Assembly: GCA_001784435.1 (NCBI GenBank)
Contig: MFQZ01000010.1
Coordinates: 18,917 to 82,916 of the forward strand
Source of the DNA: Candidatus Magasanikbacteria bacterium RIFOXYC2_FULL_42_28
Lineage (GTDB): Bacteria > Patescibacteriota > Patescibacteriia > Magasanikbacterales > GWA2-37-8
Reading direction: 5' to 3'
Length of the DNA stretch: 64,000 nt
The stretch's first letter is position 1, and the number at the start of each line of letters is the position of its first letter. Of the stretch, positions 1 to 64,000 are shown one piece after another. Made by a program: the position numbers and the translations under genes. The notes under the pieces were generated by a model. The model did no database searches and was not told the DNA's origin. It was given only the letters and a program-made list of their open reading frames with translations.

Positions 1-270
1 TGAAAGCGAGTGGAATTTAGCAATTTCCGGTAAGGCATTGGCCACGCCCGGATTGGACAGTCCGACCGCGTTTAAAAAATAATCGTCCGTTCCCATCATG
101 GTGGGATTTTTGTGGCCTGGGCGAGGTTCCAGTGAGATTGATTTGGTAGTAACGCCGCCACAGCCGTTTTCAACCATGTGAGCCAAAGACGCGCCGGTAA
201 CGCCGAGAATGCCGGAGGCGAGGACTATTGGGTTAGAAAAGGTTTTATTTAGAAATGTTGTGTGTAGCAT
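1..270 (-). CDS. pyrD: dihydroorotate dehydrogenase, N-terminal part (gene runs off the window start)
   Basis: Minus-strand translation from ATG at 268-270 gives MLHTTFLNKTFSNPIVLASGILGVTGASLAHMVENGCGGVTTKSISLEPRPGHKNPTMMGTDDYFLNAVGLSNPG, the typical PyrD N-terminus. It lies upstream of the other pyr genes on the same strand. Confidence 0.6.
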   Translation of the reverse strand, partial: MLHTTFLNKTFSNPIVLASGILGVTGASLAHMVENGCGGVTTKSISLEPRPGHKNPTMMGTDDYFLNAVGLSNPGVANALPEIAKFHSLS

Positions 271-278
271 AAGTTGGC

Positions 279-388
279 AATGTCAAATTTCCAATTTCCA
301 ATGTCAAACCAATGTCAAAGCCAAAATGTCAAATTTGATATTGGGATTTTGGATTTGATTGGAAATTGGAAATTTGGATTTTGACATT
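279..388. repeat. palindromic MITE-like intergenic element, copy A (family P1, about 110 bp, imperfect about 30-bp terminal inverted repeats CAAATTTCCAATTTCCAATGTCAAA)
   Basis: Near-identical copies at 8098-8212, 25369-25478 and 48038-48150. Internal TTGACA/TGTCAA hexamers. Sits between the stop of the 391..1338 gene and the pyrD start. Confidence 0.85.
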
Positions 389-390
389 AT

Positions 391-1338
391 TTATACTTTC
401 TTTTCAAATAACCAAAGTATCACCGCCTTCTGCATATGCATGCGGTTCTCCGCTTGGTTGTAAATTACGGAATTTTTGTGGTCAATGGCATCGCGCGAAA
501 TTTCGTAGCCAACATGGCAGGGCATACAATGCATAATGCGCGCGTTGGGCGCATAAGTATCAACCATATTGGCATTGATTTGATAGGGCTTGAATGCAGC
601 CAAGCGACGATCATATTCAGCTTGGTATTCAGGAATAACTTTGCCATCTTTAAAAAATTCCATATCAATCCAAGTGTCGGTGTGAACATAATCTGTGCCA
701 GCGAGCGCTTCTTTTAAATTCAAAACTTTTTTTACTTTACCGGTTGCCTCGCACATTTGGTTTAATTCCGCGTCCACGCTTGGCGCGTTGGCTTCGGGTG
801 CGGCAATCGCAACTTCAATTCCTAATTTTGCGCAAGCAAGTTTTAAAGTATTGGAAACATTATTTTCAATTCCGAGCCAAGTAATCTTTTTTACGTTTTC
901 AATGCCATTAGAATATTCCGACATCGTTAAAATATCCGCGAGCGCTTGGCAAGGATGATATTTTTCCGAGCAAGCGTCGATCACTGGAATTTTATTAAAT
1001 GAAGCAGCAACTTCCACATCGCTGGCTTTCAAAGCGCGGAACATCAAAACTTGCCCATAGCGCATAATCGCTTGAATTTCATCGCGAAAATCGCAAAGTG
1101 ATAATTGCGTATTGCGTGAATCAATGTAAATCGCGTGTCCGCCGAGTTCGGTCATGCCGGCTTCAAACGATAGGCGAGTGCGAGTGGAAGTTTTTTGAAA
1201 AAGCATCAACAAAGTTTGGTTGTGCAAAATATCCACTGCTTCGCCAGCCGTTCGTTTAGCTTTTAATTTTTTCGCGATTGCTAAAATTTCTAGAATGTCT
1301 TCGCGAGTTTGTTCTTTTAGTGAGATTAAGTGACGCAT
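391..1338 (-). CDS. argF: ornithine carbamoyltransferase-family protein (OTCase/ATCase fold)
   Basis: STRTRLSFE carbamoyl-phosphate motif, HPCQ, DTWIDME (the OTCase DxWxSMG region) and HCMP (the OTCase HCLP motif rather than the ATCase HPLP). 315 aa. Confidence 0.75.
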   Translation of the reverse strand: MRHLISLKEQTREDILEILAIAKKLKAKRTAGEAVDILHNQTLLMLFQKTSTRTRLSFEAGMTELGGHAIYIDSRNTQLSLCDFRDEIQAIMRYGQVLMFRALKASDVEVAASFNKIPVIDACSEKYHPCQALADILTMSEYSNGIENVKKITWLGIENNVSNTLKLACAKLGIEVAIAAPEANAPSVDAELNQMCEATGKVKKVLNLKEALAGTDYVHTDTWIDMEFFKDGKVIPEYQAEYDRRLAAFKPYQINANMVDTYAPNARIMHCMPCHVGYEISRDAIDHKNSVIYNQAENRMHMQKAVILWLFEKKV

Positions 1339-1345
1339 ATTTTAT

Positions 1346-1434
1346 TAGTTCATAAATAATAGTTCATAGCCAATAATACAGATGATAAATTACCGAATCG
1401 CTCTATTGGCTTTGAACTATTGGCTATGAACTAT
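1346..1434. repeat. short intergenic repeats of the GTTCATAGCCAATAG family (two copies in inverted orientation)
   Basis: tagttcataaataatagttcatagccaat at 1346-1377 and its reverse complement ctattggctttgaactattggctatgaactatc at 1403-1434. Same motif at 2118-2150, 9101-9131 and 28353-28370. Confidence 0.7.
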
Positions 1435-2643
1435 CTTCACCGGCCACCCTTTTAATTTCCAACCATCAAACGGACTCCAACCGCACTTGGTTTTTAGATT
1501 TTTATTTTTCACAATTTTTTCTAAATCCAAATCCACAATTACCCAATCATTATTTGGTGGTAAATTGAATATTTTTTCAATGTTCAGACGGGTTAATTCC
1601 ACGATTTTTTGTATGGTAATTTTACCCTGATTATACTCGTTTAGCAAGAGCGGTAAATAGGTTTCAATGCCGGGAACGCCGGACGGAGATTGGGGGTATG
1701 GGAGGGCTTTTTCAGCTAAAGTATGGGGGGCATGGTCAGTACCGACAGTATCAATCGTGCCATCGTTTATAGCGCGCCACAAGGCATCTTGGTCGTGAGC
1801 TGTGCGTAAGGGTGGGTTCATTTGCGCTTTTGCGCCTAACAACTCGTAGGCGCTATCGTTGAGGAACAGGTGATGTGGTGTGGCTTCGGCAAAGACAGTT
1901 ACGCCGGCTTGCTTGGCACTGCGAATTAATTCCAGTTCTTCGGCTGTGCTTGCGTGTAAAACGTATAATTTGGTGTGATATTTTTTAGCAAATTCTGCTG
2001 CCTGCGTGACGGCTTTTATGGCAGCTTCGCGGGAGCGGATTTGGGAGTGGTGTTTTACGCTAAGGGATCCCTCCACTGCGGTCGGGATGACAGGGCTTCG
2101 CTGCGCTTCGCCCTGTAAACTATTAACTATGAACTGTTGGCTATTGGCTCGTATTATTTCATCATCCTCAGCGTGTACGGCTAATACCAAATTCAACTCT
2201 GCGCATTTTTTGAAAATTTTTTCTTGGGCGGAAATTTGTGACACTAATAGATCGCCAGTGGATGAGCCGACGAACATTTTGACGCCAATAATTTCATTCC
2301 TTACCTTATCAATTTCAGCCAGATTTTCCGCGGTGGCACCGAAATAAAAGTAGGGTCGGATTGGCTGGCAGGATTGCGCCAACAATTTATTGACGGCGGA
2401 TTTTTTTTGTTTTAATAATTCAAAAGTGCTTATCCCCGGCATGTTATTAGGCATATCCAATACTGTGGTAACGCCTCCGGCCACGGCCGCACCGGTCGTC
2501 CAATCTTCTTTATGTTCACCACCCGGCACGCGAAAATGGACGTGAGGGTCAATTAACGCTGGCAGTGCCAACAAATTTCGGTTAGAAAATTCCGCTGGAA
2601 AATCACATTCAATGTATTTATTATCCCAAGTTTTAATCTTCAT
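1417..2643 (-). CDS. pyrC: dihydroorotase, carrying an in-frame roughly 30-aa repeat-derived insertion
   Basis: DPHVHFR metal-binding N-terminus, DHAPH, AEDDEII and VLHASTAEELELI blocks typical of DHOase. Lies between the carbamoyltransferase and pyrI/pyrB. Confidence 0.85.
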   Translation of the reverse strand: MKIKTWDNKYIECDFPAEFSNRNLLALPALIDPHVHFRVPGGEHKEDWTTGAAVAGGVTTVLDMPNNMPGISTFELLKQKKSAVNKLLAQSCQPIRPYFYFGATAENLAEIDKVRNEIIGVKMFVGSSTGDLLVSQISAQEKIFKKCAELNLVLAVHAEDDEIIRANSQQFIVNSLQGEAQRSPVIPTAVEGSLSVKHHSQIRSREAAIKAVTQAAEFAKKYHTKLYVLHASTAEELELIRSAKQAGVTVFAEATPHHLFLNDSAYELLGAKAQMNPPLRTAHDQDALWRAINDGTIDTVGTDHAPHTLAEKALPYPQSPSGVPGIETYLPLLLNEYNQGKITIQKIVELTRLNIEKIFNLPPNNDWVIVDLDLEKIVKNKNLKTKCGWSPFDGWKLKGWPVKIVHSQ

Positions 2644-2647
2644 AAAT

Positions 2648-3121
2648 TTAGGCGCGGTGATATTCTTTTATATCTTCTTGTTTAAAAGTTCTTTCGCAGT
2701 AGTGGCATTTAAGTGACACACCCTGTTTATTTTTTTGAGTATGAAAAAGCGAATCCATCGATTCATTATTCGTAATACATTTTGGATTTGGGCAAACCAC
2801 CAGACCGGAAATTATTTCGGATAGTTCCACTTGATATTTTTTTACCACTTTGAAATCTTTAATTATGTTGATTACCGCGCTGGGAGAAAATATCGCGGTT
2901 AAGTTGGCTTTGCTTGGCGTAATTTCCCAATTGGCCAGTTTGATAATATCTTTTTTGCCACTGGTTTTGCTTGGTAGATGCATGCCGATGGTAACAACAT
3001 TGTCGTGATTTTCAACGCCTAAAATTGATAATATTTTTAGGGCCGAGCCGGCTTTGGCATGGTCAATCACCGTGCCGTTTTTAATGGCGGAAACAAGTAG
3101 GGTGCCAGTTTGTTGTATCAT
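2648..3121 (-). CDS. pyrI: aspartate carbamoyltransferase regulatory subunit
   Basis: C-terminal zinc domain CPNPKCITN...LKCHYCERTF. ATG at 3119-3121 (MIQQTG...) one nt after the pyrB stop. The ORF track's longer form overlaps pyrB and is not used. Confidence 0.85.
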   Translation of the reverse strand: MIQQTGTLLVSAIKNGTVIDHAKAGSALKILSILGVENHDNVVTIGMHLPSKTSGKKDIIKLANWEITPSKANLTAIFSPSAVINIIKDFKVVKKYQVELSEIISGLVVCPNPKCITNNESMDSLFHTQKNKQGVSLKCHYCERTFKQEDIKEYHRA

Positions 3122-3122
3122 A

Positions 3123-4043
3123 TTAAATAGCGTTAAGAACGAGCGCCAGTAGGGCCTGGCGGGCGTATAAACCGTTTTCCGCTTGCTCAAAATAGTAGGC
3201 ATGCGGAGTTTTATCAACGGCGTAGTCAATTTCATTGACGCGTGGTAGAGGATGCAATATTCGCAAATTCTTTTTAGCATTTTTTAAGTCCGCGACTGTC
3301 AATCGATAAACATCCTTCACGCGGTTGTATTCCATTTGGTCGGGAAATCTTTCGCCTTGAATCCGGGTCATGTATAAAACATCCAATTTGGGAATTATGT
3401 TTTCAAAACTTTCGTGTACACTAAATTTAATTCCTTTTTCACGAAGTTCAGTTAATAAATATTCAGGCATGGCCAAACTTGGTGGCGCGATAAAATACAA
3501 GCGCGCATTAAAATGGGTGAGTGCTTGCGCGAGCGAGTGCACGGTTCGGCCGTATTTGAGGTCACCCATCATGGCAATTGATAAATTATTTAATTTTCCT
3601 TGGGTTTCTTTAATGGACATTAAGTCCAAAAGCGTTTGGGTTGGGTGTTGGTTGGCGCCATCGCCACCGTTAATTACCGGTTTATCAGTGGCTTCGGCCG
3701 CGCGTCTGGCGGCACCTTCAAGTGGGTGGCGCATCGCAACAACATCTACATATTGACCGACAATTTTTATTGAATCGTAAAGTGTTTCGCCTTTTTTTGC
3801 AGAAGTGACGCCAGCATCGGCAAAGCCAACTACTTTTCCGCCCAGTCGTTGCATGGCGGTTTCAAATGAAAGGCGAGTGCGGGTGGATGGCTCAAAAAAA
3901 CAACTGCCCATGACTTTACCGGCAAGCAAATTCGGTTGTGGTTTCTTTTTTAATTCCAGCGCGAGTTTGACTATGGAATTTATTTCTGCCGGTGTCAATT
4001 CGTTTATCGAAATGATGTCACGGCCTTTTAGGGTGGAGAACAT
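3123..4043 (-). CDS. pyrB: aspartate carbamoyltransferase catalytic subunit
   Basis: [13 protein letters not shown] and HPLP motifs. Start taken as [16 protein letters not shown] (ATG at 4041-4043). The upstream in-frame ATG at 4115 would read through a hairpin plus T-run leader. Confidence 0.85.
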
Positions 4044-4053
4044 AAATTTGTTT

Positions 4054-4079
4054 AAAAAAAGTCCCGACTGAGTCGGGAC
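4054..4079 (-). promoter_or_regulatory. leader hairpin GTCCCGACTGAGTCGGGAC followed by U7, 11 nt before the pyrB ATG (attenuator-like; copy of the TCCCGAC-TNA-GTCGGGA palindrome)
   Basis: Perfect palindrome at 4061-4079 and an A7 run at 4054-4060 on the plus strand (a U-run on the pyrB sense strand). A possible promoter TTGCAA-17-TACACT lies further upstream on the minus strand (about 4135-4165). Confidence 0.5.
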
Positions 4080-4368
4080 TAAATAATAAATAATGAAAAT
4101 GCCAATCTTTGGCATCGTGAATGGATGTAAAAAAGGTATTGATCATATCGGGATTAGTGTAGCATTTTTGGAGTTGGTTTGCAAATGGATTTTTGGGTTT
4201 ATCCACACCTTATCTTGACAATATTATATAATTATGGCACAATATAACTAAGAAAAAGGCTTTTGGCAGGGGTTTATATATCACAACGTCGAAGGTCTTT
4301 TTTTGTTTTTATTCTTAGCTTCCACAAGAAATTTACAAAGTTGTATTTTGTCAATCATATTTTTTTGT

Positions 4369-5991
4369 TTATTTCATCTTCTCCCGCAACAACTTCTCCG
4401 CCACCACCGGATCCGCCGCCCCTTCGGTCGCTTTCATCACCATTCCTTTTAAAAACTGTAACAGCGGTTCTTTGCCCGCTTTAAATTTGGCTACCTGTTC
4501 GGGATGGGAAGCGATGACGTCGTCCACAATTTTGCCGAGCGCGCCCTCATCACTCATCTGGCCATAGCCCTTTTCTTCCATAATGTGCGTTGGGTCAATA
4601 TCGGTATTGGCATCTAACATTTCATTTAGGATTTTGGCAGCGTTCGTGGAATTAACACGTCCGGTGTAAAACAACGCCAGCAATTCCGAAAAATTTTCTG
4701 CCGATAATTTCAAAATCCGAATATCAATTTTGCGCTCGGCCATGGCACCCATCAATTTGGAGGTGAGCCAGTTACCGGTTAATTTTGCTAATGCTGATTT
4801 TTTATTATCTAAAATCTCCGAAGTAGTTTTTTTATTTTCGGGCTTGCCCGGCGTAGTCCCACTTGGTGGGACGGAGACGGGTAGAGAATGCAACCACTCC
4901 ACCAAATCCGAATAAACATCTTCGGCATAAGTCGCCCAGTGCGGGTCAGTGGCTAAAATCGCGGCGTCGGCATAAGAAAAACCGTATTCTTCGTGAAAGC
5001 GGGCGCGTTTTTGGGCTGGCAATTCCGGTAATTCAATATTACCGGCAATTTTGGCAGGATTAAAGGGTGGAATATCGGGCTCGGGAAAATAGCGATAATC
5101 AGCCGAAGTTTCTTTAATTCTTTGCATGACAGTTTCGCCTTTGTCATCACTCCAACCGCGGGTCTGTTGGGACCAGGCCTCACCTTTTTCAATCATTGCG
5201 GTTTGGCGTTTGATTTCAAAATCAATCGCTTTTTCAACTGCGCGGAAAGAATTAATATTTTTTACTTCCACTTTATTATTCAATTTATAATCACCGATTG
5301 GTTTAATAACCCCGGCTTCATCAACAAATTTTCCGGTTTCTTGCACCGACACATTGGCCTCACAACGCATTTGCCCTTTTTCCATGTCCGCGTTACTTAC
5401 GCCCAAATAGCGGAAAATTGTTTGTAATTCTTGGCAATAGGCCTTGGCTTCTATCCCGCTTTGAATATCCGGGTCGGAGACAATTTCCACGAGCGGGACG
5501 CCAGCGCGATTAAAATCCACGAGGGTTTCCCCCTCCTGCCCGAGGAGGGGCGAGGGGTGGTGGGAGGCGCCGTGGGTTAATTTGGCCGTGTCTTCTTCCA
5601 TGTGGACACGCGTGATGCCGATGCGGGCGGTGTCGCGGTGGTTTTTTGAAGTGATTAAATTTAAAACAATCGCGCCGTGTTCGCCGACCGGTTGATCAAA
5701 TTGGGAAATTTGATATGCTTTTGGCAAATCCGGATAAAAATAATGTTTGCGGTCAAATTTACTTTCGGTAGCGATTTTACAACCCAAAGCAGTGGCAATT
5801 TTAACAATATCGGTAAGAGCAGTGGCGTTTGGCACGGGTAAAGTCCCTGGGTGGGCGAGGCAGACGGGGCAAATGTTAGTGTTAGGCGCGCCGTGGTCCG
5901 GATCATTTTTACACGCGCAAAACATTTTGGATTTGGTTTTCAGTTCCACGTGGATTTCCAGGCCGATGATGGTGGTGTATTTGGGTGTCAT
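4369..5991 (-). CDS. gatB: aspartyl/glutamyl-tRNA amidotransferase subunit B
   Basis: N-terminal YTTIIGLEIHVELKT, NRAGVPLVEIVSDPD, DYRYFPEPDIPP and a C-terminal GatB/YqeY-like tail. Contains a roughly 14-aa GC-rich insertion (ASHHPSPLLGQEGE). Confidence 0.9.
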   Translation of the reverse strand: MTPKYTTIIGLEIHVELKTKSKMFCACKNDPDHGAPNTNICPVCLAHPGTLPVPNATALTDIVKIATALGCKIATESKFDRKHYFYPDLPKAYQISQFDQPVGEHGAIVLNLITSKNHRDTARIGITRVHMEEDTAKLTHGASHHPSPLLGQEGETLVDFNRAGVPLVEIVSDPDIQSGIEAKAYCQELQTIFRYLGVSNADMEKGQMRCEANVSVQETGKFVDEAGVIKPIGDYKLNNKVEVKNINSFRAVEKAIDFEIKRQTAMIEKGEAWSQQTRGWSDDKGETVMQRIKETSADYRYFPEPDIPPFNPAKIAGNIELPELPAQKRARFHEEYGFSYADAAILATDPHWATYAEDVYSDLVEWLHSLPVSVPPSGTTPGKPENKKTTSEILDNKKSALAKLTGNWLTSKLMGAMAERKIDIRILKLSAENFSELLALFYTGRVNSTNAAKILNEMLDANTDIDPTHIMEEKGYGQMSDEGALGKIVDDVIASHPEQVAKFKAGKEPLLQFLKGMVMKATEGAADPVVAEKLLREKMK

Positions 5992-6061
5992 ATTTTAATT
6001 AAAAACTGGCAGATTATTTCTACCAGTTTAACAGTTTTAGGAAGTTTTGGCAAATTTATTT

Positions 6062-6814
6062 TTAGACAGTGGGAGGGATAGAGTTGACCGGGTTGGCCTT
6101 TAAATTTTCGTATAAAATCAGGCCGGTGGCGATTAATAATGGTAATATTAAAAGTCCAATTATCCGATCAGCAAAACCATTGGCAATTTGCAACTGGATG
6201 ATACTGATATCCGGAAACCAAAATATTATTTGCTTTATAAGCCATTGTAAAAATCCGCCGATGACGGTAAATAATACCGTGGGGGCAAGTAGGCGCCAGA
6301 GTACGGCCCACCAGCGGTTGGTCGCCAGATTTTTGCTCATTTTCATGGCGGTCGTTCCTCGTTCGCCGTCAGCCACGAGCGCATATAAACTAAAATGATA
6401 CCAAACCATGAAAATTATTCCCGGGATAACAAACAATAATGCCCCAACCAAAGTGATTAGTCCGGTTAGAAAAGAAATCCATATTGCCGGTAATATTATT
6501 TTTCCGGCCAGATTTAAGTTGTTCTTAACGCCGGCGATAGGGGCGTTTTTTATAATTTGATCAAAAGTTTTAATCAGCCCGAGGTAAGCCCAAAATGATA
6601 CTAATAATCCAATTAGATATAGCATGGCTAAAATTATATCATCCCAAGTAACGTTGGTAATGGAATTTACCTCCAAACTGATAGTCGCGAACGCGAGCAT
6701 CGCCAAAATAACGGCGGGCGCGAGTGAAATGATTAGATATGCCCAGATCTGTTTAAAATGTTTCAAATACAACGCGGTGCTTTGTTTAATTATGTCGGTG
6801 GTGCTAATAAGCAT
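6062..6814 (-). CDS. polytopic membrane protein, unknown function
   Basis: 250 aa with at least six hydrophobic helices and no recognisable catalytic motif. Confidence 0.5.
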   Translation of the reverse strand: MLISTTDIIKQSTALYLKHFKQIWAYLIISLAPAVILAMLAFATISLEVNSITNVTWDDIILAMLYLIGLLVSFWAYLGLIKTFDQIIKNAPIAGVKNNLNLAGKIILPAIWISFLTGLITLVGALLFVIPGIIFMVWYHFSLYALVADGERGTTAMKMSKNLATNRWWAVLWRLLAPTVLFTVIGGFLQWLIKQIIFWFPDISIIQLQIANGFADRIIGLLILPLLIATGLILYENLKANPVNSIPPTV

Positions 6815-6819
6815 ACGAT

Positions 6820-7524
6820 TTAAGTTAAAATTTGTTTTAGAAGCGCGGTGGCCTCTGCTTTCATTATACCAATTTTTGCGTTTCCGTTCAACTGGTGGAT
6901 GGCTGTGCCACGCTTTATAAAAATTTTTTTAAGTTCAGTCCCAAAAAATTGGCGGTGAGATTTTTTTAAAAATGGCAGGTTTTCAAAAATTACGTTATCT
7001 TGTTTTTGCGCTCGGCCGGATAATCTTTGGGCCGAAGTGGTCGGATTGGTTTTTACTAAAATTAAATGGTCAGGGCGATGGGTTAGCGCCAAATTATTCC
7101 CGGGCAGAGCCGATATTTTTTTCATGGTGAAATTTTTGTGGGCTAGCGATTGGTAGGCGAGCGAGGTGGAGATACCGCGGTCTTGGATAATTACTCGGCC
7201 GTCTTTAAGCAAAGGAATAATAATTTTGGTGTAGAGAATTAAACGATCGAGCGCGTAGGCCTCGGCCACGGCTTCAACCGGGTAGGTCGTGCCGTTTTTG
7301 ATAAGTTCATCTCGAATTACCGCGCCTACGCCGGCGTAAGTTGGCTCGGCCGAAAAAATAAAATCATAGCCGTTAAGTTCGGATAATTTTGGGTATTCTC
7401 CGGTTTTTTTTAAATATTCTTTTAAATCAAAAATCGCGTTGCCTTGAGCAACTAAATATTTTTTCCAAGTTTCAATAACAGTGCTTTTGCCAGAGCCGTC
7501 GATGCCGTCAATCAATATTAACAT
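6820..7524 (-). CDS. tmk: thymidylate kinase
   Basis: P-loop LILIDGIDGSGKST, and DRGISTSLAYQS matching the dTMP kinase DRYxxSSLAYQG lid motif. Confidence 0.75.
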   Translation of the reverse strand: MLILIDGIDGSGKSTVIETWKKYLVAQGNAIFDLKEYLKKTGEYPKLSELNGYDFIFSAEPTYAGVGAVIRDELIKNGTTYPVEAVAEAYALDRLILYTKIIIPLLKDGRVIIQDRGISTSLAYQSLAHKNFTMKKISALPGNNLALTHRPDHLILVKTNPTTSAQRLSGRAQKQDNVIFENLPFLKKSHRQFFGTELKKIFIKRGTAIHQLNGNAKIGIMKAEATALLKQILT

Positions 7525-7530
7525 ATTGAA

Positions 7531-7628
7531 AATTCTAAGTTCTAAACTCTAAATTCTAATCGATTTGAATTTGTAATTTTAATATTTGGGTTTGTTTAGA
7601 TTTTAGTATTTAGAGTTTAGAGTTTCTC
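7531..7628. repeat. palindromic heptamer-based spacer (TTTAGAG/TTCTAAA family), copy 1
   Basis: aattctaagttctaaactctaaattctaat ... tttgtttagattttagtatttagagtttagagttt: two arms built of 7-mer repeats in inverted orientation. It extends a few nt into the folA 3-prime end. Confidence 0.7.
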
Positions 7629-8092
7629 GTATATATCACAAAATCAAAACCAGCGTGTGGTTCGCGGGCAATTTCTTTCCAAAGCGCGGGATTAATTATT
7701 GGAAAGAAGGTGTCGCCATCCGGAGATTGGTGGACGTGAGTAATATATAATGTATCCACGCGGTCAATTGTTTGTTTGTAAATACTCGCGCCACCACAGA
7801 TAAATACATCTTCGTTTTTTAATTGCGCGAAAGCGTCATCAAGCGAATTAAAGACGCGTACGCCGTCTGGCACTTGGTAATCTTTGTTTAAAGTCAGCAC
7901 CACTGTTTTTCGTCCTGGCAATGGCTTGCCTAAGTATCCTAAAATTGATTCATAAGTGGCTTGTCCCATTAAACAAGTTTTTCCCAAAGTGGTTTTTTTA
8001 AAAAACGCAAAATCTTCCGGAATATTCCACGGGATTTTGTTGTTTTTGCCAATGCAGTTATTGTCGGCGACGGCGGAAATGAGAGAGAACAT
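7610..8092 (-). CDS. folA: dihydrofolate reductase
   Basis: MFSLISAVADNNCIGKNNKIPWNIPEDFAFFKKTTLGKTCLMGQATYESI is the canonical DHFR N-terminus. ATG at 8090-8092. The ORF-track extension MEIGNLDFEIIN is translation of repeat copy B. Confidence 0.9.
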   Translation of the reverse strand: MFSLISAVADNNCIGKNNKIPWNIPEDFAFFKKTTLGKTCLMGQATYESILGYLGKPLPGRKTVVLTLNKDYQVPDGVRVFNSLDDAFAQLKNEDVFICGGASIYKQTIDRVDTLYITHVHQSPDGDTFFPIINPALWKEIAREPHAGFDFVIYTRNSKL

Positions 8093-8097
8093 GTTGA

Positions 8098-8212
8098 TAA
8101 TTTCAAAATCCAAATTTCCAATTTCCAATCAATGTCAAAGCCAAAATGTCAAATTTGATATTTGTAATTTGGATTTGATTTGACATTGGATATTGGAAAT
8201 TTGACATTTATT
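8098..8212. repeat. palindromic MITE-like element, copy B (family P1)
   Basis: aaatttccaatttccaatcaatgtcaaagccaaaatgtcaaatttgata...tttgacattggatattggaaatttgacattt. Sits between the thyA stop and the folA start. Confidence 0.85.
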
Positions 8213-8221
8213 TAGTAAATT

Positions 8222-9094
8222 TTAAACAGCAATTGGGAATGAGATTTTAGGATGGCTCTGATAACTCATCAATTCCGTATCCCCATATTGCCAATCAAAA
8301 ATATTCGTGAATTTTTCGGTTTTAATCTGGGGCAGGGGATAGGTATTTGGGTCGCGGGTAAGTTGTTCGCGTACGCCGTCAACATGATTTAAATATATAT
8401 GGGCATCTGCCAAAAAGCCGACCAATTTTCCTTCTTTTAAATTACATTCTTTGGCTAGTAAATGTAAAAGCAAAGCATAGCTTGAAATATTAAACGGCAA
8501 ACCAAGCATCGTGTCTACCGAGCGTTGATTCCAGAGTAAATTTAGTCGGCCGTTGATTACCGTCACTTGAAAACCATAATGGCAGGGTGGCAGAGCCATT
8601 TCACCAATTTGACAGGGGTTCCAAGCCATCACAATCATCCGACGATCGCTCGGATTGGTTTTAATAGTTTCAATTAATTTTTTTAATTGGTCAACACCGG
8701 TATCAGCATAATTGGAATCAAAATTTTCGTAAGGCGCGTTAAAATGTCGCCATTGAAAACCGTAAATCGGACCCAAATCGCGTTCGGCTGCCATTTTTTG
8801 TTTGGTGGCTTCGTCGTGGGCGTAAGGTACTTTTTTAGGTGAGCACCATTCATCCCAAATATGGCAGTTTTTGGCTTTGAGCCACTCTTTGTCCGTCAGG
8901 CCTTTGATAAAAAACTCCAATTCCGCGGCCATTACTTTAAATGGCATTTTTTTGGTTGTTAAAAGCGGATAACCGGTCGCCATGTCATGTTCAAAATACG
9001 CGCCGGCAATCGCGAGCGTGCCGGTGCCGGTGCGGTCGGTTTTGGTTTCGCCTTTTTCCAAAACGGTTTTGACGATGTTTAAATAGGATTGCAT
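8222..9094 (-). CDS. thyA: thymidylate synthase (ThyA type)
   Basis: MQSYLNIVKTVLEKGETKTDRTGTGT, HLLAKECN and the long-insert ThyA form. ATG at 9092-9094. The upstream extension translates the GTTCATAGCCAATAG repeat. Confidence 0.9.
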   Translation of the reverse strand: MQSYLNIVKTVLEKGETKTDRTGTGTLAIAGAYFEHDMATGYPLLTTKKMPFKVMAAELEFFIKGLTDKEWLKAKNCHIWDEWCSPKKVPYAHDEATKQKMAAERDLGPIYGFQWRHFNAPYENFDSNYADTGVDQLKKLIETIKTNPSDRRMIVMAWNPCQIGEMALPPCHYGFQVTVINGRLNLLWNQRSVDTMLGLPFNISSYALLLHLLAKECNLKEGKLVGFLADAHIYLNHVDGVREQLTRDPNTYPLPQIKTEKFTNIFDWQYGDTELMSYQSHPKISFPIAV

Positions 9095-9100
9095 ATTTTT

Positions 9101-9131
9101 TAGTTCATAGCCAATAGTTCTTAGCCAATAG
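9101..9131. repeat. GTTCATAGCCAATAG-family repeat
   Basis: tagttcatagccaatagttcttagccaatag, immediately upstream of the thyA start. Confidence 0.7.
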
Positions 9132-9148
9132 GACAGCGACAAGTTTGT

Positions 9149-9571
9149 TTATTTTCCCGTACTGCCAAAACTGCCTAGTCCACGTTGGGCTTCGGTTAAT
9201 TCATTTACTTCTTGCAGTTCGGCAATAGCAACAGGATAAATTATCAGTTGGGCGATTTTGTGGCCGGTTTCAATTTTATATGGTTCTTGTCCTAAATTTA
9301 TTAGTTGCACATTGTATTCACCACGATAACCAGCATCAAATACCCCGCCCATCGTATGGATGCCGCCGTTTTTTGGCAATGAACTTTTATCTTTCACAAT
9401 CGCCGCGTAGCCGGTCTCAAATTCCAGAGCAAATCCGACAAAAAATATTTTTCTCTCGCCCGGTTGCAAATTATAATCTTCCAAAGAATATAAATCCATA
9501 CCCACATCGCCCGGGTGGGCATAAGTGGGGAGGATAGCGTCGGGTTTTAGCCGTTTAATTTTAATTTGCAT
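9149..9571 (-). CDS. dut: dUTP diphosphatase
   Basis: AHPGDVGMDLYS and GGVFDAGYRGE dUTPase motifs. 140 aa. Confidence 0.85.
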   Translation of the reverse strand: MQIKIKRLKPDAILPTYAHPGDVGMDLYSLEDYNLQPGERKIFFVGFALEFETGYAAIVKDKSSLPKNGGIHTMGGVFDAGYRGEYNVQLINLGQEPYKIETGHKIAQLIIYPVAIAELQEVNELTEAQRGLGSFGSTGK

Positions 9572-10115
9572 ATTTTTTAACCAATGCGTCCAGCTGGGCG
9601 TGTAAATTTTCCATGGTGCCGTTATTATTGATGTGTTCGATCGCGTACTTTACCACGTCTAAAATACTTAATTCCGTAGAGCGTTTGTGGTCTTCTAAAA
9701 ATTGTTCGTAAGTTTTGGTGTTGTCGTCTGAATTTTCACCACGTTTTATCAGTCGCTCGTAGCGAGTTTCTGGTTCGGCAAAAATTTCTATTAAGACAAA
9801 ATTTGGTAATTGTGATAAATATTCAATATCAGCCATTCGACGGATTCCTTCCACCACCACTAAATTATTGGTAGCGGCTTGCGCGTCGCCGGCAATGGCT
9901 TTGGCCAAGGTATTTTCACCAAAAGTTGTGCGGATACATTCCGACATTTTAATCAAAAAATCACGCGATTGTTCCAGATAAATGCGATTTAGCAGGTCGC
10001 GCAAAATTGTGGAATAGCGGAAAGTATCGGCTTGATATTTTGTTTCTAAATATTTTGCCACCGTGCCCTTACCGCTTGATAGTAATCCGGTAAATCCTAA
10101 AATTATTTTATTCAT
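9561..10115 (-). CDS. P-loop nucleotide kinase, possibly a deoxynucleoside monophosphate kinase
   Basis: N-terminal Walker A ILGFTGLLSSGKGT, about 184 aa. It resembles T4 gp1-type dNMP kinases and sits inside the dTMP synthesis cluster. Specificity not established. Confidence 0.45.
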   Translation of the reverse strand: MNKIILGFTGLLSSGKGTVAKYLETKYQADTFRYSTILRDLLNRIYLEQSRDFLIKMSECIRTTFGENTLAKAIAGDAQAATNNLVVVEGIRRMADIEYLSQLPNFVLIEIFAEPETRYERLIKRGENSDDNTKTYEQFLEDHKRSTELSILDVVKYAIEHINNNGTMENLHAQLDALVKKYAN

Positions 10116-10121
10116 AAATTT

Positions 10122-10592
10122 TCACTTAGCCCAATCCGATACATACTGCCGGCATTTAATCCCGGCGGCGTCAAATAACCGACGGGCGGCGGTAAATGCG
10201 TCCACGTCGTGGTATTTATCACTTTCATAAATCACTTCTACTACCCCGTTTTGAATAATGGTTTTGGCGCACTCATTGCAGGGGAATAAGCAGGAATAAA
10301 CACGCCCGCCTTTGACTGACATGTTGGCGTTGTAAATCGCGTTTTCTTCGGCGTGGCACATATAGGCGTACTTGGTGTTCAAAAACGCGCCTTCACGCTC
10401 CCAAGGCAATTGATCAGCCTCAATACCGCGCGGGAAGCCGTTATAGCCCATACCTAAAACGACGTTATTTTTATCTACGACTATCGAGCCGACTTGTGAG
10501 GAAGGGTCCTTGGAGCGCTCGGCAATCACATGCGTCATGCGCATAAAACATTCGTCCCAGGAGATCGTATTTTCGCGAGGAGTAATAGGCAT
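10122..10592 (-). CDS. dCMP deaminase (cytidine/deoxycytidylate deaminase zinc-binding family)
   Basis: HAEENAI ... CLFPCNECAK zinc-ligand pattern. 156 aa. Confidence 0.8.
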   Translation of the reverse strand: MPITPRENTISWDECFMRMTHVIAERSKDPSSQVGSIVVDKNNVVLGMGYNGFPRGIEADQLPWEREGAFLNTKYAYMCHAEENAIYNANMSVKGGRVYSCLFPCNECAKTIIQNGVVEVIYESDKYHDVDAFTAARRLFDAAGIKCRQYVSDWAK

Positions 10593-10627
10593 ATATTTTA
10601 ATTAATTCAATACCGAAATTGTATCAA

Positions 10628-10660
10628 AAAACCGCGCCTTGGGCAAGGGGCGGTTTTAAG
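10628..10660 (-). terminator. intrinsic terminator after the PEP-utilizing-domain gene
   Basis: Minus-strand hairpin CCGCCCCTTG/CAAGGCGCGG followed by TTTTTTG. Confidence 0.6.
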
Positions 10661-10672
10661 TTGATAAATTTG

Positions 10673-11800
10673 TCAATGTTGTTGTAATATTTTTACAAAA
10701 CCTTTGTTGGCGTCTACTTCGATCATTTGGCCAGTCTTAATTTTTTTGGTAGCACCCTTAACACGTATTAGGGATGGCTTATTCAATTCTCTGCAAATTA
10801 TCGCCGCATGGCACAAGATTGTTCCTCGTTCCATAATTATTGCCCCTGCTTTTTTTATATATGGAATATATTCTAAAGTTGGCATGGTGCAAACCAAAAT
10901 TTCGCCTTTTTGGAATGATGGTACTTTCGTCCCGTTTACTATTCGAGCTTTTCCGATATATTTTCCGCTATTAGCAGATATGCCCTTGATTATCTTTGCT
11001 GGCTTTTTGCGGGTAAGAATGGTTGCTTTAGTGGCTTGCCAGATATCAAATTTCGCCAGGGTTCTGCCCTGAATGCGATTGTAATCGATGAATCTTATTT
11101 TATCCCCCGGCCAGACCATAAATTCAAAATAACCGCGTAGGTATTTGCGACTGTTAAAAGACGAACCCAATTGTTCTTTCAGTTGGCTGCGAGTTTTAGC
11201 ATGGGTAACTTTTAATGCCTGTACGGCCTTTTTTATAATTTTGATCGCGTATTTGTTATGTTTAGAAAAAATCCAGTTAGTGAAATTACTTGAAAAAAAG
11301 ATCGGCATTTTTTGACAATTCCCGATGCTAAGGCCACTAAGTCGTCCTTCGTTAATTTCTCCCCAAATGCCGTTGTTATTGATAATAAAAATAGCGGATA
11401 GTTTAATAATTTTAGAGCGAGGTCGTATTTCTACCCAATACTTATCTTCATCTAATTTTTTGTTTTTAAGCCAATTAATTGCATTATGAGTATTACGCCC
11501 GCTTAGCCGCAACTTTGGCAATCTTTGGTTTTTTGGTATGGCACGCAACATACACTGTTGGTTGCCCATATTGTTTACGGTATCTTTAAATAATGGTGTG
11601 CGTTCGTTGATGTCGCGCAGTGTCATTTTTTCTGGTTTGTCATAGGGTAAATTTATGAGTATATGCAATAAATCTAGACGATGACGTTTGGAGTTGTCTT
11701 CTATAAGCATACGTCTGCCGTTCGGTACTTGAATTTTTTTTAGCCATTCCGTAAACGGCGGCCAGGCATTTTTTTGAAGTTTTTGGTTGGAGTAAATCAT
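10673..11800 (-). CDS. PEP-utilizing enzyme mobile (phosphohistidine) domain protein with an uncharacterised roughly 230-aa N-terminal region
   Basis: C-terminal GTILCHAAIICRELNKPSLIRV matches the GGxTSHAAIxAREluP phosphohistidine motif of PPDK, PEP synthase and Bacillus-type pyruvate kinase. The start lies 3 nt after the pyk stop. Confidence 0.65.
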   Translation of the reverse strand: MIYSNQKLQKNAWPPFTEWLKKIQVPNGRRMLIEDNSKRHRLDLLHILINLPYDKPEKMTLRDINERTPLFKDTVNNMGNQQCMLRAIPKNQRLPKLRLSGRNTHNAINWLKNKKLDEDKYWVEIRPRSKIIKLSAIFIINNNGIWGEINEGRLSGLSIGNCQKMPIFFSSNFTNWIFSKHNKYAIKIIKKAVQALKVTHAKTRSQLKEQLGSSFNSRKYLRGYFEFMVWPGDKIRFIDYNRIQGRTLAKFDIWQATKATILTRKKPAKIIKGISANSGKYIGKARIVNGTKVPSFQKGEILVCTMPTLEYIPYIKKAGAIIMERGTILCHAAIICRELNKPSLIRVKGATKKIKTGQMIEVDANKGFVKILQQH

Positions 11801-11803
11801 AGC

Positions 11804-12850
11804 TTAATTGGTAACAGTAAGATGATTGGCCAATTTTGCTTGGTATTTTTCCACTTCATTAATAATTTTTTTGGCAGTTGCAATGGTATAAGCGGCTCGC
11901 TTGTTCAGTCCAGTTTCATAGCCAAAAATTATTCCGGCGGCACCGTCTAGTACAATGTTGGTTAAGTCGCAGATATCCGCGCGGGTAGGTATATAGTTAT
12001 GAATGGTGCTGGCCAGAATGTGGGTAGATATTAGAATTGGTTTAGAAAATTTTTTAGCGCGAGACATTATCTGTTTTTGCAGTAAGCCGATTTTTTCAAA
12101 TGGCATGTTGACGCCCATCTCTCCGCGATCGATCAGTATCATATCAAAAAAATTATCTTGACAAATAGCGTTGAGTTCTTCGGCAGTAATATTTTTTTCT
12201 ATTTTTATGATGTATTTGAGTCGATTAGTTTTAGGTGGAAATAGCAGTTTTATTTTTTCGATAAACGATTTGCTAATATATGAACAAGCGAGATAGTCGG
12301 GGTGCAGACCGTTAATTTGCTCCAAAGTTTTTTTATAAATTTCAACCATGTAATCTTCGTCATAGATAGCGTAGTTATTACCCAAATTTACAGTTTTGGA
12401 ATTTCTTATGATGCCACTATTGATTATTTGGATTTTTACGATATCAGACGATATGATGTCTTTTATTTGTACTGTAACTTCCCCGTCTCCGATTGCAATT
12501 ATTTGCCCCAGCGATACTTTTGAGCCGATGTGCGGGATATTTAATGGTATGAATTCAAGACAATCCGGAGAGTAATCAGCGGAACGTAAGATAAGTTCGC
12601 TCCCTTCTTGTACCGGGAAAGTCTGACCTTCAAAAAATCCTAGGCGATGTTTATTAAGTGGAAAATCAATAAATTTTTTAACGGACGCATTTAAACTATC
12701 GATAACCTTTTCCGCTTTTTGAACCGATTCGATGTAGTTGTCGATGGAACGGTGAGACAAATTAAATCGCAATACATCCGCTCCGGTTAGGATCATTTTA
12801 ATTATTTGTTCTTCGGTAATGTTGTGACCGACAGAAGCAATTATCAACAT
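11804..12850 (-). CDS. pyk: pyruvate kinase, short form (no C-terminal allosteric domain)
   Basis: IIASVGHNITEEQIIKMILTGADVLRFNLSH ... MILIDRGEMGVNMPFEKIGLLQKQI ... PTRADICDLTNIVLDGAAGIIFGYETG matches the PK catalytic-core signatures. 348 aa. Confidence 0.8.
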   Translation of the reverse strand: MLIIASVGHNITEEQIIKMILTGADVLRFNLSHRSIDNYIESVQKAEKVIDSLNASVKKFIDFPLNKHRLGFFEGQTFPVQEGSELILRSADYSPDCLEFIPLNIPHIGSKVSLGQIIAIGDGEVTVQIKDIISSDIVKIQIINSGIIRNSKTVNLGNNYAIYDEDYMVEIYKKTLEQINGLHPDYLACSYISKSFIEKIKLLFPPKTNRLKYIIKIEKNITAEELNAICQDNFFDMILIDRGEMGVNMPFEKIGLLQKQIMSRAKKFSKPILISTHILASTIHNYIPTRADICDLTNIVLDGAAGIIFGYETGLNKRAAYTIATAKKIINEVEKYQAKLANHLTVTN

Positions 12851-12861
12851 AACACGCTAAG

Positions 12862-12893
12862 TTTAAAAACCTCTGCCGAAAAGCAGAGGTCTT
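12862..12893. terminator. bidirectional intrinsic terminator (CCTCTGC-loop-GCAGAGG with T-runs on both sides) downstream of rplA
   Basis: aaaaacctctgccgaaaagcagaggtctttt. Confidence 0.65.
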
Positions 12894-12897
12894 TTGT

Positions 12898-13578
12898 TTA
12901 ACTGTTAGTGGCGACTTTTATCGCCGGTCCCATCGAAGAGCACAAGGTCAAGCTTTGCAGATAGGATCCCTTTATTCCATCTGGCTTGGCCTTGTTTAAA
13001 GCGTCCAGAAAGGCCGTTAAGTTTTCTTTGAGCTGAGCTTCCGTAAAACTGACTCGCCCGACCAATTGGTGGACATTGGCTCCGTCATCATTTTTGAAAG
13101 TAACTTTGCCTTTTTTTAATTCTTCAATCATTTTTTTCAAGTTCGGGCCGACCGTTTCGGTTTTGGGATTAGGCATCAAGCCCTTCGGGCCCAACACTTT
13201 CGCGGCCATGGCCAATTTCGCCATCATGTCCGGCGTGGTAACAGCAATTTCAAAATTAATTTTGCCAGTGTCTTTAATTTTTTTAATATCTTCTTCACCG
13301 TAAACAAAATCCGCGCCGGCTTCTTTGGCTTCTTTTTCTCTTTCCGGAGAGACGAACGCGGCGACGGTTTTAGTTTTACCAGTGCCGTGGGGTAATACCA
13401 CAGTAGCGCGTACCTGTTGTTCGCCTTTTTTAACGTCAATCCCCAAGTGGGCGTGGACTTCAATACCGGCGTCAAATTTGACTCCGGATGTTTCGCGGGC
13501 GAGCTTAATGGCTTCGTCCAACGGGTAAACCTTGTTTTTTTCCACCTTGGAAGCAAGGCCTTTCATTCTTTTTCCCAT
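12898..13578 (-). CDS. rplA: 50S ribosomal protein L1
   Basis: MGKRMKGLASKVEKNKVYPLDEAIKLARETSGVKFDAGIEVHAHLGID. Full-length L1, standing alone with no rplK next to it. Confidence 0.9.
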   Translation of the reverse strand: MGKRMKGLASKVEKNKVYPLDEAIKLARETSGVKFDAGIEVHAHLGIDVKKGEQQVRATVVLPHGTGKTKTVAAFVSPEREKEAKEAGADFVYGEEDIKKIKDTGKINFEIAVTTPDMMAKLAMAAKVLGPKGLMPNPKTETVGPNLKKMIEELKKGKVTFKNDDGANVHQLVGRVSFTEAQLKENLTAFLDALNKAKPDGIKGSYLQSLTLCSSMGPAIKVATNS

Positions 13579-13655
13579 ACATTATATATAGAGTGGTACA
13601 AACTCCAGCCCGCCGGATGGCGGGGGCCGGATCCCACCTGCTTACAGTATACAGG

Positions 13656-13684
13656 ATTTTAGCGGATTTGGCCAGATTTGTCAA
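13656..13684 (-). promoter_or_regulatory. candidate rplA promoter (TTGACA-17-TAAAAT on the minus strand), followed by a structured leader
   Basis: Reverse complement of 13656-13684 reads TTGACAAATCTGGCCAAATCCGCTAAAAT. The leader contains the hairpin GCCCGCCGGATGGCGGGGGC. Confidence 0.45.
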
Positions 13685-13794
13685 GGGTGGGGGTCTTGAC
13701 AAAAGGTCAAAAATGTGCATAGCCGAAAATCACTATTTTGACAATTTGGCGATTTTGCCGTTGATATGGTAAAATAACAACAACCTAAAAAAAT

Positions 13795-15930
13795 ATGGCT
13801 GATAAATTTAAACATATAATTTTTAATCCGCGCGTGCGATTGTGTTTGGGTATTTTTGTGTTTATGGCCGTGCTCGGTTGGGTCTATTCCGGGCAGTGGC
13901 AAGTTTGGCGTAATCCGGATTTTCCGCCGAAAGTGGAAACGGCCAAGGCCGCCACTTGGTATAACGCCAGTTGGTCGTATCGCAAAACTGTTACGATTGA
14001 TTATACGAAAGTTTCTACCACTTTGTCTAATTTTCCAGTGATGGTGAGTACTACCGATAGCAATTTATCATCTTACGCGTCTTCTACTGGCGCGGATATT
14101 TTGTTTACATCTGACGATGGCACTACCAAACTTAATCACGAAATTGAAAGTTATACGAGTGCAACCGGGAAATTAATTGCTTGGGTAAATGTGACGAGCT
14201 TGTCTAATTCGGCGAATACTGTTCTTTATATGTATTATGGCAATACGGGGGCAGCGGATCAGCAAAATATTACCGGGACGTGGGATTCAAATTATGTGGG
14301 CGTATGGCACATGAAAGAAAATCCGTCCGGTTCGGCGCCCCAGATGAAAGATAGCACGACTAATGCCAATCATGGCACTACTCAAGGTTCAATGCCTTCC
14401 GGATCCTTGGTAAACGCGCAGATTGGCGATGGTTTGGATTTTAATGGTTCCAGTTATTATGTCTCTCTTCCGGTTACATCCTCGCTTAATATCACCGGGG
14501 CGATTACTGTTGAGACCTGGGTTTACGCGGATGCTCTTTCGTCGGCTAGAAGGTTTGTGTCTAAAAACAACACCGTAACCAAATCTTGGGAACTTAATTT
14601 TGAATCAGCTGTTGGTGGTTTAACTACCATGAGAGTTTTTGATGGCGGAACAATAAAACGTACGCAAGAAGCGGCAGCAATGACGGTCGGATCTTGGTTC
14701 CATTATGTCGGTGTATTTGATCCCAGCACTGCCGTGATAATTTATAAAAACGGCTCACAAAGCGGAGCTCTAACTTCCGGAATTCCGGCAGCGCAGAACG
14801 ACAATCCCAATATCGCGGTATTATTTGCTCGCAGTCCCTATGCTGGCTGTGTAAATTGTTATTTAGATGGCAAAATGGATGAAGTGCGCGTTTCCAATGT
14901 GGCCCGCTCCGCCGGTTGGATTTTAACCGAATATAACAATCAATATTCACCGTCGACCTTTTATAGTATAGAAAGTACAGCACAAACCCCGCCGTTTTTT
15001 GATCAAATTTATTATAAATTTTTTAATAATGCCGATTCTACTGATGTGGGCTTAAAATTGGCGAATCAAAATTTACCAGCTACTTTATCGGCCACCGGCG
15101 ACCCGTTCCGTTTGCGCTTGGGTTTACACGTCACCGGTAGTCAAATTGACGCGAGTGGCCAAAGTTTTAAATTACAGTTTGCGGAAAAATCAGGGGATTG
15201 CGATGGCGTTTTTTCCGGTGAAAGTTATGCTGATGTAACCGGAGCGACTGCAATTGCGTATTATGATAATGCCACCCCTAATGATGGTGATAGTTTGACT
15301 ATAAACGCGGGCGACCCAAATATTGGTAATAATGTGATTGAACAGACATATGAAGAGGCCAATAATTTTACCAATTCTGTGGGCGCGATTGCAGTCGGTG
15401 AAGAGGGTTTGTGGGATTTTTCTTTATACGATAATGGCGCGCCGGCCGATACCTCGTATTGTTTGCGGGTGATTAAATCAGATGGTAATAATATTGATAG
15501 TTATACCGAAATACCGGAAATAATTACTGCATCGGGCGCGTCACCAGTGGTGTCGGTCTCGGTCCAAGACGGAATTATTAGTTATGGCTATCTGTCAGCC
15601 GGTTCCAGTACCACCACAATTGCTATTGGCGATTCTCAAACTGTCACCAATAATGGTAATGTGGATATAGATTTGGGCATAAAAGGTTCAACATCTACGC
15701 CTGGCAATTGGACATTGGCTTCGCAAGTAGGCCCCGATCAATATGTTCATGAATATTCAGTTGATGTCGGTGATACTTGGGTGCCACTTACTGCCGATTA
15801 TCAACTTTTGGTTCCCGGAGTGCCGCCAGATGCCGGTGGTGTTATTGATTTCCGAATTCAAGTGCCAAGTTCAACTTCGGATTATAGTACGCAAAATGTT
15901 GATGTTACTATTTTGGCGATTCAATCATAG
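13795..15930 (+). CDS. large secreted/surface protein: N-terminal signal-anchor, DUF2341-like and LamG/concanavalin-like regions, and a C-terminal roughly 130-aa beta-domain paralogous to the next gene
   Basis: WYNASWSYRKTVTIDYTKV...ADILFTSDDGTTKLNHEIESY is DUF2341-like. VETWVYADALSSARRFVSKN is LamG-like. C-terminal IKGSTSTPGNWTLASQVGPDQY aligns with the 16025..16531 protein. Confidence 0.6.
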   Translation: MADKFKHIIFNPRVRLCLGIFVFMAVLGWVYSGQWQVWRNPDFPPKVETAKAATWYNASWSYRKTVTIDYTKVSTTLSNFPVMVSTTDSNLSSYASSTGADILFTSDDGTTKLNHEIESYTSATGKLIAWVNVTSLSNSANTVLYMYYGNTGAADQQNITGTWDSNYVGVWHMKENPSGSAPQMKDSTTNANHGTTQGSMPSGSLVNAQIGDGLDFNGSSYYVSLPVTSSLNITGAITVETWVYADALSSARRFVSKNNTVTKSWELNFESAVGGLTTMRVFDGGTIKRTQEAAAMTVGSWFHYVGVFDPSTAVIIYKNGSQSGALTSGIPAAQNDNPNIAVLFARSPYAGCVNCYLDGKMDEVRVSNVARSAGWILTEYNNQYSPSTFYSIESTAQTPPFFDQIYYKFFNNADSTDVGLKLANQNLPATLSATGDPFRLRLGLHVTGSQIDASGQSFKLQFAEKSGDCDGVFSGESYADVTGATAIAYYDNATPNDGDSLTINAGDPNIGNNVIEQTYEEANNFTNSVGAIAVGEEGLWDFSLYDNGAPADTSYCLRVIKSDGNNIDSYTEIPEIITASGASPVVSVSVQDGIISYGYLSAGSSTTTIAIGDSQTVTNNGNVDIDLGIKGSTSTPGNWTLASQVGPDQYVHEYSVDVGDTWVPLTADYQLLVPGVPPDAGGVIDFRIQVPSSTSDYSTQNVDVTILAIQS

Positions 15931-16024
15931 TAGCGCTGTGGATAAGTATGCCTGCGGGAGGGGGTTGGAGATAAAAAAGTTATGTGGTATAATATAGTTG
16001 TTAATTTGTTTAAATTTATTTTTT

Positions 16025-16531
16025 ATGAAAAATAAAAAACTGGATTTGGTAATCGGGGTTTTATTTGTGGTTGCGCTCGCGTTCGGGGTGTCGGCGCAGG
16101 GGGCTGATACCGGTACGGTAACGGCCACGGTAACAGTGCAAAATGTTTCGGTTACAGTGACTGACGGTGCGGTTGATTATGGTACGATGACGGTTAGTGA
16201 TACTGCAGACACTTTATCTGGCGATTTAAACGATCCTCAATACGCTGTTAATAGTGGTAATGTGGCGGAAACTTTAAATATAAAAGGGTCTACTTCAACG
16301 CCAGGTGATTGGACTTTGGCTGGGAGCGTCGGAGCGAATACCTATAAACACGCGTTTTCTACCAGCACCGATCCTAATTGGGTGGCAATGTCTGTTAACT
16401 ATCAAACCGTTACAACTACTTTGGCCGTCGCCGCCACCTCTACTCTGTACCTTCAGTTGAGCACGCCGTCTAGTGTTAGCAGTTATGTGGCCAACAATGT
16501 TGACTTAACCGTACAAGCGGTTGCCAACTAG
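16025..16531 (+). CDS. small secreted protein, paralogue of the C-terminal domain of the preceding giant protein (WxL-like beta domain with a WTL motif)
   Basis: Signal peptide MKNKKLDLVIGVLFVVALAFGVSAQGA. NIKGSTSTPGDWTLAGSVGANTYKH aligns with the C-terminus of the 13795..15930 protein. Thr/Ser/Val-rich. Confidence 0.6.
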   Translation: MKNKKLDLVIGVLFVVALAFGVSAQGADTGTVTATVTVQNVSVTVTDGAVDYGTMTVSDTADTLSGDLNDPQYAVNSGNVAETLNIKGSTSTPGDWTLAGSVGANTYKHAFSTSTDPNWVAMSVNYQTVTTTLAVAATSTLYLQLSTPSSVSSYVANNVDLTVQAVAN

Positions 16532-16557
16532 TTTTAAATGGTTGTTAAAATAAAGAT

Positions 16558-17148
16558 ATGCGGAAATTTATTTTTCTGATATTGATTTGTCTTCTGGCAA
16601 CGCCACTTTTAGTTTCCGCGCGTATTGGAGTGGGTGTGGGATCTGGTAAAATTGAGGTAAAAGAAAAATTAAAACCTGGTCAGTCCTATGATTTGCCGAT
16701 TTTACCAGTTATTAATAATGGTGATGAATTAACAGAATACGAAGTGACAATTGAATATCATGAGGGCGTTCCCGAATTGCGTCCGGCGCGAGAATGGATT
16801 GAATTTACCCCGCGGACATTTTCTTTAGAACCGGGTCAGGTTAAAAATGTTAAAGTAGAATTGAATTTGCCGGTGAAGGCCGAACCCGGTAATTACTTTG
16901 CGTATTTAGAAGGTCATCCGCTGAAGAAAAGTATTGGCACCGGTGGAGCGGCGGTGGGAATCGCGGCCGCGGCTAAAATGTATTTTACCGTCGTGCCCGC
17001 CAATATTTTTGCCGCTTGGTATTATAAATTGAGCACCTGGTATGGCCATTATCACCCGTTTAACACAGCCGTACTTGGCTTATTAGCGTTTATTTTTGTA
17101 GTATATTGGGTAAAAAAGAATTTTAAATTTCAGATTGCGAAGAAATGA
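16558..17148 (+). CDS. secreted protein with a C-terminal transmembrane anchor
   Basis: N-terminal signal peptide and C-terminal TM VLGLLAFIFVVYWVKKNF. Its position after the paired WxL-like proteins parallels the DUF916/CscA slot of Firmicute Csc loci; this parallel is an inference. Confidence 0.5.
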   Translation: MRKFIFLILICLLATPLLVSARIGVGVGSGKIEVKEKLKPGQSYDLPILPVINNGDELTEYEVTIEYHEGVPELRPAREWIEFTPRTFSLEPGQVKNVKVELNLPVKAEPGNYFAYLEGHPLKKSIGTGGAAVGIAAAAKMYFTVVPANIFAAWYYKLSTWYGHYHPFNTAVLGLLAFIFVVYWVKKNFKFQIAKK

Positions 17149-17161
17149 TTTACTGTTCGTC

Positions 17162-18232
17162 ATGAAAAAAGTACTTGGCAAAATTATTTTATTCTCTCTC
17201 CCCCTACTGGTTATTTCATTAGGGGCTTTTTTTTCTTATTCGGATTTTGTTATTGCCGCTTCTACCGCTTCGGTTAGCGCGACAATTAAAATAGAAATTT
17301 GCGGTGATAGTGTAAAAGATGATGGTGAAGAGTGTGATGGTAGTGATTTGAACGGTCAGTCCTGTACTAATTTTAGTGGATTTACCGGTGGAACATTATC
17401 CTGCTCGGCCGGATGCTTATTTGTTACAACCGGTTGCACAACAGCTGTTACTCCGCCAGGTGGCGGTGGGGGAGGTGGTGGCGGTGGTGGCGGTGGGCCA
17501 ATCACGCCCGTAATCACGAGCGCGGTATTTGTAGGGCGCGCTTATCCGGGCAGTTCAGTGACACTTTTAAAAGATGGTCAACTGGCCGTGCGCACCGTGG
17601 CCGGGCCGGACGCTAATTTTCAAATGACTTTGGCCGGACTGTCCGCCGGAAATTATATTTTTTCGCTTTATACTACCGATAGTGTTGGCCGACAATCGTC
17701 AGCTTTGACTTTTCCGGTGTATGTTACGAGCGGGGCCACCACGCGCGTGTCCGGAATTTTTTTAGCGCCGACCATTGCGGCTGATAAAAGTGAAGTGAAA
17801 CATGGCGACACCCTGTCTATTTTTGGCCAGTCTTTACCGCAAAGCGAAATTACGGTACAAGTGAATTCCACGCAAGAATTTTTTGCTAAAGCCAGAGCCG
17901 ACAAAGACGGTGTGTATTTATATAATTTAGATACGGCATTTTTGGAAATCGGCGATCATAGCGCGCGTTCCAAATCCACGGTGGAAAATGAAATTAGTGC
18001 TTACAGTGATCGGGTGGCTTTTAAAGTTGGGACCAAATCAGTGAATGAAGTGGTGGATACAACTTATAAAAAAGCGGACTTAAACCGTGATGGTAGTATT
18101 AATTTGGTGGATTTTTCCGTGGCCGCATATTGGTATAAACGGAAGTCGCCGCCGACGAAGTATGATTTAAATAATGATGGTAAGATTGATTTGGTGGATT
18201 TTAGTATTATGGCGTATTATTGGACAGGATAA
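17162..18232 (+). CDS. dockerin-domain surface protein (Cys-rich N-terminal repeat, Gly13 linker, Ig-like modules, C-terminal dockerin)
   Basis: Dockerin calcium-binding repeats DLNRDGSINLVDFSVAAY and DLNNDGKIDLVDFSIMAYYW. CGDSVKDDGEECDGSD is a Myxococcus-type Cys-rich repeat. PPGGGGGGGGGGGGGP is the linker. Start taken at MKKVLGKIILF (ATG at 17162). Confidence 0.7.
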   Translation: MKKVLGKIILFSLPLLVISLGAFFSYSDFVIAASTASVSATIKIEICGDSVKDDGEECDGSDLNGQSCTNFSGFTGGTLSCSAGCLFVTTGCTTAVTPPGGGGGGGGGGGGGPITPVITSAVFVGRAYPGSSVTLLKDGQLAVRTVAGPDANFQMTLAGLSAGNYIFSLYTTDSVGRQSSALTFPVYVTSGATTRVSGIFLAPTIAADKSEVKHGDTLSIFGQSLPQSEITVQVNSTQEFFAKARADKDGVYLYNLDTAFLEIGDHSARSKSTVENEISAYSDRVAFKVGTKSVNEVVDTTYKKADLNRDGSINLVDFSVAAYWYKRKSPPTKYDLNNDGKIDLVDFSIMAYYWTG

Positions 18233-18309
18233 CGACGAAAGATTGAAGAATAAAGATTAAAGATTGCGAATTATTTTTTGTTAATCTTCAATCTTTAATC
18301 TTTAATAAT

Positions 18310-19188
18310 GTGTATTTGTCTAAATTTAAAAATTTAATTATTATCGCATTAGTTTTTGTGTTATTTCCGAATGTAGCATTTGCCGCATCGTTATATTTTA
18401 ATTCTCCTAAAACCGATTACACCGTCGGCGAGCAATTTACCGCCAGTGTTTTGGTGGATTCAGTTAGCGAGCCGATTAACGCGTTTGAGGGTAAATTGGT
18501 TTTTTCTGATGATCAGTTGGAGGTGAAAGAAATTTTTATCGGTAATTCTATTATAAATTTTTGGCTGGACGCGCCTAAGGCCGATAAGGGTGAGATCAGA
18601 TTTTCCGGCATTGTGCCGGGCGGGTTTCAAGGTGATAATGGGTTATTGTTTTCGGCAGTATTTAGGGTTTTGTCAACGGGGTCAGGAGCAATAAAATTTT
18701 CGGATTATAAATTATTATTAAATGATGGACTCGGAACAATGGCCGTAACCACGGTGGCTAATTTAAATTTAACTATTAAACCGCTCGCTATTGGCGCGAG
18801 CGCGCCCGACTATTTACCATTTCCCGATGGCACTTTGCCCGAAGAATTTACACCGGAATTGACGCGCTCGCCGGAAGAATTTGGCAATCAATGGTTTTTA
18901 GTTTTTGCGACTCAAGACAAGGGTTCGGGCATTGATTACTACGAGGTGTGTGAAGGTAGCCAAGATAATTGCGAAAAAACCGACAGCCCGTATATTTTAA
19001 AAGACCAAAATTTAGTTGGTAAAATTTTTGTAAAAGCGGTTGATAAGCGTGGCAACGGTCGTTTGGTTGTTTTAGAGCCGCCGGGCGGTTTGGTGTGGTA
19101 TGAAAAATACCAAAATTATGTTATAATATTATTAGTATCAATTGCTTCTATTTTGTTAGTCCTCAAAAAATATGCGCGGAGGGTTTAA
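18310..19188 (+). CDS. cohesin-like domain protein with a C-terminal TM anchor
   Basis: Signal peptide. AASLYFNSPKTDYTVGEQFTASVLVDSVSEPINAFEGKLVFSDDQLEV...GEIRFSGIV...GLLFSAVFRVLSTGSGAIKF fits the cohesin consensus. C-terminal TM VIILLVSIASILLVL. Confidence 0.6.
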   Translation: MYLSKFKNLIIIALVFVLFPNVAFAASLYFNSPKTDYTVGEQFTASVLVDSVSEPINAFEGKLVFSDDQLEVKEIFIGNSIINFWLDAPKADKGEIRFSGIVPGGFQGDNGLLFSAVFRVLSTGSGAIKFSDYKLLLNDGLGTMAVTTVANLNLTIKPLAIGASAPDYLPFPDGTLPEEFTPELTRSPEEFGNQWFLVFATQDKGSGIDYYEVCEGSQDNCEKTDSPYILKDQNLVGKIFVKAVDKRGNGRLVVLEPPGGLVWYEKYQNYVIILLVSIASILLVLKKYARRV

Positions 19189-20914
19189 ATATTTATTAGC
19201 GGTTTTATTTTTTCTTTTATTGCCGACGGGCGCGGGTGCGGCGTCTTTATATTTGTCGCCCGCATCCGGCTCCTACGCCTTGAACAGTAATATCGCGGTG
19301 AATGTTTACGTTAGTAGCGCCGACAAAGCCATGAACGCGGTTTCGGGCGCGTTGGATTTTCCGGCGGATAAATTACAAGTGACTTCGGTTTCCAAAGCCG
19401 GCTCGGTAATTAATCTGTGGGTGACGGAGCCGTCGTATTCCAATTCCAATGGCACGGTTAATTTTGAAGGCGTGGCGTTAAATCCCGGTTATACCGGCAG
19501 TGGTGGCAAAATTATTACCATAAATTTCAAAGTAAAATCGGCGGGCGCGGGCGCGGTTAGTTTTATTTTCGGTTCGGTGTTGGCCAACGATGGCCAAGGT
19601 ACGGAAATTTTAACTGGCAAAAGTGGCGCCGGGTTTACTTTGGGCGAAGGAAAACCATTACCACCACCGGTTGAGGCGCCGGTGCCAGCCGGTAAACCGG
19701 TCGCGCCCAATGTCAGTTCTGTAACTCATCCGGACCCGGATAAATGGTATTCAGTGAAAGACGCGAAATTTGCGTGGAGTTTACCGGTCGGTGTTTCTAA
19801 AGCGCGTTTGTTAGTTGACAGTAAAGCCGACTCTGATCCCTCGGTGGTATATTCTCCGGCAGTTGGCGAAAAAGAAATGAAAGATGTTGGCGATGGCGTT
19901 TGGTATTTTCACGCGCAATTAAATAATGCCAAAGGTTGGGGAGGCATCGCGCATTTCCGTTTTCAAATTGATTCGGCTAACCCCATTGATTTGAAAGTAG
20001 TGGAGGTTAAGCGTGAAGATCAAACTGACCCACGCGTATCATTTAAATTAACCGCGGTTGACGATGGTTCGGGAATTGATTATTATGAAATTCGGGTTGA
20101 TAACACCGCGCCGATAATTTGGAAAGATGCCGGCACGCCAATTTATGAAACAGTCTCGTTAAAATCCGGTGATCATATTTTGACCGTGCGCGTTTTTGAT
20201 CAAGCGGGTAATTCTGCTTTGGAATCATTAAATTTTTCTATTAAGTCATTGGCGCAACCGGTCATAGAAAATTATCCGGAAAATTTACGTACCGGTTCTC
20301 CGCTTGTGATAATCGGCAAGACCTACCCGAGCAGTCAGGTGACCGGATATTTACAAAAGGGCGCGACCGAGCCGGTGGCAATCTCTGTGATGAGTGATGT
20401 GAATGGGCGGTTTGTGTTCGCGCCCAGCGATGAATTACGTTCGGGAAATTATTTAGTGTGGTTTCAAGTAGTGAAAGATAATGGTGCGCGTAGTGCCACG
20501 ACCGACAAATTCGCGATCGCGGTTTCTGAGCCGGCGATTTTGCGTGTTGGGTCATTGGCGGTAAATGTTTTGGCCGTAATAATTCCATTAATTGCACTCG
20601 TTATAATGTTGGGTGGTGTGCTGTGGTATGGCGCCTATCGGTTTAAACAGACGCGCCAAAGTTTGCGTGTGAAGACCGATGAAGTTGGTTTGGCGCGTCG
20701 GGCGTTTGACGCCTTGCTTGTGAATTTACAATCCGAAATAGATGTATTAGAACGCACTCATTTGAAACGCAAATTGACCGTTGAAGAAACTGCGATTTTG
20801 GGGCAATTGAAAAATGATTTGGCGGAAGCTCAAAAATTTTTAGGATGCAAACCAAAACCGCTTTTTGTGCCAAAAGTTATTCTTGGCAAGAGTATTAAGC
20901 CAAAAAAACGCTAA
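19172..20914 (+). CDS. cohesin-like domain membrane protein (cohesin, Pro-rich linker, Ig-like modules shared with the dockerin protein, TM, cytoplasmic coiled-coil tail)
   Basis: AASLYLSPASGSYALNSNIAVNVYVSSADKAMNAVSGALDFPADKLQV...GKIITINFKVKSAGAGAVSF cohesin pattern. GKTYPSSQVTGYLQKG...GNYLVWFQV module is homologous to GRAYPGSSVTLLKDG...GNYIFSLYT of the 17162 protein. TM LAVNVLAVIIPLIALVIMLGGVLWYGAY. Confidence 0.6.
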   Translation: MRGGFKYLLAVLFFLLLPTGAGAASLYLSPASGSYALNSNIAVNVYVSSADKAMNAVSGALDFPADKLQVTSVSKAGSVINLWVTEPSYSNSNGTVNFEGVALNPGYTGSGGKIITINFKVKSAGAGAVSFIFGSVLANDGQGTEILTGKSGAGFTLGEGKPLPPPVEAPVPAGKPVAPNVSSVTHPDPDKWYSVKDAKFAWSLPVGVSKARLLVDSKADSDPSVVYSPAVGEKEMKDVGDGVWYFHAQLNNAKGWGGIAHFRFQIDSANPIDLKVVEVKREDQTDPRVSFKLTAVDDGSGIDYYEIRVDNTAPIIWKDAGTPIYETVSLKSGDHILTVRVFDQAGNSALESLNFSIKSLAQPVIENYPENLRTGSPLVIIGKTYPSSQVTGYLQKGATEPVAISVMSDVNGRFVFAPSDELRSGNYLVWFQVVKDNGARSATTDKFAIAVSEPAILRVGSLAVNVLAVIIPLIALVIMLGGVLWYGAYRFKQTRQSLRVKTDEVGLARRAFDALLVNLQSEIDVLERTHLKRKLTVEETAILGQLKNDLAEAQKFLGCKPKPLFVPKVILGKSIKPKKR

Positions 20915-20923
20915 GATTAGCAA

Positions 20924-21011
20924 AGCGCAATCTGTCAAGACCCGACGCTTAGCGTCGGTAATGGGACGCTGAGCGTCCCCCTTGACAGATTTTTTATTTG
21001 TGATATAATCA
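20924..21011 (+). promoter_or_regulatory. nested-hairpin terminator-like structure overlapping the rpsA promoter (TTGACA at 20982-20987, TATAAT at 21004-21009)
   Basis: Outer inverted repeat AATCTGTCAAG...CTTGACAGATT encloses two inner hairpins, GACGCTTAGCGTC and GGACGCTGAGCGTCC. The -35 hexamer is the 3-prime arm of the outer stem. Confidence 0.5.
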
Positions 21012-21098
21012 TTTCAGATTTAATTAAGCCCTTTTGGGCACTCGGCTCCCGATTTAATCGGGACGGGCTAAGCGCGTTTTTTTTGTTCTATAAATTAT

Positions 21099-22307
21099 AT
21101 GACTTTAAGTGACAAGACCAGTGTAAAGCCGGATTTTAAAACATTACTGCAAGACAACCCGATTAATTTTCCCAAAGTGGGGGATTTGGTTAAGGGTAAG
21201 GTATTGTCTGTGGACAAAGGCGAAATTCACGTTGATATTGAAGGATTGACCACCGGTGTGGTGCGGGGCGCGGAGTTGTTCGCGGAATCGCGCGAGCATG
21301 CTAATTTGAAAGTAGGCGACGAAGTGGAAGCGACGGTTACGGAAATGGAAAATGAAAATGGAGAATTGGAATTGTCGTTCCGCATCGCCGGTTTTCAACG
21401 CGCTTGGGATGCTGTTAAGAAATGGATGAAAGACGGCTTGACCATTAAAGCCAAAATTACCGGCGCTAACAAGGGAGGGCTCATGATGCAAGTAGAGGCC
21501 CTGGCCGGTTTTATGCCGGTATCGCAATTGTCTCCGGAAAATTACCCGCGCGTGGCCGGTGGGGACAAAAATCGTATTTTTGAAAAATTACAAGAATTGA
21601 TTGGCACTGATATGGAGGTTAAAGTAATTGACGCTGATGAAAAAGATGAAAAATTAATCGTGTCCGCGCGCGCGGTGTGGGAAGACAGCCAAAAAGCGGT
21701 ATTGGATTCTTACAAAGTGGGCGATACGGTGGACGGTGAAGTAAGCGCCCTGACATCATTTGGCGCGTTCTTGAAATTTGGCGAGGGCTTAGAAGGGTTG
21801 GTTCATATTTCCGAAATTGCTTGGCAGAGAATTGAACACCCGCGCGATTTGTTAAAAGTAGGAGACAGAGTCAAGGCCAAAATTATTCAATTGGATAAAT
21901 CCAAAATTTATTTGTCGTTGAAACGGTTAGTAGATGATCCGTGGAAACAGGTGGCGGAGAAATATAAAGTGGGCGACAAGGTAAAAGGAAAAATTATTAA
22001 AATTGAAGCGTTCGGTCTCATGGTCGCGCTTGATCAGAATATTCATGGTTTGGCGCATGTGTCGGAATTGTCCGACGCGCCTTTGGCCAATGTCGCTGAC
22101 AAATTTAAAATCAACCAAGAAGTGGAATTTGAAATCGTCAATATTGAGGCGATTGAACACCGCTTGGGTTTGCGCGTGGCCGGAGTAAAAGGAAAAGCGC
22201 CGAAAGCGCCAAAGGCGAAAAAGGGTGAAAAGAGCGAAAAAGCCGAAGAGACGCCCGAGGCCAAAGCGGAAACGAAATCGGAGTTAGAAGAAAAAAAGGC
22301 CGAGTAA
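21099..22307 (+). CDS. rpsA: 30S ribosomal protein S1 (four S1 domains, Lys/Glu-rich tail)
   Basis: Repeated S1-domain pattern GDLVKGKVLSVDKGEIHVDI, GDTVDGEVSALTSFGAFLKF..GLVHISEIAW and GDKVKGKIIKIEAFGLMVAL..HGLAHVSEL. Confidence 0.85.
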   Translation: MTLSDKTSVKPDFKTLLQDNPINFPKVGDLVKGKVLSVDKGEIHVDIEGLTTGVVRGAELFAESREHANLKVGDEVEATVTEMENENGELELSFRIAGFQRAWDAVKKWMKDGLTIKAKITGANKGGLMMQVEALAGFMPVSQLSPENYPRVAGGDKNRIFEKLQELIGTDMEVKVIDADEKDEKLIVSARAVWEDSQKAVLDSYKVGDTVDGEVSALTSFGAFLKFGEGLEGLVHISEIAWQRIEHPRDLLKVGDRVKAKIIQLDKSKIYLSLKRLVDDPWKQVAEKYKVGDKVKGKIIKIEAFGLMVALDQNIHGLAHVSELSDAPLANVADKFKINQEVEFEIVNIEAIEHRLGLRVAGVKGKAPKAPKAKKGEKSEKAEETPEAKAETKSELEEKKAE

Positions 22308-22315
22308 TTGCGTTT

Positions 22316-22350
22316 GTCATTCCGACCGCAGTGGAGGAATCCCTTAACGT
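22316..22350. repeat. GC-rich hairpin repeat (family H1: TGTCAT-YCC-GA...GA-GGR-ATCCC), intergenic copy
   Basis: tgtcattccgaccgcagtggaggaatccc. Near-identical copy with compensatory stem changes inside pyrC (2064-2096, opposite strand). Related copies at 29309-29341 and 60499-60586. Confidence 0.7.
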
Positions 22351-22367
22351 TAAAATACACTTCAAAT

Positions 22368-22396
22368 CCCTCCTGACAAAATCAGGGGGGATTTTT
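22368..22396 (+). terminator. intrinsic terminator after rpsA
   Basis: ccctcctgacaaaatcagggggg followed by attttt. Confidence 0.6.
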
Positions 22397-22423
22397 GACA
22401 AAAAGGGGGTTTTGGGGTATTAT
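22395..22423 (+). promoter_or_regulatory. candidate ftsH promoter TTGACA-17-TATTAT
   Basis: ttgacaaaaagggggttttggggtattat. Confidence 0.5.
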
Positions 22424-22458
22424 ATATTGAAGATAGCTGTAAATCTTAAATATTTTTT

Positions 22459-24291
22459 ATGCACAATTTTTTGAAAAATTTCTTAATGATATTCCTCGTG
22501 CTCGTGCTGGTAGCCGGGGTTTTGTCAATGACGCAAACCGGAGCGGACAAAAAGCCGGAACAAATTGATATTGCCAAATTGGCGGTTGAGATTAACGCCA
22601 ATGAAGTGAAAAAAGTGACGGTTTCCGGTGATATGCTCACGGTGGAGTTAAAAGATGCCAACGCCAAACCACAGACATTAAAAAAAGAGACCGGTGAGTC
22701 GTTTGGAGAATTAATGAAAAATTATGGTGTTACCGATACGGCACGTCAAAATTTGGTGGTGGAAATTAAAGACGAAAGTGGTTTCAAATTTTGGGCAATT
22801 AATTTATTGCCGATAATACTGCCACTGGTTATTATTATCGGATTTTTATATTTCATGACTAGGAGCGCGCAAGGGATGAATAACAAGGCGATGGGTTTTG
22901 GTCAAAGCAATCCGCGTCAAGCGAACGCGTCAGACAAAGATAAAAAAACTTTTGCCGATGTGGCCGGAGCGGTTGAAGCCAAAGAAGAATTAAGCGAAGT
23001 CGTGGATTTTTTGAAAGATCCGAAAAAATTTGCGGCTATGGGCGCGAAAATTCCCAAAGGCGTTTTGCTGATGGGCAATCCGGGCGTGGGTAAAACTCTT
23101 TTTGCTAAAGCCGTGGCCGGAGAAGCAGGCGTGCCGTTTTTTCACATGTCCGGTTCGGAATTTGTGGAAATGTTTGTGGGCGTGGGTGCGTCACGCGTGC
23201 GTGATTTATTTGGTAAAGCCAAAAAAGCGGCGCCGGCCATTGTGTTTATTGATGAGATTGACGCGGTGGGGCGCAGGCGCGGTGCCGGATTGGGCGGTGG
23301 GCATGACGAACGCGAACAAACTTTAAATCAAATTTTAGTGGAAATGGACGGGTTTGAACCGAATTTGGGCGTGATTGTAATGGCAGCGACTAATCGCCAT
23401 GATGTTTTGGATCCGGCCTTACTTCGCCCGGGTCGGTTTGATCGGCGTGTTACGATTGATATGCCGGATATTCGCGACCGTGAGGAAATTTTGAAAATTC
23501 ACGCAGCCAATAAGCCGTTGGCCAAAGAAGTATCTTTGAATCGGTTGGCGCAACGCACACCCGGATTTTCCGGCGCGGATTTGGCCAACTTGTTGAACGA
23601 AGCGGCGATCTTGGCAGTGCGGCGCAATAAAAAAATTATTGATGAAATTGAGGTATTGGAATCGGTAGAAAAAGTATTGCTTGGTCCGGAGCGCAAAAGT
23701 AGAATTATTTCTGACAAAGATAAAAAAATGACCGCGTATCACGAAGCCGGTCACGCGGTGGTGGGGTATTTTTTGCCCAATTGCGATCCGGTGCGCAAGG
23801 TGTCAATTATTTCGCGCGGGAGTGCCGGCGGTTATACTTTAAAAATGCCTTCCGAAGACAAACACTATCACACCTTGGCGCAATTTAAAGATGAACTTGC
23901 GATGATGATGGGTGGATATGTGGCCGAAAAAATGATTTATGGTGAAAACGAAATTTCTACCGGTCCGTCTTCGGATTTAAGAAACGCCACTTCCACCGCG
24001 CGCGCGATGGTAACCGCCTATGGTATGAGCGACAAATTAGGTCCGCGTACTTTTGGCAAGAGTGATGATATGATATTTTTGGGGCGCGAAATCCACGAAC
24101 AGGTGGATTATTCCGACAAAACCGCCGAAGTGATTGATTCGGAAGTATTGCGCTTGGTAAATGAAGCCCGCGAACGTGCGGAAAAATTATTGACGGAAAA
24201 GCGTCCGGAAATGGAAAAATTAGTGGTGGTGCTTATGGAAAAAGAAACAGTTGAGCAGGAGGAGATTGTGGCGGTGTTGGGAAGTAAATAG
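22459..24291 (+). CDS. ftsH: ATP-dependent zinc metalloprotease FtsH
   Basis: N-terminal TM, Walker [24 protein letters not shown], second region of homology, and zinc site HEAGHAVVG. Confidence 0.95.
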
Positions 24292-24310
24292 CGTTTTTTA
24301 AGTGATTTAT

Positions 24311-24342
24311 CCCCAGTTTATACTGGGGATTTTTTATTATTA
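24311..24342 (+). terminator. intrinsic terminator after ftsH
   Basis: atccccagtttatactggggat followed by tttttatt. Confidence 0.7.
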
Positions 24343-24395
24343 AAAAATGTGGTATAATATATCTATCTGGTGTTAAACAACCAATTATTAATTAT

Positions 24396-25361
24396 ATGCG
24401 CGAACCAAATTATAGTGAGGCTTTTTCCCATTCTTGGCAAATGGTGAAAGAGCACAAAATTTTGTGGGTGTTTGGTTTATTGTCGGTGTGTTTGGGGCAG
24501 TGGGGTTTGGCGAATTTTTTGGGCGGGTTGAATATGGTCGGGTTAAATCAATATGGTGCCTCTTGGCATAATTTTTCTTCACTATTTTTACTTTTGCAAA
24601 TTGCTGGCGAAGGTGTGATTCCGTTTTTGTTAGTTTTGTGGTTATTCGTCGTGGGCGCGGCGCTTTTTATTTTGATGATATTCGTGGCCGTGGTCGCGCG
24701 GGGCGCTTTAATTGCCGCGGTCGGGCATTGGTTTGCCAAAGATGGCAAGGTATCGCTGGCGCTCGTTTGGCGTCATGGCGTGAAAAATTTTTGGAAATTA
24801 TTAGTGTTGGTTATTTTAACCAGATTGTTTGAGGTTGCGCTATTGATTTCGGCGCTCGGGGTTTTTGCTCTTTGTGGCAATTCCACCGCCGGGTTTATCA
24901 GTCAAGCCTTTTTTGGCGCTTTGGCTTTGGCGGTCGGGATTGCTTTGGAGGCGGTGATGATTTTTGCCTCTGGGTATGTGGTGATTGATGGCGAGTCCGT
25001 GTCTAATTCTATTGCTCGCGCTTGGCGTTTATTTACTCGTCATATTTTGATTACTTTAGAATTGGGGGTATTATTGACGGTAGCAAGTTTACTGGTGGCT
25101 GTGGTAGTTATATTAGCCGGTTCTTTGGTGCTTATTCCCGCCATGATTGTCTGGTTGTTCGCCATTTTGACCGGCTTAAACGGGTTGTTTAGTTTTGGTT
25201 TTATTTTGGCCTGGGTTTTATTTGTGATGGTAATCGGTTTGGCCGCGGCGATTTTCAACGCTTTTAACACGAGCGTTTGGATGTATTTGTTTGTTAAGAT
25301 GCATCGCGAGAGTTATGTGGGGTGGGTGTTAAATACAGTGAAAAAGTTATTTAGTAAATAA
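24396..25361 (+). CDS. polytopic membrane protein, unknown function
   Basis: 321 aa, eight or more hydrophobic segments. Extended -10 promoter tgtggtataat at about 24345-24358. Confidence 0.5.
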   Translation: MREPNYSEAFSHSWQMVKEHKILWVFGLLSVCLGQWGLANFLGGLNMVGLNQYGASWHNFSSLFLLLQIAGEGVIPFLLVLWLFVVGAALFILMIFVAVVARGALIAAVGHWFAKDGKVSLALVWRHGVKNFWKLLVLVILTRLFEVALLISALGVFALCGNSTAGFISQAFFGALALAVGIALEAVMIFASGYVVIDGESVSNSIARAWRLFTRHILITLELGVLLTVASLLVAVVVILAGSLVLIPAMIVWLFAILTGLNGLFSFGFILAWVLFVMVIGLAAAIFNAFNTSVWMYLFVKMHRESYVGWVLNTVKKLFSK

Positions 25362-25368
25362 ACAAGTT

Positions 25369-25478
25369 AATGTCAAATTTCCAATTTCCAATGTCAAATC
25401 AAATCCAAAGCCAAAATATCAAATTTGACATTTGACATTGTCTTGGAAATTGGGAATTTGGATTTTGAAATTATCATT
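25369..25478. repeat. palindromic MITE-like element, copy C (family P1), ending exactly at the pilB ATG
   Basis: aatgtcaaatttccaatttccaatgtcaaatcaaatccaaagccaaaatatcaaatttgacatttgacattgtcttggaaattgggaatttggattttgaaattatcatt. Confidence 0.85.
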
Positions 25479-27197
25479 ATGTCTTTTCCGTCAATCAATG
25501 ATTTAACAAAAAAAGATGACGATCAAAACGCGCCCCAAACCGGCGCGGATTGGGATTCCACCAAGTCCAAATTTGATCGCAAGATGGGTGATATTCGGAT
25601 TAAAGAATTAGAGCAAGAAGCGTCTGCGTTTGCCACTGCGTCCGGTTTGCAGTATCTGGATTTGACCGGTTTCCCGGTGTCGCCCGAGGCCTTACGCGCG
25701 GTGCCGGAAGCAATCGCCCGTGAAAAAAATCTTGTTTGTTTTTATTATTCTCCGAGCGAATTGCGCGTCGGGGTACTTCTGCCTTTGGAGGAAAATGACG
25801 ATTTTATTTATCAATTGGGCGAACGTCATCACGCGCCGGTTATTACCTATCTGATTTCCGAGCATAGTTTAGAAAAAGTTTTAAAATTATACGCGACTTT
25901 ACCGATTGTCAAACCAATTACCAAAGATGTTAATATCACGGATGAGGAATTAAATAAATTTGGTTCTGATATTAAAGATTTGGCCGGTTTAGAAAAAAAA
26001 TTTCTTAATATTTCCATTACCGATATTTTGTCTTTAATGATTTCCGCGGCGATTAAATTAAACGCGTCGGATATTCACGTGGAAGCCGAAGAAAAAGGCA
26101 TTGCCGTGCGTTATCGCGTGGATGGGGTGTTACACGAAGTGGCCAATTTACCACATTCGGAATGGGAAAAATTTATTTCGCGCATTAAATTGTTGTCGGC
26201 GTTAAAAATCAATGTTAATAATCGTCCGCAAGACGGTCGGGTTACCATTAAACTTGATTCCGGCAGTTTGGATTTGCGCGTGTCCACGTTGCCAACCACT
26301 TACGGCGAATCAGTCGTGATGCGTATTTTGCACAGTGGCACCAAGGGGGTGATGTTTGATGAATTAGGTATTCGCGGAGCGGCGTATGTGCGTTTGAAGC
26401 GCGAAATTGAACGTCCGAACGGTATGATTGTCACCACCGGTCCGACCGGTTCCGGTAAAACTACTACTTTATACGCGATTTTGCGCACTTTGAATAAACC
26501 GGGGGTAAAAATTATTACGGTAGAAGATCCGGTGGAAATTAAAATGCAAGGTGTGGTGCAAAGTCAGGTAGATATTGCTCGTGATTATACTTTTGCCAAG
26601 GCCTTGCGCAGTATTTTGCGTCAGGACCCGGATATTTGTATGGTCGGTGAAATCCGCGATTTAGAATCAGCCGAAATTGCCATCCAGTCCGCTTTGACCG
26701 GTCATTTGCTTTTATCCACTATCCACACCAACAGCGCTTCGGGCGCGATTCCGCGTTTTATGTCAATGGGTGTGAAACCGTTTTTACTTGCGCCGGCTTT
26801 AAACGCGGTGATGGGTCAGCGGTTGGTGCGCCGGATTTGCGAAAAATGTATTGAAGAACAGGAGTTGGACAGCGAAATGTTAGAGCGAGTCGGGAAAATT
26901 ATCGCGTCCTTGCCGGCGGAAGAAAAAGCGCGCGTTACGGAAAAAGGATTAACATTTTATCATGGCAAAGGATGCCCGGAATGTAGTGGGCTGGGCTACA
27001 AAGGCCGAATCGGTATTTATGAAATTTTTGTAATGACCAAAGAAATTGAAAGTTTGATATTGGGCGGTGGCGCTTCGGAATACGAAATCCAAGAGTTGGC
27101 CGCGAAAGATGGGATGTTGACGATGGCGCAAGATGGAATTTTAAAAGCTTTAGATAAAATGACAAGTGTGGAAGAAGTTTTCCGCGTGTCAGAATAA
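25479..27197 (+). CDS. pilB: type II/IV secretion system ATPase (PilB/GspE family)
   Basis: T2SSE N-terminal domain, Walker A GPTGSGKTTTLYA, Asp and His boxes, C-terminal C4 zinc motif CEKC...CPEC. Start MSFPSIND (ATG at 25479). The upstream ORF-track extension is repeat-encoded. Confidence 0.85.
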   Translation: MSFPSINDLTKKDDDQNAPQTGADWDSTKSKFDRKMGDIRIKELEQEASAFATASGLQYLDLTGFPVSPEALRAVPEAIAREKNLVCFYYSPSELRVGVLLPLEENDDFIYQLGERHHAPVITYLISEHSLEKVLKLYATLPIVKPITKDVNITDEELNKFGSDIKDLAGLEKKFLNISITDILSLMISAAIKLNASDIHVEAEEKGIAVRYRVDGVLHEVANLPHSEWEKFISRIKLLSALKINVNNRPQDGRVTIKLDSGSLDLRVSTLPTTYGESVVMRILHSGTKGVMFDELGIRGAAYVRLKREIERPNGMIVTTGPTGSGKTTTLYAILRTLNKPGVKIITVEDPVEIKMQGVVQSQVDIARDYTFAKALRSILRQDPDICMVGEIRDLESAEIAIQSALTGHLLLSTIHTNSASGAIPRFMSMGVKPFLLAPALNAVMGQRLVRRICEKCIEEQELDSEMLERVGKIIASLPAEEKARVTEKGLTFYHGKGCPECSGLGYKGRIGIYEIFVMTKEIESLILGGGASEYEIQELAAKDGMLTMAQDGILKALDKMTSVEEVFRVSE

Positions 27198-27209
27198 ATT
27201 AAAAAATTT

Positions 27210-28352
27210 ATGATAGTACGTCACAGTGAGACCCGCACGCATTTTGAACCTTCGGTAAAATTTTATCGCACGATTGCTTTGTCGTTTTTATTTATTACGA
27301 TTGTTTTGCTTGGACTTATCATTTTTATTACTTCCAAAAAAGCGTCCATTGTTATTCTGGCTAAAGAAGACGCTAAAACAGCTAATTTGAGTATTAATGT
27401 TGGCGCGGGTGGCACTGTTGGCGCGATTAAAGGCGTGGTAACCACTTCGATTTTTACCGGAAGCGAAAAATTTTATCCGACGACATTTGATTCTTCTGAA
27501 TCAGTCGCGACCGGAGAGGTGATTATTTACAACAAAAGTAATGTCGACCAGGCGCTTGTCAAAACCACTCGATTTTTAACGCCGGAGCAAGTAATGTTTC
27601 GTTTAAGTGAGCGGGTTAATGTTCCAGCCGGCGGGCAGGTAATTGCCCCGGTGTATGCCGACCGGGCGGGCGCGAGCAGTGAAATTGGACCAGCGCCGTT
27701 TATTATCCCCGGGTTATCGGAAGACAGGCAGAAATTTATTTACGCCGAAAGCAAATCGGCTATGACCGGTGGCGTAAAAAAGAACGGAGTGTTGACGGCA
27801 ACTGATTTAGCCACGGCCGAAAAATCGTATCAAGAAAAAGTTAAACAAAAGTTTGTGAGCCAGGCGGTGGCGCCGGCCGAAGGGATGAGTTTGGTAGTGG
27901 TTGTACTTTCTACCAACGCTACTGCCGACCACAAAGTTGGTGATACTATCGCCGAATTTGTTTTAAGCGGTGAAAGTCGCGTGGTGGCGGTATGGTATGA
28001 AACAAGCGCGCTCAAAGAAATGGTGGCGCGTGAAATTGGGAGTCAGGTGGATTTGGAATTGGAAAAAGTTGTGACGGTTTCGGGCGAGCCCCAAATAACA
28101 TTGTCCGCCCAAGATGTTGACGCCGGCACCGCGCAATTGTCCGTATCGCAAGAAGCGCGCGTTACGCTTGATTCGGACGGTTCCAAAGTCGCGCCTCGTC
28201 AATTTTTAGATAAAACCAAAGAAGAAATTGAGCGGTATTTGTTGGGCTTAGGCCATGTTTCGGCCGTGGATGTTAAATTTTCCCCCAGTTGGATGCGTAA
28301 ATCGCCGAGTGTGCCGGATAATATTAAGGTGGTGGTGAAGCAGGTGAAGTGA
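27210..28352 (+). CDS. membrane-anchored protein of unknown function, adjacent to pilB
   Basis: Single N-terminal TM IALSFLFITIVLLGLIIFITS, then a roughly 330-aa extracytoplasmic region with no recognised motif. Confidence 0.5.
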   Translation: MIVRHSETRTHFEPSVKFYRTIALSFLFITIVLLGLIIFITSKKASIVILAKEDAKTANLSINVGAGGTVGAIKGVVTTSIFTGSEKFYPTTFDSSESVATGEVIIYNKSNVDQALVKTTRFLTPEQVMFRLSERVNVPAGGQVIAPVYADRAGASSEIGPAPFIIPGLSEDRQKFIYAESKSAMTGGVKKNGVLTATDLATAEKSYQEKVKQKFVSQAVAPAEGMSLVVVVLSTNATADHKVGDTIAEFVLSGESRVVAVWYETSALKEMVAREIGSQVDLELEKVVTVSGEPQITLSAQDVDAGTAQLSVSQEARVTLDSDGSKVAPRQFLDKTKEEIERYLLGLGHVSAVDVKFSPSWMRKSPSVPDNIKVVVKQVK

Positions 28353-28432
28353 TAGTTCATAGCCAATAGGGTGGGCGAGCGATTCGTTGTCTCCCCCTGC
28401 CCGAGGGGGAGAATAAGAGGGGGTGGGAGCGG
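28353..28432. repeat. composite repeat: GTTCATAGCCAATAG unit plus GC-rich hairpin family H2 (CTCCCCCTGCCCGAGGGGGAG-AATAAGAGGGGGTGGGAGCGG)
   Basis: The H2 unit recurs in-frame in gatB at 5527-5572. Confidence 0.7.
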
Positions 28433-28443
28433 TCGTTCGTCAT

Positions 28444-28471
28444 TGACAAAAAAGCATAGGCGTTTTATAAT
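28444..28471 (+). promoter_or_regulatory. near-consensus sigma-70-type promoter TTGACA-16-TATAAT driving the ncRNA candidate
   Basis: ttgacaaaaaagcataggcgttttataat. Confidence 0.6.
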
Positions 28472-28478
28472 GTATTTA

Positions 28479-28663
28479 TGGTGATTGGAACGGCTACCAA
28501 CCGTTACCCCGTAAGGGATCTCGACTAAGTCGTGGCTAAGCCAAATAAAAGTTAAACATTCGGGTGGAACCGTCAATTGTCATTGCGAGAAGGCCGTAGG
28601 CCGACGAAGCAATCTTTCAAACCATTGACCCCGATACCTATTTTTAGGTATGGGGGTATTTTT
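28479..28663 (+). ncRNA. small structured RNA candidate, about 185 nt, bounded by promoter and intrinsic terminator; possible SRP (4.5S)-like domain IV, but the identity is uncertain
   Basis: Contains GAGAAGGCCGUAGGCCGACGAAGCAAUC (compare the SRP helix-8 AGG...GGAAGCAG pattern) and ends with the CCCCGAUACCUA-loop-UAGGUAUGGGGG hairpin plus U7. No ORF. Confidence 0.4.
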
Positions 28664-28740
28664 TTAGAAAAAAGTATATATTCAAGTATATACGGGAATA
28701 TATATTTAAATATATACTTAAATAATGATAGGCGAAATTT

Positions 28741-29286
28741 ATGAAAAAAACTCCGATTTTAAAAGGTCCACGGATAATTTTACGCCCGCTAAAATTAAGC
28801 GAAGCCACTTACTATGTAAAATGGTTTCGTGACAAAGAAGTTGTCCAATATTTAGGCAATAAATTACTGAATATCAAAGCCAAAGGCGTGCGCGACTATT
28901 TTATAAAAGAAAATAACAAACCGGACGCGATATTGTGGGCGATAGAGGTGGTGGGTGTTGGGCATATTGGCAATGTTCATTTGGATTTGGATAACAATAA
29001 CAAACGGGCAAGTTTGGGGATAGTAATCGGCGACAAAAATTATTGGGGCGAGGGTTACGGAGCGGAGTGTTTGGAAATTTTAGGCGATTATGTTTTTAAA
29101 AAATTAAAATATAATCGATTACAACTGACGGTTTTTACCGCCAATAGGCGTGCCGTTCGCGCTTATAAAAAAGTCGGGTTTAAAATTGAAGGCACTTTGC
29201 GAAAAAATATTTATGCCTATGTGTTTAAAAAATATTGTGATGAATATGTGATGGCGATTTTAAAAGACGAGTGGTTTAAAAAATAA
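28741..29286 (+). CDS. GNAT family N-acetyltransferase (RimJ/RimL-like)
   Basis: GNVHLDLDNNNKRASLGIVIGDKNYWGEGYGAECLEIL...RRAVRAYKKVGFKIEG acetyl-CoA-binding motifs. Confidence 0.8.
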   Translation: MKKTPILKGPRIILRPLKLSEATYYVKWFRDKEVVQYLGNKLLNIKAKGVRDYFIKENNKPDAILWAIEVVGVGHIGNVHLDLDNNNKRASLGIVIGDKNYWGEGYGAECLEILGDYVFKKLKYNRLQLTVFTANRRAVRAYKKVGFKIEGTLRKNIYAYVFKKYCDEYVMAILKDEWFKK

Positions 29287-29308
29287 AAATTAATTTATTA
29301 ACCGACCG

Positions 29309-29341
29309 GATGGAGATTCCTCACATTCGTTCGGAATGACA
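29309..29341. repeat. GC-rich hairpin repeat (family H1), intergenic copy upstream of thrS
   Basis: ggatggagattcctcacattcgttcggaatgaca. Identical core at 60551-60586 inside folC. Confidence 0.7.
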
Positions 29342-29350
29342 TAAAAAAAT

Positions 29351-31096
29351 ATGGACAAAGAACAACTCGAACACCTGCGCCACTCCTGCGCGCACCTACT
29401 CGCCGCGGCGGTTTTGGAATTGTATCCAAACGCTAAACGCACCATTGGTCCGGCGATTGAAAACGGTTTTTATTATGATTTTGATTTCGGGGTGGAGAAA
29501 ATTTCGGAAACAGATTTGAAAAAAATAGAAGAAAAAATGCGCCAAATTGCTCCCACTTGGGAAAAATTTGAACGTCAAGAAGTTAGCGCTAGCGGAGCGA
29601 AAGCTGTTTTTAAAGACAATGAATATAAAATAGAATTAATCGAAGAATTTAGCGTTGACGGGCAAGCGCTTACTTTGTATAAATCCGGCGCTTATGTGGA
29701 TTTGTGCCGCGGTGGGCATAGCGAGAACCCGAGCAAAGAATTAAAACATTTTAAATTATTGTCGGTGGCGGGCGCGTATTGGCGCGGGAGTGAAAAAAAT
29801 AAAATGTTGACGCGTATTTACGGCACTTGTTTTCCGACTAAAAATGAATTGTATGAGCACTTACATCAATTGGAAGAAGCCAAAAAGCGCGATCATCGTA
29901 AAATCGGCGCCGAGCAGGAATTATTTTGTTTTGATGATCGCGTGGGTAAGGGCCAAGTTTTGTGGTTGCCAAACGGCACGATAATTCGTAATGAAGTGGA
30001 AAAATTAACTATAGAAAAAGAATCTGAAGGCGACTATCTGCGCGTGCGTACGCCGCACCTCGCCAAAGAAGAATTATTTTTGACTTCCGGGCATTTGCCG
30101 TATTACAAAGACAGCATGTATCCGCCCATGGTAATGGACGATGGCAACTACTATCTGAAAGCGATGAATTGCCCGCATCACCACACCATTTATAATTTTA
30201 AACCGCACAGTTATCGCGAGTTGCCGCTCCGTTTGGTAGAATATGGTGAATGTTTTCGCAATGAATTGTCCGGCACTTTGGCTGGGTTACTCCGCGTGCG
30301 TGCGATGGCGATGAATGACGCGCATATTTATTGCCGTAAAGAGCAAATTAAAGACGAATTTAAAAGCGTGATGGAACTGGTGATGGAATATTTCCGAATT
30401 TTCAAATTGGAAAATTATTGGTTTCGTCTTTCCAAATGGAGTCCGGATCATTTGGATAAATATATCAACGAACCGGAAAATTGGCAATTTAGCGAGGGGG
30501 TGATTCGGGAGGTGTTACAAGAAATGAAAGTAAAATTTGTGGAAGCCGCGGACGAGGCGGCGTTTTACGGACCGAAGGTAGACGTGATGTTTAAGTCGGT
30601 TATCGGACGCGAAGAAACCATGTCCACTATTCAATTGGATTTCGCGGCGAAAAAGCGTTTTGATTTAAAATACACCGATTCTGATGGCAAAGAAAATAAC
30701 GAGGTGTTTGTGATTCACCGTGCGCCACTGTCAACCCACGAACGGTTTATGGCGTTTTTAATTGAGCATTTTGCCGGTGTTTGGCCGGTCTGGCTCTCAC
30801 CCGTGCAAGTACTCTTCGCGCCGGTGGCGAGCGCGCACGTGGAAGGCGCGAAAAAATTAGCCGGTGAATTTAAAGTTGCCGGCATTCGCGTAGAGACCGA
30901 TGACGCGGACGAAACTGTTGGCAACAAAGTGCGCAAAGCCGTTGGCCGGAAAATTCCGTATATTGTCGTAGTGGGGGATAAGGAACTCGCGGGTGGCGAA
31001 TTAATGGTGCGCGTGCGCGGAGAAGAAAAACCGGCGAAATTTGTGAAAGAAGAATTTTTGGCAAAGGTGGTGGGGGAGATTAAAGCGCGGACGTAA
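29351..31096 (+). CDS. thrS: threonyl-tRNA synthetase (no N-terminal TGS domain; editing-type N2 domain present)
   Basis: HSCAHLLAAAV editing-domain motif, class II core, and HRAPLSTHERFMAFLIEHFAGVWPVWLSP. Confidence 0.9.
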   Translation: MDKEQLEHLRHSCAHLLAAAVLELYPNAKRTIGPAIENGFYYDFDFGVEKISETDLKKIEEKMRQIAPTWEKFERQEVSASGAKAVFKDNEYKIELIEEFSVDGQALTLYKSGAYVDLCRGGHSENPSKELKHFKLLSVAGAYWRGSEKNKMLTRIYGTCFPTKNELYEHLHQLEEAKKRDHRKIGAEQELFCFDDRVGKGQVLWLPNGTIIRNEVEKLTIEKESEGDYLRVRTPHLAKEELFLTSGHLPYYKDSMYPPMVMDDGNYYLKAMNCPHHHTIYNFKPHSYRELPLRLVEYGECFRNELSGTLAGLLRVRAMAMNDAHIYCRKEQIKDEFKSVMELVMEYFRIFKLENYWFRLSKWSPDHLDKYINEPENWQFSEGVIREVLQEMKVKFVEAADEAAFYGPKVDVMFKSVIGREETMSTIQLDFAAKKRFDLKYTDSDGKENNEVFVIHRAPLSTHERFMAFLIEHFAGVWPVWLSPVQVLFAPVASAHVEGAKKLAGEFKVAGIRVETDDADETVGNKVRKAVGRKIPYIVVVGDKELAGGELMVRVRGEEKPAKFVKEEFLAKVVGEIKART

Positions 31097-31107
31097 AATT
31101 AATAAAA

Positions 31108-31143
31108 TAAAAAAACACCGAAGCGATTTGCTTCGGTGCTTTA
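31108..31143. terminator. bidirectional intrinsic terminator between thrS and the GC-rich island
   Basis: aaaaaaacaccgaagcgatttgcttcggtgcttt. Confidence 0.7.
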
Positions 31144-31241
31144 GTTTAAAATACTAAAGGGATGGGCGGCATGGTGAGCGAGAACCTGCCGTCCCATCCG
31201 CAGGCGCGCGGGGGGGGGGTGGGTATCTCGGGAACGGGGGG

Positions 31242-31579
31242 CTATCGGCGGTAGCGCACGGAGACGCGCCGCCCCTTCCACTGTGTGGGGTGGGCGCCGC
31301 GCCTGCTTTCAGCAAGGCACTGCACCTGCCCCCAGCCAGCGCAGTTCTTCAGGAACAGGGCTTCGTTGCCGAAGCCAATGATGAGCTCCTTGGCAGTAGG
31401 CACCTGGCCCTCCCACTTGTCCAGGAAGATCGAGTGGCCGCCGCTGGCGACGACCACGGCGCTGACGACCTCTACCTCCACGCCCCCCCACACTTTTCTT
31501 TGGCGAACTTCTCGCCCCCGTTACAGGCTGAGAGGATGGCGATGGTCAGGGCGATGATGGGGCTGTTGTTGTTGTTCAT
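31242..31579 (-). pseudogene. GC-rich lipoprotein gene interrupted by a frameshift in a G7 homopolymer (phase-variation candidate or disrupted foreign gene)
   Basis: ATG at 31577-31579 is preceded by GGAGA. MNNNNSPIIALTIAILSAC has a signal peptide and LSAC lipobox. The frame is then lost at GGGGGGG (31483-31489). With one extra G it continues as VEVEVVSAVVVASGGHSIFLDKWEGQVPTAKELIIGFGNEALFLKNCAGWGQVQCLAE... to the stop at 31242. Codon third positions are strongly GC-biased, unlike the host genes. Confidence 0.55.
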
Positions 31580-31702
31580 GTTGGCATATCTCCAAAATGG
31601 CCCACGCAGGGCCGTGTGTCAGCCGGATTCAGGGTCGGCTTATCCCCAGGGTGGTCATGCCACCTCTCTTTAGTATTTTAATGTTATTTTAAATGAGCTT
31701 TA

Positions 31703-31738
31703 GAAATTAATCTTTTTGTCTATCTTAGGCAAAAAGAT
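31703..31738. repeat. perfect 12-bp inverted repeat TTAATCTTTTTG-N11-CAAAAAGATTAA at the AT-rich edge of the GC island
   Basis: ttaatctttttgtctatcttaggcaaaaagattaa. Confidence 0.6.
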
Positions 31739-31791
31739 TAATAATCTTAGCACATTTTTGGCGTTTTGTCAAGACCACGCCGCTCGCGCTT

Positions 31792-32556
31792 TCATTTTTT
31801 TAATCTTGCCATGATTGATTTTAAAAATTTATCCGGATGGATTTCTATTTCTTTTATTGCGCTTCTTTCTTTGTATCCGATAATTTTGTCATTTTCGTCA
31901 ACTATTATTGTTTTTGGTTTTGATCCTGGCAAAATAATTTCTTTATCTTTGCCAATAAATTTAATTTCTTCATTTTTAATTACGAGTGCTTGTTCGTCGG
32001 TTAATAATCTGACGAGTAGCGGTTGTTGTTTGGCTTTTTCTTTTATCGCATCCAACATGTCGGGAGTGTAATGTGCCTTGATCAAAAATGGCACCCAGTT
32101 CATGGCGGTAAAATTAGTAATGCCGTACCTGTCTTTGCCTTTTTCAATCCAGGTGGACATAATAATTGACGGGCAAGCGATATACGATCCGGCACTCACG
32201 CCAATGTAAATCACGCCTTGGGCGATCAAATCTTTTGCAACTTCGGCAAAGCCACTTTTACGCACGCATTTTAACAAATAGAAAGTATTGCCGCCGCCCA
32301 TAAAAATAATATCATACCCGGTCAATATTTTTTTCAATTGAGTTTTTGTTTTTCCGGCGATATCAATTTCAGCATAATTCCAACCCAGCTCGTTGAAGCG
32401 GGCGCGATGACGTATTAAATAATTACCCGATGTGGATTTTTGTCCGGCGGTAATAATAAAAGCGATTTTGCAATCCTTTAATTTTTTGGGCAAATATTTA
32501 TCAATGTTTTTGCTGGTGATAAATTGGGTGCTGCTGGCGAGGATAAGGGTAGACAT
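31792..32556 (-). CDS. peptidase S51 family protein (dipeptidase E / cyanophycinase-like)
   Basis: IIFMGGGNTFYLL ... GVIYIGVSAGSYIAC is the catalytic Ser-nucleophile elbow of S51 peptidases. Confidence 0.7.
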   Translation of the reverse strand: MSTLILASSTQFITSKNIDKYLPKKLKDCKIAFIITAGQKSTSGNYLIRHRARFNELGWNYAEIDIAGKTKTQLKKILTGYDIIFMGGGNTFYLLKCVRKSGFAEVAKDLIAQGVIYIGVSAGSYIACPSIIMSTWIEKGKDRYGITNFTAMNWVPFLIKAHYTPDMLDAIKEKAKQQPLLVRLLTDEQALVIKNEEIKFIGKDKEIILPGSKPKTIIVDENDKIIGYKERSAIKEIEIHPDKFLKSIMARLKK

Positions 32557-32561
32557 AAAAA

Positions 32562-32939
32562 TTAAAAATAACTCAACCCATCGCGACTTTCGCGTTTAGT
32601 CATTTCGGCTTGATACGCCGGGTCGTAAATTTGGATAATTTTAAATTTTCCGGAAGTGGTAGCGGTGTTATCGGCGTTGCACTTAATTGTTTGTTCCACG
32701 ATGAAAACATGGCCCCAGTATAACCATTTGCCGCCGATATCCTGTACCAAAAAACAGCGCGTCGTCGGCCGGTGGTAAATTCTGGCGTCGGGCTTATCCT
32801 TAAATTCAAAAATTTTATCAGCCACTGTCGCTAATTGAATCGGCTTGGTGCGATGTTTTTCTAAATTCAAAATTTCGGCCGGAAAACCTTGTTCGGCAGT
32901 GATGCGTAGTGCATCGTTTATTTCTAGATAAGATCCCAT
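32562..32939 (-). CDS. hypothetical protein
   Basis: 125 aa, no recognised motif. Co-directional with the cupin genes. Confidence 0.4.
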   Translation of the reverse strand: MGSYLEINDALRITAEQGFPAEILNLEKHRTKPIQLATVADKIFEFKDKPDARIYHRPTTRCFLVQDIGGKWLYWGHVFIVEQTIKCNADNTATTSGKFKIIQIYDPAYQAEMTKRESRDGLSYF

Positions 32940-32944
32940 AGTTT

Positions 32945-33469
32945 TTATCTTAGTGTTTTTAAAGATTTCAGTTTTTTGCCTTTTCCGGAAGCGATTTCTT
33001 GTCGGCTTTGATTAAGTTCGTCTACGATATTTCTTTCTTGTGCGCGTAAATTTTCCGTCTCATCCGGCCGTTTATAATCATCTTCCAATCGATAAGTAGT
33101 CCCAATTTCCGGCGTAGATACCTCAAATATATCACAATCGGTAATCGCTTGGTAGCGGTGTCTTTGGCCAATTTTAACAGTGTAGCCGTTGTTTGGCATC
33201 ATTTCAATCGTTTCCATTTCACCGCGCGTGTTTTCAATAATTAAATTACACCGGCCACTCACGATAAAACCAGTTTCTTCTTTTTTGTCGTGAATTTGTA
33301 AACTCAAACGTTTGCCAGCATTGATGTGTAAAATTTTTCCAACATAAGGAAGATTTGCTTGAGTAAAAATGAGTTCATATCCCCACGGTTTCTCAACTTT
33401 TAAAATATAAGGGGTATTAACAAATTTGCTTTTATCAAATTGATTTAGGTCAATCATATATTTATTCAA
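32945..33469 (-). CDS. cupin-domain protein (mannose-6-phosphate isomerase type II C-terminal-like)
   Basis: VGKILHINAGKRLSLQIHDKKEETGFIVSGRCNLII ... HRYQA. Two-His and Glu cupin motifs. Confidence 0.55.
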   Translation of the reverse strand: MNKYMIDLNQFDKSKFVNTPYILKVEKPWGYELIFTQANLPYVGKILHINAGKRLSLQIHDKKEETGFIVSGRCNLIIENTRGEMETIEMMPNNGYTVKIGQRHRYQAITDCDIFEVSTPEIGTTYRLEDDYKRPDETENLRAQERNIVDELNQSRQEIASGKGKKLKSLKTLR

Positions 33470-34073
33470 TTACCGGTAATCCAGCCAAATCTTCGGAAAT
33501 AATTTTTTTATAGCGTGGATTTTTTTTCAAGGTTGGCGTGTTGTCGTGTTCCACTACATAATAGGCAAACCCTTGCATCTTTTTAACCATTTCATAATCA
33601 GCGTGCCCGGGCATAGAGGCCTCGTCTTTTTTATCGCTAAAATTTACCGGACTGTCGTCGGCGGTAACAAAATAGGTGGCGCCAACATTGGCCACTAAAT
33701 GTCCATAACTGGAAGGAATGAATAATTTTTCGCCCGGCTTGGCCAGCACGGCTTTAAATTCGGCTACTTCGTCGGGGATCATTTTGCCGTCGGCGCCAAC
33801 AACTAACTTTTGCAGGAGGGCGATACCAGAGCCAAAAATAAACCAATAGGTTTCATTTAAATTGCCAATGTGATAGTGCCCATAAGTTTTAATATATTCA
33901 CCAGAAATAGTTCCCGGTTCCCAGACAGTAATATTGCGCTGGTCGCTTCCACCCCGAATCATATAATAATGAATCGCTGGTCCCGCGCCGTTCGGGTCCA
34001 TTAAAACTTCCTGCATTTTTTCGTGAGTGCGCGCGGCGTAGTGTTTTGGTACTTCGGAGAAATTTGTGTTCAT
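33462..34073 (-). CDS. cupin-type glucose-6-phosphate isomerase candidate (archaeal cPGI family)
   Basis: TISGEYIKTYGHYHIGNLNETYWF fits the cPGI signature TxxPxxxGxExxxTxGHxHx(6-11)ExY. About 200 aa, as in the archaeal enzymes. Confidence 0.5.
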   Translation of the reverse strand: MNTNFSEVPKHYAARTHEKMQEVLMDPNGAGPAIHYYMIRGGSDQRNITVWEPGTISGEYIKTYGHYHIGNLNETYWFIFGSGIALLQKLVVGADGKMIPDEVAEFKAVLAKPGEKLFIPSSYGHLVANVGATYFVTADDSPVNFSDKKDEASMPGHADYEMVKKMQGFAYYVVEHDNTPTLKKNPRYKKIISEDLAGLPVIE

Positions 34074-34163
34074 AATATTAAAAATTTATTTAATTCCACT
34101 TAACGGCGTATATGATGTTTGTCTTGATACGACAGAACATCGGCACATCATTGCCAGATTTTC

Positions 34164-34637
34164 TTATTTTAGTAGATATATATTCTTATCGCCATATTTA
34201 AATTGGGTGTGATTATTTTTGATGTAATTTTTAGCTACATAGGGTAGACCAAAAGCCAATGTAATCCATATTGCCAAAAATAATAGGATAAGTGCGGCTT
34301 CGTTCCTACCACCCCTTAGTCCCATTTCCTCTTTCATTTTTTCATAATTTTGGAGTTGTGTTTTTGCTAATTTTTCTGCGATTATTACAGCTATGATTGT
34401 TTCAACAAGAATAATCAAAATACTATAATAACTAAAAATTGTAGCTGCTACTAAAAATATTAAAACAAAAATAATAGTTCCGACAAGCACTTTTTTCCCT
34501 TGTGCGGTTTCGCCAAGCAGCTTGCAGTTTCGATAGTAAAGTATTGCTGGTAATATGGGGCCTAAAAAAAATGCTATGAAAGTCCAGTTTTTTGGGTTAT
34601 AAAGAATCTCTTTTTGGTTTAGTTTTTCTTCGTTCAT
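34164..34637 (-). CDS. small membrane protein, unknown function
   Basis: 157 aa, four hydrophobic helices. Flanked by very AT-rich spacers. Confidence 0.45.
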   Translation of the reverse strand: MNEEKLNQKEILYNPKNWTFIAFFLGPILPAILYYRNCKLLGETAQGKKVLVGTIIFVLIFLVAATIFSYYSILIILVETIIAVIIAEKLAKTQLQNYEKMKEEMGLRGGRNEAALILLFLAIWITLAFGLPYVAKNYIKNNHTQFKYGDKNIYLLK

Positions 34638-34871
34638 ATTGTTTAAATTAAATTATTGTAATGATAATAAATTTGTGAATTTTAGATAAATTATGTATGT
34701 TCAAATTTTTTGAGAAATTTAGAATTCGCAGCATGGTTGTGGGTCAAGACTTATCTTGTATATTATTATACTATACATATATAACCATAAGCAATAGTAA
34801 GAACAGATATAATAATTTGACATATTTTCATAAAAACTGTATAAATACATATATAAAATATTCAAAATAAT

Positions 34872-35342
34872 ATGAACAACACCCAATTAGACCGCGTTTT
34901 ACGAATTTTAGCCAGAACTGGTGACCGCTGTTTGGTTTTTGACCGAGAAAATGATCAGGGAGTGATGGTGATGGCCTTGGACGAATATGAGAAATTTTTA
35001 AATGGCGGGACGGGCGTTTCGGAATTATCCGAGGGCGATATGTTAGAGAAGATTAATCGCGATATCGCGGTTTGGCGTGAAAATCATGAGTCCGAAAGTG
35101 GTAAAAGCGATGTTTTTGACTGGGATTTTGAAAAGAAAGAAGAACCAAAAATGGAATTTTCAGAGCCCGAAGAAGAGGAGGAAGACGGCTTTGCCGAAAG
35201 TGCGTTTGAAAACGAAAAACCGCTTGATTTAGCGGAAAAAGTGGATGAAATTGAAGTGGAAAAAGTAGATAACGAGGTGGATTTATCCGGTGTGCCAAGC
35301 GACGGCGAAGAAGAGAAATTCTACTTGGAACCGGTTGAATAG
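34872..35342 (+). CDS. acidic hypothetical protein (Glu/Asp-rich C-terminal half)
   Basis: 156 aa. The C-terminus is rich in E and D. No recognised motif. Confidence 0.4.
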   Translation: MNNTQLDRVLRILARTGDRCLVFDRENDQGVMVMALDEYEKFLNGGTGVSELSEGDMLEKINRDIAVWRENHESESGKSDVFDWDFEKKEEPKMEFSEPEEEEEDGFAESAFENEKPLDLAEKVDEIEVEKVDNEVDLSGVPSDGEEEKFYLEPVE

Positions 35343-35571
35343 GGAAATATCCACAGTTTTTCAACTTTACCCCCTTGCCAAAACAAAATAAATAGTGTAT
35401 AATATTATCGCTAATTACTTTATAAGCAGTTAGCGATTTGTTTGTCAATTTTTTCAGCCCCCTAAGGGCTGATCCGCCTCTGGCGGATAAGTTATTTAAA
35501 TAATATTAAAAGCGGCTGGATATAAATCTGACCCGACCACTCGGGGCAGTGCCGTAGGTAATCATAAGCAT

Positions 35572-36765
35572 ATGGCAGAGTTCTCAAGAACAAAGCCCCA
35601 CGTTAACATTGGTACCATTGGCCACGTTGACCATGGAAAAACCACTCTCACTGCCGCGATTTTGCAGGTTTTAACTGCGCACGGTATGACCGCCCAAAAG
35701 AAGGGTGTTGATGATTTGGATAAAGCGCCCGAATCCAAGGCGCGCGGTATTACGATTTCTACCGCTCATGTGGAATACGAATCCGCTGCTCGCCACTATG
35801 CGCACGTTGACTGTCCGGGACACGCCGATTATGTTAAAAACATGATTACCGGCGCGGCTCAGATGGATGGTGCCATTTTGGTGGTTTCCGCTGCTGATGG
35901 TCCGATGCCTCAAACTCGCGAGCACATTTTGTTAGCTCGTCAGGTCGGCGTCCCTTACATTGTCGTATTTTTGAACAAAGTGGACATGGTGGATGATCCA
36001 GAATTGATTGATTTGGTTGAAGCCGAAGTCCGTGATTTATTGACAAAAAATAAATATCCTGGCGACACCACCCCGATTATCCGTGGCTCCGCCTTGAAAG
36101 CCTTGCAGGCTCCGTCGGATGAAGCCGCCTCTAAACCGGTTTTGGATTTGATTAAAGCGGTTGACGAATATATTCCAACTCCACAACGCCCAGTTGACAA
36201 GCCATTTTTGATGCCGGTGGAAGACGTTTTCTCCATTGAAGGTCGTGGTACTGTAGTTACTGGTCGTATTGAACGCGGTACTGTCCACATCAACGATGAA
36301 ATTTCGATCGTTGGTTTGCGCGAGGAACCAATGAAAACTGTCGTAACCGGTATTGAAATGTTTAATAAATCTTTGAAAGAAGGTTTGGCTGGGGACAACG
36401 CCGGTATCTTATTGCGTGGCACCAAGAAAGAAGAAGTGGAACGCGGTATGGTTTTGGCCAAGACCGGTTCTGTTACTCCTCACACTGAATTTGACGCCAA
36501 TGTTTATATTTTGACCAAAGAAGAAGGTGGTCGCCATAAGCCATTTTTCAAAGGCTACAAGCCACAATTCTATATCCGCACCACCGATGTTACGGGTGAT
36601 GTGACAGAATTGCCAGCTGGTGTTGAAATGGTTATGCCGGGCGATACCGTCAATATCAAAGTTAAATTGATCACCCCGGTTGCCATGGAAGAGCAAATGA
36701 ACTTCGCGATTCGCGAAGGCGGTCGCACGGTTGGTGCGGGCGTGGTAACTAAGATTAATAAATAA
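35572..36765 (+). CDS. tuf: elongation factor Tu
   Basis: [22 protein letters not shown] and SALKAL G-domain motifs. 397 aa. Own promoter (TTGCCA...TATAAT at about 35375-35405) and hairpin-rich 5-prime UTR. Confidence 0.97.
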
Positions 36766-36827
36766 TTATTTGAGGGGAGCGTAAGATTTTACGCTCCCCT
36801 TGATATTTAATAAATTGTTCTTTAATT

Positions 36828-37181
36828 ATGCCTACTGCTCACAAAACTGCCACTGCCAGCAAAAAGGAGGAAACGGTCGCTACTCGAATCCGGATTAAAA
36901 TTCGCGCTTACGATAATAAGATTATCGACATCGCGTCCAAAACCATAATTGATACCGCGACGCGCAACGGCGCTAAAGTTGTTGGGCCGGTACCGCTTCC
37001 GACCGAAAAGACCAAATTTACCGTCAATCGTTCCACTTTTGTGCATAAAGACGCGCGCGAACAATTTGAAATGCGGGTGCACAAACGCTTATTGGATATT
37101 ATGGACGCGGCGCCTAAATGCGTGGATGCTTTAATGAGTTTAAATTTGCCGGCGGGTGTGGATGTGGAGATAAAAATGTAG
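36828..37181 (+). CDS. rpsJ: 30S ribosomal protein S10
   Basis: [72 protein letters not shown]. Confidence 0.9.
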
Positions 37182-37245
37182 GAACCCCGAATTTTGTTCA
37201 CGAATCAACACGAACAATCTTAAAATACGGCTAATAGTATTGGCT

Positions 37246-37275
37246 CTTGACAAATATTTAATTTTCTGGTAAAGT
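37246..37275 (+). promoter_or_regulatory. internal promoter (TTGACA-17-TAAAGT) inside the 360-nt rpsJ-rplC spacer, giving rplC a long structured leader
   Basis: ttgacaaatatttaattttctggtaaagt. The leader ends with the palindrome TCCCGACTTAGTCGGGA (37526-37542), 2 nt before the rplC ATG. Confidence 0.45.
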
Positions 37276-37544
37276 GCTGACAACATTACCGACGTTAAAG
37301 TAAATAAGATTTGTTTCGGAATTTTCGAGGCAAAAAACATTTATTCGAACGAAAGTAATTTTGAGGAAATAAAGTGATTTAAAAATTTACAATTGGCCAA
37401 TCTTGATCACAAGAAAGGCTGGAAACGTGAATTGCAAACAGTATTTTTAGGGGGGAATTATCAGTAATTTAGACAGATTAGTTTGCAGTTAGCGTTTCTA
37501 GTTTTTTTGTTAAATTAACGGTTAATCCCGACTTAGTCGGGACA

Positions 37545-38255
37545 ATGACACGTATGAAAATAATTATTGGGAAAAAAATTGCCATGACCCAGGTGTTTTC
37601 AGCGACGGGCGAAGTGGTGCCGGTTACGCGCATTAGTGCCGGTCCTTGCCCAGTTGTTCAAGTTAAAACCAAAGGGACTGATAATACCGACGCCATTCAG
37701 TTAGGATTTGGCGAAAAGAAAGAGTATTTGATAAAAAAACCGCAGTTAGGTCATTTGAAAGATTTGTCTAATTTACGTGATTTACATGATTTTTCGGTTG
37801 ATAAAGTGGGAGAAGTAAAGCGCGGTGATTTGGTTACCGTCGATACTTTTGTTGAGGGTGAAAGAGTGGCGGTGGTGGGACAGTCCAAAGGTAAAGGTTT
37901 TCAAGGTGTGGTTCGCCGTCATCATTTCCGTGGTGGCCCAGCGACGCATGGTCATAAAGACAATTTGCGCGCTCCCGGATCCATTGGCGCTGGTGGTGTG
38001 CAACGCGTTTTTAAAGGTATGCGTATGGCCGGTCATATGGGCGCGGATAGAGTTACTGTCAAAAATTTAGAAGTGGTTAAAATTGATTCCGTTAATAATG
38101 AGTTATATTTAAAAGGCGCTGTTCCGGGTGGACGTGGGGGGTTGTTATTTATTAGTGCCCCGGGCGAGTTGAAAGTGGCGGTAACCAAAGTAGCCGAAGT
38201 TCCAGTCGTGGCCGAGCAACCGGCAGTAGAAATGGTTGCCGAAGCGCAATCCTAA
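37545..38255 (+). CDS. rplC: 50S ribosomal protein L3
   Basis: KIIIGKKIAMTQVFSATGEVVPVTRISAGPCPVVQVKT. Confidence 0.9.
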   Translation: MTRMKIIIGKKIAMTQVFSATGEVVPVTRISAGPCPVVQVKTKGTDNTDAIQLGFGEKKEYLIKKPQLGHLKDLSNLRDLHDFSVDKVGEVKRGDLVTVDTFVEGERVAVVGQSKGKGFQGVVRRHHFRGGPATHGHKDNLRAPGSIGAGGVQRVFKGMRMAGHMGADRVTVKNLEVVKIDSVNNELYLKGAVPGGRGGLLFISAPGELKVAVTKVAEVPVVAEQPAVEMVAEAQS

Positions 38256-38268
38256 AATTGATTAGCGT

Positions 38269-38895
38269 ATGAAAACAAAATTGTATAATTTAGTCGGAAA
38301 AGTTGTTGGTGATGTTGAATTGTCCGACGCAATTTTTGATGTAAAAGTTAAACCAACTTTAGTACACGCGGTTTATGTCGCGATTACCAATCGCGCGCGC
38401 GAGAGCTGGGCCGATACCAAAGGTAAAGGCGAAGTGCGCGGTGGTGGTAAAAAACCGTGGCAACAAAAAGGTACCGGTCGCGCTCGTCATGGCTCTATTC
38501 GTTCGCCGATTTGGAAAGGTGGCGGTGTTACTTTCGGTCCGAAAACTGAACGTAACTACGATGTTAAAATTAATTTGAAAGAAAAACGCGCGGCTACCAA
38601 GATGTGTTTTGCCGATAAATTTCGCGCTGATGGTATTTTCGTGGTGGAGAACTTTGATTTTACGGAAGCGAAAACCAGATTGGCAGTCGAGTTGCTCAAA
38701 GGTTTGGGAATTACCGGCAAAAGAGTTTTGTTTTTAACCGATGGTAAAAGCGAAGTCGTACGGCGCGTCGCCACTAATTTGCCGAAAACAGAAATAATGA
38801 ACGCGGTTGACGCCAATGTGGTTGCTTTGTTAAAAGCGCAATCCGTGATTATGAGTCAGGCCGGAGCGGAAGCAATTGGTAAAATTTTAAAATAA
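38269..38895 (+). CDS. rplD: 50S ribosomal protein L4
   Basis: GGGKKPWQQKGTGRARHGSIRSPIWKGGGVTFGPK. Confidence 0.9.
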   Translation: MKTKLYNLVGKVVGDVELSDAIFDVKVKPTLVHAVYVAITNRARESWADTKGKGEVRGGGKKPWQQKGTGRARHGSIRSPIWKGGGVTFGPKTERNYDVKINLKEKRAATKMCFADKFRADGIFVVENFDFTEAKTRLAVELLKGLGITGKRVLFLTDGKSEVVRRVATNLPKTEIMNAVDANVVALLKAQSVIMSQAGAEAIGKILK

Positions 38896-38913
38896 TACTA
38901 TTTAATCCATAAT

Positions 38914-39393
38914 ATGGGATTACTTGACCGCTGGACAAAAAGACAAGAGCAGAAAAAGTTGGAGCAAACCAAGCCACCGGTTGTTTTGAAATCTGACAAA
39001 ACTAGTAAGGATGCCGTTGTTGTTAAAGGTAAAGAAAAATCTGAAAAAGTCGTTAAAAAAACCGTGGTTGCGCCGAAAGAAAAGTCAACGCCAACAGCAA
39101 AAATTTCGATGACCGCCGATCGGATTTTAATTAGACCGCTCGTTACGGAAAAAGGCGCGATTGCCCAAAGCCAAAATAAATATGGTTTTGTGGTGGAGCG
39201 CTCGGCAACAACTGATGTTATCAAACGCGCTATTGCCGAGGCCTATGGCGTTACCCCGCTCAAAGTTAATTTGATTAATGTGAGTGGCAAGTGGGTGCGT
39301 TTTGGACAATCTTTTGGCCGTCGGGGCGACTATAAAAAAGCAATTGTCACTTTGCCAAAAGGCAAGAGCATTACTATCCACGAAGGAGTTTAA
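38914..39393 (+). CDS. rplW: 50S ribosomal protein L23 with a roughly 65-aa Lys-rich N-terminal extension
   Basis: ADRILIRPLVTEKGAIAQSQNKYGFVVERSATTDVIKRAIAEAYGVTPLKVNLINV. Confidence 0.85.
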   Translation: MGLLDRWTKRQEQKKLEQTKPPVVLKSDKTSKDAVVVKGKEKSEKVVKKTVVAPKEKSTPTAKISMTADRILIRPLVTEKGAIAQSQNKYGFVVERSATTDVIKRAIAEAYGVTPLKVNLINVSGKWVRFGQSFGRRGDYKKAIVTLPKGKSITIHEGV

Positions 39394-39398
39394 TAAAT

Positions 39399-40244
39399 AT
39401 GCCAATTACGATTTATAAACCAACTAATCCGGGCCGACGCAATAGCAGTGTTGACTCTTTTTTCGATATTACCAAATTTGAACCGGAAAAATCCTTGATT
39501 AAAATTTTAAAAAAGAATTCCGGTCGTAACAACACCGGTGTAATTACCGTGCGTCATCAAGGCGGTGGCGTGAAAAAATATTATCGTTTAGTTGATTTTA
39601 GACAAAATAAATTTGATATGCCGGGTACGGTGGCATCTATCGAGTATGACCCAAACCGTGGTCCGCGTGTGTCTTTGATTAATTATGCCGATGGTGTTAA
39701 GGCCTATGTGTTGTGTCCGGAAGGTTTGAAAGTTGGCGATGTCGTGATGTCGTCTGATAAAGTGATTGAAGCCAAAGTTGGTAATCGTTTACAATTACAA
39801 TATATTCCGGTTGGTTTGTTTATCTACAACATTGAATTAACCCGAGGTAAGGGTGGACAATTGGTACGCGGTGCCGGATTGTCAGCGCAATTGGTTGGTG
39901 TGGAAGGTAAGTACTCGTTAGTGAAATTACCATCGGGGGAAATCCGTAAGATTGATAAAGAATGTTGCGCCAATATTGGCGTGATGGGCAATGCCGATCG
40001 CCGTTTGATTCGCTGGGGTAAAGCTGGACGTATGCGTAAACGTGGTATTAAACCGACTGTTAAAGGTAAAAATATGAATCCGAACGACCACCCGCATGGT
40101 GGTGGTGAGGGCCACAGTCCGATTGGTCAAAAACGCGGTCCGCAGTCAGTTTATGGTAAGACTGTGATGGGTGTTAGAACCAGAAAACCGGGCAAGTGGA
40201 GCGATGTTACCGTCGTGCAATCGCGCAAAACCAAAAAGAAATAA
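39399..40244 (+). CDS. rplB: 50S ribosomal protein L2
   Basis: YRLVDFRQNK...GNADRRLIRWGKAGRMRKRGIKPTVKGKNMNPNDHPHGGGEG. Confidence 0.95.
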   Translation: MPITIYKPTNPGRRNSSVDSFFDITKFEPEKSLIKILKKNSGRNNTGVITVRHQGGGVKKYYRLVDFRQNKFDMPGTVASIEYDPNRGPRVSLINYADGVKAYVLCPEGLKVGDVVMSSDKVIEAKVGNRLQLQYIPVGLFIYNIELTRGKGGQLVRGAGLSAQLVGVEGKYSLVKLPSGEIRKIDKECCANIGVMGNADRRLIRWGKAGRMRKRGIKPTVKGKNMNPNDHPHGGGEGHSPIGQKRGPQSVYGKTVMGVRTRKPGKWSDVTVVQSRKTKKK

Positions 40245-40321
40245 TTAAATAAATAATTTAATAATAAATCACCAATCACCGTTCAGATCCGTGTTGATTT
40301 GTGAAAAAAATTCGTGGTACT

Positions 40322-40663
40322 ATGTCAAGAAGTTTAAAAAAAGGACCTTACGTTGACCCGCGCGTTTTGGAAAAAGTTGCCAAAATGAAAAATAGCGGTA
40401 AGCATGACCCAATTAAAACTTGGTCGCGCGCTTGTGTGATTGCTCCGGAAATGGTGGGCGTAACTTTTGGGGTTCATAATGGCAAAGATTTTGTTAATGT
40501 GTTTGTGCAAGAAGATATGGTCGGACACCGGTTGGGAGAGTTTTCTCCTACCCGCAAATTTGTCCGCCATGGTGGTAAGATGGCCAAAGAAGAAGAATCG
40601 GCCGCTACCGCCAAATCTACCGCTCCGGCCGCTGCCGCTAAACCGGCCGCCGGCAAAAAATAA
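40322..40663 (+). CDS. rpsS: 30S ribosomal protein S19 (Ala/Lys-rich C-terminal extension)
   Basis: [19 protein letters not shown]...[42 protein letters not shown] at 40322; the ORF track starts at an upstream GTG. Confidence 0.9.
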
Positions 40664-40672
40664 TATACTAAT

Positions 40673-41065
40673 ATGAGCCAGGAAATTGTCGCAAAATTAA
40701 GATATTTTCGCCAAGGGCCGCGTAAAATGCGCCTCGTGGTGGATATGATTCGAGGACGCAATGTCGCGCGCGCTTTGCAAATTTTGGAATTAACCAACAA
40801 AAAATCCGCTCGCGCCATTTTAAAGTTGCTCCAATCGGCCGTGGCCAACGCTAAACATAATTTTAGTTTGAACGAAGACAATTTGCGTATTAGTAAAATT
40901 ACGGTTGATGGTGGTCCGGTTTTAAAACGGTGGATGCCAAAAGCGCACGGTCGCGCCACTCCGATTCGCGAACGCACGAGTCATATCAATTTATATTTAT
41001 CCGAGTTTGTTAAGAAAGAAAAGATAAATAAAAAGAAAGTGAAAGAAATAAAAGTTAAAAAATAA
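40673..41065 (+). CDS. rplV: 50S ribosomal protein L22
   Basis: AKLRYFRQGPRKMRLVVDMIRGRNVARALQILELTNKKSA. Confidence 0.9.
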   Translation: MSQEIVAKLRYFRQGPRKMRLVVDMIRGRNVARALQILELTNKKSARAILKLLQSAVANAKHNFSLNEDNLRISKITVDGGPVLKRWMPKAHGRATPIRERTSHINLYLSEFVKKEKINKKKVKEIKVKK

Positions 41066-41102
41066 TTATTTAGTATTTAGTGTTTAGAATTTAGTGTTTA
41101 AA
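41066..41102. repeat. heptamer-based spacer repeat (TTTAGTG/TTTAGAA family), copy 2
   Basis: atttagtatttagtgtttagaatttagtgtttaaaaa, between rplV and rpsC. Confidence 0.65.
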
Positions 41103-41106
41103 AAGT

Positions 41107-41829
41107 ATGGGTCACAAAGTACATCCGAAAATTCATCGCACTCCCTTGGTAAATTCTTGGGATTCAAAATGGTTTGGACGCAAAGAACAGTTGCCCGGTC
41201 TTTTGAAGCAGGAAGTACAAATTCGCGAGTATTTGGATGTTAAATTAAAAGACGCCGGTATTGATTCTGTTTCCGTGGAACGCACTCCGAAAGAAGTGAC
41301 CATTACCATTCTCGCGGCCAAACCGGGTGTGGTCATCGGTCGTTCTGGACAGGGCTTGGAAGTTTTAAAAAAAGATATTGAAAAGAAAATTTTACAATTT
41401 AAACATCGCGTTAAATTAAATATTTTACCGGTTAATCAACCCGCGCTTTCGGCTCGGATTGTCGGCGCCGGTATTGTTTCGGAAATTGAACGTCGTATGC
41501 CTTTTCGGCGCGTGATGAAACAGGCGATTGAAAAAGTAATGGCCGCCGGAGCGCAAGGCGTAAAAATTAAAATGTCCGGTCGTTTGAACGGCGTGGAAAT
41601 TGCCCGCCAAGAAGTGCTCGGCGCCGGCAAAATGTCTTTGATTACTTTTCGCAGTAATGTTGATTATGCGATTGTGGAAGCGCAGACGCTTTACGGTAAA
41701 ATTGGTGTTAAAGTTTGGGTTTATCGCGGTGAAGTATTTAGTCGTTTAGATAAATTTGGTCAAGCGACCGAGAAGGCCGCCGCTAAGCCGGCCGGTCGTA
41801 AATCCGACAATGACTTGTTCCGCGATTAA
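41107..41829 (+). CDS. rpsC: 30S ribosomal protein S3
   Basis: [23 protein letters not shown]...KH domain...[12 protein letters not shown]. Confidence 0.95.
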
Positions 41830-41849
41830 GAAGTTATTCTAATTATTGT

Positions 41850-42263
41850 ATGTTATTTCCTAAAAAAGTAAATCATCGTAAATGGCACAAAGGCACCCGC
41901 CGTAGTTTGGGTGTGGCGACGCGTATTAAGACAATTGATTATGGTGATTTTGCTTTGAAAAGTTTACAACATGGTTGGGTAGGGAGTCGCGAGCTAGAAT
42001 CCGCTCGTCGAGTTTTGACGCGCTATGTTCGTCGCGGTGGTCAAATTTGGATCAGAGTTTTTCCGGATAAGCCGGTTACTAAAAAAGGTAACGAGACCCC
42101 GATGGGCGGTGGTAAGGGTTCACCCGATCATTTTGTGGCGGTAGTTAAACCCGGTACGATTTTATTTGAAATGTCCGGTATTACGCCTGAAACCGCCAAA
42201 GCGGCTTTGGAAATGGCGGCTTACAAATTACGAGTCAAGACCAAATATATTCAAAAGATCTAA
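41850..42263 (+). CDS. rplP: 50S ribosomal protein L16
   Basis: [25 protein letters not shown]...[34 protein letters not shown]. Confidence 0.95.
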
Positions 42264-42320
42264 CCCCTAAACCAGATGCTGCGGCATCGGTTCAGGGTAG
42301 AATAATGTTAATAATTTTGT

Positions 42321-42503
42321 ATGGATTTTGAGGAATTAAAAAATAAAAGTGTTAAAGATTTGCAAGATTTGCTGTCTGATTTGGGCGCGCAGGCGCGTGG
42401 TTTGCGTTTTCGAGCTTTGAGCCGAGAATTAAAACAGGTGCACCGTGTTGCCGAAGTCCGCAAGACCATCGCTCGCATTAAAACTTTACTAAAACAAAAG
42501 TAA
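42321..42503 (+). CDS. rpmC: 50S ribosomal protein L29
   Basis: 60 aa, ELKNKSVKDLQDLLSDLGAQARGLRFRALSRELKQVHRVAEVRKTIARI. Confidence 0.85.
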   Translation: MDFEELKNKSVKDLQDLLSDLGAQARGLRFRALSRELKQVHRVAEVRKTIARIKTLLKQK

Positions 42504-42512
42504 TAGAACGAT

Positions 42513-42782
42513 ATGGAACAGACAATTAAAACAACCAAAATCACCCGTTCGTTTGTGGGTACAGTTCTGTCCACTTCCGCCCAGAAAACTTTGGTGGTAA
42601 AAGTGGATACGATGAAAATGCACACCAAGTATCACAAACAGTACCGAGTGAGTCGCAAGTATCACGCTCATGATGAGAAGAGTGTCGCCAAAGTTGGTGA
42701 TGTGGTTGAGATTAGCGCTTGCCGGCCGTTGTCCGCTTTGAAACACTGGCGTTTGGTTAGAATTGTTAAATCAAGCAAATAA
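42513..42782 (+). CDS. rpsQ: 30S ribosomal protein S17
   Basis: RSFVGTVLSTSAQKTLVVKVDTMKMHTKYHKQYRVSRKYHAHDEKSVAKVGDVVEISACRPLS. Confidence 0.9.
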   Translation: MEQTIKTTKITRSFVGTVLSTSAQKTLVVKVDTMKMHTKYHKQYRVSRKYHAHDEKSVAKVGDVVEISACRPLSALKHWRLVRIVKSSK

Positions 42783-42791
42783 TTTTATTGT

Positions 42792-43163
42792 ATGATCCAG
42801 CATCGCGCAATGTTAGCGGTGGCCGATAATACCGGCGCCAAGAAAATTCAATGTATCCGTGTTTTGGATGGTTATAAAAAACGTTATGCCCGTATTGGGG
42901 ATGTTATTACTGGCGTGGTAAAAGAAGCGGCCCCGCGCGGTTTGGTTAAAAAAAGCGAAGTGGTGCATTGCGTTATTGTGCGTATCCGAAAAGAAACCAG
43001 ACGCAGTGACGGCACTTATATCCGTTTTTCAGAAAATGCGGTGGTGGTGATTGATCGCAAGACCCGCGAACCAAAGGGCTCACGTATTTTTGGCCCGGTC
43101 GCGCGCGAATTGCGCACGCGCGGTTTTCAAAAAATTATTTCTTTGGCACCGGAAGTTTTATAA
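42792..43163 (+). CDS. rplN: 50S ribosomal protein L14
   Basis: [27 protein letters not shown]. Confidence 0.95.
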
Positions 43164-43202
43164 AGAGTTTATAAAGTCAGAAAGTTTATAAAGTTAAAAG
43201 TT

Positions 43203-43511
43203 ATGAAAATTAAAGTTAATGACAAAGTAAGAGTAATGTCCGGCAAGAACCGTGGCAAAGAAGGTAAAGTTATTCAGGTTTTTCCGGTTGTCGGCAAAGT
43301 TGTGATTGAGGGTGTCAACATTATGAAAAAACATCTACGCACGCAAAAACAGGGCCAAAAAGGTCAAGTGATTGAATTGGCCGCGCCTTTGTTTGTTTCC
43401 AAAGTAACTTTAATTTGTCCGAAATGTGGCAAAACCAGCCGAGTCGGTTATAAAATAGAAGCCGGTAATAAGAAACGCATTTGCCGCGCCTGTAAAGAAT
43501 TTATTGAATAG
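43203..43511 (+). CDS. rplX: 50S ribosomal protein L24 with a C-terminal C4 zinc-ribbon extension
   Basis: MKIKVNDKVRVMSGKNRGKEGKVIQVFPVVGKVVIEGVNIMKKH, then CPKCGKTSRVGYKIEAGNKKRICRAC. Confidence 0.85.
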   Translation: MKIKVNDKVRVMSGKNRGKEGKVIQVFPVVGKVVIEGVNIMKKHLRTQKQGQKGQVIELAAPLFVSKVTLICPKCGKTSRVGYKIEAGNKKRICRACKEFIE

Positions 43512-44058
43512 TATGACCAATAATTTATTACAAAAATATCACAAAGTTGTCGCGCCCGCTCTGAAGGCGGAGTTTGGATTTAAAAATATCATGCAAGCGC
43601 CTAAAATTTTAAAAGTAGTTATTAATGTCGGGGTGGGACGTTTTGTAAAAGAGCCGGCCTATATTGAAAGCGCCGAAAAAACTCTGCGCGCCATTACCGG
43701 TCAAAAATCAGTGCGCACGAAATCCAAAAAAGCCATTTCTAACTTTAAAATTAGAGAAGGTCAGGAGATCGGCGTGATGGTTACTTTGCGCCACAAAAAG
43801 ATGTATGAATTTTTAGAAAAATTATTGTCAGTAACTTTTGCCCGCACTCGTGATTTTCGCGGTATTTCCGATAAATCATTTGATCGGGGCGGTAATTATA
43901 CCTTAGGTTTTAAAGAGCACACCGCTTTTCCGGAAATTAAAACCAGCGAAGTTGATAAAATTCACGGTCTGGAAATCATTATCAATACCAGCGCCAAAAA
44001 CGCGGCCGAAGGTCGGGCGCTCCTCTTTGGGCTGGGCTTTCCTTTTGTAACTAAATAA
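43504..44058 (+). CDS. rplE: 50S ribosomal protein L5
   Basis: NIMQAPKILKVVINVGVGRFVKEP...GMVTLRHKKMYEFLEKLL. Confidence 0.95.
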   Translation: MNSMTNNLLQKYHKVVAPALKAEFGFKNIMQAPKILKVVINVGVGRFVKEPAYIESAEKTLRAITGQKSVRTKSKKAISNFKIREGQEIGVMVTLRHKKMYEFLEKLLSVTFARTRDFRGISDKSFDRGGNYTLGFKEHTAFPEIKTSEVDKIHGLEIIINTSAKNAAEGRALLFGLGFPFVTK

Positions 44059-44062
44059 TTTT

Positions 44063-44248
44063 ATGGCTACTGAAGCTCAAATTTCAAAATCAAAAAAAGT
44101 CCCGAAATTTTCTACCCGGATTGTTCGTCGTTGCTGGAAATGTGGACGCAAACGCGCGTTTATTCGCCGGTTTGGTTTGTGTCGTATTTGTTTCCGCGAA
44201 CTGGCCAATGATGGCAAGATTCCCGGTATTAGAAAATCCAGTTGGTAA
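44063..44248 (+). CDS. rpsZ: 30S ribosomal protein S14, zinc-binding type Z
   Basis: 61 aa with CWKCGRKRAFIRRFGLCRICFRELA. Confidence 0.9.
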   Translation: MATEAQISKSKKVPKFSTRIVRRCWKCGRKRAFIRRFGLCRICFRELANDGKIPGIRKSSW

Positions 44249-44280
44249 CCCGCTAAATAATAAACTAATACACTTAAGTT

Positions 44281-44670
44281 ATGATGACCGATCCTATCGC
44301 TGACATGCTTACGCGCATCCGCAATGCTTATAGCGTTAAAGCTAAAGAAGTGGAAGTATCTCACTCCAAAGTGAAAAAATCCATTGCTGATATTTTGGTG
44401 CGCGAAGGTTATATTACTGGCGTGGAAGAACGTCGCGAGAAGCATTCTTTTTTGGTGCTTAATTTGAAATATAATAATGGTCAGCCGGCGCTCCACAGCA
44501 TTAAACGCGTGAGTCGCCCTTCTTCTCGTCGTTATGTCGGGAAAGATGATATCGGTCAAGTTTTAAATGGCTATGGTTTCTTAATTGTTACGACCCCCAA
44601 AGGTATTATGACCGGATCCGAGGCGCGCAAAGCCGGCGTGGGTGGCGAAGTGATTTGTGAAATTTATTAA
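44281..44670 (+). CDS. rpsH: 30S ribosomal protein S8
   Basis: MMTDPIADMLTRIRNAYSVKAKEVEVSHSKVKKSIADILVREGYI. Confidence 0.95.
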   Translation: MMTDPIADMLTRIRNAYSVKAKEVEVSHSKVKKSIADILVREGYITGVEERREKHSFLVLNLKYNNGQPALHSIKRVSRPSSRRYVGKDDIGQVLNGYGFLIVTTPKGIMTGSEARKAGVGGEVICEIY

Positions 44671-44694
44671 AAGTATTTTTAGAGTTTAAATAAT

Positions 44695-45243
44695 ATGTCT
44701 CGTGTCGGAAAAAAAATAAGAACAATCCCTGCTGGTGTTATCGTAACTGTGGAAAAGGGACAATTGAAAGTTGCTGGCCCGAAAGGCGAGTTGAAATTAA
44801 AGTTACATCCGCACATTACCGTCGTGGCGACCGATGGCCAAGTGACAGTAACAGTGGCCAATGTCGATGATTCCAAAGACCGCGCCTTGTGGGGTACTTT
44901 TTCCAGTTTAATTGGCAATATGATCACCGGAGTGACGGTAGGATTTAAAAAGAATTTGAATATTAGCGGTGTTGGTTTCAAGGCCGCGATGAAGGGCGCG
45001 GATTTATCTTTGGAAGTTGGTTTTTCTCATCCGGTAGAGGTGAAAGCGGTACCCGGTATTAAATTTTCCGTTGAAAAAGATAATATCTCCGTGGAAGGAT
45101 TTGACAGACAGTTAGTGGGAGAATTGGCCGCGCGTATTCGCAGTATTAGAAAAGTTGAGCCATACAAAGGCAAGGGTATAAAATACGTCGGTGAAATTGT
45201 CCGTCGTAAGGCCGGCAAGACCGCTGCCAAAGCGGCGGCTTAA
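44695..45243 (+). CDS. rplF: 50S ribosomal protein L6
   Basis: MSRVGKKIRTIPAGVIVTVEKGQLKVAGPKGEL. Confidence 0.95.
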   Translation: MSRVGKKIRTIPAGVIVTVEKGQLKVAGPKGELKLKLHPHITVVATDGQVTVTVANVDDSKDRALWGTFSSLIGNMITGVTVGFKKNLNISGVGFKAAMKGADLSLEVGFSHPVEVKAVPGIKFSVEKDNISVEGFDRQLVGELAARIRSIRKVEPYKGKGIKYVGEIVRRKAGKTAAKAAA

Positions 45244-45254
45244 AAATTAATTTT

Positions 45255-45626
45255 ATGAAAAGATTAACCAGACAAAATACTAAATTACGCGATGTGCGTC
45301 ACGCGCGGGTGCGAGCGGTTATTTCGGGCACGGCCACGCGACCGCGTTTGTCGGTTTTTCGCAGTCATACCGGTATGGTCGCCCAACTGATCGATGATTC
45401 CACCGGTAAAACTTTGTGTTACGCCGACAGTCGCAAAATTAAGAAAGAAAAAGTAGGCGAACGTACCACCAAGGTGAGCGTCGGGTATTTGGTAGGCCAA
45501 AAATTGGCCGAACTCGCTAAAGAAAAAAAGATTACCCAAGCGGTATTTGATCGCGGTGGCTATCGTTATCATGGCCGTGTGGCCGCTTTAGCTGACGGCG
45601 CGCGCGCCGGTGGTTTGGAGTTTTAA
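45255..45626 (+). CDS. rplR: 50S ribosomal protein L18
   Basis: RPRLSVFRSHTGMVAQLIDDSTGKTLCYADS...DRGGYRYHGRVAALADGARAGGLEF. Confidence 0.95.
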   Translation: MKRLTRQNTKLRDVRHARVRAVISGTATRPRLSVFRSHTGMVAQLIDDSTGKTLCYADSRKIKKEKVGERTTKVSVGYLVGQKLAELAKEKKITQAVFDRGGYRYHGRVAALADGARAGGLEF

Positions 45627-45639
45627 TTTTTAAAAAAGT

Positions 45640-46242
45640 ATGACGAACGATACTAATACTAACAATCAAGCCGGCGGTAATTCCGCGCCTCGTAAATCAG
45701 GCGGTTTTGGCGGTCGCGGTCGGGGCGGTAAAGGTGGACGTCCGGAAAGAGAAAAAAGTGAATTTGATTCCAATATTTTGGATTTGTCCCGCGTTACGCG
45801 CGTTACCGAAGGTGGTAAGCAGTTAAGTTTTCGCGCTTTGGTAGTAGTTGGTGATCGTCGCGGTCGAGTGGGGTTTGGTTTGGAAAAAGGTAAGGATGTG
45901 CAAATTGGGGTGGATAAAGCCACTCGTCAGGCCAAAAAACATTTGATTAAAGTGCCGATGCAAAATGAAACTATTCCGCATCGAATAATTTGTAAATTTA
46001 AGGCGGCCAAAGTTATGTTGGGTCCGGCTCCGCGCGGTTCCGGTATTATCGCCGGTGGCGCGGTGCGCGTGGTGCTTGAATTAGCGGGCGTGCCCAATGT
46101 TACTTCTAAAATTTTAGGCCACACTAAAAATAAAGTGGCGATTGTGAAAGCGACTTTTGGCGCTTTGGAACAATTGTTCCCGGTGCGAGTTAAAGCCGAC
46201 CTGGCGCCAAAAAAGGCGACAGTGGAAAAAATTAAAGAATAA
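45640..46242 (+). CDS. rpsE: 30S ribosomal protein S5 with a Gly/Arg-rich N-terminal extension
   Basis: DLSRVTRVTEGGKQLSFRALVVVGDRRGRVGFGLEKGKDVQIGVDKA. rplO follows 5 nt later, leaving no room for rpmD. Confidence 0.95.
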   Translation: MTNDTNTNNQAGGNSAPRKSGGFGGRGRGGKGGRPEREKSEFDSNILDLSRVTRVTEGGKQLSFRALVVVGDRRGRVGFGLEKGKDVQIGVDKATRQAKKHLIKVPMQNETIPHRIICKFKAAKVMLGPAPRGSGIIAGGAVRVVLELAGVPNVTSKILGHTKNKVAIVKATFGALEQLFPVRVKADLAPKKATVEKIKE

Positions 46243-46247
46243 ATTTT

Positions 46248-46688
46248 ATGGCATTATTAATCCATACTTTAAAACCGGCTCACGGCGCCAAACATTCTAA
46301 AAAGAAAGTTGGACGCGGTAACGCCTCCGGACACGGTACTTATTCCGGTCATGGCGGTAAAGGCCAAACAGCCCGCTCCGGTGGCGGTCGTGGTTTGAAA
46401 TTAAAAGCGTTTAAACGCCAAATGCAAGCTACTCCGAAATTGGGCGGTTTTAAGAGTTTTAAGACCAAGCCGACCGAAGTTTATTTAGCTGATTTGGAAT
46501 TAAAATTCAATGCTGGCGATACAGTTACTTTGGTGACCTTGCTTGAGAAAAAATTAATCAAAACCAAAGATCGCGCCGCGAAAATCTTAAGCACGGGCGA
46601 GCTGACCAAAAAATTAACCATAGAAGGAGTAAAATGCACCGCTACGGCTACTGAAGCGATTAAGAAAGCGGGTGGCACAGTCGCGTAA
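46248..46688 (+). CDS. rplO: 50S ribosomal protein L15
   Basis: KKKVGRGNASGHGTYSGHGGKGQTARSGGG. Confidence 0.95.
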   Translation: MALLIHTLKPAHGAKHSKKKVGRGNASGHGTYSGHGGKGQTARSGGGRGLKLKAFKRQMQATPKLGGFKSFKTKPTEVYLADLELKFNAGDTVTLVTLLEKKLIKTKDRAAKILSTGELTKKLTIEGVKCTATATEAIKKAGGTVA

Positions 46689-46699
46689 AATTAAACGCT

Positions 46700-47974
46700 A
46701 TGTGGGATAAAATTACCCAAGTTTGGAAAATTAAAGATGTTCGCAACAACATCTTATTTGTGTTAGGCATGTTGACGATTTTTCGTTTGGTGGCTCATAT
46801 TCCAATTCCGGGCGTGAACCTGGAAAATTTGCGGTATTTTTTTGAAAGCAACCAAGTGCTGGGCATGTTGAATTTGTTTTCCGGTGGCACGATGGAAAAT
46901 TTTTCGATTGTGATGTTGGGAGTGGCGCCATATATTACTTCGTCCATTATTTTTCAATTACTCGCGATGATTGTGCCAAAGTTGGAAGAAATGACCAAAG
47001 AAGGCGAAAGTGGCCAGCAAAAAATCAACATGTATACGCGCTATTTGGCGGTGCCGTTGGCGTTTTTACAGTCCTTTGGCATGATTAAATTGTTAAATAA
47101 TTCGTCTCGTCCGATTTTAGGGGACATTAGCGGTTTTCAAATTTTCATTATCATGTTAACGATTACCGCCGGCACGATGTTTTTGGTTTGGATTGGTGAA
47201 CTAATTACCGAAAAGAAAGTTGGCAATGGTATTTCATTGTTGATTTTTGCCGGTATCGTTTCTAGCATTCCGACCGTTTTGCGCAACGCGTTTGTTAACT
47301 ACACTCCTTCCGATTTTTATACTTTTGTCGCGTTCGCGGCAGTGGTGCTTGCGACAGTTGTCGGGGTGGTATTTATTAGCGAGGGCCAGCGCAATATCCC
47401 GGTTAATTATGCCAAACAAGTGCGCGGTAATCGCGTTTATGGCGGTTCTTCCACCCACTTGCCTTTGCGCGTTAACATGGCCGGCGTGATTCCGATTATC
47501 TTTGCGATTTCTTTAGTGATGTTTCCGCCGATGGTCGCTCAATTTTTTACCGGTAGCGCCTCACCATGGCTCGCGCAATTAGCGGTATCAACTATTCAAA
47601 TTTTCCAAAATCAAACTGTTTACGCGGTTTTGTATTTCTTGTTAGTATTTGGTTTTACTTTTTTCTATACCGCTGTTATTTTTCATCCGCAAAAAATTTC
47701 CGAGAATTTACAGCGTCAAGGTGGTTTTATTCCGGGTATTCGTCCGGGTACAGAGACCGAAGCGTATTTAAAATCCACGATGAGTCGCATCAATTTAATC
47801 GGCGCGTTGTTTTTGGGAGCGATTGCCATATTACCACTCGTAGTTACCGGATTTTCCGGTTCGCAAGTGTTCCAAGTGGGCGGTACTTCGATGTTAATCG
47901 TGGTAGCCGTAGCCATTGAAACAGCCAAACAAATTGAGGCGCAGGTGACGATGCATGAATATGATCGAATTTAA
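46700..47974 (+). CDS. secY: preprotein translocase subunit SecY
   Basis: 424 aa, ten TM segments, LFSGGTMENFSIVMLGVAPYITSSIIFQLL plug/TM2 signature. Confidence 0.95.
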   Translation: MWDKITQVWKIKDVRNNILFVLGMLTIFRLVAHIPIPGVNLENLRYFFESNQVLGMLNLFSGGTMENFSIVMLGVAPYITSSIIFQLLAMIVPKLEEMTKEGESGQQKINMYTRYLAVPLAFLQSFGMIKLLNNSSRPILGDISGFQIFIIMLTITAGTMFLVWIGELITEKKVGNGISLLIFAGIVSSIPTVLRNAFVNYTPSDFYTFVAFAAVVLATVVGVVFISEGQRNIPVNYAKQVRGNRVYGGSSTHLPLRVNMAGVIPIIFAISLVMFPPMVAQFFTGSASPWLAQLAVSTIQIFQNQTVYAVLYFLLVFGFTFFYTAVIFHPQKISENLQRQGGFIPGIRPGTETEAYLKSTMSRINLIGALFLGAIAILPLVVTGFSGSQVFQVGGTSMLIVVAVAIETAKQIEAQVTMHEYDRI

Positions 47975-48007
47975 ATGTTTAGTAGTTTACTAGTTTAATT
48001 GTTTATT

Positions 48008-48037
48008 ACCAAGGCCGGCTAAGTAGCTGGCTTTTTT
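48008..48037 (+). terminator. intrinsic terminator after secY
   Basis: accaaggccggctaagtagctggc followed by ttttttaat. Confidence 0.65.
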
Positions 48038-48150
48038 AATGTCAAATTTCCAATTTCCAATGTCAAATCAAATCCAAAGCTCAAATTACAAATTTGGCAT
48101 TTTAATTTTGACATTGATTTGACATTGGAAATTTAGATTTTGAAATTATT
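48038..48150. repeat. palindromic MITE-like element, copy D (family P1)
   Basis: aatgtcaaatttccaatttccaatgtcaaatcaaatccaaagctcaaattacaaatttggcattttaattttgacattgatttgacattggaaatttagattttgaaattatt. Confidence 0.85.
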
Positions 48151-48163
48151 GGACGATATTGCC

Positions 48164-48189
48164 AAACGGCTAGTATTTATGCTATAATT
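48164..48189 (+). promoter_or_regulatory. candidate adk promoter (TTGCCA ... TATAAT, 19-nt spacer)
   Basis: ttgccaaacggctagtatttatgctataat. Confidence 0.4.
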
Positions 48190-48211
48190 TCAACATAATT
48201 AACCACTTTTC

Positions 48212-48874
48212 ATGAAGAAAATAATAATTCTATTCGGCCCACCTGGGTCGGGCAAAGGCACACAGGCCAAGTTATTGGCGCAAAAAACCGGTTATACTCA
48301 TATCTCCACCGGTGATTTATTGCGTTCTTTGGGCGCGCGTGAAGATTTAAGCGCGGAGGAGATTAGGGCGCTTCATATTATGCAAGCCGGTGAACTCGTG
48401 CCCGACAAAGTTATTTATGATTTGGTATTTGCGGTTATTGAAAATAATTTAAAAAATGGTACCGGCGTGATTTTAGATGGGGCCATTCGTAATTTGGAGC
48501 AGGCGCGCGCGTATCAGGATTTTTTTGTTAAAAATAATTGGGAGAATGAAATTTTGGCGCTGACTTTGGTTTTAACAGACGAAGAATCAGCTCGTCGTTT
48601 AACCACGCGTCTCGTGTGTCAAAAATGCGGTGAGATCTATCGTAACGATGGTAAAAATTCAGTTTGTAAAAAATGTGGCGCGCAATTGACCGTGCGCCCT
48701 GATGATGATTTTGGGTCTGTGAAAAAACGCCTGAAAGCGCAAGGAAATGCCGCCCTGGCCCCAATTTTGGCTTTTTACGAGGCGTTGGGGGTGTTGCGCT
48801 ATGTTGGCGGCTTAGGCACCATTGATAAGGTAAAAACAGCGTTAGAAGAGGTTTTAGAAGTAGCGGACAAGTAG
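48212..48874 (+). CDS. adk: adenylate kinase (zinc-lid type)
   Basis: IILFGPPGSGKGTQAKLLA, with lid cysteines CQKCGEIY...CKKCGAQL. Confidence 0.95.
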   Translation: MKKIIILFGPPGSGKGTQAKLLAQKTGYTHISTGDLLRSLGAREDLSAEEIRALHIMQAGELVPDKVIYDLVFAVIENNLKNGTGVILDGAIRNLEQARAYQDFFVKNNWENEILALTLVLTDEESARRLTTRLVCQKCGEIYRNDGKNSVCKKCGAQLTVRPDDDFGSVKKRLKAQGNAALAPILAFYEALGVLRYVGGLGTIDKVKTALEEVLEVADK

Positions 48875-48885
48875 TATATTTTTTG

Positions 48886-48925
48886 AATTTGTTTAGGATT
48901 TAGTGTTTAGAATTTAGAGTTTATT
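48886..48925. repeat. heptamer-based spacer repeat, copy 3
   Basis: aatttgtttaggatttagtgtttagaatttagagtttatt, between adk and map. Confidence 0.65.
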
Positions 48926-48931
48926 AATCGT

Positions 48932-49744
48932 ATGGCTTATATCAAAACCAGACAAGAAATAAATTTAATTTTACAGGGCGGTAAAAAGATGGGCAAAATT
49001 TTGGAGGACTTGGGAAAATTAGCCAAACCCGGAATATCGGCGTATGAGTTGGATTTGATTTCGGAAAAAATGATTATCGCGTCCGGTGGGGTGCCGGCGT
49101 TTAAGGGCTATCAAGGTCGGAAATCCGATCCGCCATTTCCATCCACCACTTGCATGTCCGTTAACGAAGAATTAGTGCACGGCGTGGCGCGGAAAAATTT
49201 AATTTTAAAAGAGGGTGATATTTTTAGTTTGGATATTGGAATGGAATACCCTGTGAATAAAAAAAATAAATCGGGATATTTTACCGATACGGCGATTACT
49301 TTAATTGTGGGTGATAAAAAACCAATTCCCGAGGTGGAAAAATTATTGCGGGTTACGAAAGAAGCATTGGAAGTGGGGATTAAGGCGGCAGTGCCGGGCG
49401 CGCCCGTGTCGGCGATTGGTAAGGCAATTGAGCAATACGTCAATTCACAGGGCAAATACGGCATTGTACGCGACCTCGTGGGCCATGGCGTGGGTCACGC
49501 GGTGCACGAGGACCCGAGAGTGCCGAATTATTATGATAAACGCTTGGATCATTTTATATTAAAACCTGGCATGGTAATCGCCATTGAACCGATGATATCT
49601 TTGGGCGGTTATGAAATTGTGACGGCTGATGACGGTTGGACAATTTCAATGGCCGACTCGTCGCTGTGCGCTCATTTTGAACATACGCTGGTGATTACGG
49701 AAAAAGGAAATAAGGTCGCAACAAGGCGACCGAGTGAAAAATAA
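48932..49744 (+). CDS. map: methionine aminopeptidase type I
   Basis: pita-bread fold motifs. FKGYQGRKSDPPFPSTTCMSVNEELVHGV, DIGMEY, GHGVGHAVHEDP. Confidence 0.95.
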   Translation: MAYIKTRQEINLILQGGKKMGKILEDLGKLAKPGISAYELDLISEKMIIASGGVPAFKGYQGRKSDPPFPSTTCMSVNEELVHGVARKNLILKEGDIFSLDIGMEYPVNKKNKSGYFTDTAITLIVGDKKPIPEVEKLLRVTKEALEVGIKAAVPGAPVSAIGKAIEQYVNSQGKYGIVRDLVGHGVGHAVHEDPRVPNYYDKRLDHFILKPGMVIAIEPMISLGGYEIVTADDGWTISMADSSLCAHFEHTLVITEKGNKVATRRPSEK

Positions 49745-49745
49745 T

Positions 49746-50129
49746 ATGAATATTCTCGCTCTTGATTATGGACAAAAAAATATCGGTTTGGCGTGGTGTG
49801 ATACCGGCATTGGCGCGCCATTGCCGTTTGGGGTTATTAAGGGTGGAGATTTTGCCGAATTAGTAAAAGTTATTAAAACCGAAAATATCGATAAAGTAAT
49901 TATTGGTTTGCCTTTGGGAATGGACGGTAAAGAAAAAGCCAATACGGCGCGCGTGCGTGAATTTGGCGAGCAATTAAAAAAACAAATTACCGCGTCGGTA
50001 GAATTTTTTGATGAGCGGTTTTCTTCGCAACAAGCGGACCGCAGTGAAGGAGGAGTATCAAGAGACGAGAAGTCGGCGATGATTATTTTAGAAAGCTATT
50101 TAGCCAGTGTAAAAAATTCCAAACTCTAA
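49746..50129 (+). CDS. ruvX: YqgF/RuvX Holliday-junction-resolvase-like putative pre-16S rRNA nuclease
   Basis: MNILALDYGQKNIGLAWCD...KVIIGLPLGMDGKE. RNase H-like fold motifs. ATG at 49746. Confidence 0.75.
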   Translation: MNILALDYGQKNIGLAWCDTGIGAPLPFGVIKGGDFAELVKVIKTENIDKVIIGLPLGMDGKEKANTARVREFGEQLKKQITASVEFFDERFSSQQADRSEGGVSRDEKSAMIILESYLASVKNSKL

Positions 50130-50242
50130 ATACTAAACTCTAAACAAATCCAAATGTTTTAAACTCAAAGTTTTGTTCATTTGAATTTAAAGTTTTGAAC
50201 TTGTTTAGAATTTAGGGTTTAGTATTTAGTGTTTTATGTTGT
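50121..50242. repeat. long palindromic heptamer-array spacer (copy 4): CTAAATACTAAACTCTAAACAAATCCAAA ... TTTGAACTTGTTTAGAATTTAGGGTTTAGTATTTAG
   Basis: The two arms are reverse complements built from TTTAGAG/TTTAGTA/TTTAGAA 7-mers. Lies between ruvX and recO. Confidence 0.7.
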
Positions 50243-50772
50243 GTATTGTTTTATCCCGTCGTGATATCCGCGAATTTGATCAGCTGATTACCTTTTACTC
50301 GCGTGACCAAGGCAAAATTGAAGTTTTGGCGCGCGGGATTAAAAAAATTTTAAGTAAAAATTCCGCGTCGCTTGCTCCCGGCAATGTTGTGGAAGCGGAA
50401 ATTATCGCTGGTAAAGAAAATTATATTCTGGGCGGGGTGGAACTATGGCAAAGTTTTAATGAGCACCGCCATAATTTACAAAGCCGACTTTTTTTACAAT
50501 GGAGTTTGTCTTTCGCGTCGGTGTTTTGCGCCAAAGAATTACCGGACGCGATGATGTTTAAATTGTTATATCGTTGGCTCAAATTTTTAAACCGTTCGGC
50601 TTCGCCGACAATATTAGCCGCCGATCACTTTGCCCGGCGGGTGCTGGAATTGTCCGGTTTTGATCCTAATCATGATAAAAAAATAACCAATCATAAGTCA
50701 TTATATACTTTCGCGATTTATCACGCCGAAAAGCATTTAGGTGATTGGGGAAATATGTTAATAATTTACTAA
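50236..50772 (+). CDS. recO: DNA repair protein RecO (short form)
   Basis: N-terminal OB-fold pattern IVLSRRDIREFDQLITFYSRDQGKIEVLARGIKK matches the RecO N-domain. 178 aa. Confidence 0.6.
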   Translation: MLCIVLSRRDIREFDQLITFYSRDQGKIEVLARGIKKILSKNSASLAPGNVVEAEIIAGKENYILGGVELWQSFNEHRHNLQSRLFLQWSLSFASVFCAKELPDAMMFKLLYRWLKFLNRSASPTILAADHFARRVLELSGFDPNHDKKITNHKSLYTFAIYHAEKHLGDWGNMLIIY

Positions 50773-50891
50773 GGCCTAATTTACTAATTAACTAATAAAA
50801 TTTCAAATTATTAAATTTATAAATTAGGCATTGGAAATTTTATTAGATATTAGCGAATTAGTTAATTTAAATCGTATATTAAACCTATTAT

Positions 50892-52184
50892 ATGTCAACA
50901 TTTATCAAAGATTTATCTATCAAAGTCGGAGAGTTAGTAACTATCTCTGGTTGGCTGTATAACAAGCGTGGAAGTGGGCCGTTACAATTTTTAGAATTGC
51001 GTGATGGCACTGGTTGGACACAAGCGGTCGCGGCGAAAAAGGATTTGTCAGAGGCGGTTTGGTCGGCGACTGAAAGTGTTGGCCAAGAATCATCGGTAGA
51101 AGTTACCGGTGTCGTGGCTAAACACCCGAAAAAGGAAAATGTTTTTGAATTACAAGTAACCGATTTTAAAATTTTACAAAACGCGGTTGATTACCCAATC
51201 GCGCTTAAAGACCACGGGCCGGATTTTTTAATGGACAATCGGCATTTGTGGTTGCGTAGCAAAAAACAATGGGCAATTTTGCGCGTACGTGATGCGATTA
51301 TCATGGCGATTAATGAATATTTGCATCAGGAAAATTTTATCAAGACTGATTCACCAGTATTTACGCCCAATGCTTGTGAGGGTACAACTACATTGTTTAA
51401 AGTACCATATTTTGATTTGGGCGATGCGTTTCTTTCTCAGTCCGGTCAACTATATATTGAAGCGGCGATTATGTCAGTTGGGCGTTGTTATGATTTTGGG
51501 CCGGTATTCCGTGCAGAAAAATCAAAAACCAAACGTCATTTAACCGAATTTTGGATAATGGATGCCGAAGCCGCATTTGTGGAGCACGAAGAGCATCTGA
51601 AAATTCAAGAGGGTTTGGTACGTCATATTATTCGCTATTGTTTAACTCATTGCGTTGAAGAATTAGCAGTGTTGGAGCGTGATACGGCCAAATTAAAATT
51701 AGCCGACGCGCCGTTTACGCGTTACACTTATGACGAAGCGATTAAAAAATTAAATGAATTGGGTAGTGATATTAAATATGGCGAGGATTTGGGCAATGAT
51801 GACGAAGGAATTTTGACCAAAGACAGCGTCGTGCCGGTGTTTATTGAAAAATGGCCAAAATCAATTAAGCCATTTTATATGAAGCGCGATCCGGAAAACG
51901 CGGATAGAGTTTTAAACGATGATTTAATCGCGACCGACGGTGGGGGAGAATTAATCGGTGGCAGTCAGCGCGAAGATGATCACGATTTGTTATTGGAAAG
52001 AATCAAAGCCGAAGGATTAAATGTTGCCGATTATCAGTGGTATTTGGATTTGCGCAAATTTGGCAGCGTGCCCCATTCTGGCTTTGGCATTGGTTTAGAG
52101 CGCGCCGTGCGTTGGATTTGCGGGGTAGAGCATATTCGCGAGTGTATTCCGTTTCCGCGGACAATTGGGAGGTTGAGACCGTAA
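50892..52184 (+). CDS. asnS: class IIb aminoacyl-tRNA synthetase, asparaginyl-tRNA synthetase-like (archaeal-type AspRS not excluded)
   Basis: N-terminal OB anticodon-binding domain. Motif 2 FRAEKSKTKRHLTEFWIMDAEAAF. Motif 3 GFGIGLERAV. 430 aa. Confidence 0.7.
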   Translation: MSTFIKDLSIKVGELVTISGWLYNKRGSGPLQFLELRDGTGWTQAVAAKKDLSEAVWSATESVGQESSVEVTGVVAKHPKKENVFELQVTDFKILQNAVDYPIALKDHGPDFLMDNRHLWLRSKKQWAILRVRDAIIMAINEYLHQENFIKTDSPVFTPNACEGTTTLFKVPYFDLGDAFLSQSGQLYIEAAIMSVGRCYDFGPVFRAEKSKTKRHLTEFWIMDAEAAFVEHEEHLKIQEGLVRHIIRYCLTHCVEELAVLERDTAKLKLADAPFTRYTYDEAIKKLNELGSDIKYGEDLGNDDEGILTKDSVVPVFIEKWPKSIKPFYMKRDPENADRVLNDDLIATDGGGELIGGSQREDDHDLLLERIKAEGLNVADYQWYLDLRKFGSVPHSGFGIGLERAVRWICGVEHIRECIPFPRTIGRLRP

Positions 52185-53201
52185 TTATTTTATATTTAAA
52201 ATCGCCACCTCTGGCATTAAGCCAAAGCGAATAGGCGCGGCGCTTTCGCCAGCTCCGACCGTGGTAAAAATCGGAATGTTGTTGTAGTATTTTAGTCCGC
52301 GATAAAAATTTCGGTGCATTTTGATTTCCGCGCTCACTACCGGCCCCAGGCCCGGCAAATGAATTTGTCCGCCATGCGTGTGGCCGGTCAAAACTAAGTC
52401 CGGTTTTTTAAGTTCCGTTGGCCAGTGTAAGACGCCGTCGGGGTTATGAGTTAAGAAAATCAAGGGCGTGGTTTTATCCCAATTTTTTAATTCGTCAAAA
52501 TTAATTTGTCCGCCCCATAAATCATCCAGTCCAAAAATACAAATATCGCGATTCGGTAATTTGAGACGTTCCAATTTATTTTTTAAAAGCGGAATTTTTA
52601 ATTTGGCCATTTGGTCGGCTAATACCGGCGCGCGGTTTTCAAACATCATTACGCCTGGCCGGCCGGCACCATATTCGTGGTTGCCCATTACATAATATAT
52701 TGGGAAGCGACCGACCAGTTGCCCGAATGGCGCCATAAAGGCGCTTTCGTTTTCGTCCGTGCCTTCATTATCAATCAAGTCGCCCCCTAACAGTACCAAA
52801 TCCGGGTTCTCGGCAGTAATTTTGTCCACAATTTTTTGCGACCATTTGGTTTTTTTAAGCGACATGCCGAGTTGCAAATCAGCCACAAAAGCAATTTTTA
52901 ATCCGGCGAGCGCGCTTATTTTTATTTTTTTGCGGTGGATAAATAAAAAGTGCGGGGTGGCAAAGGCGACAATTAGTAATATCAGCCCCAGTATCTCCAA
53001 ATATCCGGAAATCATATTAGCCAATAAAAAAATGGCGCCCACAATAAACAGGGTGATAACATGGTAAATCCGCATACGGTAATGACCCAGCCGAACGGTC
53101 GGATGTTTGCGCTCGCGGTATAAAAATATAAACGCGATAATAGCGGTGACAAAGTAGGTATAAGTTAAAATTTGCGCGATATTCATACTAAAATAGGGCA
53201 T
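52185..53201 (-). CDS. membrane-anchored metallophosphoesterase (calcineurin-like)
   Basis: Three N-terminal TM helices. GDLIDNEG, GNHEYG and GHTHGGQI metal-binding motifs. Confidence 0.8.
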   Translation of the reverse strand: MPYFSMNIAQILTYTYFVTAIIAFIFLYRERKHPTVRLGHYRMRIYHVITLFIVGAIFLLANMISGYLEILGLILLIVAFATPHFLFIHRKKIKISALAGLKIAFVADLQLGMSLKKTKWSQKIVDKITAENPDLVLLGGDLIDNEGTDENESAFMAPFGQLVGRFPIYYVMGNHEYGAGRPGVMMFENRAPVLADQMAKLKIPLLKNKLERLKLPNRDICIFGLDDLWGGQINFDELKNWDKTTPLIFLTHNPDGVLHWPTELKKPDLVLTGHTHGGQIHLPGLGPVVSAEIKMHRNFYRGLKYYNNIPIFTTVGAGESAAPIRFGLMPEVAILNIK

Positions 53202-53294
53202 TAATTATTATATACCATAAGGTGTTTTTTGACAATATTAGAGCTTGATTTTTTGTCTAATTTATGCTATAATAACAGTATAATGATCTTAAAT

Positions 53295-53501
53295 ATGCGC
53301 AATTGGAGCACGGATTTGAAGGAATTAAAGAAGGATAAAAAGCAATATACCATTTGGCGCTTGGAGCAATTGGTGAATTTTGGTTTGGGTAAAGAAAAAT
53401 TAAGTCGGAAACAACTAGTGGATAATTGGTCGGTTTTACATCTTGATCCAAAAAAGAAAAAATATCTAAAACTTTTGCTATGGGGACAAAGAGTATCCTA
53501 A
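53295..53501 (+). CDS. small protein encoded upstream of, and overlapping, the AbiEii-like toxin gene; candidate antitoxin (short AbiEi-like or unrelated family)
   Basis: 68 aa from the ATG at 53295 (MRNWSTDLKELKK...). Promoter TTGATT-17-TATAAT at 53248-53276. Its 3-prime end overlaps the toxin start by 22 nt. Confidence 0.4.
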   Translation: MRNWSTDLKELKKDKKQYTIWRLEQLVNFGLGKEKLSRKQLVDNWSVLHLDPKKKKYLKLLLWGQRVS

Positions 53502-54142
53502 GCGCGAGACAAACTAAGTTGTTAAATTTAATTGGCGCGCAAAAACAAATCACCAATCATTTTTATCTGGGTGGCGGCACGGCGTTGGCTGAATTTTATT
53601 TGCATCATCGCTATTCCGAGGACTTGGATTTTTTTGCCGAAGAAGAATTTGACGCGCAGTCGGTTTCGGTATTTCTGAAAGACATTTCTAAAGAAATGAA
53701 GATAAAAAAAGTTGATTTTGAACAAAGTTTTAATCGAAATTTATTTTTTTTAGATTTTGGCGGTGAGGTTATTAAGACCGAATTTACCTATTATCCGTTC
53801 CCAAGAATTGAGAAGCGTTTAAAAGTAGGGGAATTGGCAGTGGATAGTTTGTTGGATATCGCGGTAAATAAAATTTTTACAATTTACCAAAAACCGCGCG
53901 CTCGAGATTTTATTGATTTGTATTTTATTATCAAAAAAGAAAAGTGGACGGTGGCGGATTTAGTAAAAAAAGCGAAAGTGAAATTTGATTGGCATGTTGA
54001 TTTACTGCAACTGGGGTCACAGTTTTTGCAGGTTGAAACGGTAAAAGATTATCCACGCCTGATAAAAAAAATAAAGCCGGATGTATGGCAGGAATTTTTT
54101 ATTGATGAGGCGAAGGGGTTGGATGCGAAGATTTTAGAGTAA
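53480..54142 (+). CDS. nucleotidyltransferase AbiEii/AbiGii toxin family protein (type IV toxin-antitoxin / abortive infection)
   Basis: FYLGGGTALAEFYLHHRYSEDLDFF is the DUF1814/AbiEii signature (GGTAL...HRxSxDLDF). Confidence 0.7.
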   Translation: MGTKSILSARQTKLLNLIGAQKQITNHFYLGGGTALAEFYLHHRYSEDLDFFAEEEFDAQSVSVFLKDISKEMKIKKVDFEQSFNRNLFFLDFGGEVIKTEFTYYPFPRIEKRLKVGELAVDSLLDIAVNKIFTIYQKPRARDFIDLYFIIKKEKWTVADLVKKAKVKFDWHVDLLQLGSQFLQVETVKDYPRLIKKIKPDVWQEFFIDEAKGLDAKILE

Positions 54143-54162
54143 AAAGATGTGTCAATATAAAA

Positions 54163-54193
54163 TAGAGATACCATAAATGGCATCTCTATTTTT
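54163..54193 (+). terminator. intrinsic terminator after the AbiEii gene
   Basis: agagataccataaatggcatctct followed by attttttg. It abuts the 3-prime end of tRNA-Leu on the other strand. Confidence 0.7.
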
Positions 54194-54195
54194 TG

Positions 54196-54279
54196 TGCCG
54201 CGAGAGAGAATCGAACTCTCATGACCTTGCGATCGCTGGATTTTGAGTCCAGTGCGTCTACCAGTTCCGCCATCGCGGC
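54196..54279 (-). tRNA. tRNA-Leu (anticodon CAA), type II with long variable arm
   Basis: GCCGCGATGGCGGAACTGGTAGACGCACTGGACTCAAAATCCAGCGATCGCAAGGTCATGAGAGTTCGATTCTCTCTCGCGGCA. 7-bp acceptor stem, CUCAAAA anticodon loop, GTTCGATTC T-loop. CCA is not encoded. Confidence 0.9.
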
Positions 54280-54340
54280 TAATATTCACAAATTATACTA
54301 TTTCTTTGCCACTTTGTCAACAATATGGTATAATATGGCC

Positions 54341-55126
54341 ATGTCCAAGATAATTTCTATTGTTAACCAAAAAGGCGGGGTGGGGAAGACCACCACGGCA
54401 GTAAACTTAGCGGCGGCACTGTCCGAGGCCGGTAAATTTGTGCTGTTAATTGATTTAGACCCACAGGGCAATGCCACTTCAGGCTTGGGGATAAAACCGG
54501 ACGAATTGCAACATGGTTTGTACAATGTTTTGATGGGTCAGGCGCGCGGGCATGATGTGGTGTTAAATACCGCTCATGCGGGTTTGCGTGTGATGCCGGC
54601 GACCGCGGATTTGGCCGGAGCGAATGTGGAGTTGGTAAGTATGGAAGGGCGCGAAAGTAAATTGTCCGATATTGTTTCCGAACTGCGCCATGCCTATGAT
54701 TATATCGTTATCGATTGCCCGCCGTCACTCGGAATTTTAACTTTGAATGGCCTCGTCGCGGCTGAACATATTTTAATTCCGGTGCAGGCTGAATATTACG
54801 CGCTTGAAGGTTTGGGACAATTATTAAAAACGATTGAATTAGTCAAAGGACAAATTAAACCGAATTTAGAAATTTTGGGCGCGGTGATTACGATGTTTGA
54901 TGGGCGCAACCGTTTGTCCGGCGAAATTTTACAAGAATTATATAAATTTTTTCCTGATAAAATTTTCCGCAGTGTCATTCCACGCACCGTGCGTTTGGCA
55001 GAAGCGCCGAGTTTTGGAAAAAGTGTAATTCATTATGAGCCGAACGGCAAGGCAGCGAAAGCGTATGGGAGGCTAGCCAAAGAATTGTTAAGTTTTTTTG
55101 GAGAAAAAAATATTGAAATTGAATAA
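54341..55126 (+). CDS. parA: ParA/Soj chromosome partitioning ATPase (likely leaderless mRNA)
   Basis: MSKIISIVNQKGGVGKTTTAVNLAAAL deviant Walker A. TATAAT at 54329-54334 places the transcription start at about the ATG (54341). The ORF-track extension overlaps the tRNA. Confidence 0.9.
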   Translation: MSKIISIVNQKGGVGKTTTAVNLAAALSEAGKFVLLIDLDPQGNATSGLGIKPDELQHGLYNVLMGQARGHDVVLNTAHAGLRVMPATADLAGANVELVSMEGRESKLSDIVSELRHAYDYIVIDCPPSLGILTLNGLVAAEHILIPVQAEYYALEGLGQLLKTIELVKGQIKPNLEILGAVITMFDGRNRLSGEILQELYKFFPDKIFRSVIPRTVRLAEAPSFGKSVIHYEPNGKAAKAYGRLAKELLSFFGEKNIEIE

Positions 55127-55134
55127 TTTTTTAT

Positions 55135-55986
55135 ATGGCCTTAGGTAGAGGACTAAGCGCGTTAATTTCGCCCCATGGCAAAAGCGCGTCCATAACCAGT
55201 AAAACTGAAGCGGGCTCTGACCCAAAAATTTGGCATATTCCGGTTAATAATATTTTGCCCAATCCGGGCCAACCGCGCCGGCATTTCGCGCCCGAAGAAT
55301 TACAAGAGTTGTCCGCGTCCATTAAAGAATATGGCGTGCTACAGCCGATTTTGGTGACGGAAAGAACCGATGGTGGCTACGAACTGGTAGCGGGTGAGCG
55401 GCGTTTGCGCGCCACTAAACTAACCGGCTTGCCGACGATTCCAGCGATAATTAAAAAATTGGCGGATCAGGCCAAATTGGAGATTGCGCTCGTTGAAAAT
55501 ATTCAGCGCGAAAATTTGAATCCGTTGGAAGAAGCATTCGCGTATCAACGTTTGTGTGAAGAATTTAATTTAACCCAGCAAGCCGTGGCTGATAAAGTCG
55601 GCAAAAGCCGGCCGTATGTCGCTAACGCCATTCGGCTGTTGGATTTGCCGGAAGTGGCCAAAAAAGCGTTGTCCGAAGGTAAAATCAGTTATAGCCAAGG
55701 GCGGACGCTTTTGACTTTGCCGGAAGTGGCGCAACAATTAGATTTGCTCGCGTCAATGTTAGGTCAAAAAATTACGGTGCGCGAGTTGGAACGAACCGTC
55801 GCTCAAAAAACCGCCGGTAAATTTTCTCGGCGCGATCCGAATTTGATGTTTTTGGAAGATAAATTACGGAGCGCGCTTGGCGCCAAGGTGGCGATTACCA
55901 AAAAAGGCAACAGTGGCACAGTCGTGATTACTTATCACTCGGACGAAGAATTGAAAAATATTGTTAAGCAGATTGGTGGGGAATGA
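55135..55986 (+). CDS. parB: ParB/Spo0J partitioning protein
   Basis: LQPILVTERTDGGYELVAGERRLRATKLTGLPTIPAIIKK ParB box, plus HTH. Confidence 0.9.
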   Translation: MALGRGLSALISPHGKSASITSKTEAGSDPKIWHIPVNNILPNPGQPRRHFAPEELQELSASIKEYGVLQPILVTERTDGGYELVAGERRLRATKLTGLPTIPAIIKKLADQAKLEIALVENIQRENLNPLEEAFAYQRLCEEFNLTQQAVADKVGKSRPYVANAIRLLDLPEVAKKALSEGKISYSQGRTLLTLPEVAQQLDLLASMLGQKITVRELERTVAQKTAGKFSRRDPNLMFLEDKLRSALGAKVAITKKGNSGTVVITYHSDEELKNIVKQIGGE

Positions 55987-56031
55987 TAAAAAATCAAAAC
56001 AAAAACGCTCCGTTGGAATGGGAGCGTTTTT

Positions 56032-57537
56032 TTAATTTATATCTTTTGGTTTGAGAAAACTTTTTAGCCAGGAACCTTGCGCTGTACTTAATGATGATTT
56101 AATGCGCGTTTTGGCCAAGTGGGTTTTGACAAATTTTAACCAATCCGGTGACGGGCCTTTGCGGTTTTTATCCGTGACTATTTCCACGACATCGCCCGAG
56201 CGCAGAGGGGTGTCCAAACTGACCATTTGATCATTTACCTTGGCACCGTTGCATTTATTACCCACTTCCGAGTGAATGCTGTAAGCAAAATCTACCGGCG
56301 TGGCGTCTTCGGGTAAATCGATAACATCGCCTTTGGGCGTAAAGGCAAAAATGCGATTTTTGAAAAAATCCACCTTCATTTCTTCCAGGTCTTTGATATT
56401 AGTCAAAATTTCTTTTTGGAGTCGGGCTAATTCTTCGGCCCAGCGCAGATCTTTGGCCGGCAGGCGCGCGCCTTTTTCATCGTAGTGCCAATGCGCCGCG
56501 ATACCGTATTCGGATTCTTCATGCATTGCTTTGGTGCGGATTTGAAATTCTACCACCTTACCATCGTCCGTAAAGACAGTGGTGTGGAGCGAGCGGTAAC
56601 CGTTTGGTTTGGGCTGGGCGATGTAATCTTTTATTCGGCCTTTTAGGGGCGACCAATTGTGGTGGATTACTCCAAGCGCGGCGTAACAGTCCGCTAAATT
56701 TTCTACAATAATACGTAAAGCCACGACATCGTGAATGCCGGTTACTTCCCAATTTTTACGTTGTAATTTTTGGTATAAACTGTAGAGTTGTTTTTCGCGG
56801 CCGTGAACATCCACCCATTTTATATTGGATTCATTTAATTTTTCTTTAGTGATTTTAATTGTTTGATTGAGGTAGGTATTTTTTTCGGTGATGGCTTTAT
56901 CGCGAATTTCTTTTACTTCACGATATTCTTTGGGGTGCAGGTAGGGGAACGACAAATCTTCCAGTAGTCCTTTAAATTCGCCAATGCCCAAACGGTTGGC
57001 AATGGGCGCGTAAATTTCCAAACTTTCCGAGGCAACCCGTTGGCGTTTTTTTTCGGGCAGGCCATCGAGTGTGGAAAGATTGTGAATGCGGTCGGCAAAT
57101 TTAATAAGCATCACCCGAATATCTTCGGCCATGGCCATAAACATTTTGCGCAGATTTTCGATGTAGCGTTCTACCCCGCGATATTTTAATTTTCCTAATT
57201 TGGTAATTCCCCGAATCATGTTGCTAATGTCGGCGCCGAATTCTTTTTCAATATCTTCCAAAGTGCGCTCGGTGTCTTCGGGCACATCGTGTAAAAGCGC
57301 GGCGGCCACTATTTGGGGATCAATTTCCATTTGCGCTAAAATATGAGCGGCCGCGAGTGGGTGTTGGATATAGGGCACGCCGGTTTTGCGCATCTGGCCG
57401 GCGTGGGCCGAGTCGGCAAAAGCATACGCTCGCCGTACCAAATCAATTTGGGTTTTATTACAATAAGACAACAATATTTTGATTAAGTCGTCTATTTTTA
57501 GGATCCCGGTTGGGACAATAACGTTTTTGGTAATCAT
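56032..57537 (-). CDS. rel: bifunctional (p)ppGpp synthetase/hydrolase Rel (HD and synthetase domains plus TGS; no C-terminal ACT domain)
   Basis: HD motif LHDVPEDT, RelA/SpoT synthetase block YRSLHTTV, and the TGS region. Start MITKNVIV (ATG at 57535-57537); the track's start at 57594 is further upstream. Confidence 0.85.
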   Translation of the reverse strand: MITKNVIVPTGILKIDDLIKILLSYCNKTQIDLVRRAYAFADSAHAGQMRKTGVPYIQHPLAAAHILAQMEIDPQIVAAALLHDVPEDTERTLEDIEKEFGADISNMIRGITKLGKLKYRGVERYIENLRKMFMAMAEDIRVMLIKFADRIHNLSTLDGLPEKKRQRVASESLEIYAPIANRLGIGEFKGLLEDLSFPYLHPKEYREVKEIRDKAITEKNTYLNQTIKITKEKLNESNIKWVDVHGREKQLYSLYQKLQRKNWEVTGIHDVVALRIIVENLADCYAALGVIHHNWSPLKGRIKDYIAQPKPNGYRSLHTTVFTDDGKVVEFQIRTKAMHEESEYGIAAHWHYDEKGARLPAKDLRWAEELARLQKEILTNIKDLEEMKVDFFKNRIFAFTPKGDVIDLPEDATPVDFAYSIHSEVGNKCNGAKVNDQMVSLDTPLRSGDVVEIVTDKNRKGPSPDWLKFVKTHLAKTRIKSSLSTAQGSWLKSFLKPKDIN

Positions 57538-57578
57538 AAGGGAGTTTGTTCGTTTAATCGTATCATTTTTTTGGCATC

Positions 57579-57607
57579 TTGACAAATGCCTCAAAATGTG
57601 CTATAAT
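57579..57607 (+). promoter_or_regulatory. consensus promoter TTGACA-17-TATAAT facing away from rel, sharing a palindromic CTTGACAAG -35 with the rel promoter (TTGTCA-17-TACGAT on the minus strand)
   Basis: cttgacaaatgcctcaaaatgtgctataat. Downstream there are only about 60 nt before a strong terminator and no ORF. Confidence 0.5.
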
Positions 57608-57664
57608 ACCTATTGTGATGTTAAGGTTAATACTTTTTTGATATTTGTGTTTGCCATTCACATT

Positions 57665-57693
57665 AAAAAACCGACCTTTGGGCCGGTTTTTGA
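57665..57693. terminator. bidirectional intrinsic terminator (topA 3-prime end / end of the short plus-strand transcript)
   Basis: aaaaaaccgacctttgggccggtttttg. Confidence 0.7.
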
Positions 57694-57703
57694 ATTGTTT
57701 TAT

Positions 57704-59851
57704 TTATTCGGCATCAGAAGCTTTTTTCTTTTTACCCCAACCGCCCTTGCGGGGCGCGCGCGCGACATAAGTCGGGCATTCTTTATTTTCGCATTTTATT
57801 TTACCGGCTGGAGTAACCGATAATAATCCTTGGCAGGACGGACACTTATCGCCATTCGGTTTATTCCAGAGCGCGAATTTACAATCCGGATATTTGTTGC
57901 AAGAATAAAAGATTTTGCCGAATCTACTGCGCCGTTCCAGCATTTCACCATCCGCGCATTTGGGGCAGTGAATATCAATTTTAATTTCCGGCACTTTTAC
58001 TTTTAAAATATATTTACAATCCGGATACCCCGAGCAAGCGGTGAACGCGCCAAATCGTCCCATCCGGCGTACCAGTGGTTTGGCGCATTCTGGGCAGGGC
58101 TCGCCGGTAGGCACCGCGCCGATATCGCTTTTCTTTAATTCTTCGTCTTTAATTGTTAAGTTGGCTTTAAATGGTCCGTAAAAATCCGCGATGAGCGGTT
58201 GCCATTCTTTTTTCCCATGCGCCACTTCATCAAATTCATTTTCCATTTTGGCGGTAAATTCCAAATCCACAATGTTCGGGAAATGTTTGACAAGTAAGTC
58301 ATTTACTAAAAACGCAATTTCTTTGGGCGCTAATTTTTTATTCGGATCACGCTCAACATAACCGCGATCTTCAATCGTCGCGATGGTAGGCGCGAAAGTG
58401 GACGGTCGGCCGATGCCGTGCAATTCCAAAACTTTAACCAAAGTCGCGTCCGAATAACGCGCCGGTGGTTCGGTAAAATGTTGTTCGGGTTTTAATTCGT
58501 CCAAATTTACCACTTCTTTTTCTTCCAGTCGTGGCAAAATATTTTCTTTGGTTCGTTCCGGGTATAATTTCAAAAAGCCGTCAAAATCAATCGTTGTGCC
58601 GGTAGCGTGGAAAGTGTATTTATTATTAGAAACAACATCCACGGCCAAGTTGGATAAAATCGCGTTTTGCATTTGGGTCGCGACTGCTCGGCGCCAAATT
58701 AAATCATACAGGCGATATTGATTATTATCTAAAAAGTTTTTGACAATTTCCGGCGTGCGGGCCACATCGGTTGGGCGAATTGCTTCGTGGGCTTCTTGCG
58801 CGTTTTTACTGCGATTGGTGTAGAAGCGGGGTTTTTCCATTTGATATTTCGCGCCGTAATCCGCGCCGATTAAAGCGTGCGCTTCAGTTAAAAATTTCTC
58901 AGCTAAATTGACCGAGTCAGTACGCATGTAAGTAATCAAACCGACTGAACCCTCGGAACCCAATTCCACACCTTCGTATAATTGTTGCGCCAAGCGCATC
59001 GTTTGCTTAGCGGAAAATCCCAAACGGCCATTGGCATCTTGTTGCAAAGTGGAAGTGGTAAACGGAGGAGCGGGCGCGCGTTTGGATTTCTTGGTTTCAA
59101 CAGAAGCCACTTGATAAGTCGCGCCTTTCAAATCAGTAACAATTTCTTGCGCGCGCTTTTCGCCGGTGATACTCATTTTTTCTAATTTTTCATCTGGCAA
59201 AGATAAAAGTTTGGCGTTAAAAGCCTCTTTTTTGTCATTGGAAAAAATCGCTTCAATGGACCAGTATTCTTCCGATTTGAAAGCCAGAATTTCGCGTTCG
59301 CGCTCAACAATCAAACGGACAGCCACGGACTGCACGCGTCCGGCCGACAATCCTTTGGTCACTTTGCGCCACAAAAACGGCGACAATTCATAGCCCACTA
59401 ATCGGTCCAAAATTCGGCGCGCCTGTTGCGCGTTCACGAGCGGCATATTGAGCGGTTGGGGGTGTTTTAGTGCTTCTTCAATCGCGGTTTTAGTAATTTC
59501 GTGAAATACGATGCGTTCAGCGTCAGTCGGTTCCACTCCTAAAATATTAGCCAAGTGCCAAGAGATGGCCTCGCCTTCGCGGTCCGAATCAGTCGCGAAT
59601 AAAATTTTATTGCATTTTTTGGCCGCGTCTTTTAATTCTTTGGCCACTTTTGATTTTAATCGGCTGACGACATAGCGCGGTTCAAAATTGTGTTCAATAT
59701 CCACGCCCATCTCATTTTTTGGCAAATCACGCACATGCCCGAATGAAGATTTAATGACAAAACCATCGCCCAAGAATTTGGTGATGGTTTTGGCTTTAGT
59801 GGGTGATTCCACGATAACGAGCGTGGTTCCGGTCTTTTTTGCTTTGGTCAT
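57704..59851 (-). CDS. topA: DNA topoisomerase I with C-terminal C4 zinc ribbons
   Basis: TOPRIM N-terminus LVIVESPTKAKTI, active-site region, and three or more CxxC...CxxC zinc fingers at the C-terminus. Confidence 0.95.
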   Translation of the reverse strand: MTKAKKTGTTLVIVESPTKAKTITKFLGDGFVIKSSFGHVRDLPKNEMGVDIEHNFEPRYVVSRLKSKVAKELKDAAKKCNKILFATDSDREGEAISWHLANILGVEPTDAERIVFHEITKTAIEEALKHPQPLNMPLVNAQQARRILDRLVGYELSPFLWRKVTKGLSAGRVQSVAVRLIVEREREILAFKSEEYWSIEAIFSNDKKEAFNAKLLSLPDEKLEKMSITGEKRAQEIVTDLKGATYQVASVETKKSKRAPAPPFTTSTLQQDANGRLGFSAKQTMRLAQQLYEGVELGSEGSVGLITYMRTDSVNLAEKFLTEAHALIGADYGAKYQMEKPRFYTNRSKNAQEAHEAIRPTDVARTPEIVKNFLDNNQYRLYDLIWRRAVATQMQNAILSNLAVDVVSNNKYTFHATGTTIDFDGFLKLYPERTKENILPRLEEKEVVNLDELKPEQHFTEPPARYSDATLVKVLELHGIGRPSTFAPTIATIEDRGYVERDPNKKLAPKEIAFLVNDLLVKHFPNIVDLEFTAKMENEFDEVAHGKKEWQPLIADFYGPFKANLTIKDEELKKSDIGAVPTGEPCPECAKPLVRRMGRFGAFTACSGYPDCKYILKVKVPEIKIDIHCPKCADGEMLERRSRFGKIFYSCNKYPDCKFALWNKPNGDKCPSCQGLLSVTPAGKIKCENKECPTYVARAPRKGGWGKKKKASDAE

Positions 59852-59904
59852 GGTTTTCTTCTATATATGTAATTAGCCCATAATACCCCAATTTGGGCAT
59901 TTTG

Positions 59905-61323
59905 TCAATTTTGGGCGGAAATTGGTCGCAATTGTCCGCTAAAGTAGATACTGCCGGTGACTAGCAAAATGTCGCCTGTGTTGAGGGTTTTGTGGATGGT
60001 TTTGTAGGCCTGGATGGGGTTTGGAGATGTTTTGATTTTGGTTTTTGGACAGTCAATTTTGAATAGTTTTGTAAGTTCATTTGGGCTGATTGCCGGTCGC
60101 GCGCCTGGGGCGGTCGTTTGGGAGCAGGTGATGGATATTGGTTTTAGAGTTGATAATTGTTTGACCATTTGTTTGATATTTTTGTCAGCGGAAAAGCCTA
60201 CTAATAGATGCAATGGTCTGTTTTGGCGAAGTTGTTTTAAAGTCGCGACCGTGGTTTTCATTTTATCCGGATTATGCGCGCCGTCTAGAATTATTAACGG
60301 ATTTTTGTGGACAATTTCAAAACGCAGTGGTTGTTTGGCATTTGCCAATCCTTTTTTAATCGCGCTGTCTTTTATTTTTAACGCACGTGCAATTTTAATA
60401 CATAAAATTGCATTGATTATTTGATGTTCGCCCGGGGCGGTTAAAGTGTAGGTTTGATTTTTGTATTTAAAGGTGGTGCTGTATTCGTCAACACCATTTG
60501 TCATCCCGAGCGAGGCTCGCGCCGACGAGGGATCTCCATTAGCGACCGATTGGGATGGAGATTCCTCACATTCGTTCGGAATGACAGGTGAGTGTCGTAA
60601 AATTTGGTAACGCGGTTTATTTATCGTAAATAATTTTGTATTGGTTAGTTTACATTCTTTTTTAATTATTTTTAAGATTTTCGGATCGGTTTCGGCCGTG
60701 AATACTTTGCATCCGGTTTTAATAATGCCAGATTTTTCATAAGCGATTTCTGATTTGTTGTTGCCGATAATTCCAACATGATCCAGTCCGATATTTGTAA
60801 TGACCGCGATATCTTTGTGGGGAATAATATTGCTGGAATCATACCGTCCACCCGCGCCGACCTCGGTTACTAGCCACTCCACTTTTTTATCAGCAAAATA
60901 TTTTAATCCCAGCGCTTCGGTAAATTCAAATAATGATAAATTATCGTAGGGTGTTTTTTTAGTGTAGATTTTATATTTATTTTTTAACCAATTTACCAAA
61001 AACGCAAATTCAGCACGCGAAATTTCGCGGTTGTTAATTTTCCAACGCTCGGTAATGTAGGTCGGGTGTGGGGAAGTGGATAGGCCAACGCGTTTACCCG
61101 AAGCAACTAAAATTGATTGTAAATAAGTCGCGACCGAGCCCTTGCCACTTGTGCCAGTGATATGAATATAATGGGGGATTTTACGTTCGGGATTGCCGAT
61201 TAAATCCAAAAAAAATTGCAGACGTTTTAAATACCAGTCGCAATGATTAGAGTCGGTCAAATATTCTTTGCGTGGGAGTTTGGCAAAATCCAGTAAGAAT
61301 TGTTCGGCTTCTTTGAAGTTCAT
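59905..61323 (-). CDS. folC: folylpolyglutamate synthase / dihydrofolate synthase (Mur ligase family), carrying an in-frame roughly 30-aa repeat-derived insertion
   Basis: ITGTSGKGSVATYL P-loop, VGLSTSPH, EVGAGGRYDSSNII. Insertion RHSPVIPNECEESPSQSVANGDPSSARASLGMTNG is encoded by hairpin repeats. Confidence 0.8.
   Translation of the reverse strand: MNFKEAEQFLLDFAKLPRKEYLTDSNHCDWYLKRLQFFLDLIGNPERKIPHYIHITGTSGKGSVATYLQSILVASGKRVGLSTSPHPTYITERWKINNREISRAEFAFLVNWLKNKYKIYTKKTPYDNLSLFEFTEALGLKYFADKKVEWLVTEVGAGGRYDSSNIIPHKDIAVITNIGLDHVGIIGNNKSEIAYEKSGIIKTGCKVFTAETDPKILKIIKKECKLTNTKLFTINKPRYQILRHSPVIPNECEESPSQSVANGDPSSARASLGMTNGVDEYSTTFKYKNQTYTLTAPGEHQIINAILCIKIARALKIKDSAIKKGLANAKQPLRFEIVHKNPLIILDGAHNPDKMKTTVATLKQLRQNRPLHLLVGFSADKNIKQMVKQLSTLKPISITCSQTTAPGARPAISPNELTKLFKIDCPKTKIKTSPNPIQAYKTIHKTLNTGDILLVTGSIYFSGQLRPISAQN
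60499..60586. repeat. tandem inverted pair of family-H1 GC-rich hairpin repeats located inside the folC reading frame
   Basis: tgtcatcccgagcgaggctcgcgccgacgagggatctcc ... ggagattcctcacattcgttcggaatgaca. Confidence 0.7.
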
Positions 61324-61335
61324 ACCAAAATTAAA

Positions 61336-61358
61336 CCATCCCGACTTAGTCGGGATGG
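61336..61358. promoter_or_regulatory. palindrome CCATCCCGACTTAGTCGGGATGG 12 nt upstream of the folC ATG
   Basis: Same TCCCGAC-TNA-GTCGGGA core as at 4061-4079, 37526-37542 and (variant) 21047-21063. Confidence 0.6.
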
Positions 61359-61365
61359 ATTTTTT

Positions 61366-62025
61366 CTATTGTTTTTTTGTGGCTATTTCCGGCAGTTCCA
61401 ACGCCCATTTTTTTGTAGCCAATTCCAGTAATTTTTTACCGGCTAAATAGGTGAGCATGATGCCAATAGCCATTAAGCCGCGTTCTTTCCAGACCACTGG
61501 AATAAGTCCAATCCAGGCCACGGCCGGCAATTTTATAATGTAGGCAAATAGCACTCCACCGACAGCATGGGCGGTAAAAGTGGCGCCGAGCGCGCGGGCG
61601 ATGACAAATTTATCATGCCAAAAATAGGCGACCATTGGAATAAGCCAATACAAAGCGTAATACCAGGCCTCTCGTCCTTCTGGCGTTGCCCAAAATCCGA
61701 TCATTGCCACGGCTGGCACAAGTAAAATCGCACGGCTTTTTTTGGCAAAATATAGGGTGGCGAAAAGCATCGGGAACAGGCGGATGAGTGTGCCGGCGCT
61801 CGCGTCAAAGCCGTGTATGGCCCAGTTGACGAGTTGCATCACAAGCACGACGAGCACGCCCCAGATTGAACCCAAAAACGCGCCCATCACCGGCCCGTAA
61901 AAATCAAATAAAGTGAATTTTAAATTAACACCGACCATTTTGGTGAATGGTATTTGCATGATGATAAGGCCGAGGGCGATTAGGATGGCGAGGAGGAGAT
62001 TGTGTTTGATGTTTTTGGTGAACAT
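61366..62025 (-). CDS. small polytopic membrane protein, possible substrate-capture (ECF S-component-like) protein
   Basis: 219 aa, six predicted TM helices. Co-directional and adjacent to folC. The function is an inference from size and context only. Confidence 0.35.
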   Translation of the reverse strand: MFTKNIKHNLLLAILIALGLIIMQIPFTKMVGVNLKFTLFDFYGPVMGAFLGSIWGVLVVLVMQLVNWAIHGFDASAGTLIRLFPMLFATLYFAKKSRAILLVPAVAMIGFWATPEGREAWYYALYWLIPMVAYFWHDKFVIARALGATFTAHAVGGVLFAYIIKLPAVAWIGLIPVVWKERGLMAIGIMLTYLAGKKLLELATKKWALELPEIATKKQ

Positions 62026-62129
62026 AAAAAATAGATATTAAAATATTAAGATATTGGATATTGGACGATTTTTTACAACATAATTTTGTATTATATCTAT
62101 CGTTAATTTATCACAGTCGGCATTTTTGG

Positions 62130-63224
62130 TCAAATCCTCCCATAATTCGCTCCATCCATTTTTCTGATTACGCTTTTTAATTCTAACATCGTCAATAGTC
62201 CGTTGACTTCGTGGCTCGGCAGTCCGGCAGTTTGGATAATGGTATCAATATTTTTGGATTCGGTTTCTAACAAATTATAAATAATTTTTTCTTTGTCAGT
62301 CAGGAGTGGTAGAGCGGTTTGGGTAACTTCCGCTTCGGCGCTGGCGATGTTTAGCGTTTCTAAAATGTCATTGGCGCTTGCGGTTAAGTGCGCACCTAAT
62401 TTTATCATTTCGTTTCCGCCGGCGCCCTGTTCGGAATTGTAGAGGTGAGGCACGGCAAAAACTTCGCGGTTGTAATCAAGCGCCAGTCGCGCGGTAATTA
62501 AAGCGCCGGATTGGATGGGTGCTTCGACCACGAGTGTGCCGAGGGTTAGTCCGGCGATAATGCGATTGCGCATCGGGAAATTGGCTTTGGAAATAAACGC
62601 GTCCGGCGAATATTCCGAAAGCACGGCGCCCCCTTCGGCAATAATTTTTTCCGCGAGATATTTGTGGGTGGGCGGGGACACCATTTCGGTCGCGCAACAA
62701 GTGCCCAAAACGGCGATGGTAGTTCCTTTGACATCTAATGTGGCTTGGTGCGCCACGCCGTCAATGCCGAGCGCCAGGCCACTGACAATAACCACACCTT
62801 GCGTGGCCAATGCTTTCGTGAGTTCGCGCGCCGCTAATTCGCCGTAGGGGGTAGAGTGGCGTGTGCCGACGACAGCGACGGCTGGCCGTTCCCAATCGGG
62901 CAGAGTGCCACGATAAAACAGAGCGAGTGGGGCATCGGGAATTTGCCATAACAGCGGGGGATAGCCCGGGTCGGTAAGCGCGAGCGCGGAGAGGCCGTTT
63001 TTTTCCAGGGCGGTAATAATTTTATCAATGGAATTTTGTTCGCGCCAATTTAAATAATCAACAATGATTTGTTCTTCCCAACCCACCCGTTTTAAATCCG
63101 TCAATTCCCATTTTTGCCAATCCTCCAAATTCAAAAAGCCGCCTTTTAATTTGTTAAAGCGGCCACGGGAAAGTTTGGGGAAGTGGACGAGGTAGATGAG
63201 AGGGTTCATTGCGATAATTTTCAA
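62130..63224 (-). CDS. dprA: DNA processing protein DprA/Smf
   Basis: Rossmann-like block AVVGTRHSTPYGELAARELTKALATQGVVIVSGLALGIDGVAHQATL. Confidence 0.85.
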   Translation of the reverse strand: MKIIAMNPLIYLVHFPKLSRGRFNKLKGGFLNLEDWQKWELTDLKRVGWEEQIIVDYLNWREQNSIDKIITALEKNGLSALALTDPGYPPLLWQIPDAPLALFYRGTLPDWERPAVAVVGTRHSTPYGELAARELTKALATQGVVIVSGLALGIDGVAHQATLDVKGTTIAVLGTCCATEMVSPPTHKYLAEKIIAEGGAVLSEYSPDAFISKANFPMRNRIIAGLTLGTLVVEAPIQSGALITARLALDYNREVFAVPHLYNSEQGAGGNEMIKLGAHLTASANDILETLNIASAEAEVTQTALPLLTDKEKIIYNLLETESKNIDTIIQTAGLPSHEVNGLLTMLELKSVIRKMDGANYGRI

Positions 63225-63241
63225 TTATCAATTTACAATTT

Positions 63242-63781
63242 TCAATTTAAAAGCGTGACAATTTTTTCAACGGCCGCTGCAATCATTTTTTCAACTATTG
63301 GTTTTTCTTCTTTGGTAAATTTTGCCAGTACAAAATCGGCCGTATCCATTTTTCCTAACATTTCTCCGGCTACGCCAATTCGTACGCGCGTAAAATTTTT
63401 GGTACCGAGTTTTTCAATGATTGAAATCACGCCATTATGCCCGGCCGGGCCACGATCGGCTTGAACGCGTATCGTGCCTAATGGCAAATCTTTGTCGTCG
63501 TGGATGACAATTAAATCAGTCGCCAGATTAAGTTTATGTTTATTAACAATATATTGAACGGTCACACCCGATTCGTTCATAAATGTTTGCGGTTTTACCA
63601 ATTCAATTTTTTCTTTGCCAACTAATTCGCTAATATACAAAGCACTGGCCTTGGAACTTTCCGACCATTTTTCGTCTAAGTTTAATGCCTTAACTAATTT
63701 GTCTAATACCAACCACCCGACATTATGGCGGGTATTTTCGTATTTTTTACCGGGATTGCCCAGGCCGACGATAAGTTTCAT
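63242..63781 (-). CDS. pth: peptidyl-tRNA hydrolase
   Basis: MKLIVGLGNPGKKYENTRHNVGW ... HNG active-site His. Confidence 0.95.
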   Translation of the reverse strand: MKLIVGLGNPGKKYENTRHNVGWLVLDKLVKALNLDEKWSESSKASALYISELVGKEKIELVKPQTFMNESGVTVQYIVNKHKLNLATDLIVIHDDKDLPLGTIRVQADRGPAGHNGVISIIEKLGTKNFTRVRIGVAGEMLGKMDTADFVLAKFTKEEKPIVEKMIAAAVEKIVTLLN

Positions 63782-63793
63782 AAAATTTATTTT

Positions 63794-64000
63794 TTATTCT
63801 TCGGTTTCATCTTTATTTTTTTCTGGCGCATTCAATTGATTATTTAAAATTTCGTATTGCTCTATTAATTTTTTTGCTTCGGCGTTGATTTCATTTAATT
63901 CCGCCAAAATCTTGTTGATCCATTTTGCGGCTTGACGAATGCCATTTGGATTTTGTCGTAAGTTGTCGCCGGCGACCCAGTGATTGTCATATCCTTCAGT
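63794..64000 (-). CDS. C-terminal fragment of an upstream gene (continues beyond the window end); possibly ribosomal protein L25/Ctc given its position before pth
   Basis: In-frame minus-strand translation ...TEGYDNHWVAGDNLRQNPNGIRQAAKWINKILAELNEINAEAKKLIEQYEILNNQLNAPEKNKDETEE, stopping at 63794-63796. Confidence 0.3.
   Translation of the reverse strand, partial: TEGYDNHWVAGDNLRQNPNGIRQAAKWINKILAELNEINAEAKKLIEQYEILNNQLNAPEKNKDETEE

Follow-up and report, generated by a model that had tools for sequence, protein, structure and literature searches.

Four copies of a non-coding palindrome, 106–113 nt in length, lie between co-directional genes in the stretch of DNA analysed here (64,000 nucleotides from a Candidatus Magasanikbacteria MAG of the Rifle aquifer, referred to below as the window). 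On balance, the probable explanation is that the palindrome is a non-autonomous dispersed repeat, one member of a Patescibacteria-wide superfamily of imperfect palindromes that are built on a 7-nt lattice and gained at the junctions between genes. We classify it as a dispersed repeat of the MITE/ERIC kind that is unusual for its heptamer lattice and favours operon junctions. Its behaviour is that of a small mobile repeat, and no description of the family was found in the literature searched, which covered MITEs and intergenic repeats of the candidate phyla radiation as well as the literal sequences.

Copies and architecture of the element

The four copies in the window, A1 to A4, constitute family A:

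279–389, minus strand: copy A1, between pyrB (stop codon 391–393, 1 nt away) and pyrD (ATG 270–268, 8 nt away)
8098–8210, minus strand: copy A2, between thyA (stop codon 8222–8224, 11 nt away) and folA (ATG 8092–8090, 5 nt away, TCAAC)
25368–25473, plus strand: copy A3, on which the first-pass annotation was centred, between gene X (stop codon 25359–25361, 6 nt away) and pilB (ATG 25479, 5 nt away, TCATT)
48037–48148, plus strand: copy A4, with a terminator-like hairpin of secY upstream and a promoter-like site of adk downstream

The first-pass annotation had reported four copies, and all four are real and lie where it placed them. A repeat search returned one group consisting of exactly these sites, and an nhmmer profile run over the window found the same four only, while an 18-mer from the arm, with up to 3 mismatches allowed, matched 18 times against an expectation of 0.64. 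The identity among the copies is lower than the more than 85% originally given for them, amounting to 75–84% in global alignment and 67–83% in ungapped alignment.

Every copy of family A is an imperfect palindrome over its whole length, set on a 7-nt lattice. The 5' arm has the form (AAT[GT]TC[AC])n and leads to the centre CAAATCAAATCCAAA, which is followed by the mirrored 3' arm; in A4 the arms are 56 nt long and 77% complementary. The terminal inverted repeats of about 30 bp described previously are therefore correct as to inverted repetition but not as to its confinement to the termini, since the entire element is an inverted repeat. Across the superfamily the layout is one of about four AA-W-N-T-C-N units, then CAAAYCAAAYCCAAAT, a variable loop and a mirrored 3' arm, and full-length members have the conserved ends TAATGTCAAAT...ATTTGA[CA]ATTA. 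The periodicity is strict, with a lag-7 autocorrelation of 0.55–0.61. Stop codons occur in all three frames of every family-A copy, and in its small size, lack of coding capacity and inverted repetition the element has the form expected of a MITE. The 7-nt periodicity was absent from the first-pass annotation, as were the co-directional setting of all four copies and the existence of a sister family.

This sister family, B, is present in the window as two palindromes, and two plain direct arrays of heptamers occupy other spacers:

7529–7626, minus strand: family-B palindrome B1, on a 7-nt lattice of AAACTCT / AAATACT ... TAGAGTT
50118–50235, plus strand: second family-B palindrome, whose first unit contains the ruvX stop codon (50127–50129); the recO ATG (50236) comes immediately after the palindrome
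41052–41106, plus strand: direct TTTAG[TA]G heptamer array, filling the rplV–rpsC spacer up to the rpsC ATG (41107)
48889–48927, plus strand: direct TTTAGNG heptamer array in the adk–map spacer; 4 nt lie between its end and the map ATG (48932)

In B1 it is the folA stop codon (7610–7612) that lies inside the first unit, and the tmk ATG (7524) is found 4 nt beyond the element. In both family-B copies the upstream ORF terminates in an element-encoded AAA-CTC-TAA, and families A and B can be aligned in register on a common 7-nt lattice.

Distribution and empty orthologous sites

The same MAG contains at least six family-A copies on three contigs, namely the four of the window and those at loci L145 and L225, which are assigned to this MAG by their locus tags (A3J93_05275 and A3J93_04340, against A3J93_02905 and A3J93_03155 in the window). 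Copy A4 and the copy at L145, which lie on different contigs at unrelated loci, are 94% identical. Full-length relatives with the conserved ends number in the dozens among the matches listed, on groundwater and Patescibacteria contigs, and the same sequence was found in independent assemblies (ENA, JGI, Logan).

Comparison of orthologous junctions reveals both filled and empty sites. The thyA–folA junction is filled in the window and in L240 and L241 (FolA 90% and 86% identical, respectively), where the copies are orthologous to A2, and is empty in L242, L243 and L256 (FolA 78–80% identical), in which the two genes are joined as TAA-att-ATG, a form found in genomes with FolA identities of 77–80%; on contig P0005 the same spacer measures 4 nt. 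The folA–tmk junction holds a family-A copy in L240 and a family-B copy in the window, while the two genes overlap in L241 and are separated by 5 nt in L242. Between gene X and pilB the element is absent from L227 (PilB 70% identical), which has a 9-nt spacer. For secY–adk, a search of Adk homologues for close empty sites gave a nearest relative that is only 70% identical, too distant to be of use. The element has been gained as a unit at new sites, the orthologous sites of relatives being empty, and its dispersal over three contigs, together with the polymorphism of filled and empty junctions, is again what a MITE would display. The view of the first-pass annotation that this is a dispersed family, as opposed to a local duplication, is borne out by the copies on three contigs, the relatives elsewhere and the empty junctions.

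Arrays of plain AATTTCC units are found in many phyla. Searches of plasmid and phage collections by BLASTN gave no match, a result to which the low-complexity filter may have contributed. A 17-mer gave 11 matches in IMG/VR, all of them single chance matches within phage coding regions with no full element, so the family is not phage-borne in that collection.

The element would be copied and inserted by some mechanism for which neither a target duplication nor a transposase was found. Among ~20 copies there is no consistent direct repeat outside TAAT...ATTA, and a TA duplication within the ends is possible; the flanks are rich in A and T, and the genomes that supply the nearest empty sites are only ~70–76% identical in DNA, which is too divergent for comparison at the level of single bases. 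No pair of family termini is spaced 0.4–4 kb apart, as would be expected of an autonomous partner, in ~1.7 Mb of fetched loci, and no transposase is encoded by the scanned ORFs of the window.

Gene context and junction preference

The genes flanking the copies were identified by Pfam. The features of the window that bear on their context, besides those given above, are these:

7610–8092, minus strand: folA (DHFR), with A2 upstream and B1 downstream
24350–24358, plus strand: TGGTATAAT extended -10 box upstream of gene X, just past a terminator-like hairpin
24396–25361, plus strand: gene X, unannotated, 321 aa, upstream of A3
25479–27197, plus strand: pilB (T2SSE ATPase), directly downstream of A3
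48011–48034, plus strand: terminator-like hairpin and T run after secY; A4 starts 2 nt later
48159–48188, plus strand: adk promoter-like site, TTGCCA-18-TG-c-TATAAT, an 11/12 match outside the element

Each of the four family-A copies of the window has co-directional genes on its two sides, which for three copies form a recognisable operon pair (pyrB–pyrD, thyA–folA and secY–adk), and the three copies that abut start codons are inside the co-directional pairs pyrB–pyrD, thyA–folA and X–pilB. The pyrD, folA and pilB start codons are real, as had been claimed: FolA is the deposited 160-aa protein, the N-terminus of PilB is conserved in L227, and the Pfam match of PyrD begins at residue 1. With the ends of the element taken as TAATG...ATTA, the distances to these codons (8 nt for pyrD, 5 nt for folA and 5 nt for pilB) agree with the 0–8 nt given earlier. 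The spurious N-terminal ORF extensions noted at the same time are present as TTG-initiated frames at 7610–8128 and 25425–27197, and the fourth copy does sit between a secY terminator, represented by the hairpin at 48011–48034, and the putative adk promoter at 48159–48188. Judging from gene order, the flanking pairs are probably co-transcribed, and the box at 24350–24358 is likely the promoter of a unit made up of gene X, A3 and pilB.

Three of the four family-A copies and both family-B copies are found in spacers with a residual length of at most 14 nt, although such short spacers account for only 4.2% of the intergenic sequence (for family A by itself, P ~3e-4). Across the loci compared, the next start codon is at most 11 nt away in 17 of 31 co-directional cases. 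There is, then, a marked preference for stop–start junctions that are a few nucleotides long, and the nearness of the element to start codons follows from insertion into stop–start spacers of 3–14 nt. The preference could reflect selection for function instead of targeting. At L225 the upstream ORF extends 49 nt into the element.

The orientation relative to transcription is the same in six of six close members (A1–A4, L225 and L240b), a bias confined to this close subfamily, as the distant members whose orientation is clear are divided 4:4. The sign of the GC skew is constant throughout the window while the orientation of the copies switches with gene direction; orientation thus follows transcription, not replication, and a replication-linked orientation of the IS200/IS605 type is ruled out by the constant sign. 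A mini-ORF beginning in the terminal TAATG was considered as a device for translational coupling and rejected, since its stop codon lies anywhere from 13 to ~48 nt from the downstream ATG; that it is open in every copy is due to the composition of the arms.

As part of a polycistronic mRNA the element would be transcribed passively, and two of its properties may explain why it is tolerated at junctions. It brings stop codons with it (TAA at the first base and TGA, in three frames, in the 3' arm), and its last 15–20 nt (GGAUUUUGAAAUUAUCA) would present the ribosome with an A/U-rich, Shine-Dalgarno-free run-up to the AUG, which is the form usual in this genome.

Promoter and initiation signals

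In the first-pass annotation the element was a MITE with an outward promoter, formed by TTGACA and an A/T-rich -10 segment, that must supply both promoter and initiation signals and would give rise to essentially leaderless pyrD, folA and pilB mRNAs. We assign this model little probability. The TTGACA hexamers are indeed present, 2–4 per copy on the sense strand, A3 and A1 each contain one 9/12 match to the consensus, and a leaderless type of geometry exists elsewhere, where the gene at 52185–53201 has TATAAT 5–6 nt ahead of its ATG. The -10 half of the claim does not hold, however, for neither TAnAAT nor the extended form TGnTAnnnT occurs in any copy, and the 9/12 matches are misplaced. The match in A3 is the only one that faces a downstream gene near its ATG, and its -10 ends 1 nt before the pilB ATG, so that transcription would begin inside pilB; that in A1 is weak and ~108 nt upstream, and the scan of A2 gave no match. 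Consensus matches are no more numerous than in shuffled sequences. Promoter-like sites in this genome are of the TGGTATAAT type, with 39 found against 19.9 expected, and none of the 39 is inside an element. The right end also differs between members of the family (GAAATTA, GACATTA, GTCATT) and offers no conserved -10, and the 2–5-nt spacers at the same gene pairs in relatives are too short to hold a promoter. The arrangement that defines a sigma-70 promoter, -35 and -10 boxes spaced 16–18 nt apart with a start upstream of or at the ATG, is not found in the sequence.

Given that the copies sit in co-directional pairs and that gene X has a TGGTATAAT box of its own, read-through from upstream is enough to account for expression of the downstream genes, and leaderless transcripts are unsupported. 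Nor is a special initiation signal needed, as almost no gene of the window has a Shine-Dalgarno sequence. The sequence thus does not support a promoter carried by the element itself, which may nevertheless contain a weak internal one.

Comparison with known repeats

Bacterial MITEs and MITE-like palindromes such as ERIC, Correia/NEMIS, RUP and Nezha are ~100–150 nt long, non-coding and dispersed. The element resembles them in size, in its inverted repeats or palindromic form, in having dispersed copies that vary in presence and absence, and in occupying transcribed operon spacers. It differs from them in that neither a target-site duplication nor a cognate IS was found, in its strict 7-nt lattice, in its preference for stop–start junctions of a few nucleotides, and in that the lattice is common to sister families and to contigs of many lineages. 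Mycobacterial MIRUs, which are direct tandem repeats of 40–100 bp with small coupling ORFs, also occupy the intercistronic spacers of operons and overlap neighbouring stop and start codons, but they are not palindromes on a heptamer lattice. With REP/BIME and REPIN sequences the element shares a palindromic form and an extragenic position that is often between co-transcribed genes; REPs have no target-site duplication, and no consistent one was found for the element. REPs, however, are 20–40 nt long, have a GTAG or CGTC head and are mobilised by RAYT, whereas the element is ~110 nt long with a different architecture and no such head in any copy, which led us to reject a REP/REPIN–RAYT system; no RAYT gene was seen in the window. 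Integron attC sites were rejected as well, the core motifs RYYYAAC and GTTRRRY being absent from all copies and the flanks being core housekeeping operon genes. TIGR arrays have units of paired box C, 9-nt spacer and box D, with variable spacers and an adjacent tas (Nop-domain) gene (bioRxiv 10.64898/2026.09.09.750476). Here box C-N9-box D occurs once, in one copy, and is never paired, the interiors are conserved between copies, and there is no Nop-domain gene among the scanned neighbours; a TIGR-Tas array was accordingly dismissed.

Intergenic direct heptamers of the form (TAACTGA)n are known from Beggiatoaceae, Cyanobacteria and Bacteroidetes (MacGregor 2015, PMC4679880). They end ~1 nt upstream of start codons without Shine-Dalgarno sequences, including those of ribosomal-protein operons; forward arrays supply stops in all frames, and some overlap the last part of the preceding ORF; S1, Csp or CsrA has been proposed as the binding protein; and their phylogenetic spread is patchy, by a mechanism of transfer that is not known (PMC4679880). 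Features in common with the present case are the 7-nt units, the end of the array a few nucleotides before starts without Shine-Dalgarno sequences, the occurrence in ribosomal-protein operons, the stops in three frames, the overlap of some repeats with the upstream ORF and the patchy phylogenetic spread. The 3' arm of the element is itself a heptamer array lying 5–8 nt from an ATG without a Shine-Dalgarno sequence, but it has a different unit (AATGTCA / AATTTCC versus TAACTGA) and is half of a palindrome, the whole being an inverted pair of arrays around a conserved centre that is copied as a unit of ~110 nt; moreover, A4 and the copy at L145 serve no start codon. The direct arrays at 41052–41106 and 48889–48927 are a closer match to the TAACTGA class than the palindromes are. 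The STRR heptamers of cyanobacteria are related to that class.

RNA structure and alternative explanations

The RNA hairpins predicted for the copies have energies of -31 to -36.5 kcal/mol (z -3.4 to -5.5), and a role in mRNA processing or stability like that of ERIC or Correia (NEMIS) can be imagined, in which RNase III would cut an A/U-rich duplex of ~50 bp and part the upstream from the downstream cistron, leaving the latter with a short unstructured leader. In Neisseria, RNase III acts on transcribed Correia repeats, and the orientation of ERIC alters mRNA decay in Yersinia; the placement of the elements between cistrons and the folds of A2 and A3, which keep the last 11–20 nt before the AUG largely unpaired, are also in keeping with such a role. 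We nevertheless consider it unlikely, as the sense strand folds no better than the antisense strand (14 vs 16, p = 0.28), the transcribed strand shows no excess of G-U pairs, RNAalifold finds neither conserved pairing nor a covarying consensus structure among 32 members, and any inverted pair of lattice arrays would form a hairpin equally well. Rfam identified only tRNA in the whole window at the gathering score and, at the locus with E up to 10, only generic miRNA-precursor hairpins far below threshold. A tentative possibility is that the element is a cis-element selected by the host, in which an OB-fold protein (putatively S1 or a cold-shock protein) would recognise the heptamer arrays of the mRNA, at about one OB domain per 6–7 nt. 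Arrays and hairpin would then set downstream initiation or coupling without Shine-Dalgarno sequences, a kind of 'operon punctuation' composed of stop codons, an insulator hairpin and an A/U-rich leader. The strong excess at stop–start junctions with nearby starts, the orientation that tracks transcription in the close subfamily, the invariant AA..TC lattice common to families A and B, and the plain heptamer arrays right before the rpsC and map ATGs in conserved operons are all consistent with this, as are a genome that is without Shine-Dalgarno sites and encodes a multi-domain S1 (21099–22307) and the published analogue of TAACTGA heptamers before starts of the same kind (PMC4679880). Against it, close relatives do without the element, expressing these gene pairs across spacers of 2–5 nt, L145 lies between convergent gene ends and A4 between a terminator and a promoter, and the equal folding of the two strands and the lack of conserved pairing weigh here too.

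Very little probability attaches to an origin without mobility, in which slipped-strand expansion of heptamers, as in cyanobacterial STRR arrays, would have built each palindrome where it now lies, and the copies would resemble one another only through their common units. The 7-nt periodicity, the shuffling of units between copies (A1 versus A3, for example) and the AATTTCC arrays of many phyla would fit such growth, yet unit order, a non-periodic centre (CAAATCAAATCCAAAG...ATATCAAATTTGAC) and the ends are common to copies over ~110 nt, the near identity of A4 and L145 spans unrelated loci, and L240 has gained a near-consensus copy at folA–tmk. It is also conceivable, if unlikely, that the palindromes belong to a large class of 'heptamer-lattice' DNA, comprising palindromes and arrays in an invariant 7-nt AA..TC / GA..TT register and not described in the literature searched, which would home to stop–start junctions, sit in frame within genes at times, and spread within and between Patescibacteria, with related forms in other uncultured phyla, without a recognisable transposase. 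Such a class would imply either a new insertion mechanism, coupled to transcription/translation boundaries or hairpin-templated, for instance, or OB-fold 'operon punctuation' in which the elements replace Shine-Dalgarno-based coupling. A dispersed repeat gained at junctions is the reading we prefer, with the qualifications that the copy number is modest, at least six having been counted, and that the strict lattice and the common register of families A and B are atypical of transposon-derived MITEs and could indicate a host protein that reads the lattice, and hence function over selfish spread.

Implications for Patescibacteria

The genomes of Patescibacteria are tiny and tightly packed, and in the literature searched no interspersed repeat family is described for them. 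The repeats found here have been gained repeatedly, exactly between the stop and the start of essential operon genes, at the pairs encoding thymidylate synthase and DHFR, aspartate carbamoyltransferase and dihydroorotate dehydrogenase, and the pilus ATPase and the gene upstream of it. Genomes of this kind thus tolerate, or make use of, hairpin-forming inserts of 110 nt in places where most bacteria depend on translational coupling. On the practical side, the repeats lead automated annotation to spurious ORF extensions at the N-terminus and tails at the C-terminus, metagenome assemblies are likely to break at them, and they provide markers for telling apart strains in Magasanikbacteria populations. 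If the repeats are selfish, their target is an unusual one for a mobile element, and no enzyme is known for them; if they are functional, they would bear on how translation starts in genomes without Shine-Dalgarno pairing.

Family A copies in the window

Family A, a palindromic heptamer repeat of about 110 nt, occurs four times in the window, in every case between co-directional genes (4/4) and with its alignment strand equal to the strand of the flanking genes. In the following list the conserved termini set the limits, and the strand is that of the common alignment of the four copies.

A1, 279-389, (-): pyrB-pyrD; 1 nt from the upstream stop, 8 nt from the downstream ATG
A2, 8098-8210, (-): thyA-folA; 11 nt from the upstream stop, 5 nt from the downstream ATG
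A3, 25368-25473, (+): gene X (unannotated, 321 aa)-pilB; 6 nt from the upstream stop, 5 nt from the downstream ATG
A4, 48037-48148, (+): secY-adk; 2 nt past the secY terminator-like hairpin, then 10 nt to a promoter match (11/12, extended -10)

The first-pass annotation had reported four copies at these places, and they are borne out by sequence inspection, by the count of an arm 18-mer (18 occurrences in the window at up to 3 mismatches, against 0.64 expected), by a repeat search that clusters exactly A1-A4 as one group and by an nhmmer profile built from family A copies, which finds no further member in the window. Its placing of three copies 0-8 nt from the ATG of pyrD, folA and pilB agrees with the gaps of 8, 5 and 5 nt, and its placing of the fourth between the secY terminator and the adk promoter agrees with the hairpin and promoter match that flank A4; its figure of more than 85% identity has to be lowered, global alignment yielding 75-84% between pairs. 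Because the window sequence is also found in independent ENA, JGI and Logan assemblies, which agree, an assembly artefact is excluded. The proteins encoded on either side of the copies match, with full identity, those of a MAG from the Rifle aquifer, Candidatus Magasanikbacteria bacterium RIFOXYC2_FULL_42 (locus tags A3J93_...).

Heptamer lattice and palindrome

Period 7 is strong in family A (autocorrelation 0.55-0.61 at lag 7, 0.45-0.48 at lag 14 and about 0.1 at lags 3-4). In the 5' arm the units run AATGTCA AATTTCC AATTTCC AATGTCA AATCAAATCCAAAG, mirrored by the 3' arm, TTTGACA TTGGAAA and onward; when 32 members from different contigs are aligned, AAT and C of the unit prove (near-)invariant and the remaining positions variable. 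Every window copy carries sense-frame stops in all three frames, TAA being base 1 and TGAs occurring only in the 3' arm. The inverted repeats first described as about 30 bp long and terminal are not confined to the termini: the imperfect palindromy spans the full length of each of A1-A4, with arms in A4 of 56 nt and 77% complementarity.

Folded as RNA, either strand of each window copy gives a long hairpin, with energies from -31 to -36.5 kcal/mol and z from -3.4 to -5.5. The sense strand folds no better than the antisense (14 vs 16 of the 30 members with a difference, Wilcoxon p = 0.28), and RNAalifold on 32 members gives no consensus pairing, which together argue that the palindromy reflects two inverted lattice arrays in free register, with no covarying RNA helix behind it. 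The transcript would form a hairpin all the same, with a possible though unsupported part in processing or stability.

Family B and direct heptamer arrays

A sister palindrome, family B, lies on the same 7-nt lattice, and two spacers hold direct heptamer arrays.

Family B palindrome, 7529-7626, (-): folA-tmk; units AAACTCT / AAATACT ... TAGAGTT
Family B palindrome, 50118-50235, (+): ruvX-recO; units AAACTCT / AAATACT ... TAGAGTT
Direct TTTAG[TAG]G array, 41052-41106: rplV-rpsC spacer; reaches the start codon
Direct TTTAG[TAG]G array, 48889-48927: adk-map spacer; runs to the start-codon edge

Families A and B align in register over their whole length, with 52 invariant columns and a common centre CAAAYCCAAAT. 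In both family B copies the upstream ORF (folA, ruvX) terminates in an element-encoded AAA-CTC-TAA, and 0-4 nt separate the element from the ATG of the next gene (tmk, recO). The direct arrays carry TAG in all three frames and closely resemble the TAACTGA-type heptamer leaders (PMC4679880).

Junction preference and orientation

By a rough gene list, spacers of 20 nt or less make up only 4.2% of the intergenic bases of the window; the spacer that remains beside the element is nevertheless 14 nt or less for 3/4 family A and 2/2 family B copies, and for family A alone uniform insertion into intergenic DNA would give this with P about 3e-4. The neighbours of 38 non-redundant full-length members are co-directional in 31 cases, convergent in 4, divergent in 2 and a one-sided ORF in 1, and by crude, ORF-based gene calls the next in-frame start lies within 11 nt in 17 of the 31 co-directional cases. 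Fusion of a copy with the ORF before it also occurs: at L225, a locus on another contig of the source MAG, a WecA/MraY-like ORF extends 49 nt into the element.

Within a close subfamily of six independent loci (A1-A4, L225 and L240b, the copy in locus L240 of a relative), orientation relative to transcription is the same in 6/6 (chance about 0.03). Because GC skew keeps a single sign throughout the window while A1 and A2 are inverted relative to A3 and A4, orientation tracks transcription and not replication. Family A as a whole does not share the bias: the more remote members whose orientation is clear divide 4:4.

Gain and loss at orthologous junctions

Relatives for comparison were found through FolA, around which the region is syntenic. 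Family A fills thyA-folA in the window, in L240 (FolA 90% identical) and in L241 (86%); L242, L243 and L256 (78-80%) are empty there, reading ...ATAGCTATA TAA att ATG... or ...ATTGCTATC TAA att ATG..., and the P0005 contig has a 4-nt spacer. At folA-tmk, L240 carries a near-consensus family A copy where the window has the family B palindrome, the genes overlap in L241, and 5 nt separate them in L242; in L227 (PilB 70% identical) X and pilB are 9 nt apart. In this clade the usual state is therefore a gap of a few nucleotides, and the family A element a derived gain.

The two folA-tmk elements, family B in the window (7529-7626) and family A at L240:1087-1209, both have the rare centre variant CAAACCCAAAT, other copies having CAAATCCAAAT. 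Judged from these sequences, the shared centre could be due to two separate insertions, or else a single ancestral element could have had its arms replaced.

Distribution beyond the window

Genome and metagenome collections were scanned with arm words, and the counts, taken from the matches listed, are lower bounds. Profile searches of the fetched loci give dozens of full-length elements of 100-135 nt among the matches listed, with the ends TAATGTCAAAT ... ATTTGA[CA]ATTA and the centre CAAATCAAATCCAAA ... TTGACATTGATTTGACATTGG in common. Relatives occur in records under the labels Magasanikbacteria, Parcubacteria, Portnoybacteria and "Patescibacteria group". Two copies, L145 and L225, sit on other contigs of the source MAG, so that with A1-A4 this genome holds at least six; the L145 copy matches A4 at 94% identity although the two loci are unrelated. 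The first-pass view of a dispersed family, not confined to this contig, thus stands. Carriage by phage was considered and, for the IMG/VR collection, rejected, the 17-mer hits there being chance matches within phage genes.

Proposed promoter and initiation signals

It had also been proposed that the element supplies promoter and initiation signals to the genes behind it. Shine-Dalgarno motifs are all but missing from the genes of the window, whose upstream regions are A/T-rich, and the window encodes a multi-domain ribosomal protein S1 (21099-22307); the gene at 52185-53201 (-) has a TATAAT box 5-6 nt upstream of its ATG, suggesting a leaderless mRNA. Extended -10 boxes like TGGTATAAT number 39 against 19.9 expected and stand upstream of several transcription units, and 0/39 lie inside an element. 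TAnAAT and TGnTAnnnT are absent from all family A window copies. A promoter consensus scan gives a 9/12 match in A3, with the -10 ending 1 nt upstream of the ATG, a single weak match in A1, at its far end, and nothing in A2, no more than in shuffles, and among members the right end shows no conservation as a -10. The TTGACA hexamers are no more than the TGTCAAA unit in reverse complement. The proposal is accordingly not sustained. Gene X (24396-25361), upstream of pilB, has its own TGGTATAAT box downstream of a terminator-like hairpin, and the economical reading of the sequence would be that genes downstream of the elements are transcribed by read-through from the upstream gene.

Other repeats

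In several Patescibacteria, (AATTTCC)n lies in frame within aminoacyl-tRNA synthetase genes, with a DNA 18-mer identical across genomes; its product, KFPISNFQFPI, stands just ahead of the conserved (E/N)VFTTRPDT of LeuRS and of WTTTPWTLP in IleRS.

LeuRS with (AATTTCC)n: L038:2988, L056:6332, L078:825, L095:5979
IleRS with (AATTTCC)n: L013:6414, L035:6998

The 18-mer AAATTTCCAATTTCCAAT occurs on more than 117 contigs among the matches listed (loci L004-L120, e.g. L112, L028, L054, L088, L029, L034), whose labels include Nitrospirae, Planctomycetota, Deltaproteobacteria, Bacteroidales and one Thermoplasmata archaeon. Most matches are tandem heptamer arrays and some are inverted 7- or 14-nt arrays with other unit types; Desulfobacterales/SEEP-SRB contigs show a recurrent ...CATGAAGGCC-(AAATTTCC)n-...GTTCCGTGAACGCTTAC context.

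Within the window, a REP-like 34-mer, GGATGGAGATTCCTCACATTCGTTCGGAATGACA, occurs at 29308-29341 and 60553-60586 (100% identical), the first copy being separated by 9 nt (29342-29350) from the thrS ATG (29351) and the second lying within a long ORF. At 2041-2092 and 22315-22366 there is a related unit, TGTCAT[TC]CCGACCGCAGTGGAGG[GA]ATCCCTTA, and the loop of the family A copy at L198 contains a similar nested unit. A third small repeat (TAGTTCATAGCCAA, period 14 nt) is found at 1343-1433, 9092-9131 and 28344-28368, within intergenic spacers or close to them, and includes inverted copies flanking the pyrB start region.

Relation to known repeat classes

Family A has no match in Rfam or in the plasmid and phage collections. 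Its copies lack integron attC core sites, REP heads and the paired box C/D intervals of TIGR arrays, and these classes were rejected. The scanned neighbour genes include neither a transposase nor a Nop-domain gene, the fetched loci hold no long element with family A termini at its ends, and no target-site duplication is definable at the copies. In behaviour family A is like ERIC and Correia, MITE-like intergenic palindromes; in heptamer make-up and in its place just before SD-less start codons it is like the TAACTGA direct repeats (PMC4679880), known in Beggiatoaceae, Cyanobacteria and Bacteroidetes, for which binding of S1, Csp or CsrA has been proposed and whose spread was left unexplained (PMC4679880). 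The searchable literature holds no match for a palindromic unit combined with a heptamer lattice, block copying, stop-start homing and occurrence in Patescibacteria. The family-level reading of the first-pass annotation is thus upheld, whereas its promoter reading is not.

Follow-up and report, generated by a model that had tools for sequence, protein, structure and literature searches.

MITEs, for example the Correia elements and the IS630-derived MITEs with a TA duplication, are non-autonomous and end in terminal inverted repeats. Gene cassettes of integrons can insert at secondary sites. Phase-variable surface protein genes controlled by homopolymeric tracts have been described in Neisseria, Haemophilus, Campylobacter, Bordetella and the M. 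tuberculosis complex (PMC1891110, PMC8355987, PMC10334774). Horizontal gene transfer (HGT) and competence-mediated DNA uptake have been reported for groundwater Patescibacteria (PMC12455944). Among the matches listed by a literature search, nothing concerned phase variation in groundwater CPR bacteria and none mentioned Patescibacteria, and no paper was found that connects Magasanikbacteria with HGT and GC content.

Here we describe a small high-GC island in the genome of Candidatus Magasanikbacteria RIFOXYC2_FULL_42_28. The whole 64-kb stretch of DNA that was analysed is called the window, and the coordinates below refer to it. The island is probably recently captured foreign DNA with a dead or fragmentary gene, inserted between the threonyl-tRNA synthetase gene (thrS) and the gene of an S51 peptidase.

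High-GC island between thrS and the S51 peptidase gene

The initial annotation of this DNA reported a compositionally foreign, GC-rich block of about 500 bp with about 65% GC, and our measurements agree with it. The block occupies 508 bp at positions 31160-31667, contains about 65% GC and has sharp boundaries. The GC content at 31161-31664 is 64.9%, compared to the window mean of 42.8% (the standard deviation of 500-nt windows is 4.4%). A GC profile showed that the island is the single GC maximum of the window and its sole GC outlier of 300-500 nt. The GC3 value of the island is 0.83-0.86, while that of the host genes is 0.435 ± 0.053 (n = 13); composition and codon usage are both strongly off the host values. 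By codon position, the GC content is 0.37/0.40/0.83 at 31490-31579, in the minus-strand segment corresponding to the N-terminus of the encoded protein, and 0.66/0.46/0.86 at 31242-31481, in the C-terminal segment. According to the list of open reading frames (ORFs), overlapping ORFs lie on both strands of the island, as was described earlier, and the assignment of the minus strand as the coding one also held. The deposited annotation calls an antisense ORF (A3J93_03010) in the island. If the island is captured foreign DNA with a broken gene, it should show a frameshifted lipoprotein-like pseudogene in place of this ORF.

The island sits between the converging 3' ends of two host genes. The left gene is thrS (29351-31096, plus strand), which encodes a threonyl-tRNA synthetase of 581 aa (OGH87476.1) with the Pfam domains tRNA_SAD, tRNA-synt_2b and HGTP_anticodon. 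It is followed by its own bidirectional intrinsic terminator hairpin (31112-31142). This host-owned hairpin is terminator-like on both strands, and together with an adjacent small hairpin it folds with z = -6.1. The right gene (31792-32556, minus strand) encodes a peptidase S51/dipeptidase E-like protein of 254 aa, with a C-terminal extension of 45 aa when compared to its 209-aa homologues. We considered the extension as a remnant of a truncated Nudix gene and dropped this idea, as a PDB sequence search gave it no support. Downstream of the S51 gene, the AT-rich sequence at 31691-31757 folds into a long hairpin (z = -5.1), which is probably the terminator of this gene. A promoter-like sequence TTGACA-17-TAAGAT on the minus strand (31772-31744) overlaps this hairpin.

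In the closest syntenic relative (locus L086), thrS is followed by the same terminator within an 85-nt spacer and then by the S51 gene, and the island is absent from this site. The relative is distant (the S51 proteins are 67% identical, the threonyl-tRNA synthetases at most 75%), so its locus is not a true empty site. In other CPR genomes, 80 thrS loci were compared; they have no island-like sequence and show no synteny beyond thrS. The DNA pattern of the left flank is absent from the JGI metagenome contigs searched; therefore, that contig collection does not include this organism.

Lipoprotein-like gene and its frameshift

The initial annotation placed a gene start on the minus strand. The Shine-Dalgarno-like GGAGA (31593-31589, minus strand, read from the sequence) and the start codon ATG (31579-31577) are both there, and the spacer between them is 9 nt and not 10 nt. 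The N-terminal reading-frame segment (31472-31579, minus strand), which is a 35-aa ORF as sequenced, begins with MNNNNSPIIALTIAILSAC and carries a signal peptide with the lipobox L-S-A-C. The C-terminal segment (31242-31493, minus strand) extends over 80 codons from the G run to the stop codon TAG, with a GC3 of 0.86. The G7 run at 31483-31489 (minus strand, C7 on the plus strand) is the frameshift site, and the earlier claim that the frame is lost there is supported by a jump in codon phase. The jump of one base occurs somewhere from about 31510 to 31480, and reading codon by codon places it within AAG TGT GGGGGGG. One additional G, or a -1 slip, joins both segments. With one G added, a single ORF ending at 31242 is restored, as had been stated (stop TAG at 31242-31244); its length is 112 aa, slightly less than the proposed 113 or so.

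A single lesion located exactly in a homopolymer, with both frames otherwise open, is also the pattern of a phase-OFF gene or of a gene with -1 frameshifting. Programmed -1 frameshifting is not favoured here. The base before the tract is T, so the X XXY YYZ heptamer is missing, and the nearest strong hairpin lies about 27 nt downstream.

The signal peptide and the lipobox pattern predict a lipoprotein-like product. To recognize a lipobox, we used the pattern [LVI][ASTVI][GAS]C, preceded by a hydrophobic stretch free of charged residues and with the Cys at position 15-35. The PROSITE-style pattern matches IALTIAILSAC, and the Cys is at position 19. The classical PROSITE lipoprotein rule (PS00013) requires Lys or Arg among the first seven residues. 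The n-region of the predicted protein, MNNNNSP, contains no Lys or Arg and thus is not positively charged. The lipoprotein call made initially is consistent with the hydrophobic signal peptide and the lipobox, and it is weakened by this n-region.

Downstream, the 3' untranslated region of the ORF contains a G-rich tract, G10-T-G3-TATCTC-G3-AAC-G6 (31210-31241, plus strand), which resembles a G-quadruplex with at least four G-runs. The G10 at 31210-31219, to which the initial annotation drew attention, is present in it. At position 31220, the window has a T where three other assemblies have a G, and this G turns the run into G14. Two assemblies break at this tract: a JGI contig ends at 31209 and a Logan contig at 31235. 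At the left end of the island, a GC-rich hairpin (31160-31199, minus strand; fold z = -6.3 with the neighbouring hairpin) is followed on the minus strand by CUUUAGUAUUUU. Together they would provide a terminator-like 3' end for the ORF.

Searching about 15 billion proteins with the repaired protein, as the initial annotation had suggested, did not turn up a convincing homologue; 5.8 billion protein clusters contained none, and Pfam, NCBIfam and PHROGs gave no match. A HMMER search of 1.84 billion representatives yielded nothing beyond weak matches to giant adhesins and FG-GAP proteins, each summed over repeats. Back-translated patterns were not detected in viral and JGI metagenome contigs, the exact island DNA was not detected in GTDB genomes and viral contigs, and blastn and tblastn against plasmids and phages found nothing. 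Neither the 127-aa antisense ORF nor the 83-aa sense ORF of the island has an exact record in the gene index. A homology search with the antisense ORF returned only the hypothetical protein deposited for the same genome, and no other genomic context. Structure prediction with AlphaFold2, run without an alignment, yielded a pLDDT of 41 and no usable model. No DNA or protein match to a donor lineage was found in any collection searched. Since no donor sequence was found, the word "foreign" rests here on the composition of the island and on its absence from relatives.

Over residues 43-108, the repaired protein can be aligned with single FG-GAP_2 blades of the protein P0008 (36% identity over 67 aa), and the signal peptide and the first blade are located at matching offsets in both proteins. 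The match is weak. Its whole-library E-value of 6.4e-4 is summed over repeats, hhalign gives a probability of 47% for one blade, and Pfam itself gives no hit. Because the alignment of the mature part covers exactly one FG-GAP_2 blade, the gene may be only a 5' fragment (the signal peptide and one blade) of a longer repeat protein. Most likely, it is a non-functional passenger, that is, a pseudogene.

Boundaries of the island and its origin

An inverted repeat of 17 nt, absent from the initial annotation, brackets the island exactly at both GC boundaries (14 of 14 nt are perfect, and 16 of 17, or 94%, match overall). The sequence of the terminal repeat is TTAAAATACTAAAG. The left arm TTAAAATACTAAAGGGA (31146-31162, plus strand) is AT-rich, with 14 perfect nucleotides, and it also forms a local 7-bp hairpin with CTTTAGT at 31139-31145. 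The repeat search placed the right arm TCTCTTTAGTATTTTAA at 31665-31681 on the minus strand. The repeat runs on imperfectly into the GC-rich part, where GGYGGCATG is common to both ends in inverted orientation, and a short GC hairpin GGGTGGTCATGCCACCT identified by folding at the right end (31649-31665, plus strand) mirrors the left end. A perfect inverted repeat of at least 12 nt appeared anywhere in the region in only 3.4% of shuffles. CTTTAGT is also a 7-bp direct repeat, at 31139 and 31668. The outermost TA/TTAA is a possible target duplication; it is itself palindromic and therefore inseparable from the repeat.

How might such an island have arisen? The donor would be some high-GC bacterium, and the insertion into the 3'-3' spacer of thrS and the S51 gene would be very recent. 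We infer a recent acquisition because the composition is unameliorated. The insert would be one minus-strand gene unit, comprising the Shine-Dalgarno sequence, the ATG, the signal peptide with the lipobox, about 90 further codons, the stop codon, a C-rich 3' region and the terminal hairpin; a one-base frameshift in the G7 run would have broken the gene. The uptake of environmental or host DNA is a plausible route of entry, as the genome encodes DprA and the ATPase of a type IV pilus/type II secretion system (T2SS). The genes of DprA and T2SSE are located in the window or beside it. Integration may have occurred by capture at the centre of an AT-rich palindrome, or a small element with inverted repeats at its ends may have transposed into the site. 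The perfect 14-nt inverted repeat at both boundaries fits either option. The possibility of a horizontally acquired gene in decay, which the initial annotation listed among its alternatives, fits best. If captured foreign DNA is the correct explanation, the island is an ordinary but unusually clean case of a very recent gene-sized capture by an ultra-small, probably symbiotic bacterium.

The terminal repeats also raise the question of a small mobile element, either a non-autonomous MITE-like transposon with a passenger gene and a TA/TTAA duplication, or an inverton. The position of the repeat exactly at both boundaries, its rarity in shuffles, its imperfect extension, the hairpins at both ends and the possible target duplication would be in line with such an element. 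We nevertheless regard it as rather unlikely. A search of the 64-kb window, a further 20 kb of its flank and 650 kb of related CPR loci found no second copy of the terminal repeat, and no transposase or recombinase was found among the called neighbours. The outer 14 nt of the repeat are AT-rich like the host and unlike the cargo, the supposed duplication is palindromic, the CTTTAGT direct repeat offers a competing reading, and a second island described below has no such repeat. As for an inverton, the island has one orientation in the consensus sequences of all four assemblies, and there is no recombinase within about 4 kb. The inverted repeat could alternatively serve as the closing stem of a structured non-coding RNA gene, which would be GC-rich in the way that RNA genes of AT-rich genomes are; over its full 546 nt, the minus strand has a folding z of -3.9. 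We rejected this explanation, which has next to no chance of being correct. There is no Rfam match even at E < 1, and the interior without the terminal repeat has no excess stability (z = -1.35). The strong three-base periodicity with its phase jump is a coding signature, and there are no homologues for a covariation test.

The abrupt change of composition, the lack of homologues and the contig breaks inside the island in two assemblies could indicate that reads of a high-GC organism were misjoined into a CPR contig. It turned out that the island occurs with the same junctions, orientation and G7 in contig k141_369497 of ENA ERZ27254748 (assembled with MEGAHIT) and in the Logan contigs SRR3989339_62334 and SRR2090171_14648. 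Both junctions are identical to the base in these contigs and in the deposited assembly, and a contig of JGI 3300002209 crosses the left junction by 50 nt. The junctions contain no repeat of k-mer length, and the contigs break at the G-rich tract, away from the junctions. Because the island, its junctions, its orientation and G7 recur in this way, the assembly chimera that the initial annotation allowed for is refuted for practical purposes, and we hold it highly improbable; the junctions are identical in independent assemblers and samples, with the reservation that the assemblies are independent as assemblers and not necessarily as samples (the three further ones come from at least two other read sets, and some read sets may overlap). 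If the island is captured foreign DNA, abrupt GC islets in CPR metagenome-assembled genomes are not necessarily chimeras.

The same recurrence bears on the number of G residues. The gene could be intact in the cell with G8, and the assembled G7 could be a systematic homopolymer error of sequencing or consensus calling, as the initial annotation had allowed for. The nearby G-rich stretch does trouble sequencing or assembly, as the T/G difference at 31220 and the contig ends at 31209 and 31235 indicate. Nevertheless, G7 is identical in the consensus sequences of the window, ENA ERZ27254748, Logan SRR3989339 and Logan SRR2090171, that is, in four assemblies from different assemblers and at least three accessions. 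For short-read platforms, presumably those used here, seven bases is also a short run to yield a systematic consensus indel. An error of this kind is therefore very unlikely.

The initial annotation favoured another meaning of G7, a slipped-strand switch of phase variation. According to this explanation, the locus is a contingency locus of a CPR surface lipoprotein, with G8 as the ON state and G7 as the OFF state, and the sequenced population is OFF. The tract is indeed located in the ORF, and its length sets the frame. The frameshift falls exactly in the homopolymer, and neither frame segment has another lesion. The predicted product has a signal peptide and the lipobox pattern, the ribosome-binding site and the 3' hairpin are intact, and G/C runs of at least 7 are otherwise absent from about 84 kb of the genome examined. 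Despite this, we found no positive evidence for a switch and consider it unlikely. A G/C run of at least 7 arose in 21% of mononucleotide shuffles of the island composition, and a run of at least 10 in 0.8%; therefore, G7 is not unusual in itself, while G10-14 is. The length of the tract does not vary between the assemblies compared, as all four consensus sequences have G7, and the unitig-based Logan contigs would break at a balanced polymorphism. No homologue of the gene was found, so conservation of the gene and its tract in relatives cannot be shown. Other long G/C tracts (G10-14, G8) are located outside the ORFs in the island and at the edge of the second island. Apparently, such tracts are a property of the foreign DNA and not an evolved switch. 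In addition, the n-region of the signal peptide lacks Lys and Arg, and a gene in unameliorated foreign DNA had little time for a host-specific switch to evolve. If captured foreign DNA is indeed the explanation, the island should not serve as evidence for phase variation in CPR bacteria.

Second island and comparison with known systems

About 8 kb beyond the end of the window there is a second, unrelated high-GC island of 581 bp, which has a G8 run at its edge (L091, 1760-2340; in one assembly). Its proteins have no match in Pfam or among phages, viral contigs and plasmids, and it has no inverted repeat like that of the first island. The second island suggests that the capture of foreign DNA happens repeatedly in this genome. 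At least two islets are found within about 84 kb. Each contains small orphan ORFs and a poly-G/C tract 3' of the ORFs, and the first islet would have split a 28-bp palindrome exactly at its centre. One could go further and propose that this CPR bacterium repeatedly captures high-GC DNA of about 0.5 kb at hairpin/terminator sites by an undescribed route, although we give this idea only a small chance. The route might be the repair of breaks at cleaved hairpins using outside DNA, or it might involve a new class of tiny cargo elements. The captured DNA could come from the cells on which the bacterium lives. The larger potential value of the locus lies in the pattern of two unrelated islets that are edged by poly-G/C, together with the apparent insertion into the middle of a palindrome. 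If capture is indeed repeated, the islets would be sequence tags for tracing the host or donor of a groundwater CPR lineage. If a donor is found in metagenomes of the same aquifer, they could reveal the physical interaction partners of these organisms.

We compared the island and its protein with the closest described systems. The island protein resembles the beta-propeller surface proteins of the FG-GAP_2 family (PF14312) in one weakly matching blade and in the offset of the signal peptide. However, the matched proteins have seven stretches and the alignment of the island protein covers one blade, and its other weak matches belong to unrelated repeat families. Like the contingency loci with poly-G/C tracts in Neisseria, Haemophilus, Campylobacter, Bordetella and the M. 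tuberculosis complex, the island has a poly-G tract near the start of an ORF whose product is predicted to be exported or anchored to lipid, and a change of tract length by one base restores the frame of the ORF. In contrast to these loci, no length heterogeneity is seen in the island at the consensus level, and the tract is no longer than expected by chance at its GC content. In addition, the gene is foreign and may be a fragment, it lacks homologues, and the host is a groundwater CPR bacterium.

The island shares with MITEs the terminal inverted repeats, the small size, the intergenic location near terminators, the terminal hairpins and a possible TA duplication. It differs from them in being single-copy within the sequence searched and in its cargo, a complete ORF whose composition is foreign, whereas the outer part of its repeat has the host composition. 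No cognate transposase was found. Like integron cassettes, the island is about 0.5 kb long and consists of one promoterless orphan ORF and an imperfect palindrome, with a composition unrelated to that of the host. Unlike them, it has no visible R''/R' cores: inspection of its boundaries by eye revealed no attC cores RYYYAAC/GTTRRRY, and there is no nearby integrase or cassette array.

Another comparison is with HGT and genomic islands of Patescibacteria (PMC12455944), including small islets and orphan pseudogenes. Compared to the genomic islands usually reported, this island is far smaller (0.5 kb, one gene), has no integrase, tRNA or att site, and is bracketed by a perfect 14-nt inverted repeat. 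With the Patescibacteria islets, it shares an abrupt jump of GC and GC3, absence from a syntenic relative, an intergenic, terminator-flanked site harmless to the host, and an orphan gene with an inactivating lesion. Its host likewise encodes DNA-uptake functions.

Foreign coding DNA between thrS and a peptidase gene

Foreign coding DNA has been physically inserted between two terminators, and its ORF is out of frame at a run of seven G. The high-GC island (31160-31667) has sharp GC boundaries on both sides and is the single GC maximum within the 64-kb window. Positions 31161-31664 have 64.9% GC versus a window mean of 42.8% (sd 4.4%, 500-nt windows). Overlapping ORFs are present on both strands of the island, as the initial annotation stated. 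On the minus strand, a Shine-Dalgarno-like GGAGA (31593-31589) is followed by a spacer of 9 nt, not 10 as previously given, and by an ATG at 31579, from which the product begins MNNNNSPIIALTIAILSAC. The GC1/GC2/GC3 values are 0.37/0.40/0.83 in the N-terminal segment and 0.66/0.46/0.86 in the C-terminal segment, which runs 80 codons to a TAG at 31242. The GC3 of 13 host genes is 0.435 +/- 0.053, so the GC3 profile bears out the compositional foreignness noted earlier. Because the antisense frames show the wrong GC1/GC2 order, the minus strand is the coding strand. Judged by its codon composition, the island is coding sequence that took shape in a high-GC genome and remains unameliorated. The high-GC3 phase shifts by one position between ~31510 and 31480, and codon reading on either side places the frame break in AAG TGT GGGGGGG, at the minus-strand G7 run (31483-31489, C7 on the plus strand). 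Adding one G restores an ORF, as had been claimed, of 112 rather than about 113 aa. Spacer and ORF length aside, the earlier description is confirmed. The deposited annotation places a single gene in the gap, an antisense ORF for the hypothetical protein A3J93_03010 (31290-31673, plus strand, 127 aa). Its first codon position falls on the GC-rich third position of the sense strand, which makes a mis-call very probable.

Other assemblies of the same organism were retrieved by exact-protein look-up of both flanking genes. The whole island, with the same junctions and orientation as in the window, is present in ENA ERZ27254748 k141_369497 and in Logan SRR3989339_62334. Logan SRR2090171_14648 matches the window at 100% identity over 35643-31235, G7 run included, and JGI 3300002209 contig C687J26860_1000141 spans the left junction and ends at 31209, directly before the G tract. 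Over 4.8-7.7 kb, three other assemblies differ from the window at a single base: 31220 is a T in the window where they have a G, so that G10-T-G3 becomes G14. The junctions and G7 are concordant across four assemblers and at least three accessions. This concordance effectively excludes an assembly chimera, and the agreement on G7 makes a consensus error there unlikely; the initial annotation had offered both as alternatives. Both contig ends (31209 and 31235) flank or fall at the G-rich stretch 31210-31241, a G-quadruplex-like motif (G10/14, then G3, G3, G6). Such breaks suggest that sequencing or coverage is locally poor, or the tract unstable, in this stretch rather than at G7.

Insertion site and boundaries of the island

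The proteins on either side of the island belong to Candidatus Magasanikbacteria bacterium RIFOXYC2_FULL_42_28, a MAG from the Rifle aquifer, and the relatives of its ThrRS are from CPR bacteria, with identity of at most about 75%. The island occupies the spacer on which thrS and the peptidase S51 gene converge with their 3' ends, with the thrS terminator hairpin (31112-31142) to its left and a long AT-rich hairpin (31691-31757) to its right. In the closest syntenic relative found (GCA_964413355.1, S51 67% identical), the thrS-S51 spacer is 85 nt with the same terminator hairpin within it, versus 695 nt in the window. The island is absent from this relative, it has no homologues, and island-like sequence was found in none of 80 related thrS loci.

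Exactly at both compositional boundaries there is a 17-nt inverted repeat that the initial annotation missed, with 14 bases perfect: the left arm is TTAAAATACTAAAGGGA (31146-31162) and the right arm is TCTCTTTAGTATTTTAA (31665-31681). A perfect inverted repeat of at least 12 nt arises in 3.4% of composition-matched shuffles, anywhere in the 1-kb region. An imperfect extension of the repeat, GGYGGCATG following a 2-nt indel, reaches into the GC-rich part, and at each island end a GC hairpin abuts the AT-rich arm. These junction features are unusual. They allow three readings: terminal inverted repeats plus a TA/TTAA duplication that is palindromic; a 7-bp direct repeat, CTTTAGT, at 31139 and 31668; or an AT-rich palindrome of 28 bp that already existed and received the island exactly at its centre.

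Several other features of this spacer and genome were observed. The S51 peptidase of the window has 254 aa versus about 209 aa in its many homologues; the extra 45 C-terminal residues (31792-31929, minus strand) are lineage-specific and adjoin the rearranged spacer. Support for this extension as a remnant of another gene was sought and none was found. Two other Magasanikbacteria, at loci L005 (5860-6290) and L008 (about 5880-6300), share a block of ~430 nt directly after the thrS terminator, with about 50% GC against a background of 35-37%. With 70% identity between its two copies, the block shows no sequence relation to the island and no Rfam or tRNA match; its minus strand holds a small hydrophobic ORF that is weakly conserved. 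Intergenic spots of the window genome carry short, scattered REP-like palindromes of the type GGATGGAGATTCCTC...CGGAATGACA (in the window, 29308-29341 and 60553-60586, and also repeats of about 111 nt at 279-389, 25369-25473 and 48038-48148; in L091, an extra-flank contig of the same genome, 1200-1300 and 1611-1700). One 34-nt copy is exact, and a related motif follows thrS in the syntenic relative.

The predicted product and its frameshift

The lipobox described earlier is matched in the predicted product, with Cys at position 19; the n-region of the signal peptide contains no Lys or Arg. Searches with the repaired protein, obtained by adding one G, gave no match in Pfam, NCBIfam or PHROGs, among 5.8 billion protein clusters, in viral or JGI metagenome contigs, or in plasmids or phages. 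HMMER, run exhaustively against 1.84 billion representatives, returned eight weak matches (best E = 1.7e-9). In every case the score is summed across the many repeats of a large surface protein, and the repeat families involved are unrelated. The most coherent matches were to FG-GAP_2 propeller proteins. One of these, P0008, has single blades to which residues 43-108 align with 36% identity, and the offsets of signal peptide and first blade match between the two proteins. A P0008 blade profile aligned essentially the whole mature region (hhalign probability 47%). The database search yielded no convincing homologue, and we treat the FG-GAP_2 likeness as a lead that falls short of a finding. Were it real, the ORF would be a signal peptide with one blade and hence a fragment of a longer gene. 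Alignment-free structure prediction gave a pLDDT of 41 and was unusable.

A structured RNA was also considered. The whole unit folds at z = -3.9, solely through the terminal repeat, and the interior alone at z = -1.35. This interior value, the lack of any Rfam match to the island at E < 1 and the codon periodicity rule this reading out.

Elsewhere, a CPR contig (L036, k141_714163 of MAG binchicken_co23_77) carries at 1-640 a lipoprotein gene with GC3 = 0.90 (MTWLHRVVLLLGLLLMLGAC..., >206 aa), directly upstream of a trpS of 46% GC. Its GC-rich part runs off the locus, and the lipoprotein has no Pfam match.

The initial annotation proposed that G7 is a slipped-strand phase-variation switch of the lipoprotein-like gene. 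The sole evidence for this is the location of the frameshift in a homopolymer, but a G/C run of at least 7 appears in 21% of shuffles at island composition. Comparison of consensus sequences shows that the length of G7 is constant between assemblies, and the gene has no homologues in which a conserved tract could appear. Moreover, it is freshly foreign and possibly fragmentary, and the unusual tracts lie outside the ORFs (G10-14, found in 0.8% of shuffles, and a G8 at the edge of a second island). Phase variation is therefore not supported. Homopolymers are ordinary indel hotspots, and so a single lesion in one of them is the first expected product of the decay of an unselected gene. The earlier interpretation thus finds partial support, in that the island does contain a foreign, lipoprotein-like gene whose frame is lost at G7.

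A second island and the proposed origin

We fetched 10 kb past each window end, which made about 84 kb of the genome readable in total. It turned out that a second island, known from one assembly, lies about 7.4-8.0 kb past the right end (1760-2340 of L091, JGI 3300002209 contig C687J26860_1000203), between a GIY-YIG nuclease gene and recG. It has 581 bp and 66% GC in a locus of 44% GC, and starts with G8 immediately after an AT-rich terminator hairpin. Its two overlapping ORFs (69 and 86 aa, GC3 0.80 and 0.75) have a strong RBS and a palindrome upstream, and no matches to their proteins were found. The second island shows neither sequence similarity to the first nor a comparable flanking repeat. 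In the 84 kb there are three G/C runs of at least 7, all inside the two islands, and in both islands the G/C tract sits 3' of the ORFs with respect to their sense strand. From the second island, this distribution of G/C runs and the high-GC3 gene of L036, we conclude that the first island is probably one case of repeated small-scale capture of high-GC DNA. The islet may recur in the window genome.

Because the composition is unameliorated, the acquisition would be recent. The DNA may have entered by uptake. The window contains genes for DprA (62130-63224, minus strand) and for a T2SSE-type pilus/secretion ATPase (25425-27197, plus strand), consistent with DNA-uptake capacity in this organism, and DNA uptake and HGT have been proposed for groundwater Patescibacteria (PMC12455944). 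Integration may have occurred by capture at a broken palindrome or as an element bounded by inverted repeats, and the lipoprotein-like gene is presumably non-functional. The island is of a known kind, that of small islets gained by horizontal transfer whose orphan gene is decaying; its junction features are unusual.

Follow-up and report, generated by a model that had tools for sequence, protein, structure and literature searches.

The palindrome TCCCGAYTNARTCGGGA occurs four times in the window (the whole 64-kb stretch of Magasanikbacteria DNA analysed here), and we hold it somewhat probable that the four copies form a lineage-specific family of cis-acting RNA stem-loops, spread or descended in the manner of REP elements, rather than the regulon of one regulator. 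At the level of sequence, the repeat is demonstrably real, intergenic, proximal to start codons and transcribed in sense, with its pairing kept by compensation. The same comparisons establish that the motif sequence is not conserved past the nearest relative. For the individual copies, we infer roles in termination, attenuation, insulation and stabilisation, together with a mode of spread.

Copy number and placement of the palindrome

The initial annotation had described a palindrome that recurs ahead of pyrB, rpsA, rplC and folC, and our scan of the window bears this out: TCCCGAYTNARTCGGGA has four exact matches (4062-4078, 21047-21063, 37526-37542 and 61339-61355), where 0.00 were expected from 100 dinucleotide-preserving shuffles. 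Raising the tolerance to <=3 mismatches added one extra, doubtful site at 28519-28535. These five sites are:

4060-4080 (core 4062-4078), minus strand: copy 1, AGTCCCGAC-T-N-A-GTCGGGACT, a 21-nt perfect palindrome, centre written TCA or TGA
21047-21063, plus strand: copy 2, the variant TCCCGAT-TTA-ATCGGGA
37526-37542, plus strand: copy 3, TCCCGAC-TTA-GTCGGGA
61336-61358, minus strand: copy 4, CCATCCCGAC-T-N-A-GTCGGGATGG, a 23-nt perfect palindrome, centre written TAA or TTA
28519-28535, plus strand: possible decayed fifth copy, TCTCGACTAAGTCGTGG, 3 mismatches, of doubtful membership

A further 10 kb of sequence on either side of the window holds 0 additional copies; the readable span of the source genome for copy counts is thereby ~84 kb out of at least 255 kb. 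That genome is Candidatus Magasanikbacteria bacterium RIFOXYC2_FULL_42_28, whose ThrRS, S1 and L3 proteins (on a contig of 254.8 kb) match those of the window at 100% identity. The half-sites TCCCGAC and TCCCGAT occur at chance frequency away from the palindromes. Therefore, the repeated unit is the palindrome and not the 7-mer word. The centre reads T-N-A in all four copies, and since the loop is invariably T-N-A, the architecture of the palindrome is 8-1-8. Two copies are symmetrical over a longer stretch, copy 1 over 21 nt (4060-4080) and copy 4 over 23 nt (61336-61358), and their extensions beyond the core use unrelated bases; the flanks of the four copies have nothing in common.

Intergenic DNA makes up 9.3% of the window and contains all four copies (P ~7.5e-5). 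The prospect, raised in the initial annotation as fatal to its reading, that the motif might be just as frequent inside genes did not materialise within the window. Given intergenic placement, all four copies lie at the start-proximal end of their spacer (P ~0.02), a proximity that the same annotation had proposed to examine and that we assessed within the window only. The downstream gene is co-directional in each case and the hairpin-to-start distance ranges from 11 to 35 nt (pyrB, 16 nt; rpsA, 35 nt; rplC, 11 nt from the likely start; folC, 12 nt). Copies 1-3 lie 130-345 nt past the upstream stop and 11-35 nt ahead of the next start.

Uptake sequences are always over-represented as single half-sites. 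Our motif resembles the Neisseria DUS and Haemophilus USS pairs in presenting a short inverted sequence as a terminator-like hairpin, and dprA adjoins, but its half-site is not over-represented by itself; a DNA uptake sequence was rejected because the half-sites occur at chance frequency.

The degenerate fifth copy sits within a segment (28444-28665) that consists of a promoter-like TTGACA-17-TATAAT, a GC-richer stretch of ~190 nt and a hairpin with a T-run, with a GNAT gene downstream. Judged by this layout, 28444-28665 could be a small RNA or riboswitch that has escaped annotation; no Rfam family matches it.

RNA hairpin or double-stranded DNA site

The space between each copy and its ATG is too short for a promoter. 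Therefore, transcription of each downstream gene has to run across its hairpin. In every leader the hairpin dominates the predicted local folding, with z of about -4 to -4.7 for three of the four. An alignment of 14 instances, drawn from the window and other Magasanikbacteria, gave a covariation score of 0.174 vs 0.103 in shuffles, and flank pairing likewise exceeded the shuffles; the observed values were reached by 2-5 of 500 shuffles (2 for covariation). Copy 2 differs from the other copies by one compensated pair (C-G to U-A). At the position of copy 3, the nearest relative (L212; 83% L3 identity, from the same sample as L208) carries TCCCGAT-TTA-GTCGGGA, a variant with a U.G wobble that can form in the sense strand only. 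On these comparisons, an RNA hairpin is favoured over a double-stranded operator for the four copies. Both options had been put forward in the initial annotation. The stem extensions, the compensatory pairs and the sense-strand U.G wobble support the folding aspect of the first; the unrelated bases of those extensions, the compensatory pairs and the wobble speak against an operator for a dimeric DNA-binding protein, as does the scarcity of strong promoter-like sites, with copy 2 alone close to one.

More generally, a double-stranded DNA site, be it bound by a dimeric transcription factor as its operator or by ParB as a non-canonical parS-type site close to parAB, predicts neither unrelated-base extensions past the core, nor concerted changes of the two half-sites, nor the asymmetric T..G variant of L212, which is a wobble in sense RNA only. 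Solitary half-sites are not enriched, copies 1, 3 and 4 are distant from promoter-like sites or lack them, and the same sequence tips a 16S rRNA helix of a relative. We consider such a site unlikely, while acknowledging what it would account for: a symmetry that is perfect through the loop ends, with T-N-A in four of four copies and in a further pair of palindromes at 20942-20979; the presence of parA and parB in a window where canonical parS was not found; and the location of copy 2 just past a consensus promoter. The loop-end complementarity (T..A, giving 8-1-8), which an RNA hairpin does not need, hints at a constraint or an origin at the DNA level.

Several other identities were tried and rejected. 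Canonical parS is absent from the window, and the palindrome differs from the 16-bp TGTTNCACGTGAAACA-type site in sequence and in its odd length. A tRNA-derived element or known RNA family was dismissed, since the window has one tRNA only and Rfam gave nothing at gathering score, with sub-threshold generic hairpin matches in the leaders. A restriction-modification effect was considered on account of the scarcity of CTNAG in the window (49 observed vs 78 expected); this scarcity is uninformative because embedded stop codons predict it.

The initial annotation had also suggested that the hairpin masks ribosome-binding sites. This suggestion fails on the composition of ~69 gene upstream regions, which are AT-rich and contain almost no GGAGG-like sequence: since the genes are practically without Shine-Dalgarno (SD) sequences, SD masking is inapplicable. 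The window contains no rRNA of this genome; a related Magasanikbacterium (L022) retains CCUCC at its 16S 3' end.

The RNA family that we propose would thus comprise near-identical GC-rich hairpins with a 7-10 bp stem and a U-N-A triloop, each placed directly 5' of an AU-rich, SD-less initiation region in a transcribed intergenic leader.

The hairpin in its four leaders

Copy 1 lies 16 nt ahead of the pyrB ATG (4043), at the head of an eight-gene pyr operon, and is followed immediately by U7 (4053-4059) on the coding (minus) strand. By Pfam, pyrB (3123-4043, minus strand) encodes a carbamoyltransferase of the aspartate type and PyrI comes next; the full gene order is pyrB, pyrI, pyrC, a second carbamoyltransferase, pyrD, pyrK, a phosphoribosyltransferase and pyrF. 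The terminator scan accepted copy 1 on the minus strand, with a 9-bp stem and U7, and the hairpin is the centroid fold of the predicted leader structure (z = -4.7). Because the stem is joined to U7, and because transcription must cross the hairpin to reach pyrB, copy 1 is built like an attenuator. The earlier remark that the pyrB copy resembles an attenuator terminator therefore appears sound, given the 9-bp stem with U7 predicted 16 nt ahead of the ATG. At the pyr operon, the module would act as an intrinsic terminator or attenuator.

In a pyrBI-type attenuator, a promoter and a U-rich pause region precede a terminator that lies close to pyrB and is crossed by a translated leader ORF. Copy 1 is like the E. 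coli pyrBI attenuator in that a GC-rich stem and U7 follow a U-rich tract directly upstream of pyrB; unlike the E. coli system, it has no separate leader peptide, as the sole upstream ORF shares the pyrB frame; nor did we find an alternative antiterminator pairing at copy 1. A PyrR element was sought in 4020-4400, with no Rfam match at gathering score or at E <= 10, and the promoter matches ahead of pyrB are weak (9/12). TCCCGAT at 4147-4153, near the pyr promoter, was tried as an alternative pairing partner and rejected: it occurs at chance frequency and may be outside the transcript.

Some side observations concern the same region. An ATG at 4115 (minus strand, 4041-4115) is in the pyrB frame and reads across the hairpin; it is itself buried in the stem of a second hairpin (4098-4116). 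Public gene calls for pyrB disagree, giving 306 aa vs 330 aa. In the window (391-12850) and in locus L122, the pyrimidine and thymidylate gene set is unusually complete for a Candidate Phyla Radiation (CPR) bacterium and occupies one region, in which the eight-gene pyr cluster (pyrB to pyrF, with two carbamoyltransferase paralogues) is accompanied by tmk, folA, thyA, dut and dCMP deaminase.

Copy 4 fills a 42-nt spacer between a 219-aa gene of unknown function (stop 61366-61368) and a folC-like gene (ATG 61323), beginning 7 nt past the upstream stop codon. The downstream gene (59905-61323, minus strand) is a Mur-ligase by Pfam and FolC-like. Copy 4 passes the terminator scan on both strands and, like intrinsic terminators, forms a bidirectional terminator-like hairpin; copies 2 and 3 are unlike intrinsic terminators, whose GC-rich stem (loop of 3-8 nt) has a U-rich tract within 0-2 nt, in having no adjoining U-tract. 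In its spacer, copy 4 may serve as a bidirectional intercistronic hairpin that ends or protects the upstream message and limits read-through into folC.

Copies 2 and 3 belong to two larger leaders, and the former lies close to the pair of palindromes mentioned above:

20942-20979, plus strand: tandem 17-nt perfect palindromes, CCGACGC-TTA-GCGTCGG and GGGACGC-TGA-GCGTCCC
20982-21098, plus strand: rpsA promoter (extended -10) and leader, with TTGACA-16-TGnTATAAT, P1, CACUCGGC, P2, CGGGMUAAGMGC (CGGGAUAAGAGC) and a U7-8 run
37247-37553, plus strand: leader in the S10-L3 spacer, with a promoter-like site at 37247-37275 and blocks GTAAATAAGAT...AAAACATTTAT

Copy 2 is helix P2 of the conserved rpsA 5' leader, where CUCG/CGGG lengthens the stem (to about 21041-21067). 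It lies at ~+31 of the transcript predicted from a 12/12 consensus promoter and 35 nt ahead of the ATG (21099) of a gene, 21099-22307, that encodes S1 by Pfam. A U8 run (21077-21084) begins 14 nt past the stem, and copy 2 fails the terminator scan because this U-tract is not adjacent to the stem. The leader is kept in relatives with S1 identities of 91%, 82% and 80% (loci L208-L211). P2 reads CCCCGAC-TTA-GTCGGGG in L208, with the inner 15 nt the same as in copies 3 and 4; it reads TCTGCC-TTATC-GGCGGA in L209 and is a longer, unrelated stem in L210. Across four sequences, RNAalifold identified compensatory changes at five P2 pairs, which supplies the covariation in orthologous leaders that the initial annotation had named as a check. 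Going by this alignment, the P2 helix is conserved and its sequence is not. The rpsA leader has no match in Rfam and is a candidate S1 autoregulatory leader, in which the module would act as helix P2.

Copy 3 precedes the gene for L3 (37545-38255 by Pfam); the S10 gene upstream is also confirmed by Pfam. The hairpin ends 2 nt from the first in-frame ATG (37545) and 11 nt from a second at 37554. Because homologues align from residue 4, the likely rplC start is 37554 and not 37545. The initial annotation had taken 37545 as the start and placed copy 3 where a Shine-Dalgarno sequence would sit, a view contradicted both by this alignment and by the lack of SD sequences in these genes. Copy 3 fails the terminator scan, its U-tract being absent. 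It occupies a variable stretch that separates a long terminator-like hairpin with U7 (37420-37505, plus strand) from the rplC start, and its extended predicted pairing runs up to the base preceding the ATG.

The S10-L3 leader around it is conserved in at least six relatives, with L125-L127, L212 and L213 sharing the long-spacer form seen at 37182-37553; the S10-L3 spacer measures 150-410 nt in the closest clade vs 10-40 nt in more distant relatives. The stems of its terminator differ among relatives yet remain complementary (GAAACG/CGTTTC, GAAGCC/GGCTTC and GGAGCGG/CCGCTTC), and they are followed by T6-7 and then GTTAA. This leader, too, is without a match in Rfam. Located between rpsJ and rplC and bearing covarying terminator-like stems, it is a candidate ribosomal-protein attenuator leader of the L4/L3 type, and the module at rplC would stand between this conserved attenuator and the start codon.

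As helices in conserved, structured ribosomal-protein leaders, copies 2 and 3 recall the autoregulation of the E. coli S10 leader by L4 and of rpsA by S1, and the rplC leader, like known ribosomal-protein leaders, bears a terminator-like hairpin with covarying stems. In contrast to the E. coli S10 leader, it is located between rpsJ and rplC and not upstream of rpsJ; in contrast to E. coli ribosomal-protein leaders more generally, the motif hairpin is the least conserved part of each leader, and neither leader matches Rfam. At least two conserved ribosomal-protein leaders of this Magasanikbacterium are thus missing from Rfam.

Since copies 2 and 3 have no U-tract adjoining the stem, no single biochemical role suits all four copies. 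A common benefit might be that a stable hairpin closes off or insulates upstream structure before an unstructured, SD-less start. In any case, an SD-less Magasanikbacterium puts a re-used, stable hairpin immediately before its initiation regions.

Relatives, repeat families and the question of a regulon

The nearest relative keeps the motif at both its rpsA and its rplC sites, and the next relatives have other hairpins or none. The position of copy 3 holds a different, shorter hairpin in L213 (CTCC-AAATA-GGAG) and unrelated hairpins in L125, L127 and L129, with no hairpin found at this position in L126, L131 and L136. Around rplC, 80 L3-relative metagenome loci (630 kb) contain 0 copies of the motif, as do three ThrRS-relative loci (59 kb) in which synteny is lost. 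At locus L033, which is syntenic with window positions 4369-9100, the motif precedes gatB; the corresponding place in the window holds a weak hairpin of unrelated sequence.

In species-representative genomes, the palindrome was found at at least 118 loci from many phyla. Among the matches listed, it makes up a terminator, forms a tRNA arm or caps RNase P P12, and 21% lie in long ORFs vs 80% of random positions. Eight of the at least 118 listed loci come from seven Magasanikbacteria MAGs, a share that is suggestive of enrichment in this group among the matches listed. Of the Magasanikbacteria sites listed, some follow stop codons and have A- and T-runs, and others separate convergent genes, cap a 16S expansion or belong to a 16S-tRNA spacer; their listed neighbours (rpoD, a HAD hydrolase, an exonuclease and unknowns) have no functional theme. 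Because the palindrome occupies unrelated sites in other Magasanikbacteria, these data argue against a conserved regulon. The growth-rate or nucleotide-linked regulon of the initial annotation thus loses its footing as a conserved entity: 0 copies occur in the 630 kb from 80 relatives and in the further 59 kb, relatives past the nearest have other hairpins or none at rpsA and rplC, and elsewhere the motif accompanies unrelated genes and rRNA.

A regulon confined to the species is a separate matter. Here, one trans-acting protein or RNA would bind CCCGAY-UNA-RUCGGG and co-regulate initiation at, or read-through into, the pyr operon, folC, rpsA and the L3 operon. It is the sequence, and not structure alone, that is the same at the four leaders and at both sites of the nearest relative; every copy is 11-35 nt from a start codon, and the extended pairing predicted for copy 3 touches the base before the ATG. 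No copy, the nearest relative's two included, departs from the CCCGA core or the U..A loop ends, and this invariance could reflect recognition by a sequence-specific factor. We nevertheless regard such a regulon as rather unlikely, given that the SD to be masked is missing, that relatives with equally conserved leaders carry another hairpin or none, that other Magasanikbacteria have the motif beside unrelated genes, in rRNA and behind stop codons, and that a helix-turn-helix or other candidate regulator gene was not found in the window. The more specific proposal, that this exact stem-loop is recognised by a dedicated RNA-binding factor or by 30S/S1 and coordinates S1, the L3 operon and the pyrimidine and folate genes, seems to us less likely still. 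To our knowledge, almost nothing is known of gene regulation in CPR bacteria. Should the hairpin prove a shared control element, it would open a way into the study of post-transcriptional control in CPR bacteria; should the factor-recognition reading hold, an uncultivated CPR lineage would have a post-transcriptional regulon at the level of the species.

The reading of the copies as a REP-like family draws on other features of the window. The tandem palindromes at 20942-20979 match the architecture of the motif, with a 7-bp stem and a C-TNA-G centre. They sit past the stop codon of the preceding gene and ahead of the rpsA promoter. Together with the four copies, they make up the six GC-rich perfect T-N-A triloop hairpins of the 64-kb window; elsewhere, two such palindromes occur in 222 kb of close relatives and one in 506 kb of distant relatives. 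The pair is missing from L208 in otherwise alignable sequence, an indel of ~32 bp. A second dispersed family consists of tandem TTTAGNR heptamers, with 18 matches vs 0.07 expected, on five other spacers. Given the excess of palindromes, the indel at 20942-20979 and the second heptamer family, the genome accumulates short intergenic repeats. As for the machinery of spread, we saw no target-site duplication, and neither a transposase nor a RAYT among ~40 domain-scanned window proteins and the flanking loci; the mechanism of spread is therefore unsupported.

Another possibility is convergence, in which the copies would be ordinary terminators of separate origin whose stems coincide, and no family at all. 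In its favour, the palindrome is found across many phyla in terminators, tRNA arms or RNase P P12 tips, and 21% of listed public genome matches are in long ORFs vs 80% of random positions. Against it stand the identity of four 15-17-nt cores within 64 kb, where 0 were expected, and the stems of the remaining terminator-like hairpins of the window, which are unrelated to the motif; the 35 matching stretches of a viral collection contain one copy apiece, and copies 2 and 3 are not terminators. We regard convergence as very unlikely. A phage origin was rejected on the same viral matches, one copy apiece in 35 stretches.

Comparison with known repeats places the proposed stem-loop family close to the REP/BIME elements of Enterobacteria and Pseudomonas and similar small dispersed palindromes. 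Like them, the motif is short, palindromic and GC-rich, recurs in intergenic DNA that is transcribed, and is capable of forming a terminator or mRNA-end hairpin; it also shares their species-specific, patchy presence, the indels between relatives and the variation at orthologous sites (rplC, rpsA and gatB). REP elements are found mainly at gene 3' ends and have a GTAG-type tetranucleotide flank. Unlike them, our motif is perfect, only 17-23 nt long with a 3-nt loop, single and not clustered, low in density (4 in ~84 kb) and on the 5' side of genes; a GTAG-type tetranucleotide does not flank it, and the readable sequence showed no RAYT. In the scenario that we prefer, a small palindromic module would have been inherited and have spread, REP-like, within the species and its nearest relative; the palindrome would be older than the split from the SRR22387921 organism and be decaying or replaced elsewhere. 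If the copies are merely a REP-like module, they document the dynamics of small palindromic repeats in very small genomes, and they caution against reading regulons out of repeated palindromes.

A number of minor observations concern these repeats and their counterparts. The two tandem palindromes at 20942-20979 have a common core, GACGCT-N-AGCGTC, with the outer pairs swapped from C-G to G-C. The TTTAGNR arrays at 7529-7626, 41069-41100, 48892-48923 and 50113-50235 lie just ahead of start codons, some of them as inverted pairs, and similar TAAAGTC-type heptamer arrays are present within insertions of the 16S rRNA gene in L022. Two further hairpins, CCCCTCCT-GCCCG-AGGAGGGG (5530-5550) and TCTCCCCCT-GCCCG-AGGGGGAGA (28390-28412), have alike stems and a common GCCCG loop; the former is inside gatB. 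The 16S rRNA gene of L022 (1862-3700) has several insertions, one of which is a long AU-rich helix tipped by TCCCGAC-TGA-GTCGGGA, and a second copy is located in the spacer past the 16S 3' end. Finally, in L043 (Ignavibacteriae), L056 (Patescibacteria) and L079 (Bacteroidales), the palindrome lies within conserved flanks, GGGUGAAA...GGUAAGAG, which resemble the P10-P12 region of RNase P RNA, the palindrome corresponding to the tip of P12.
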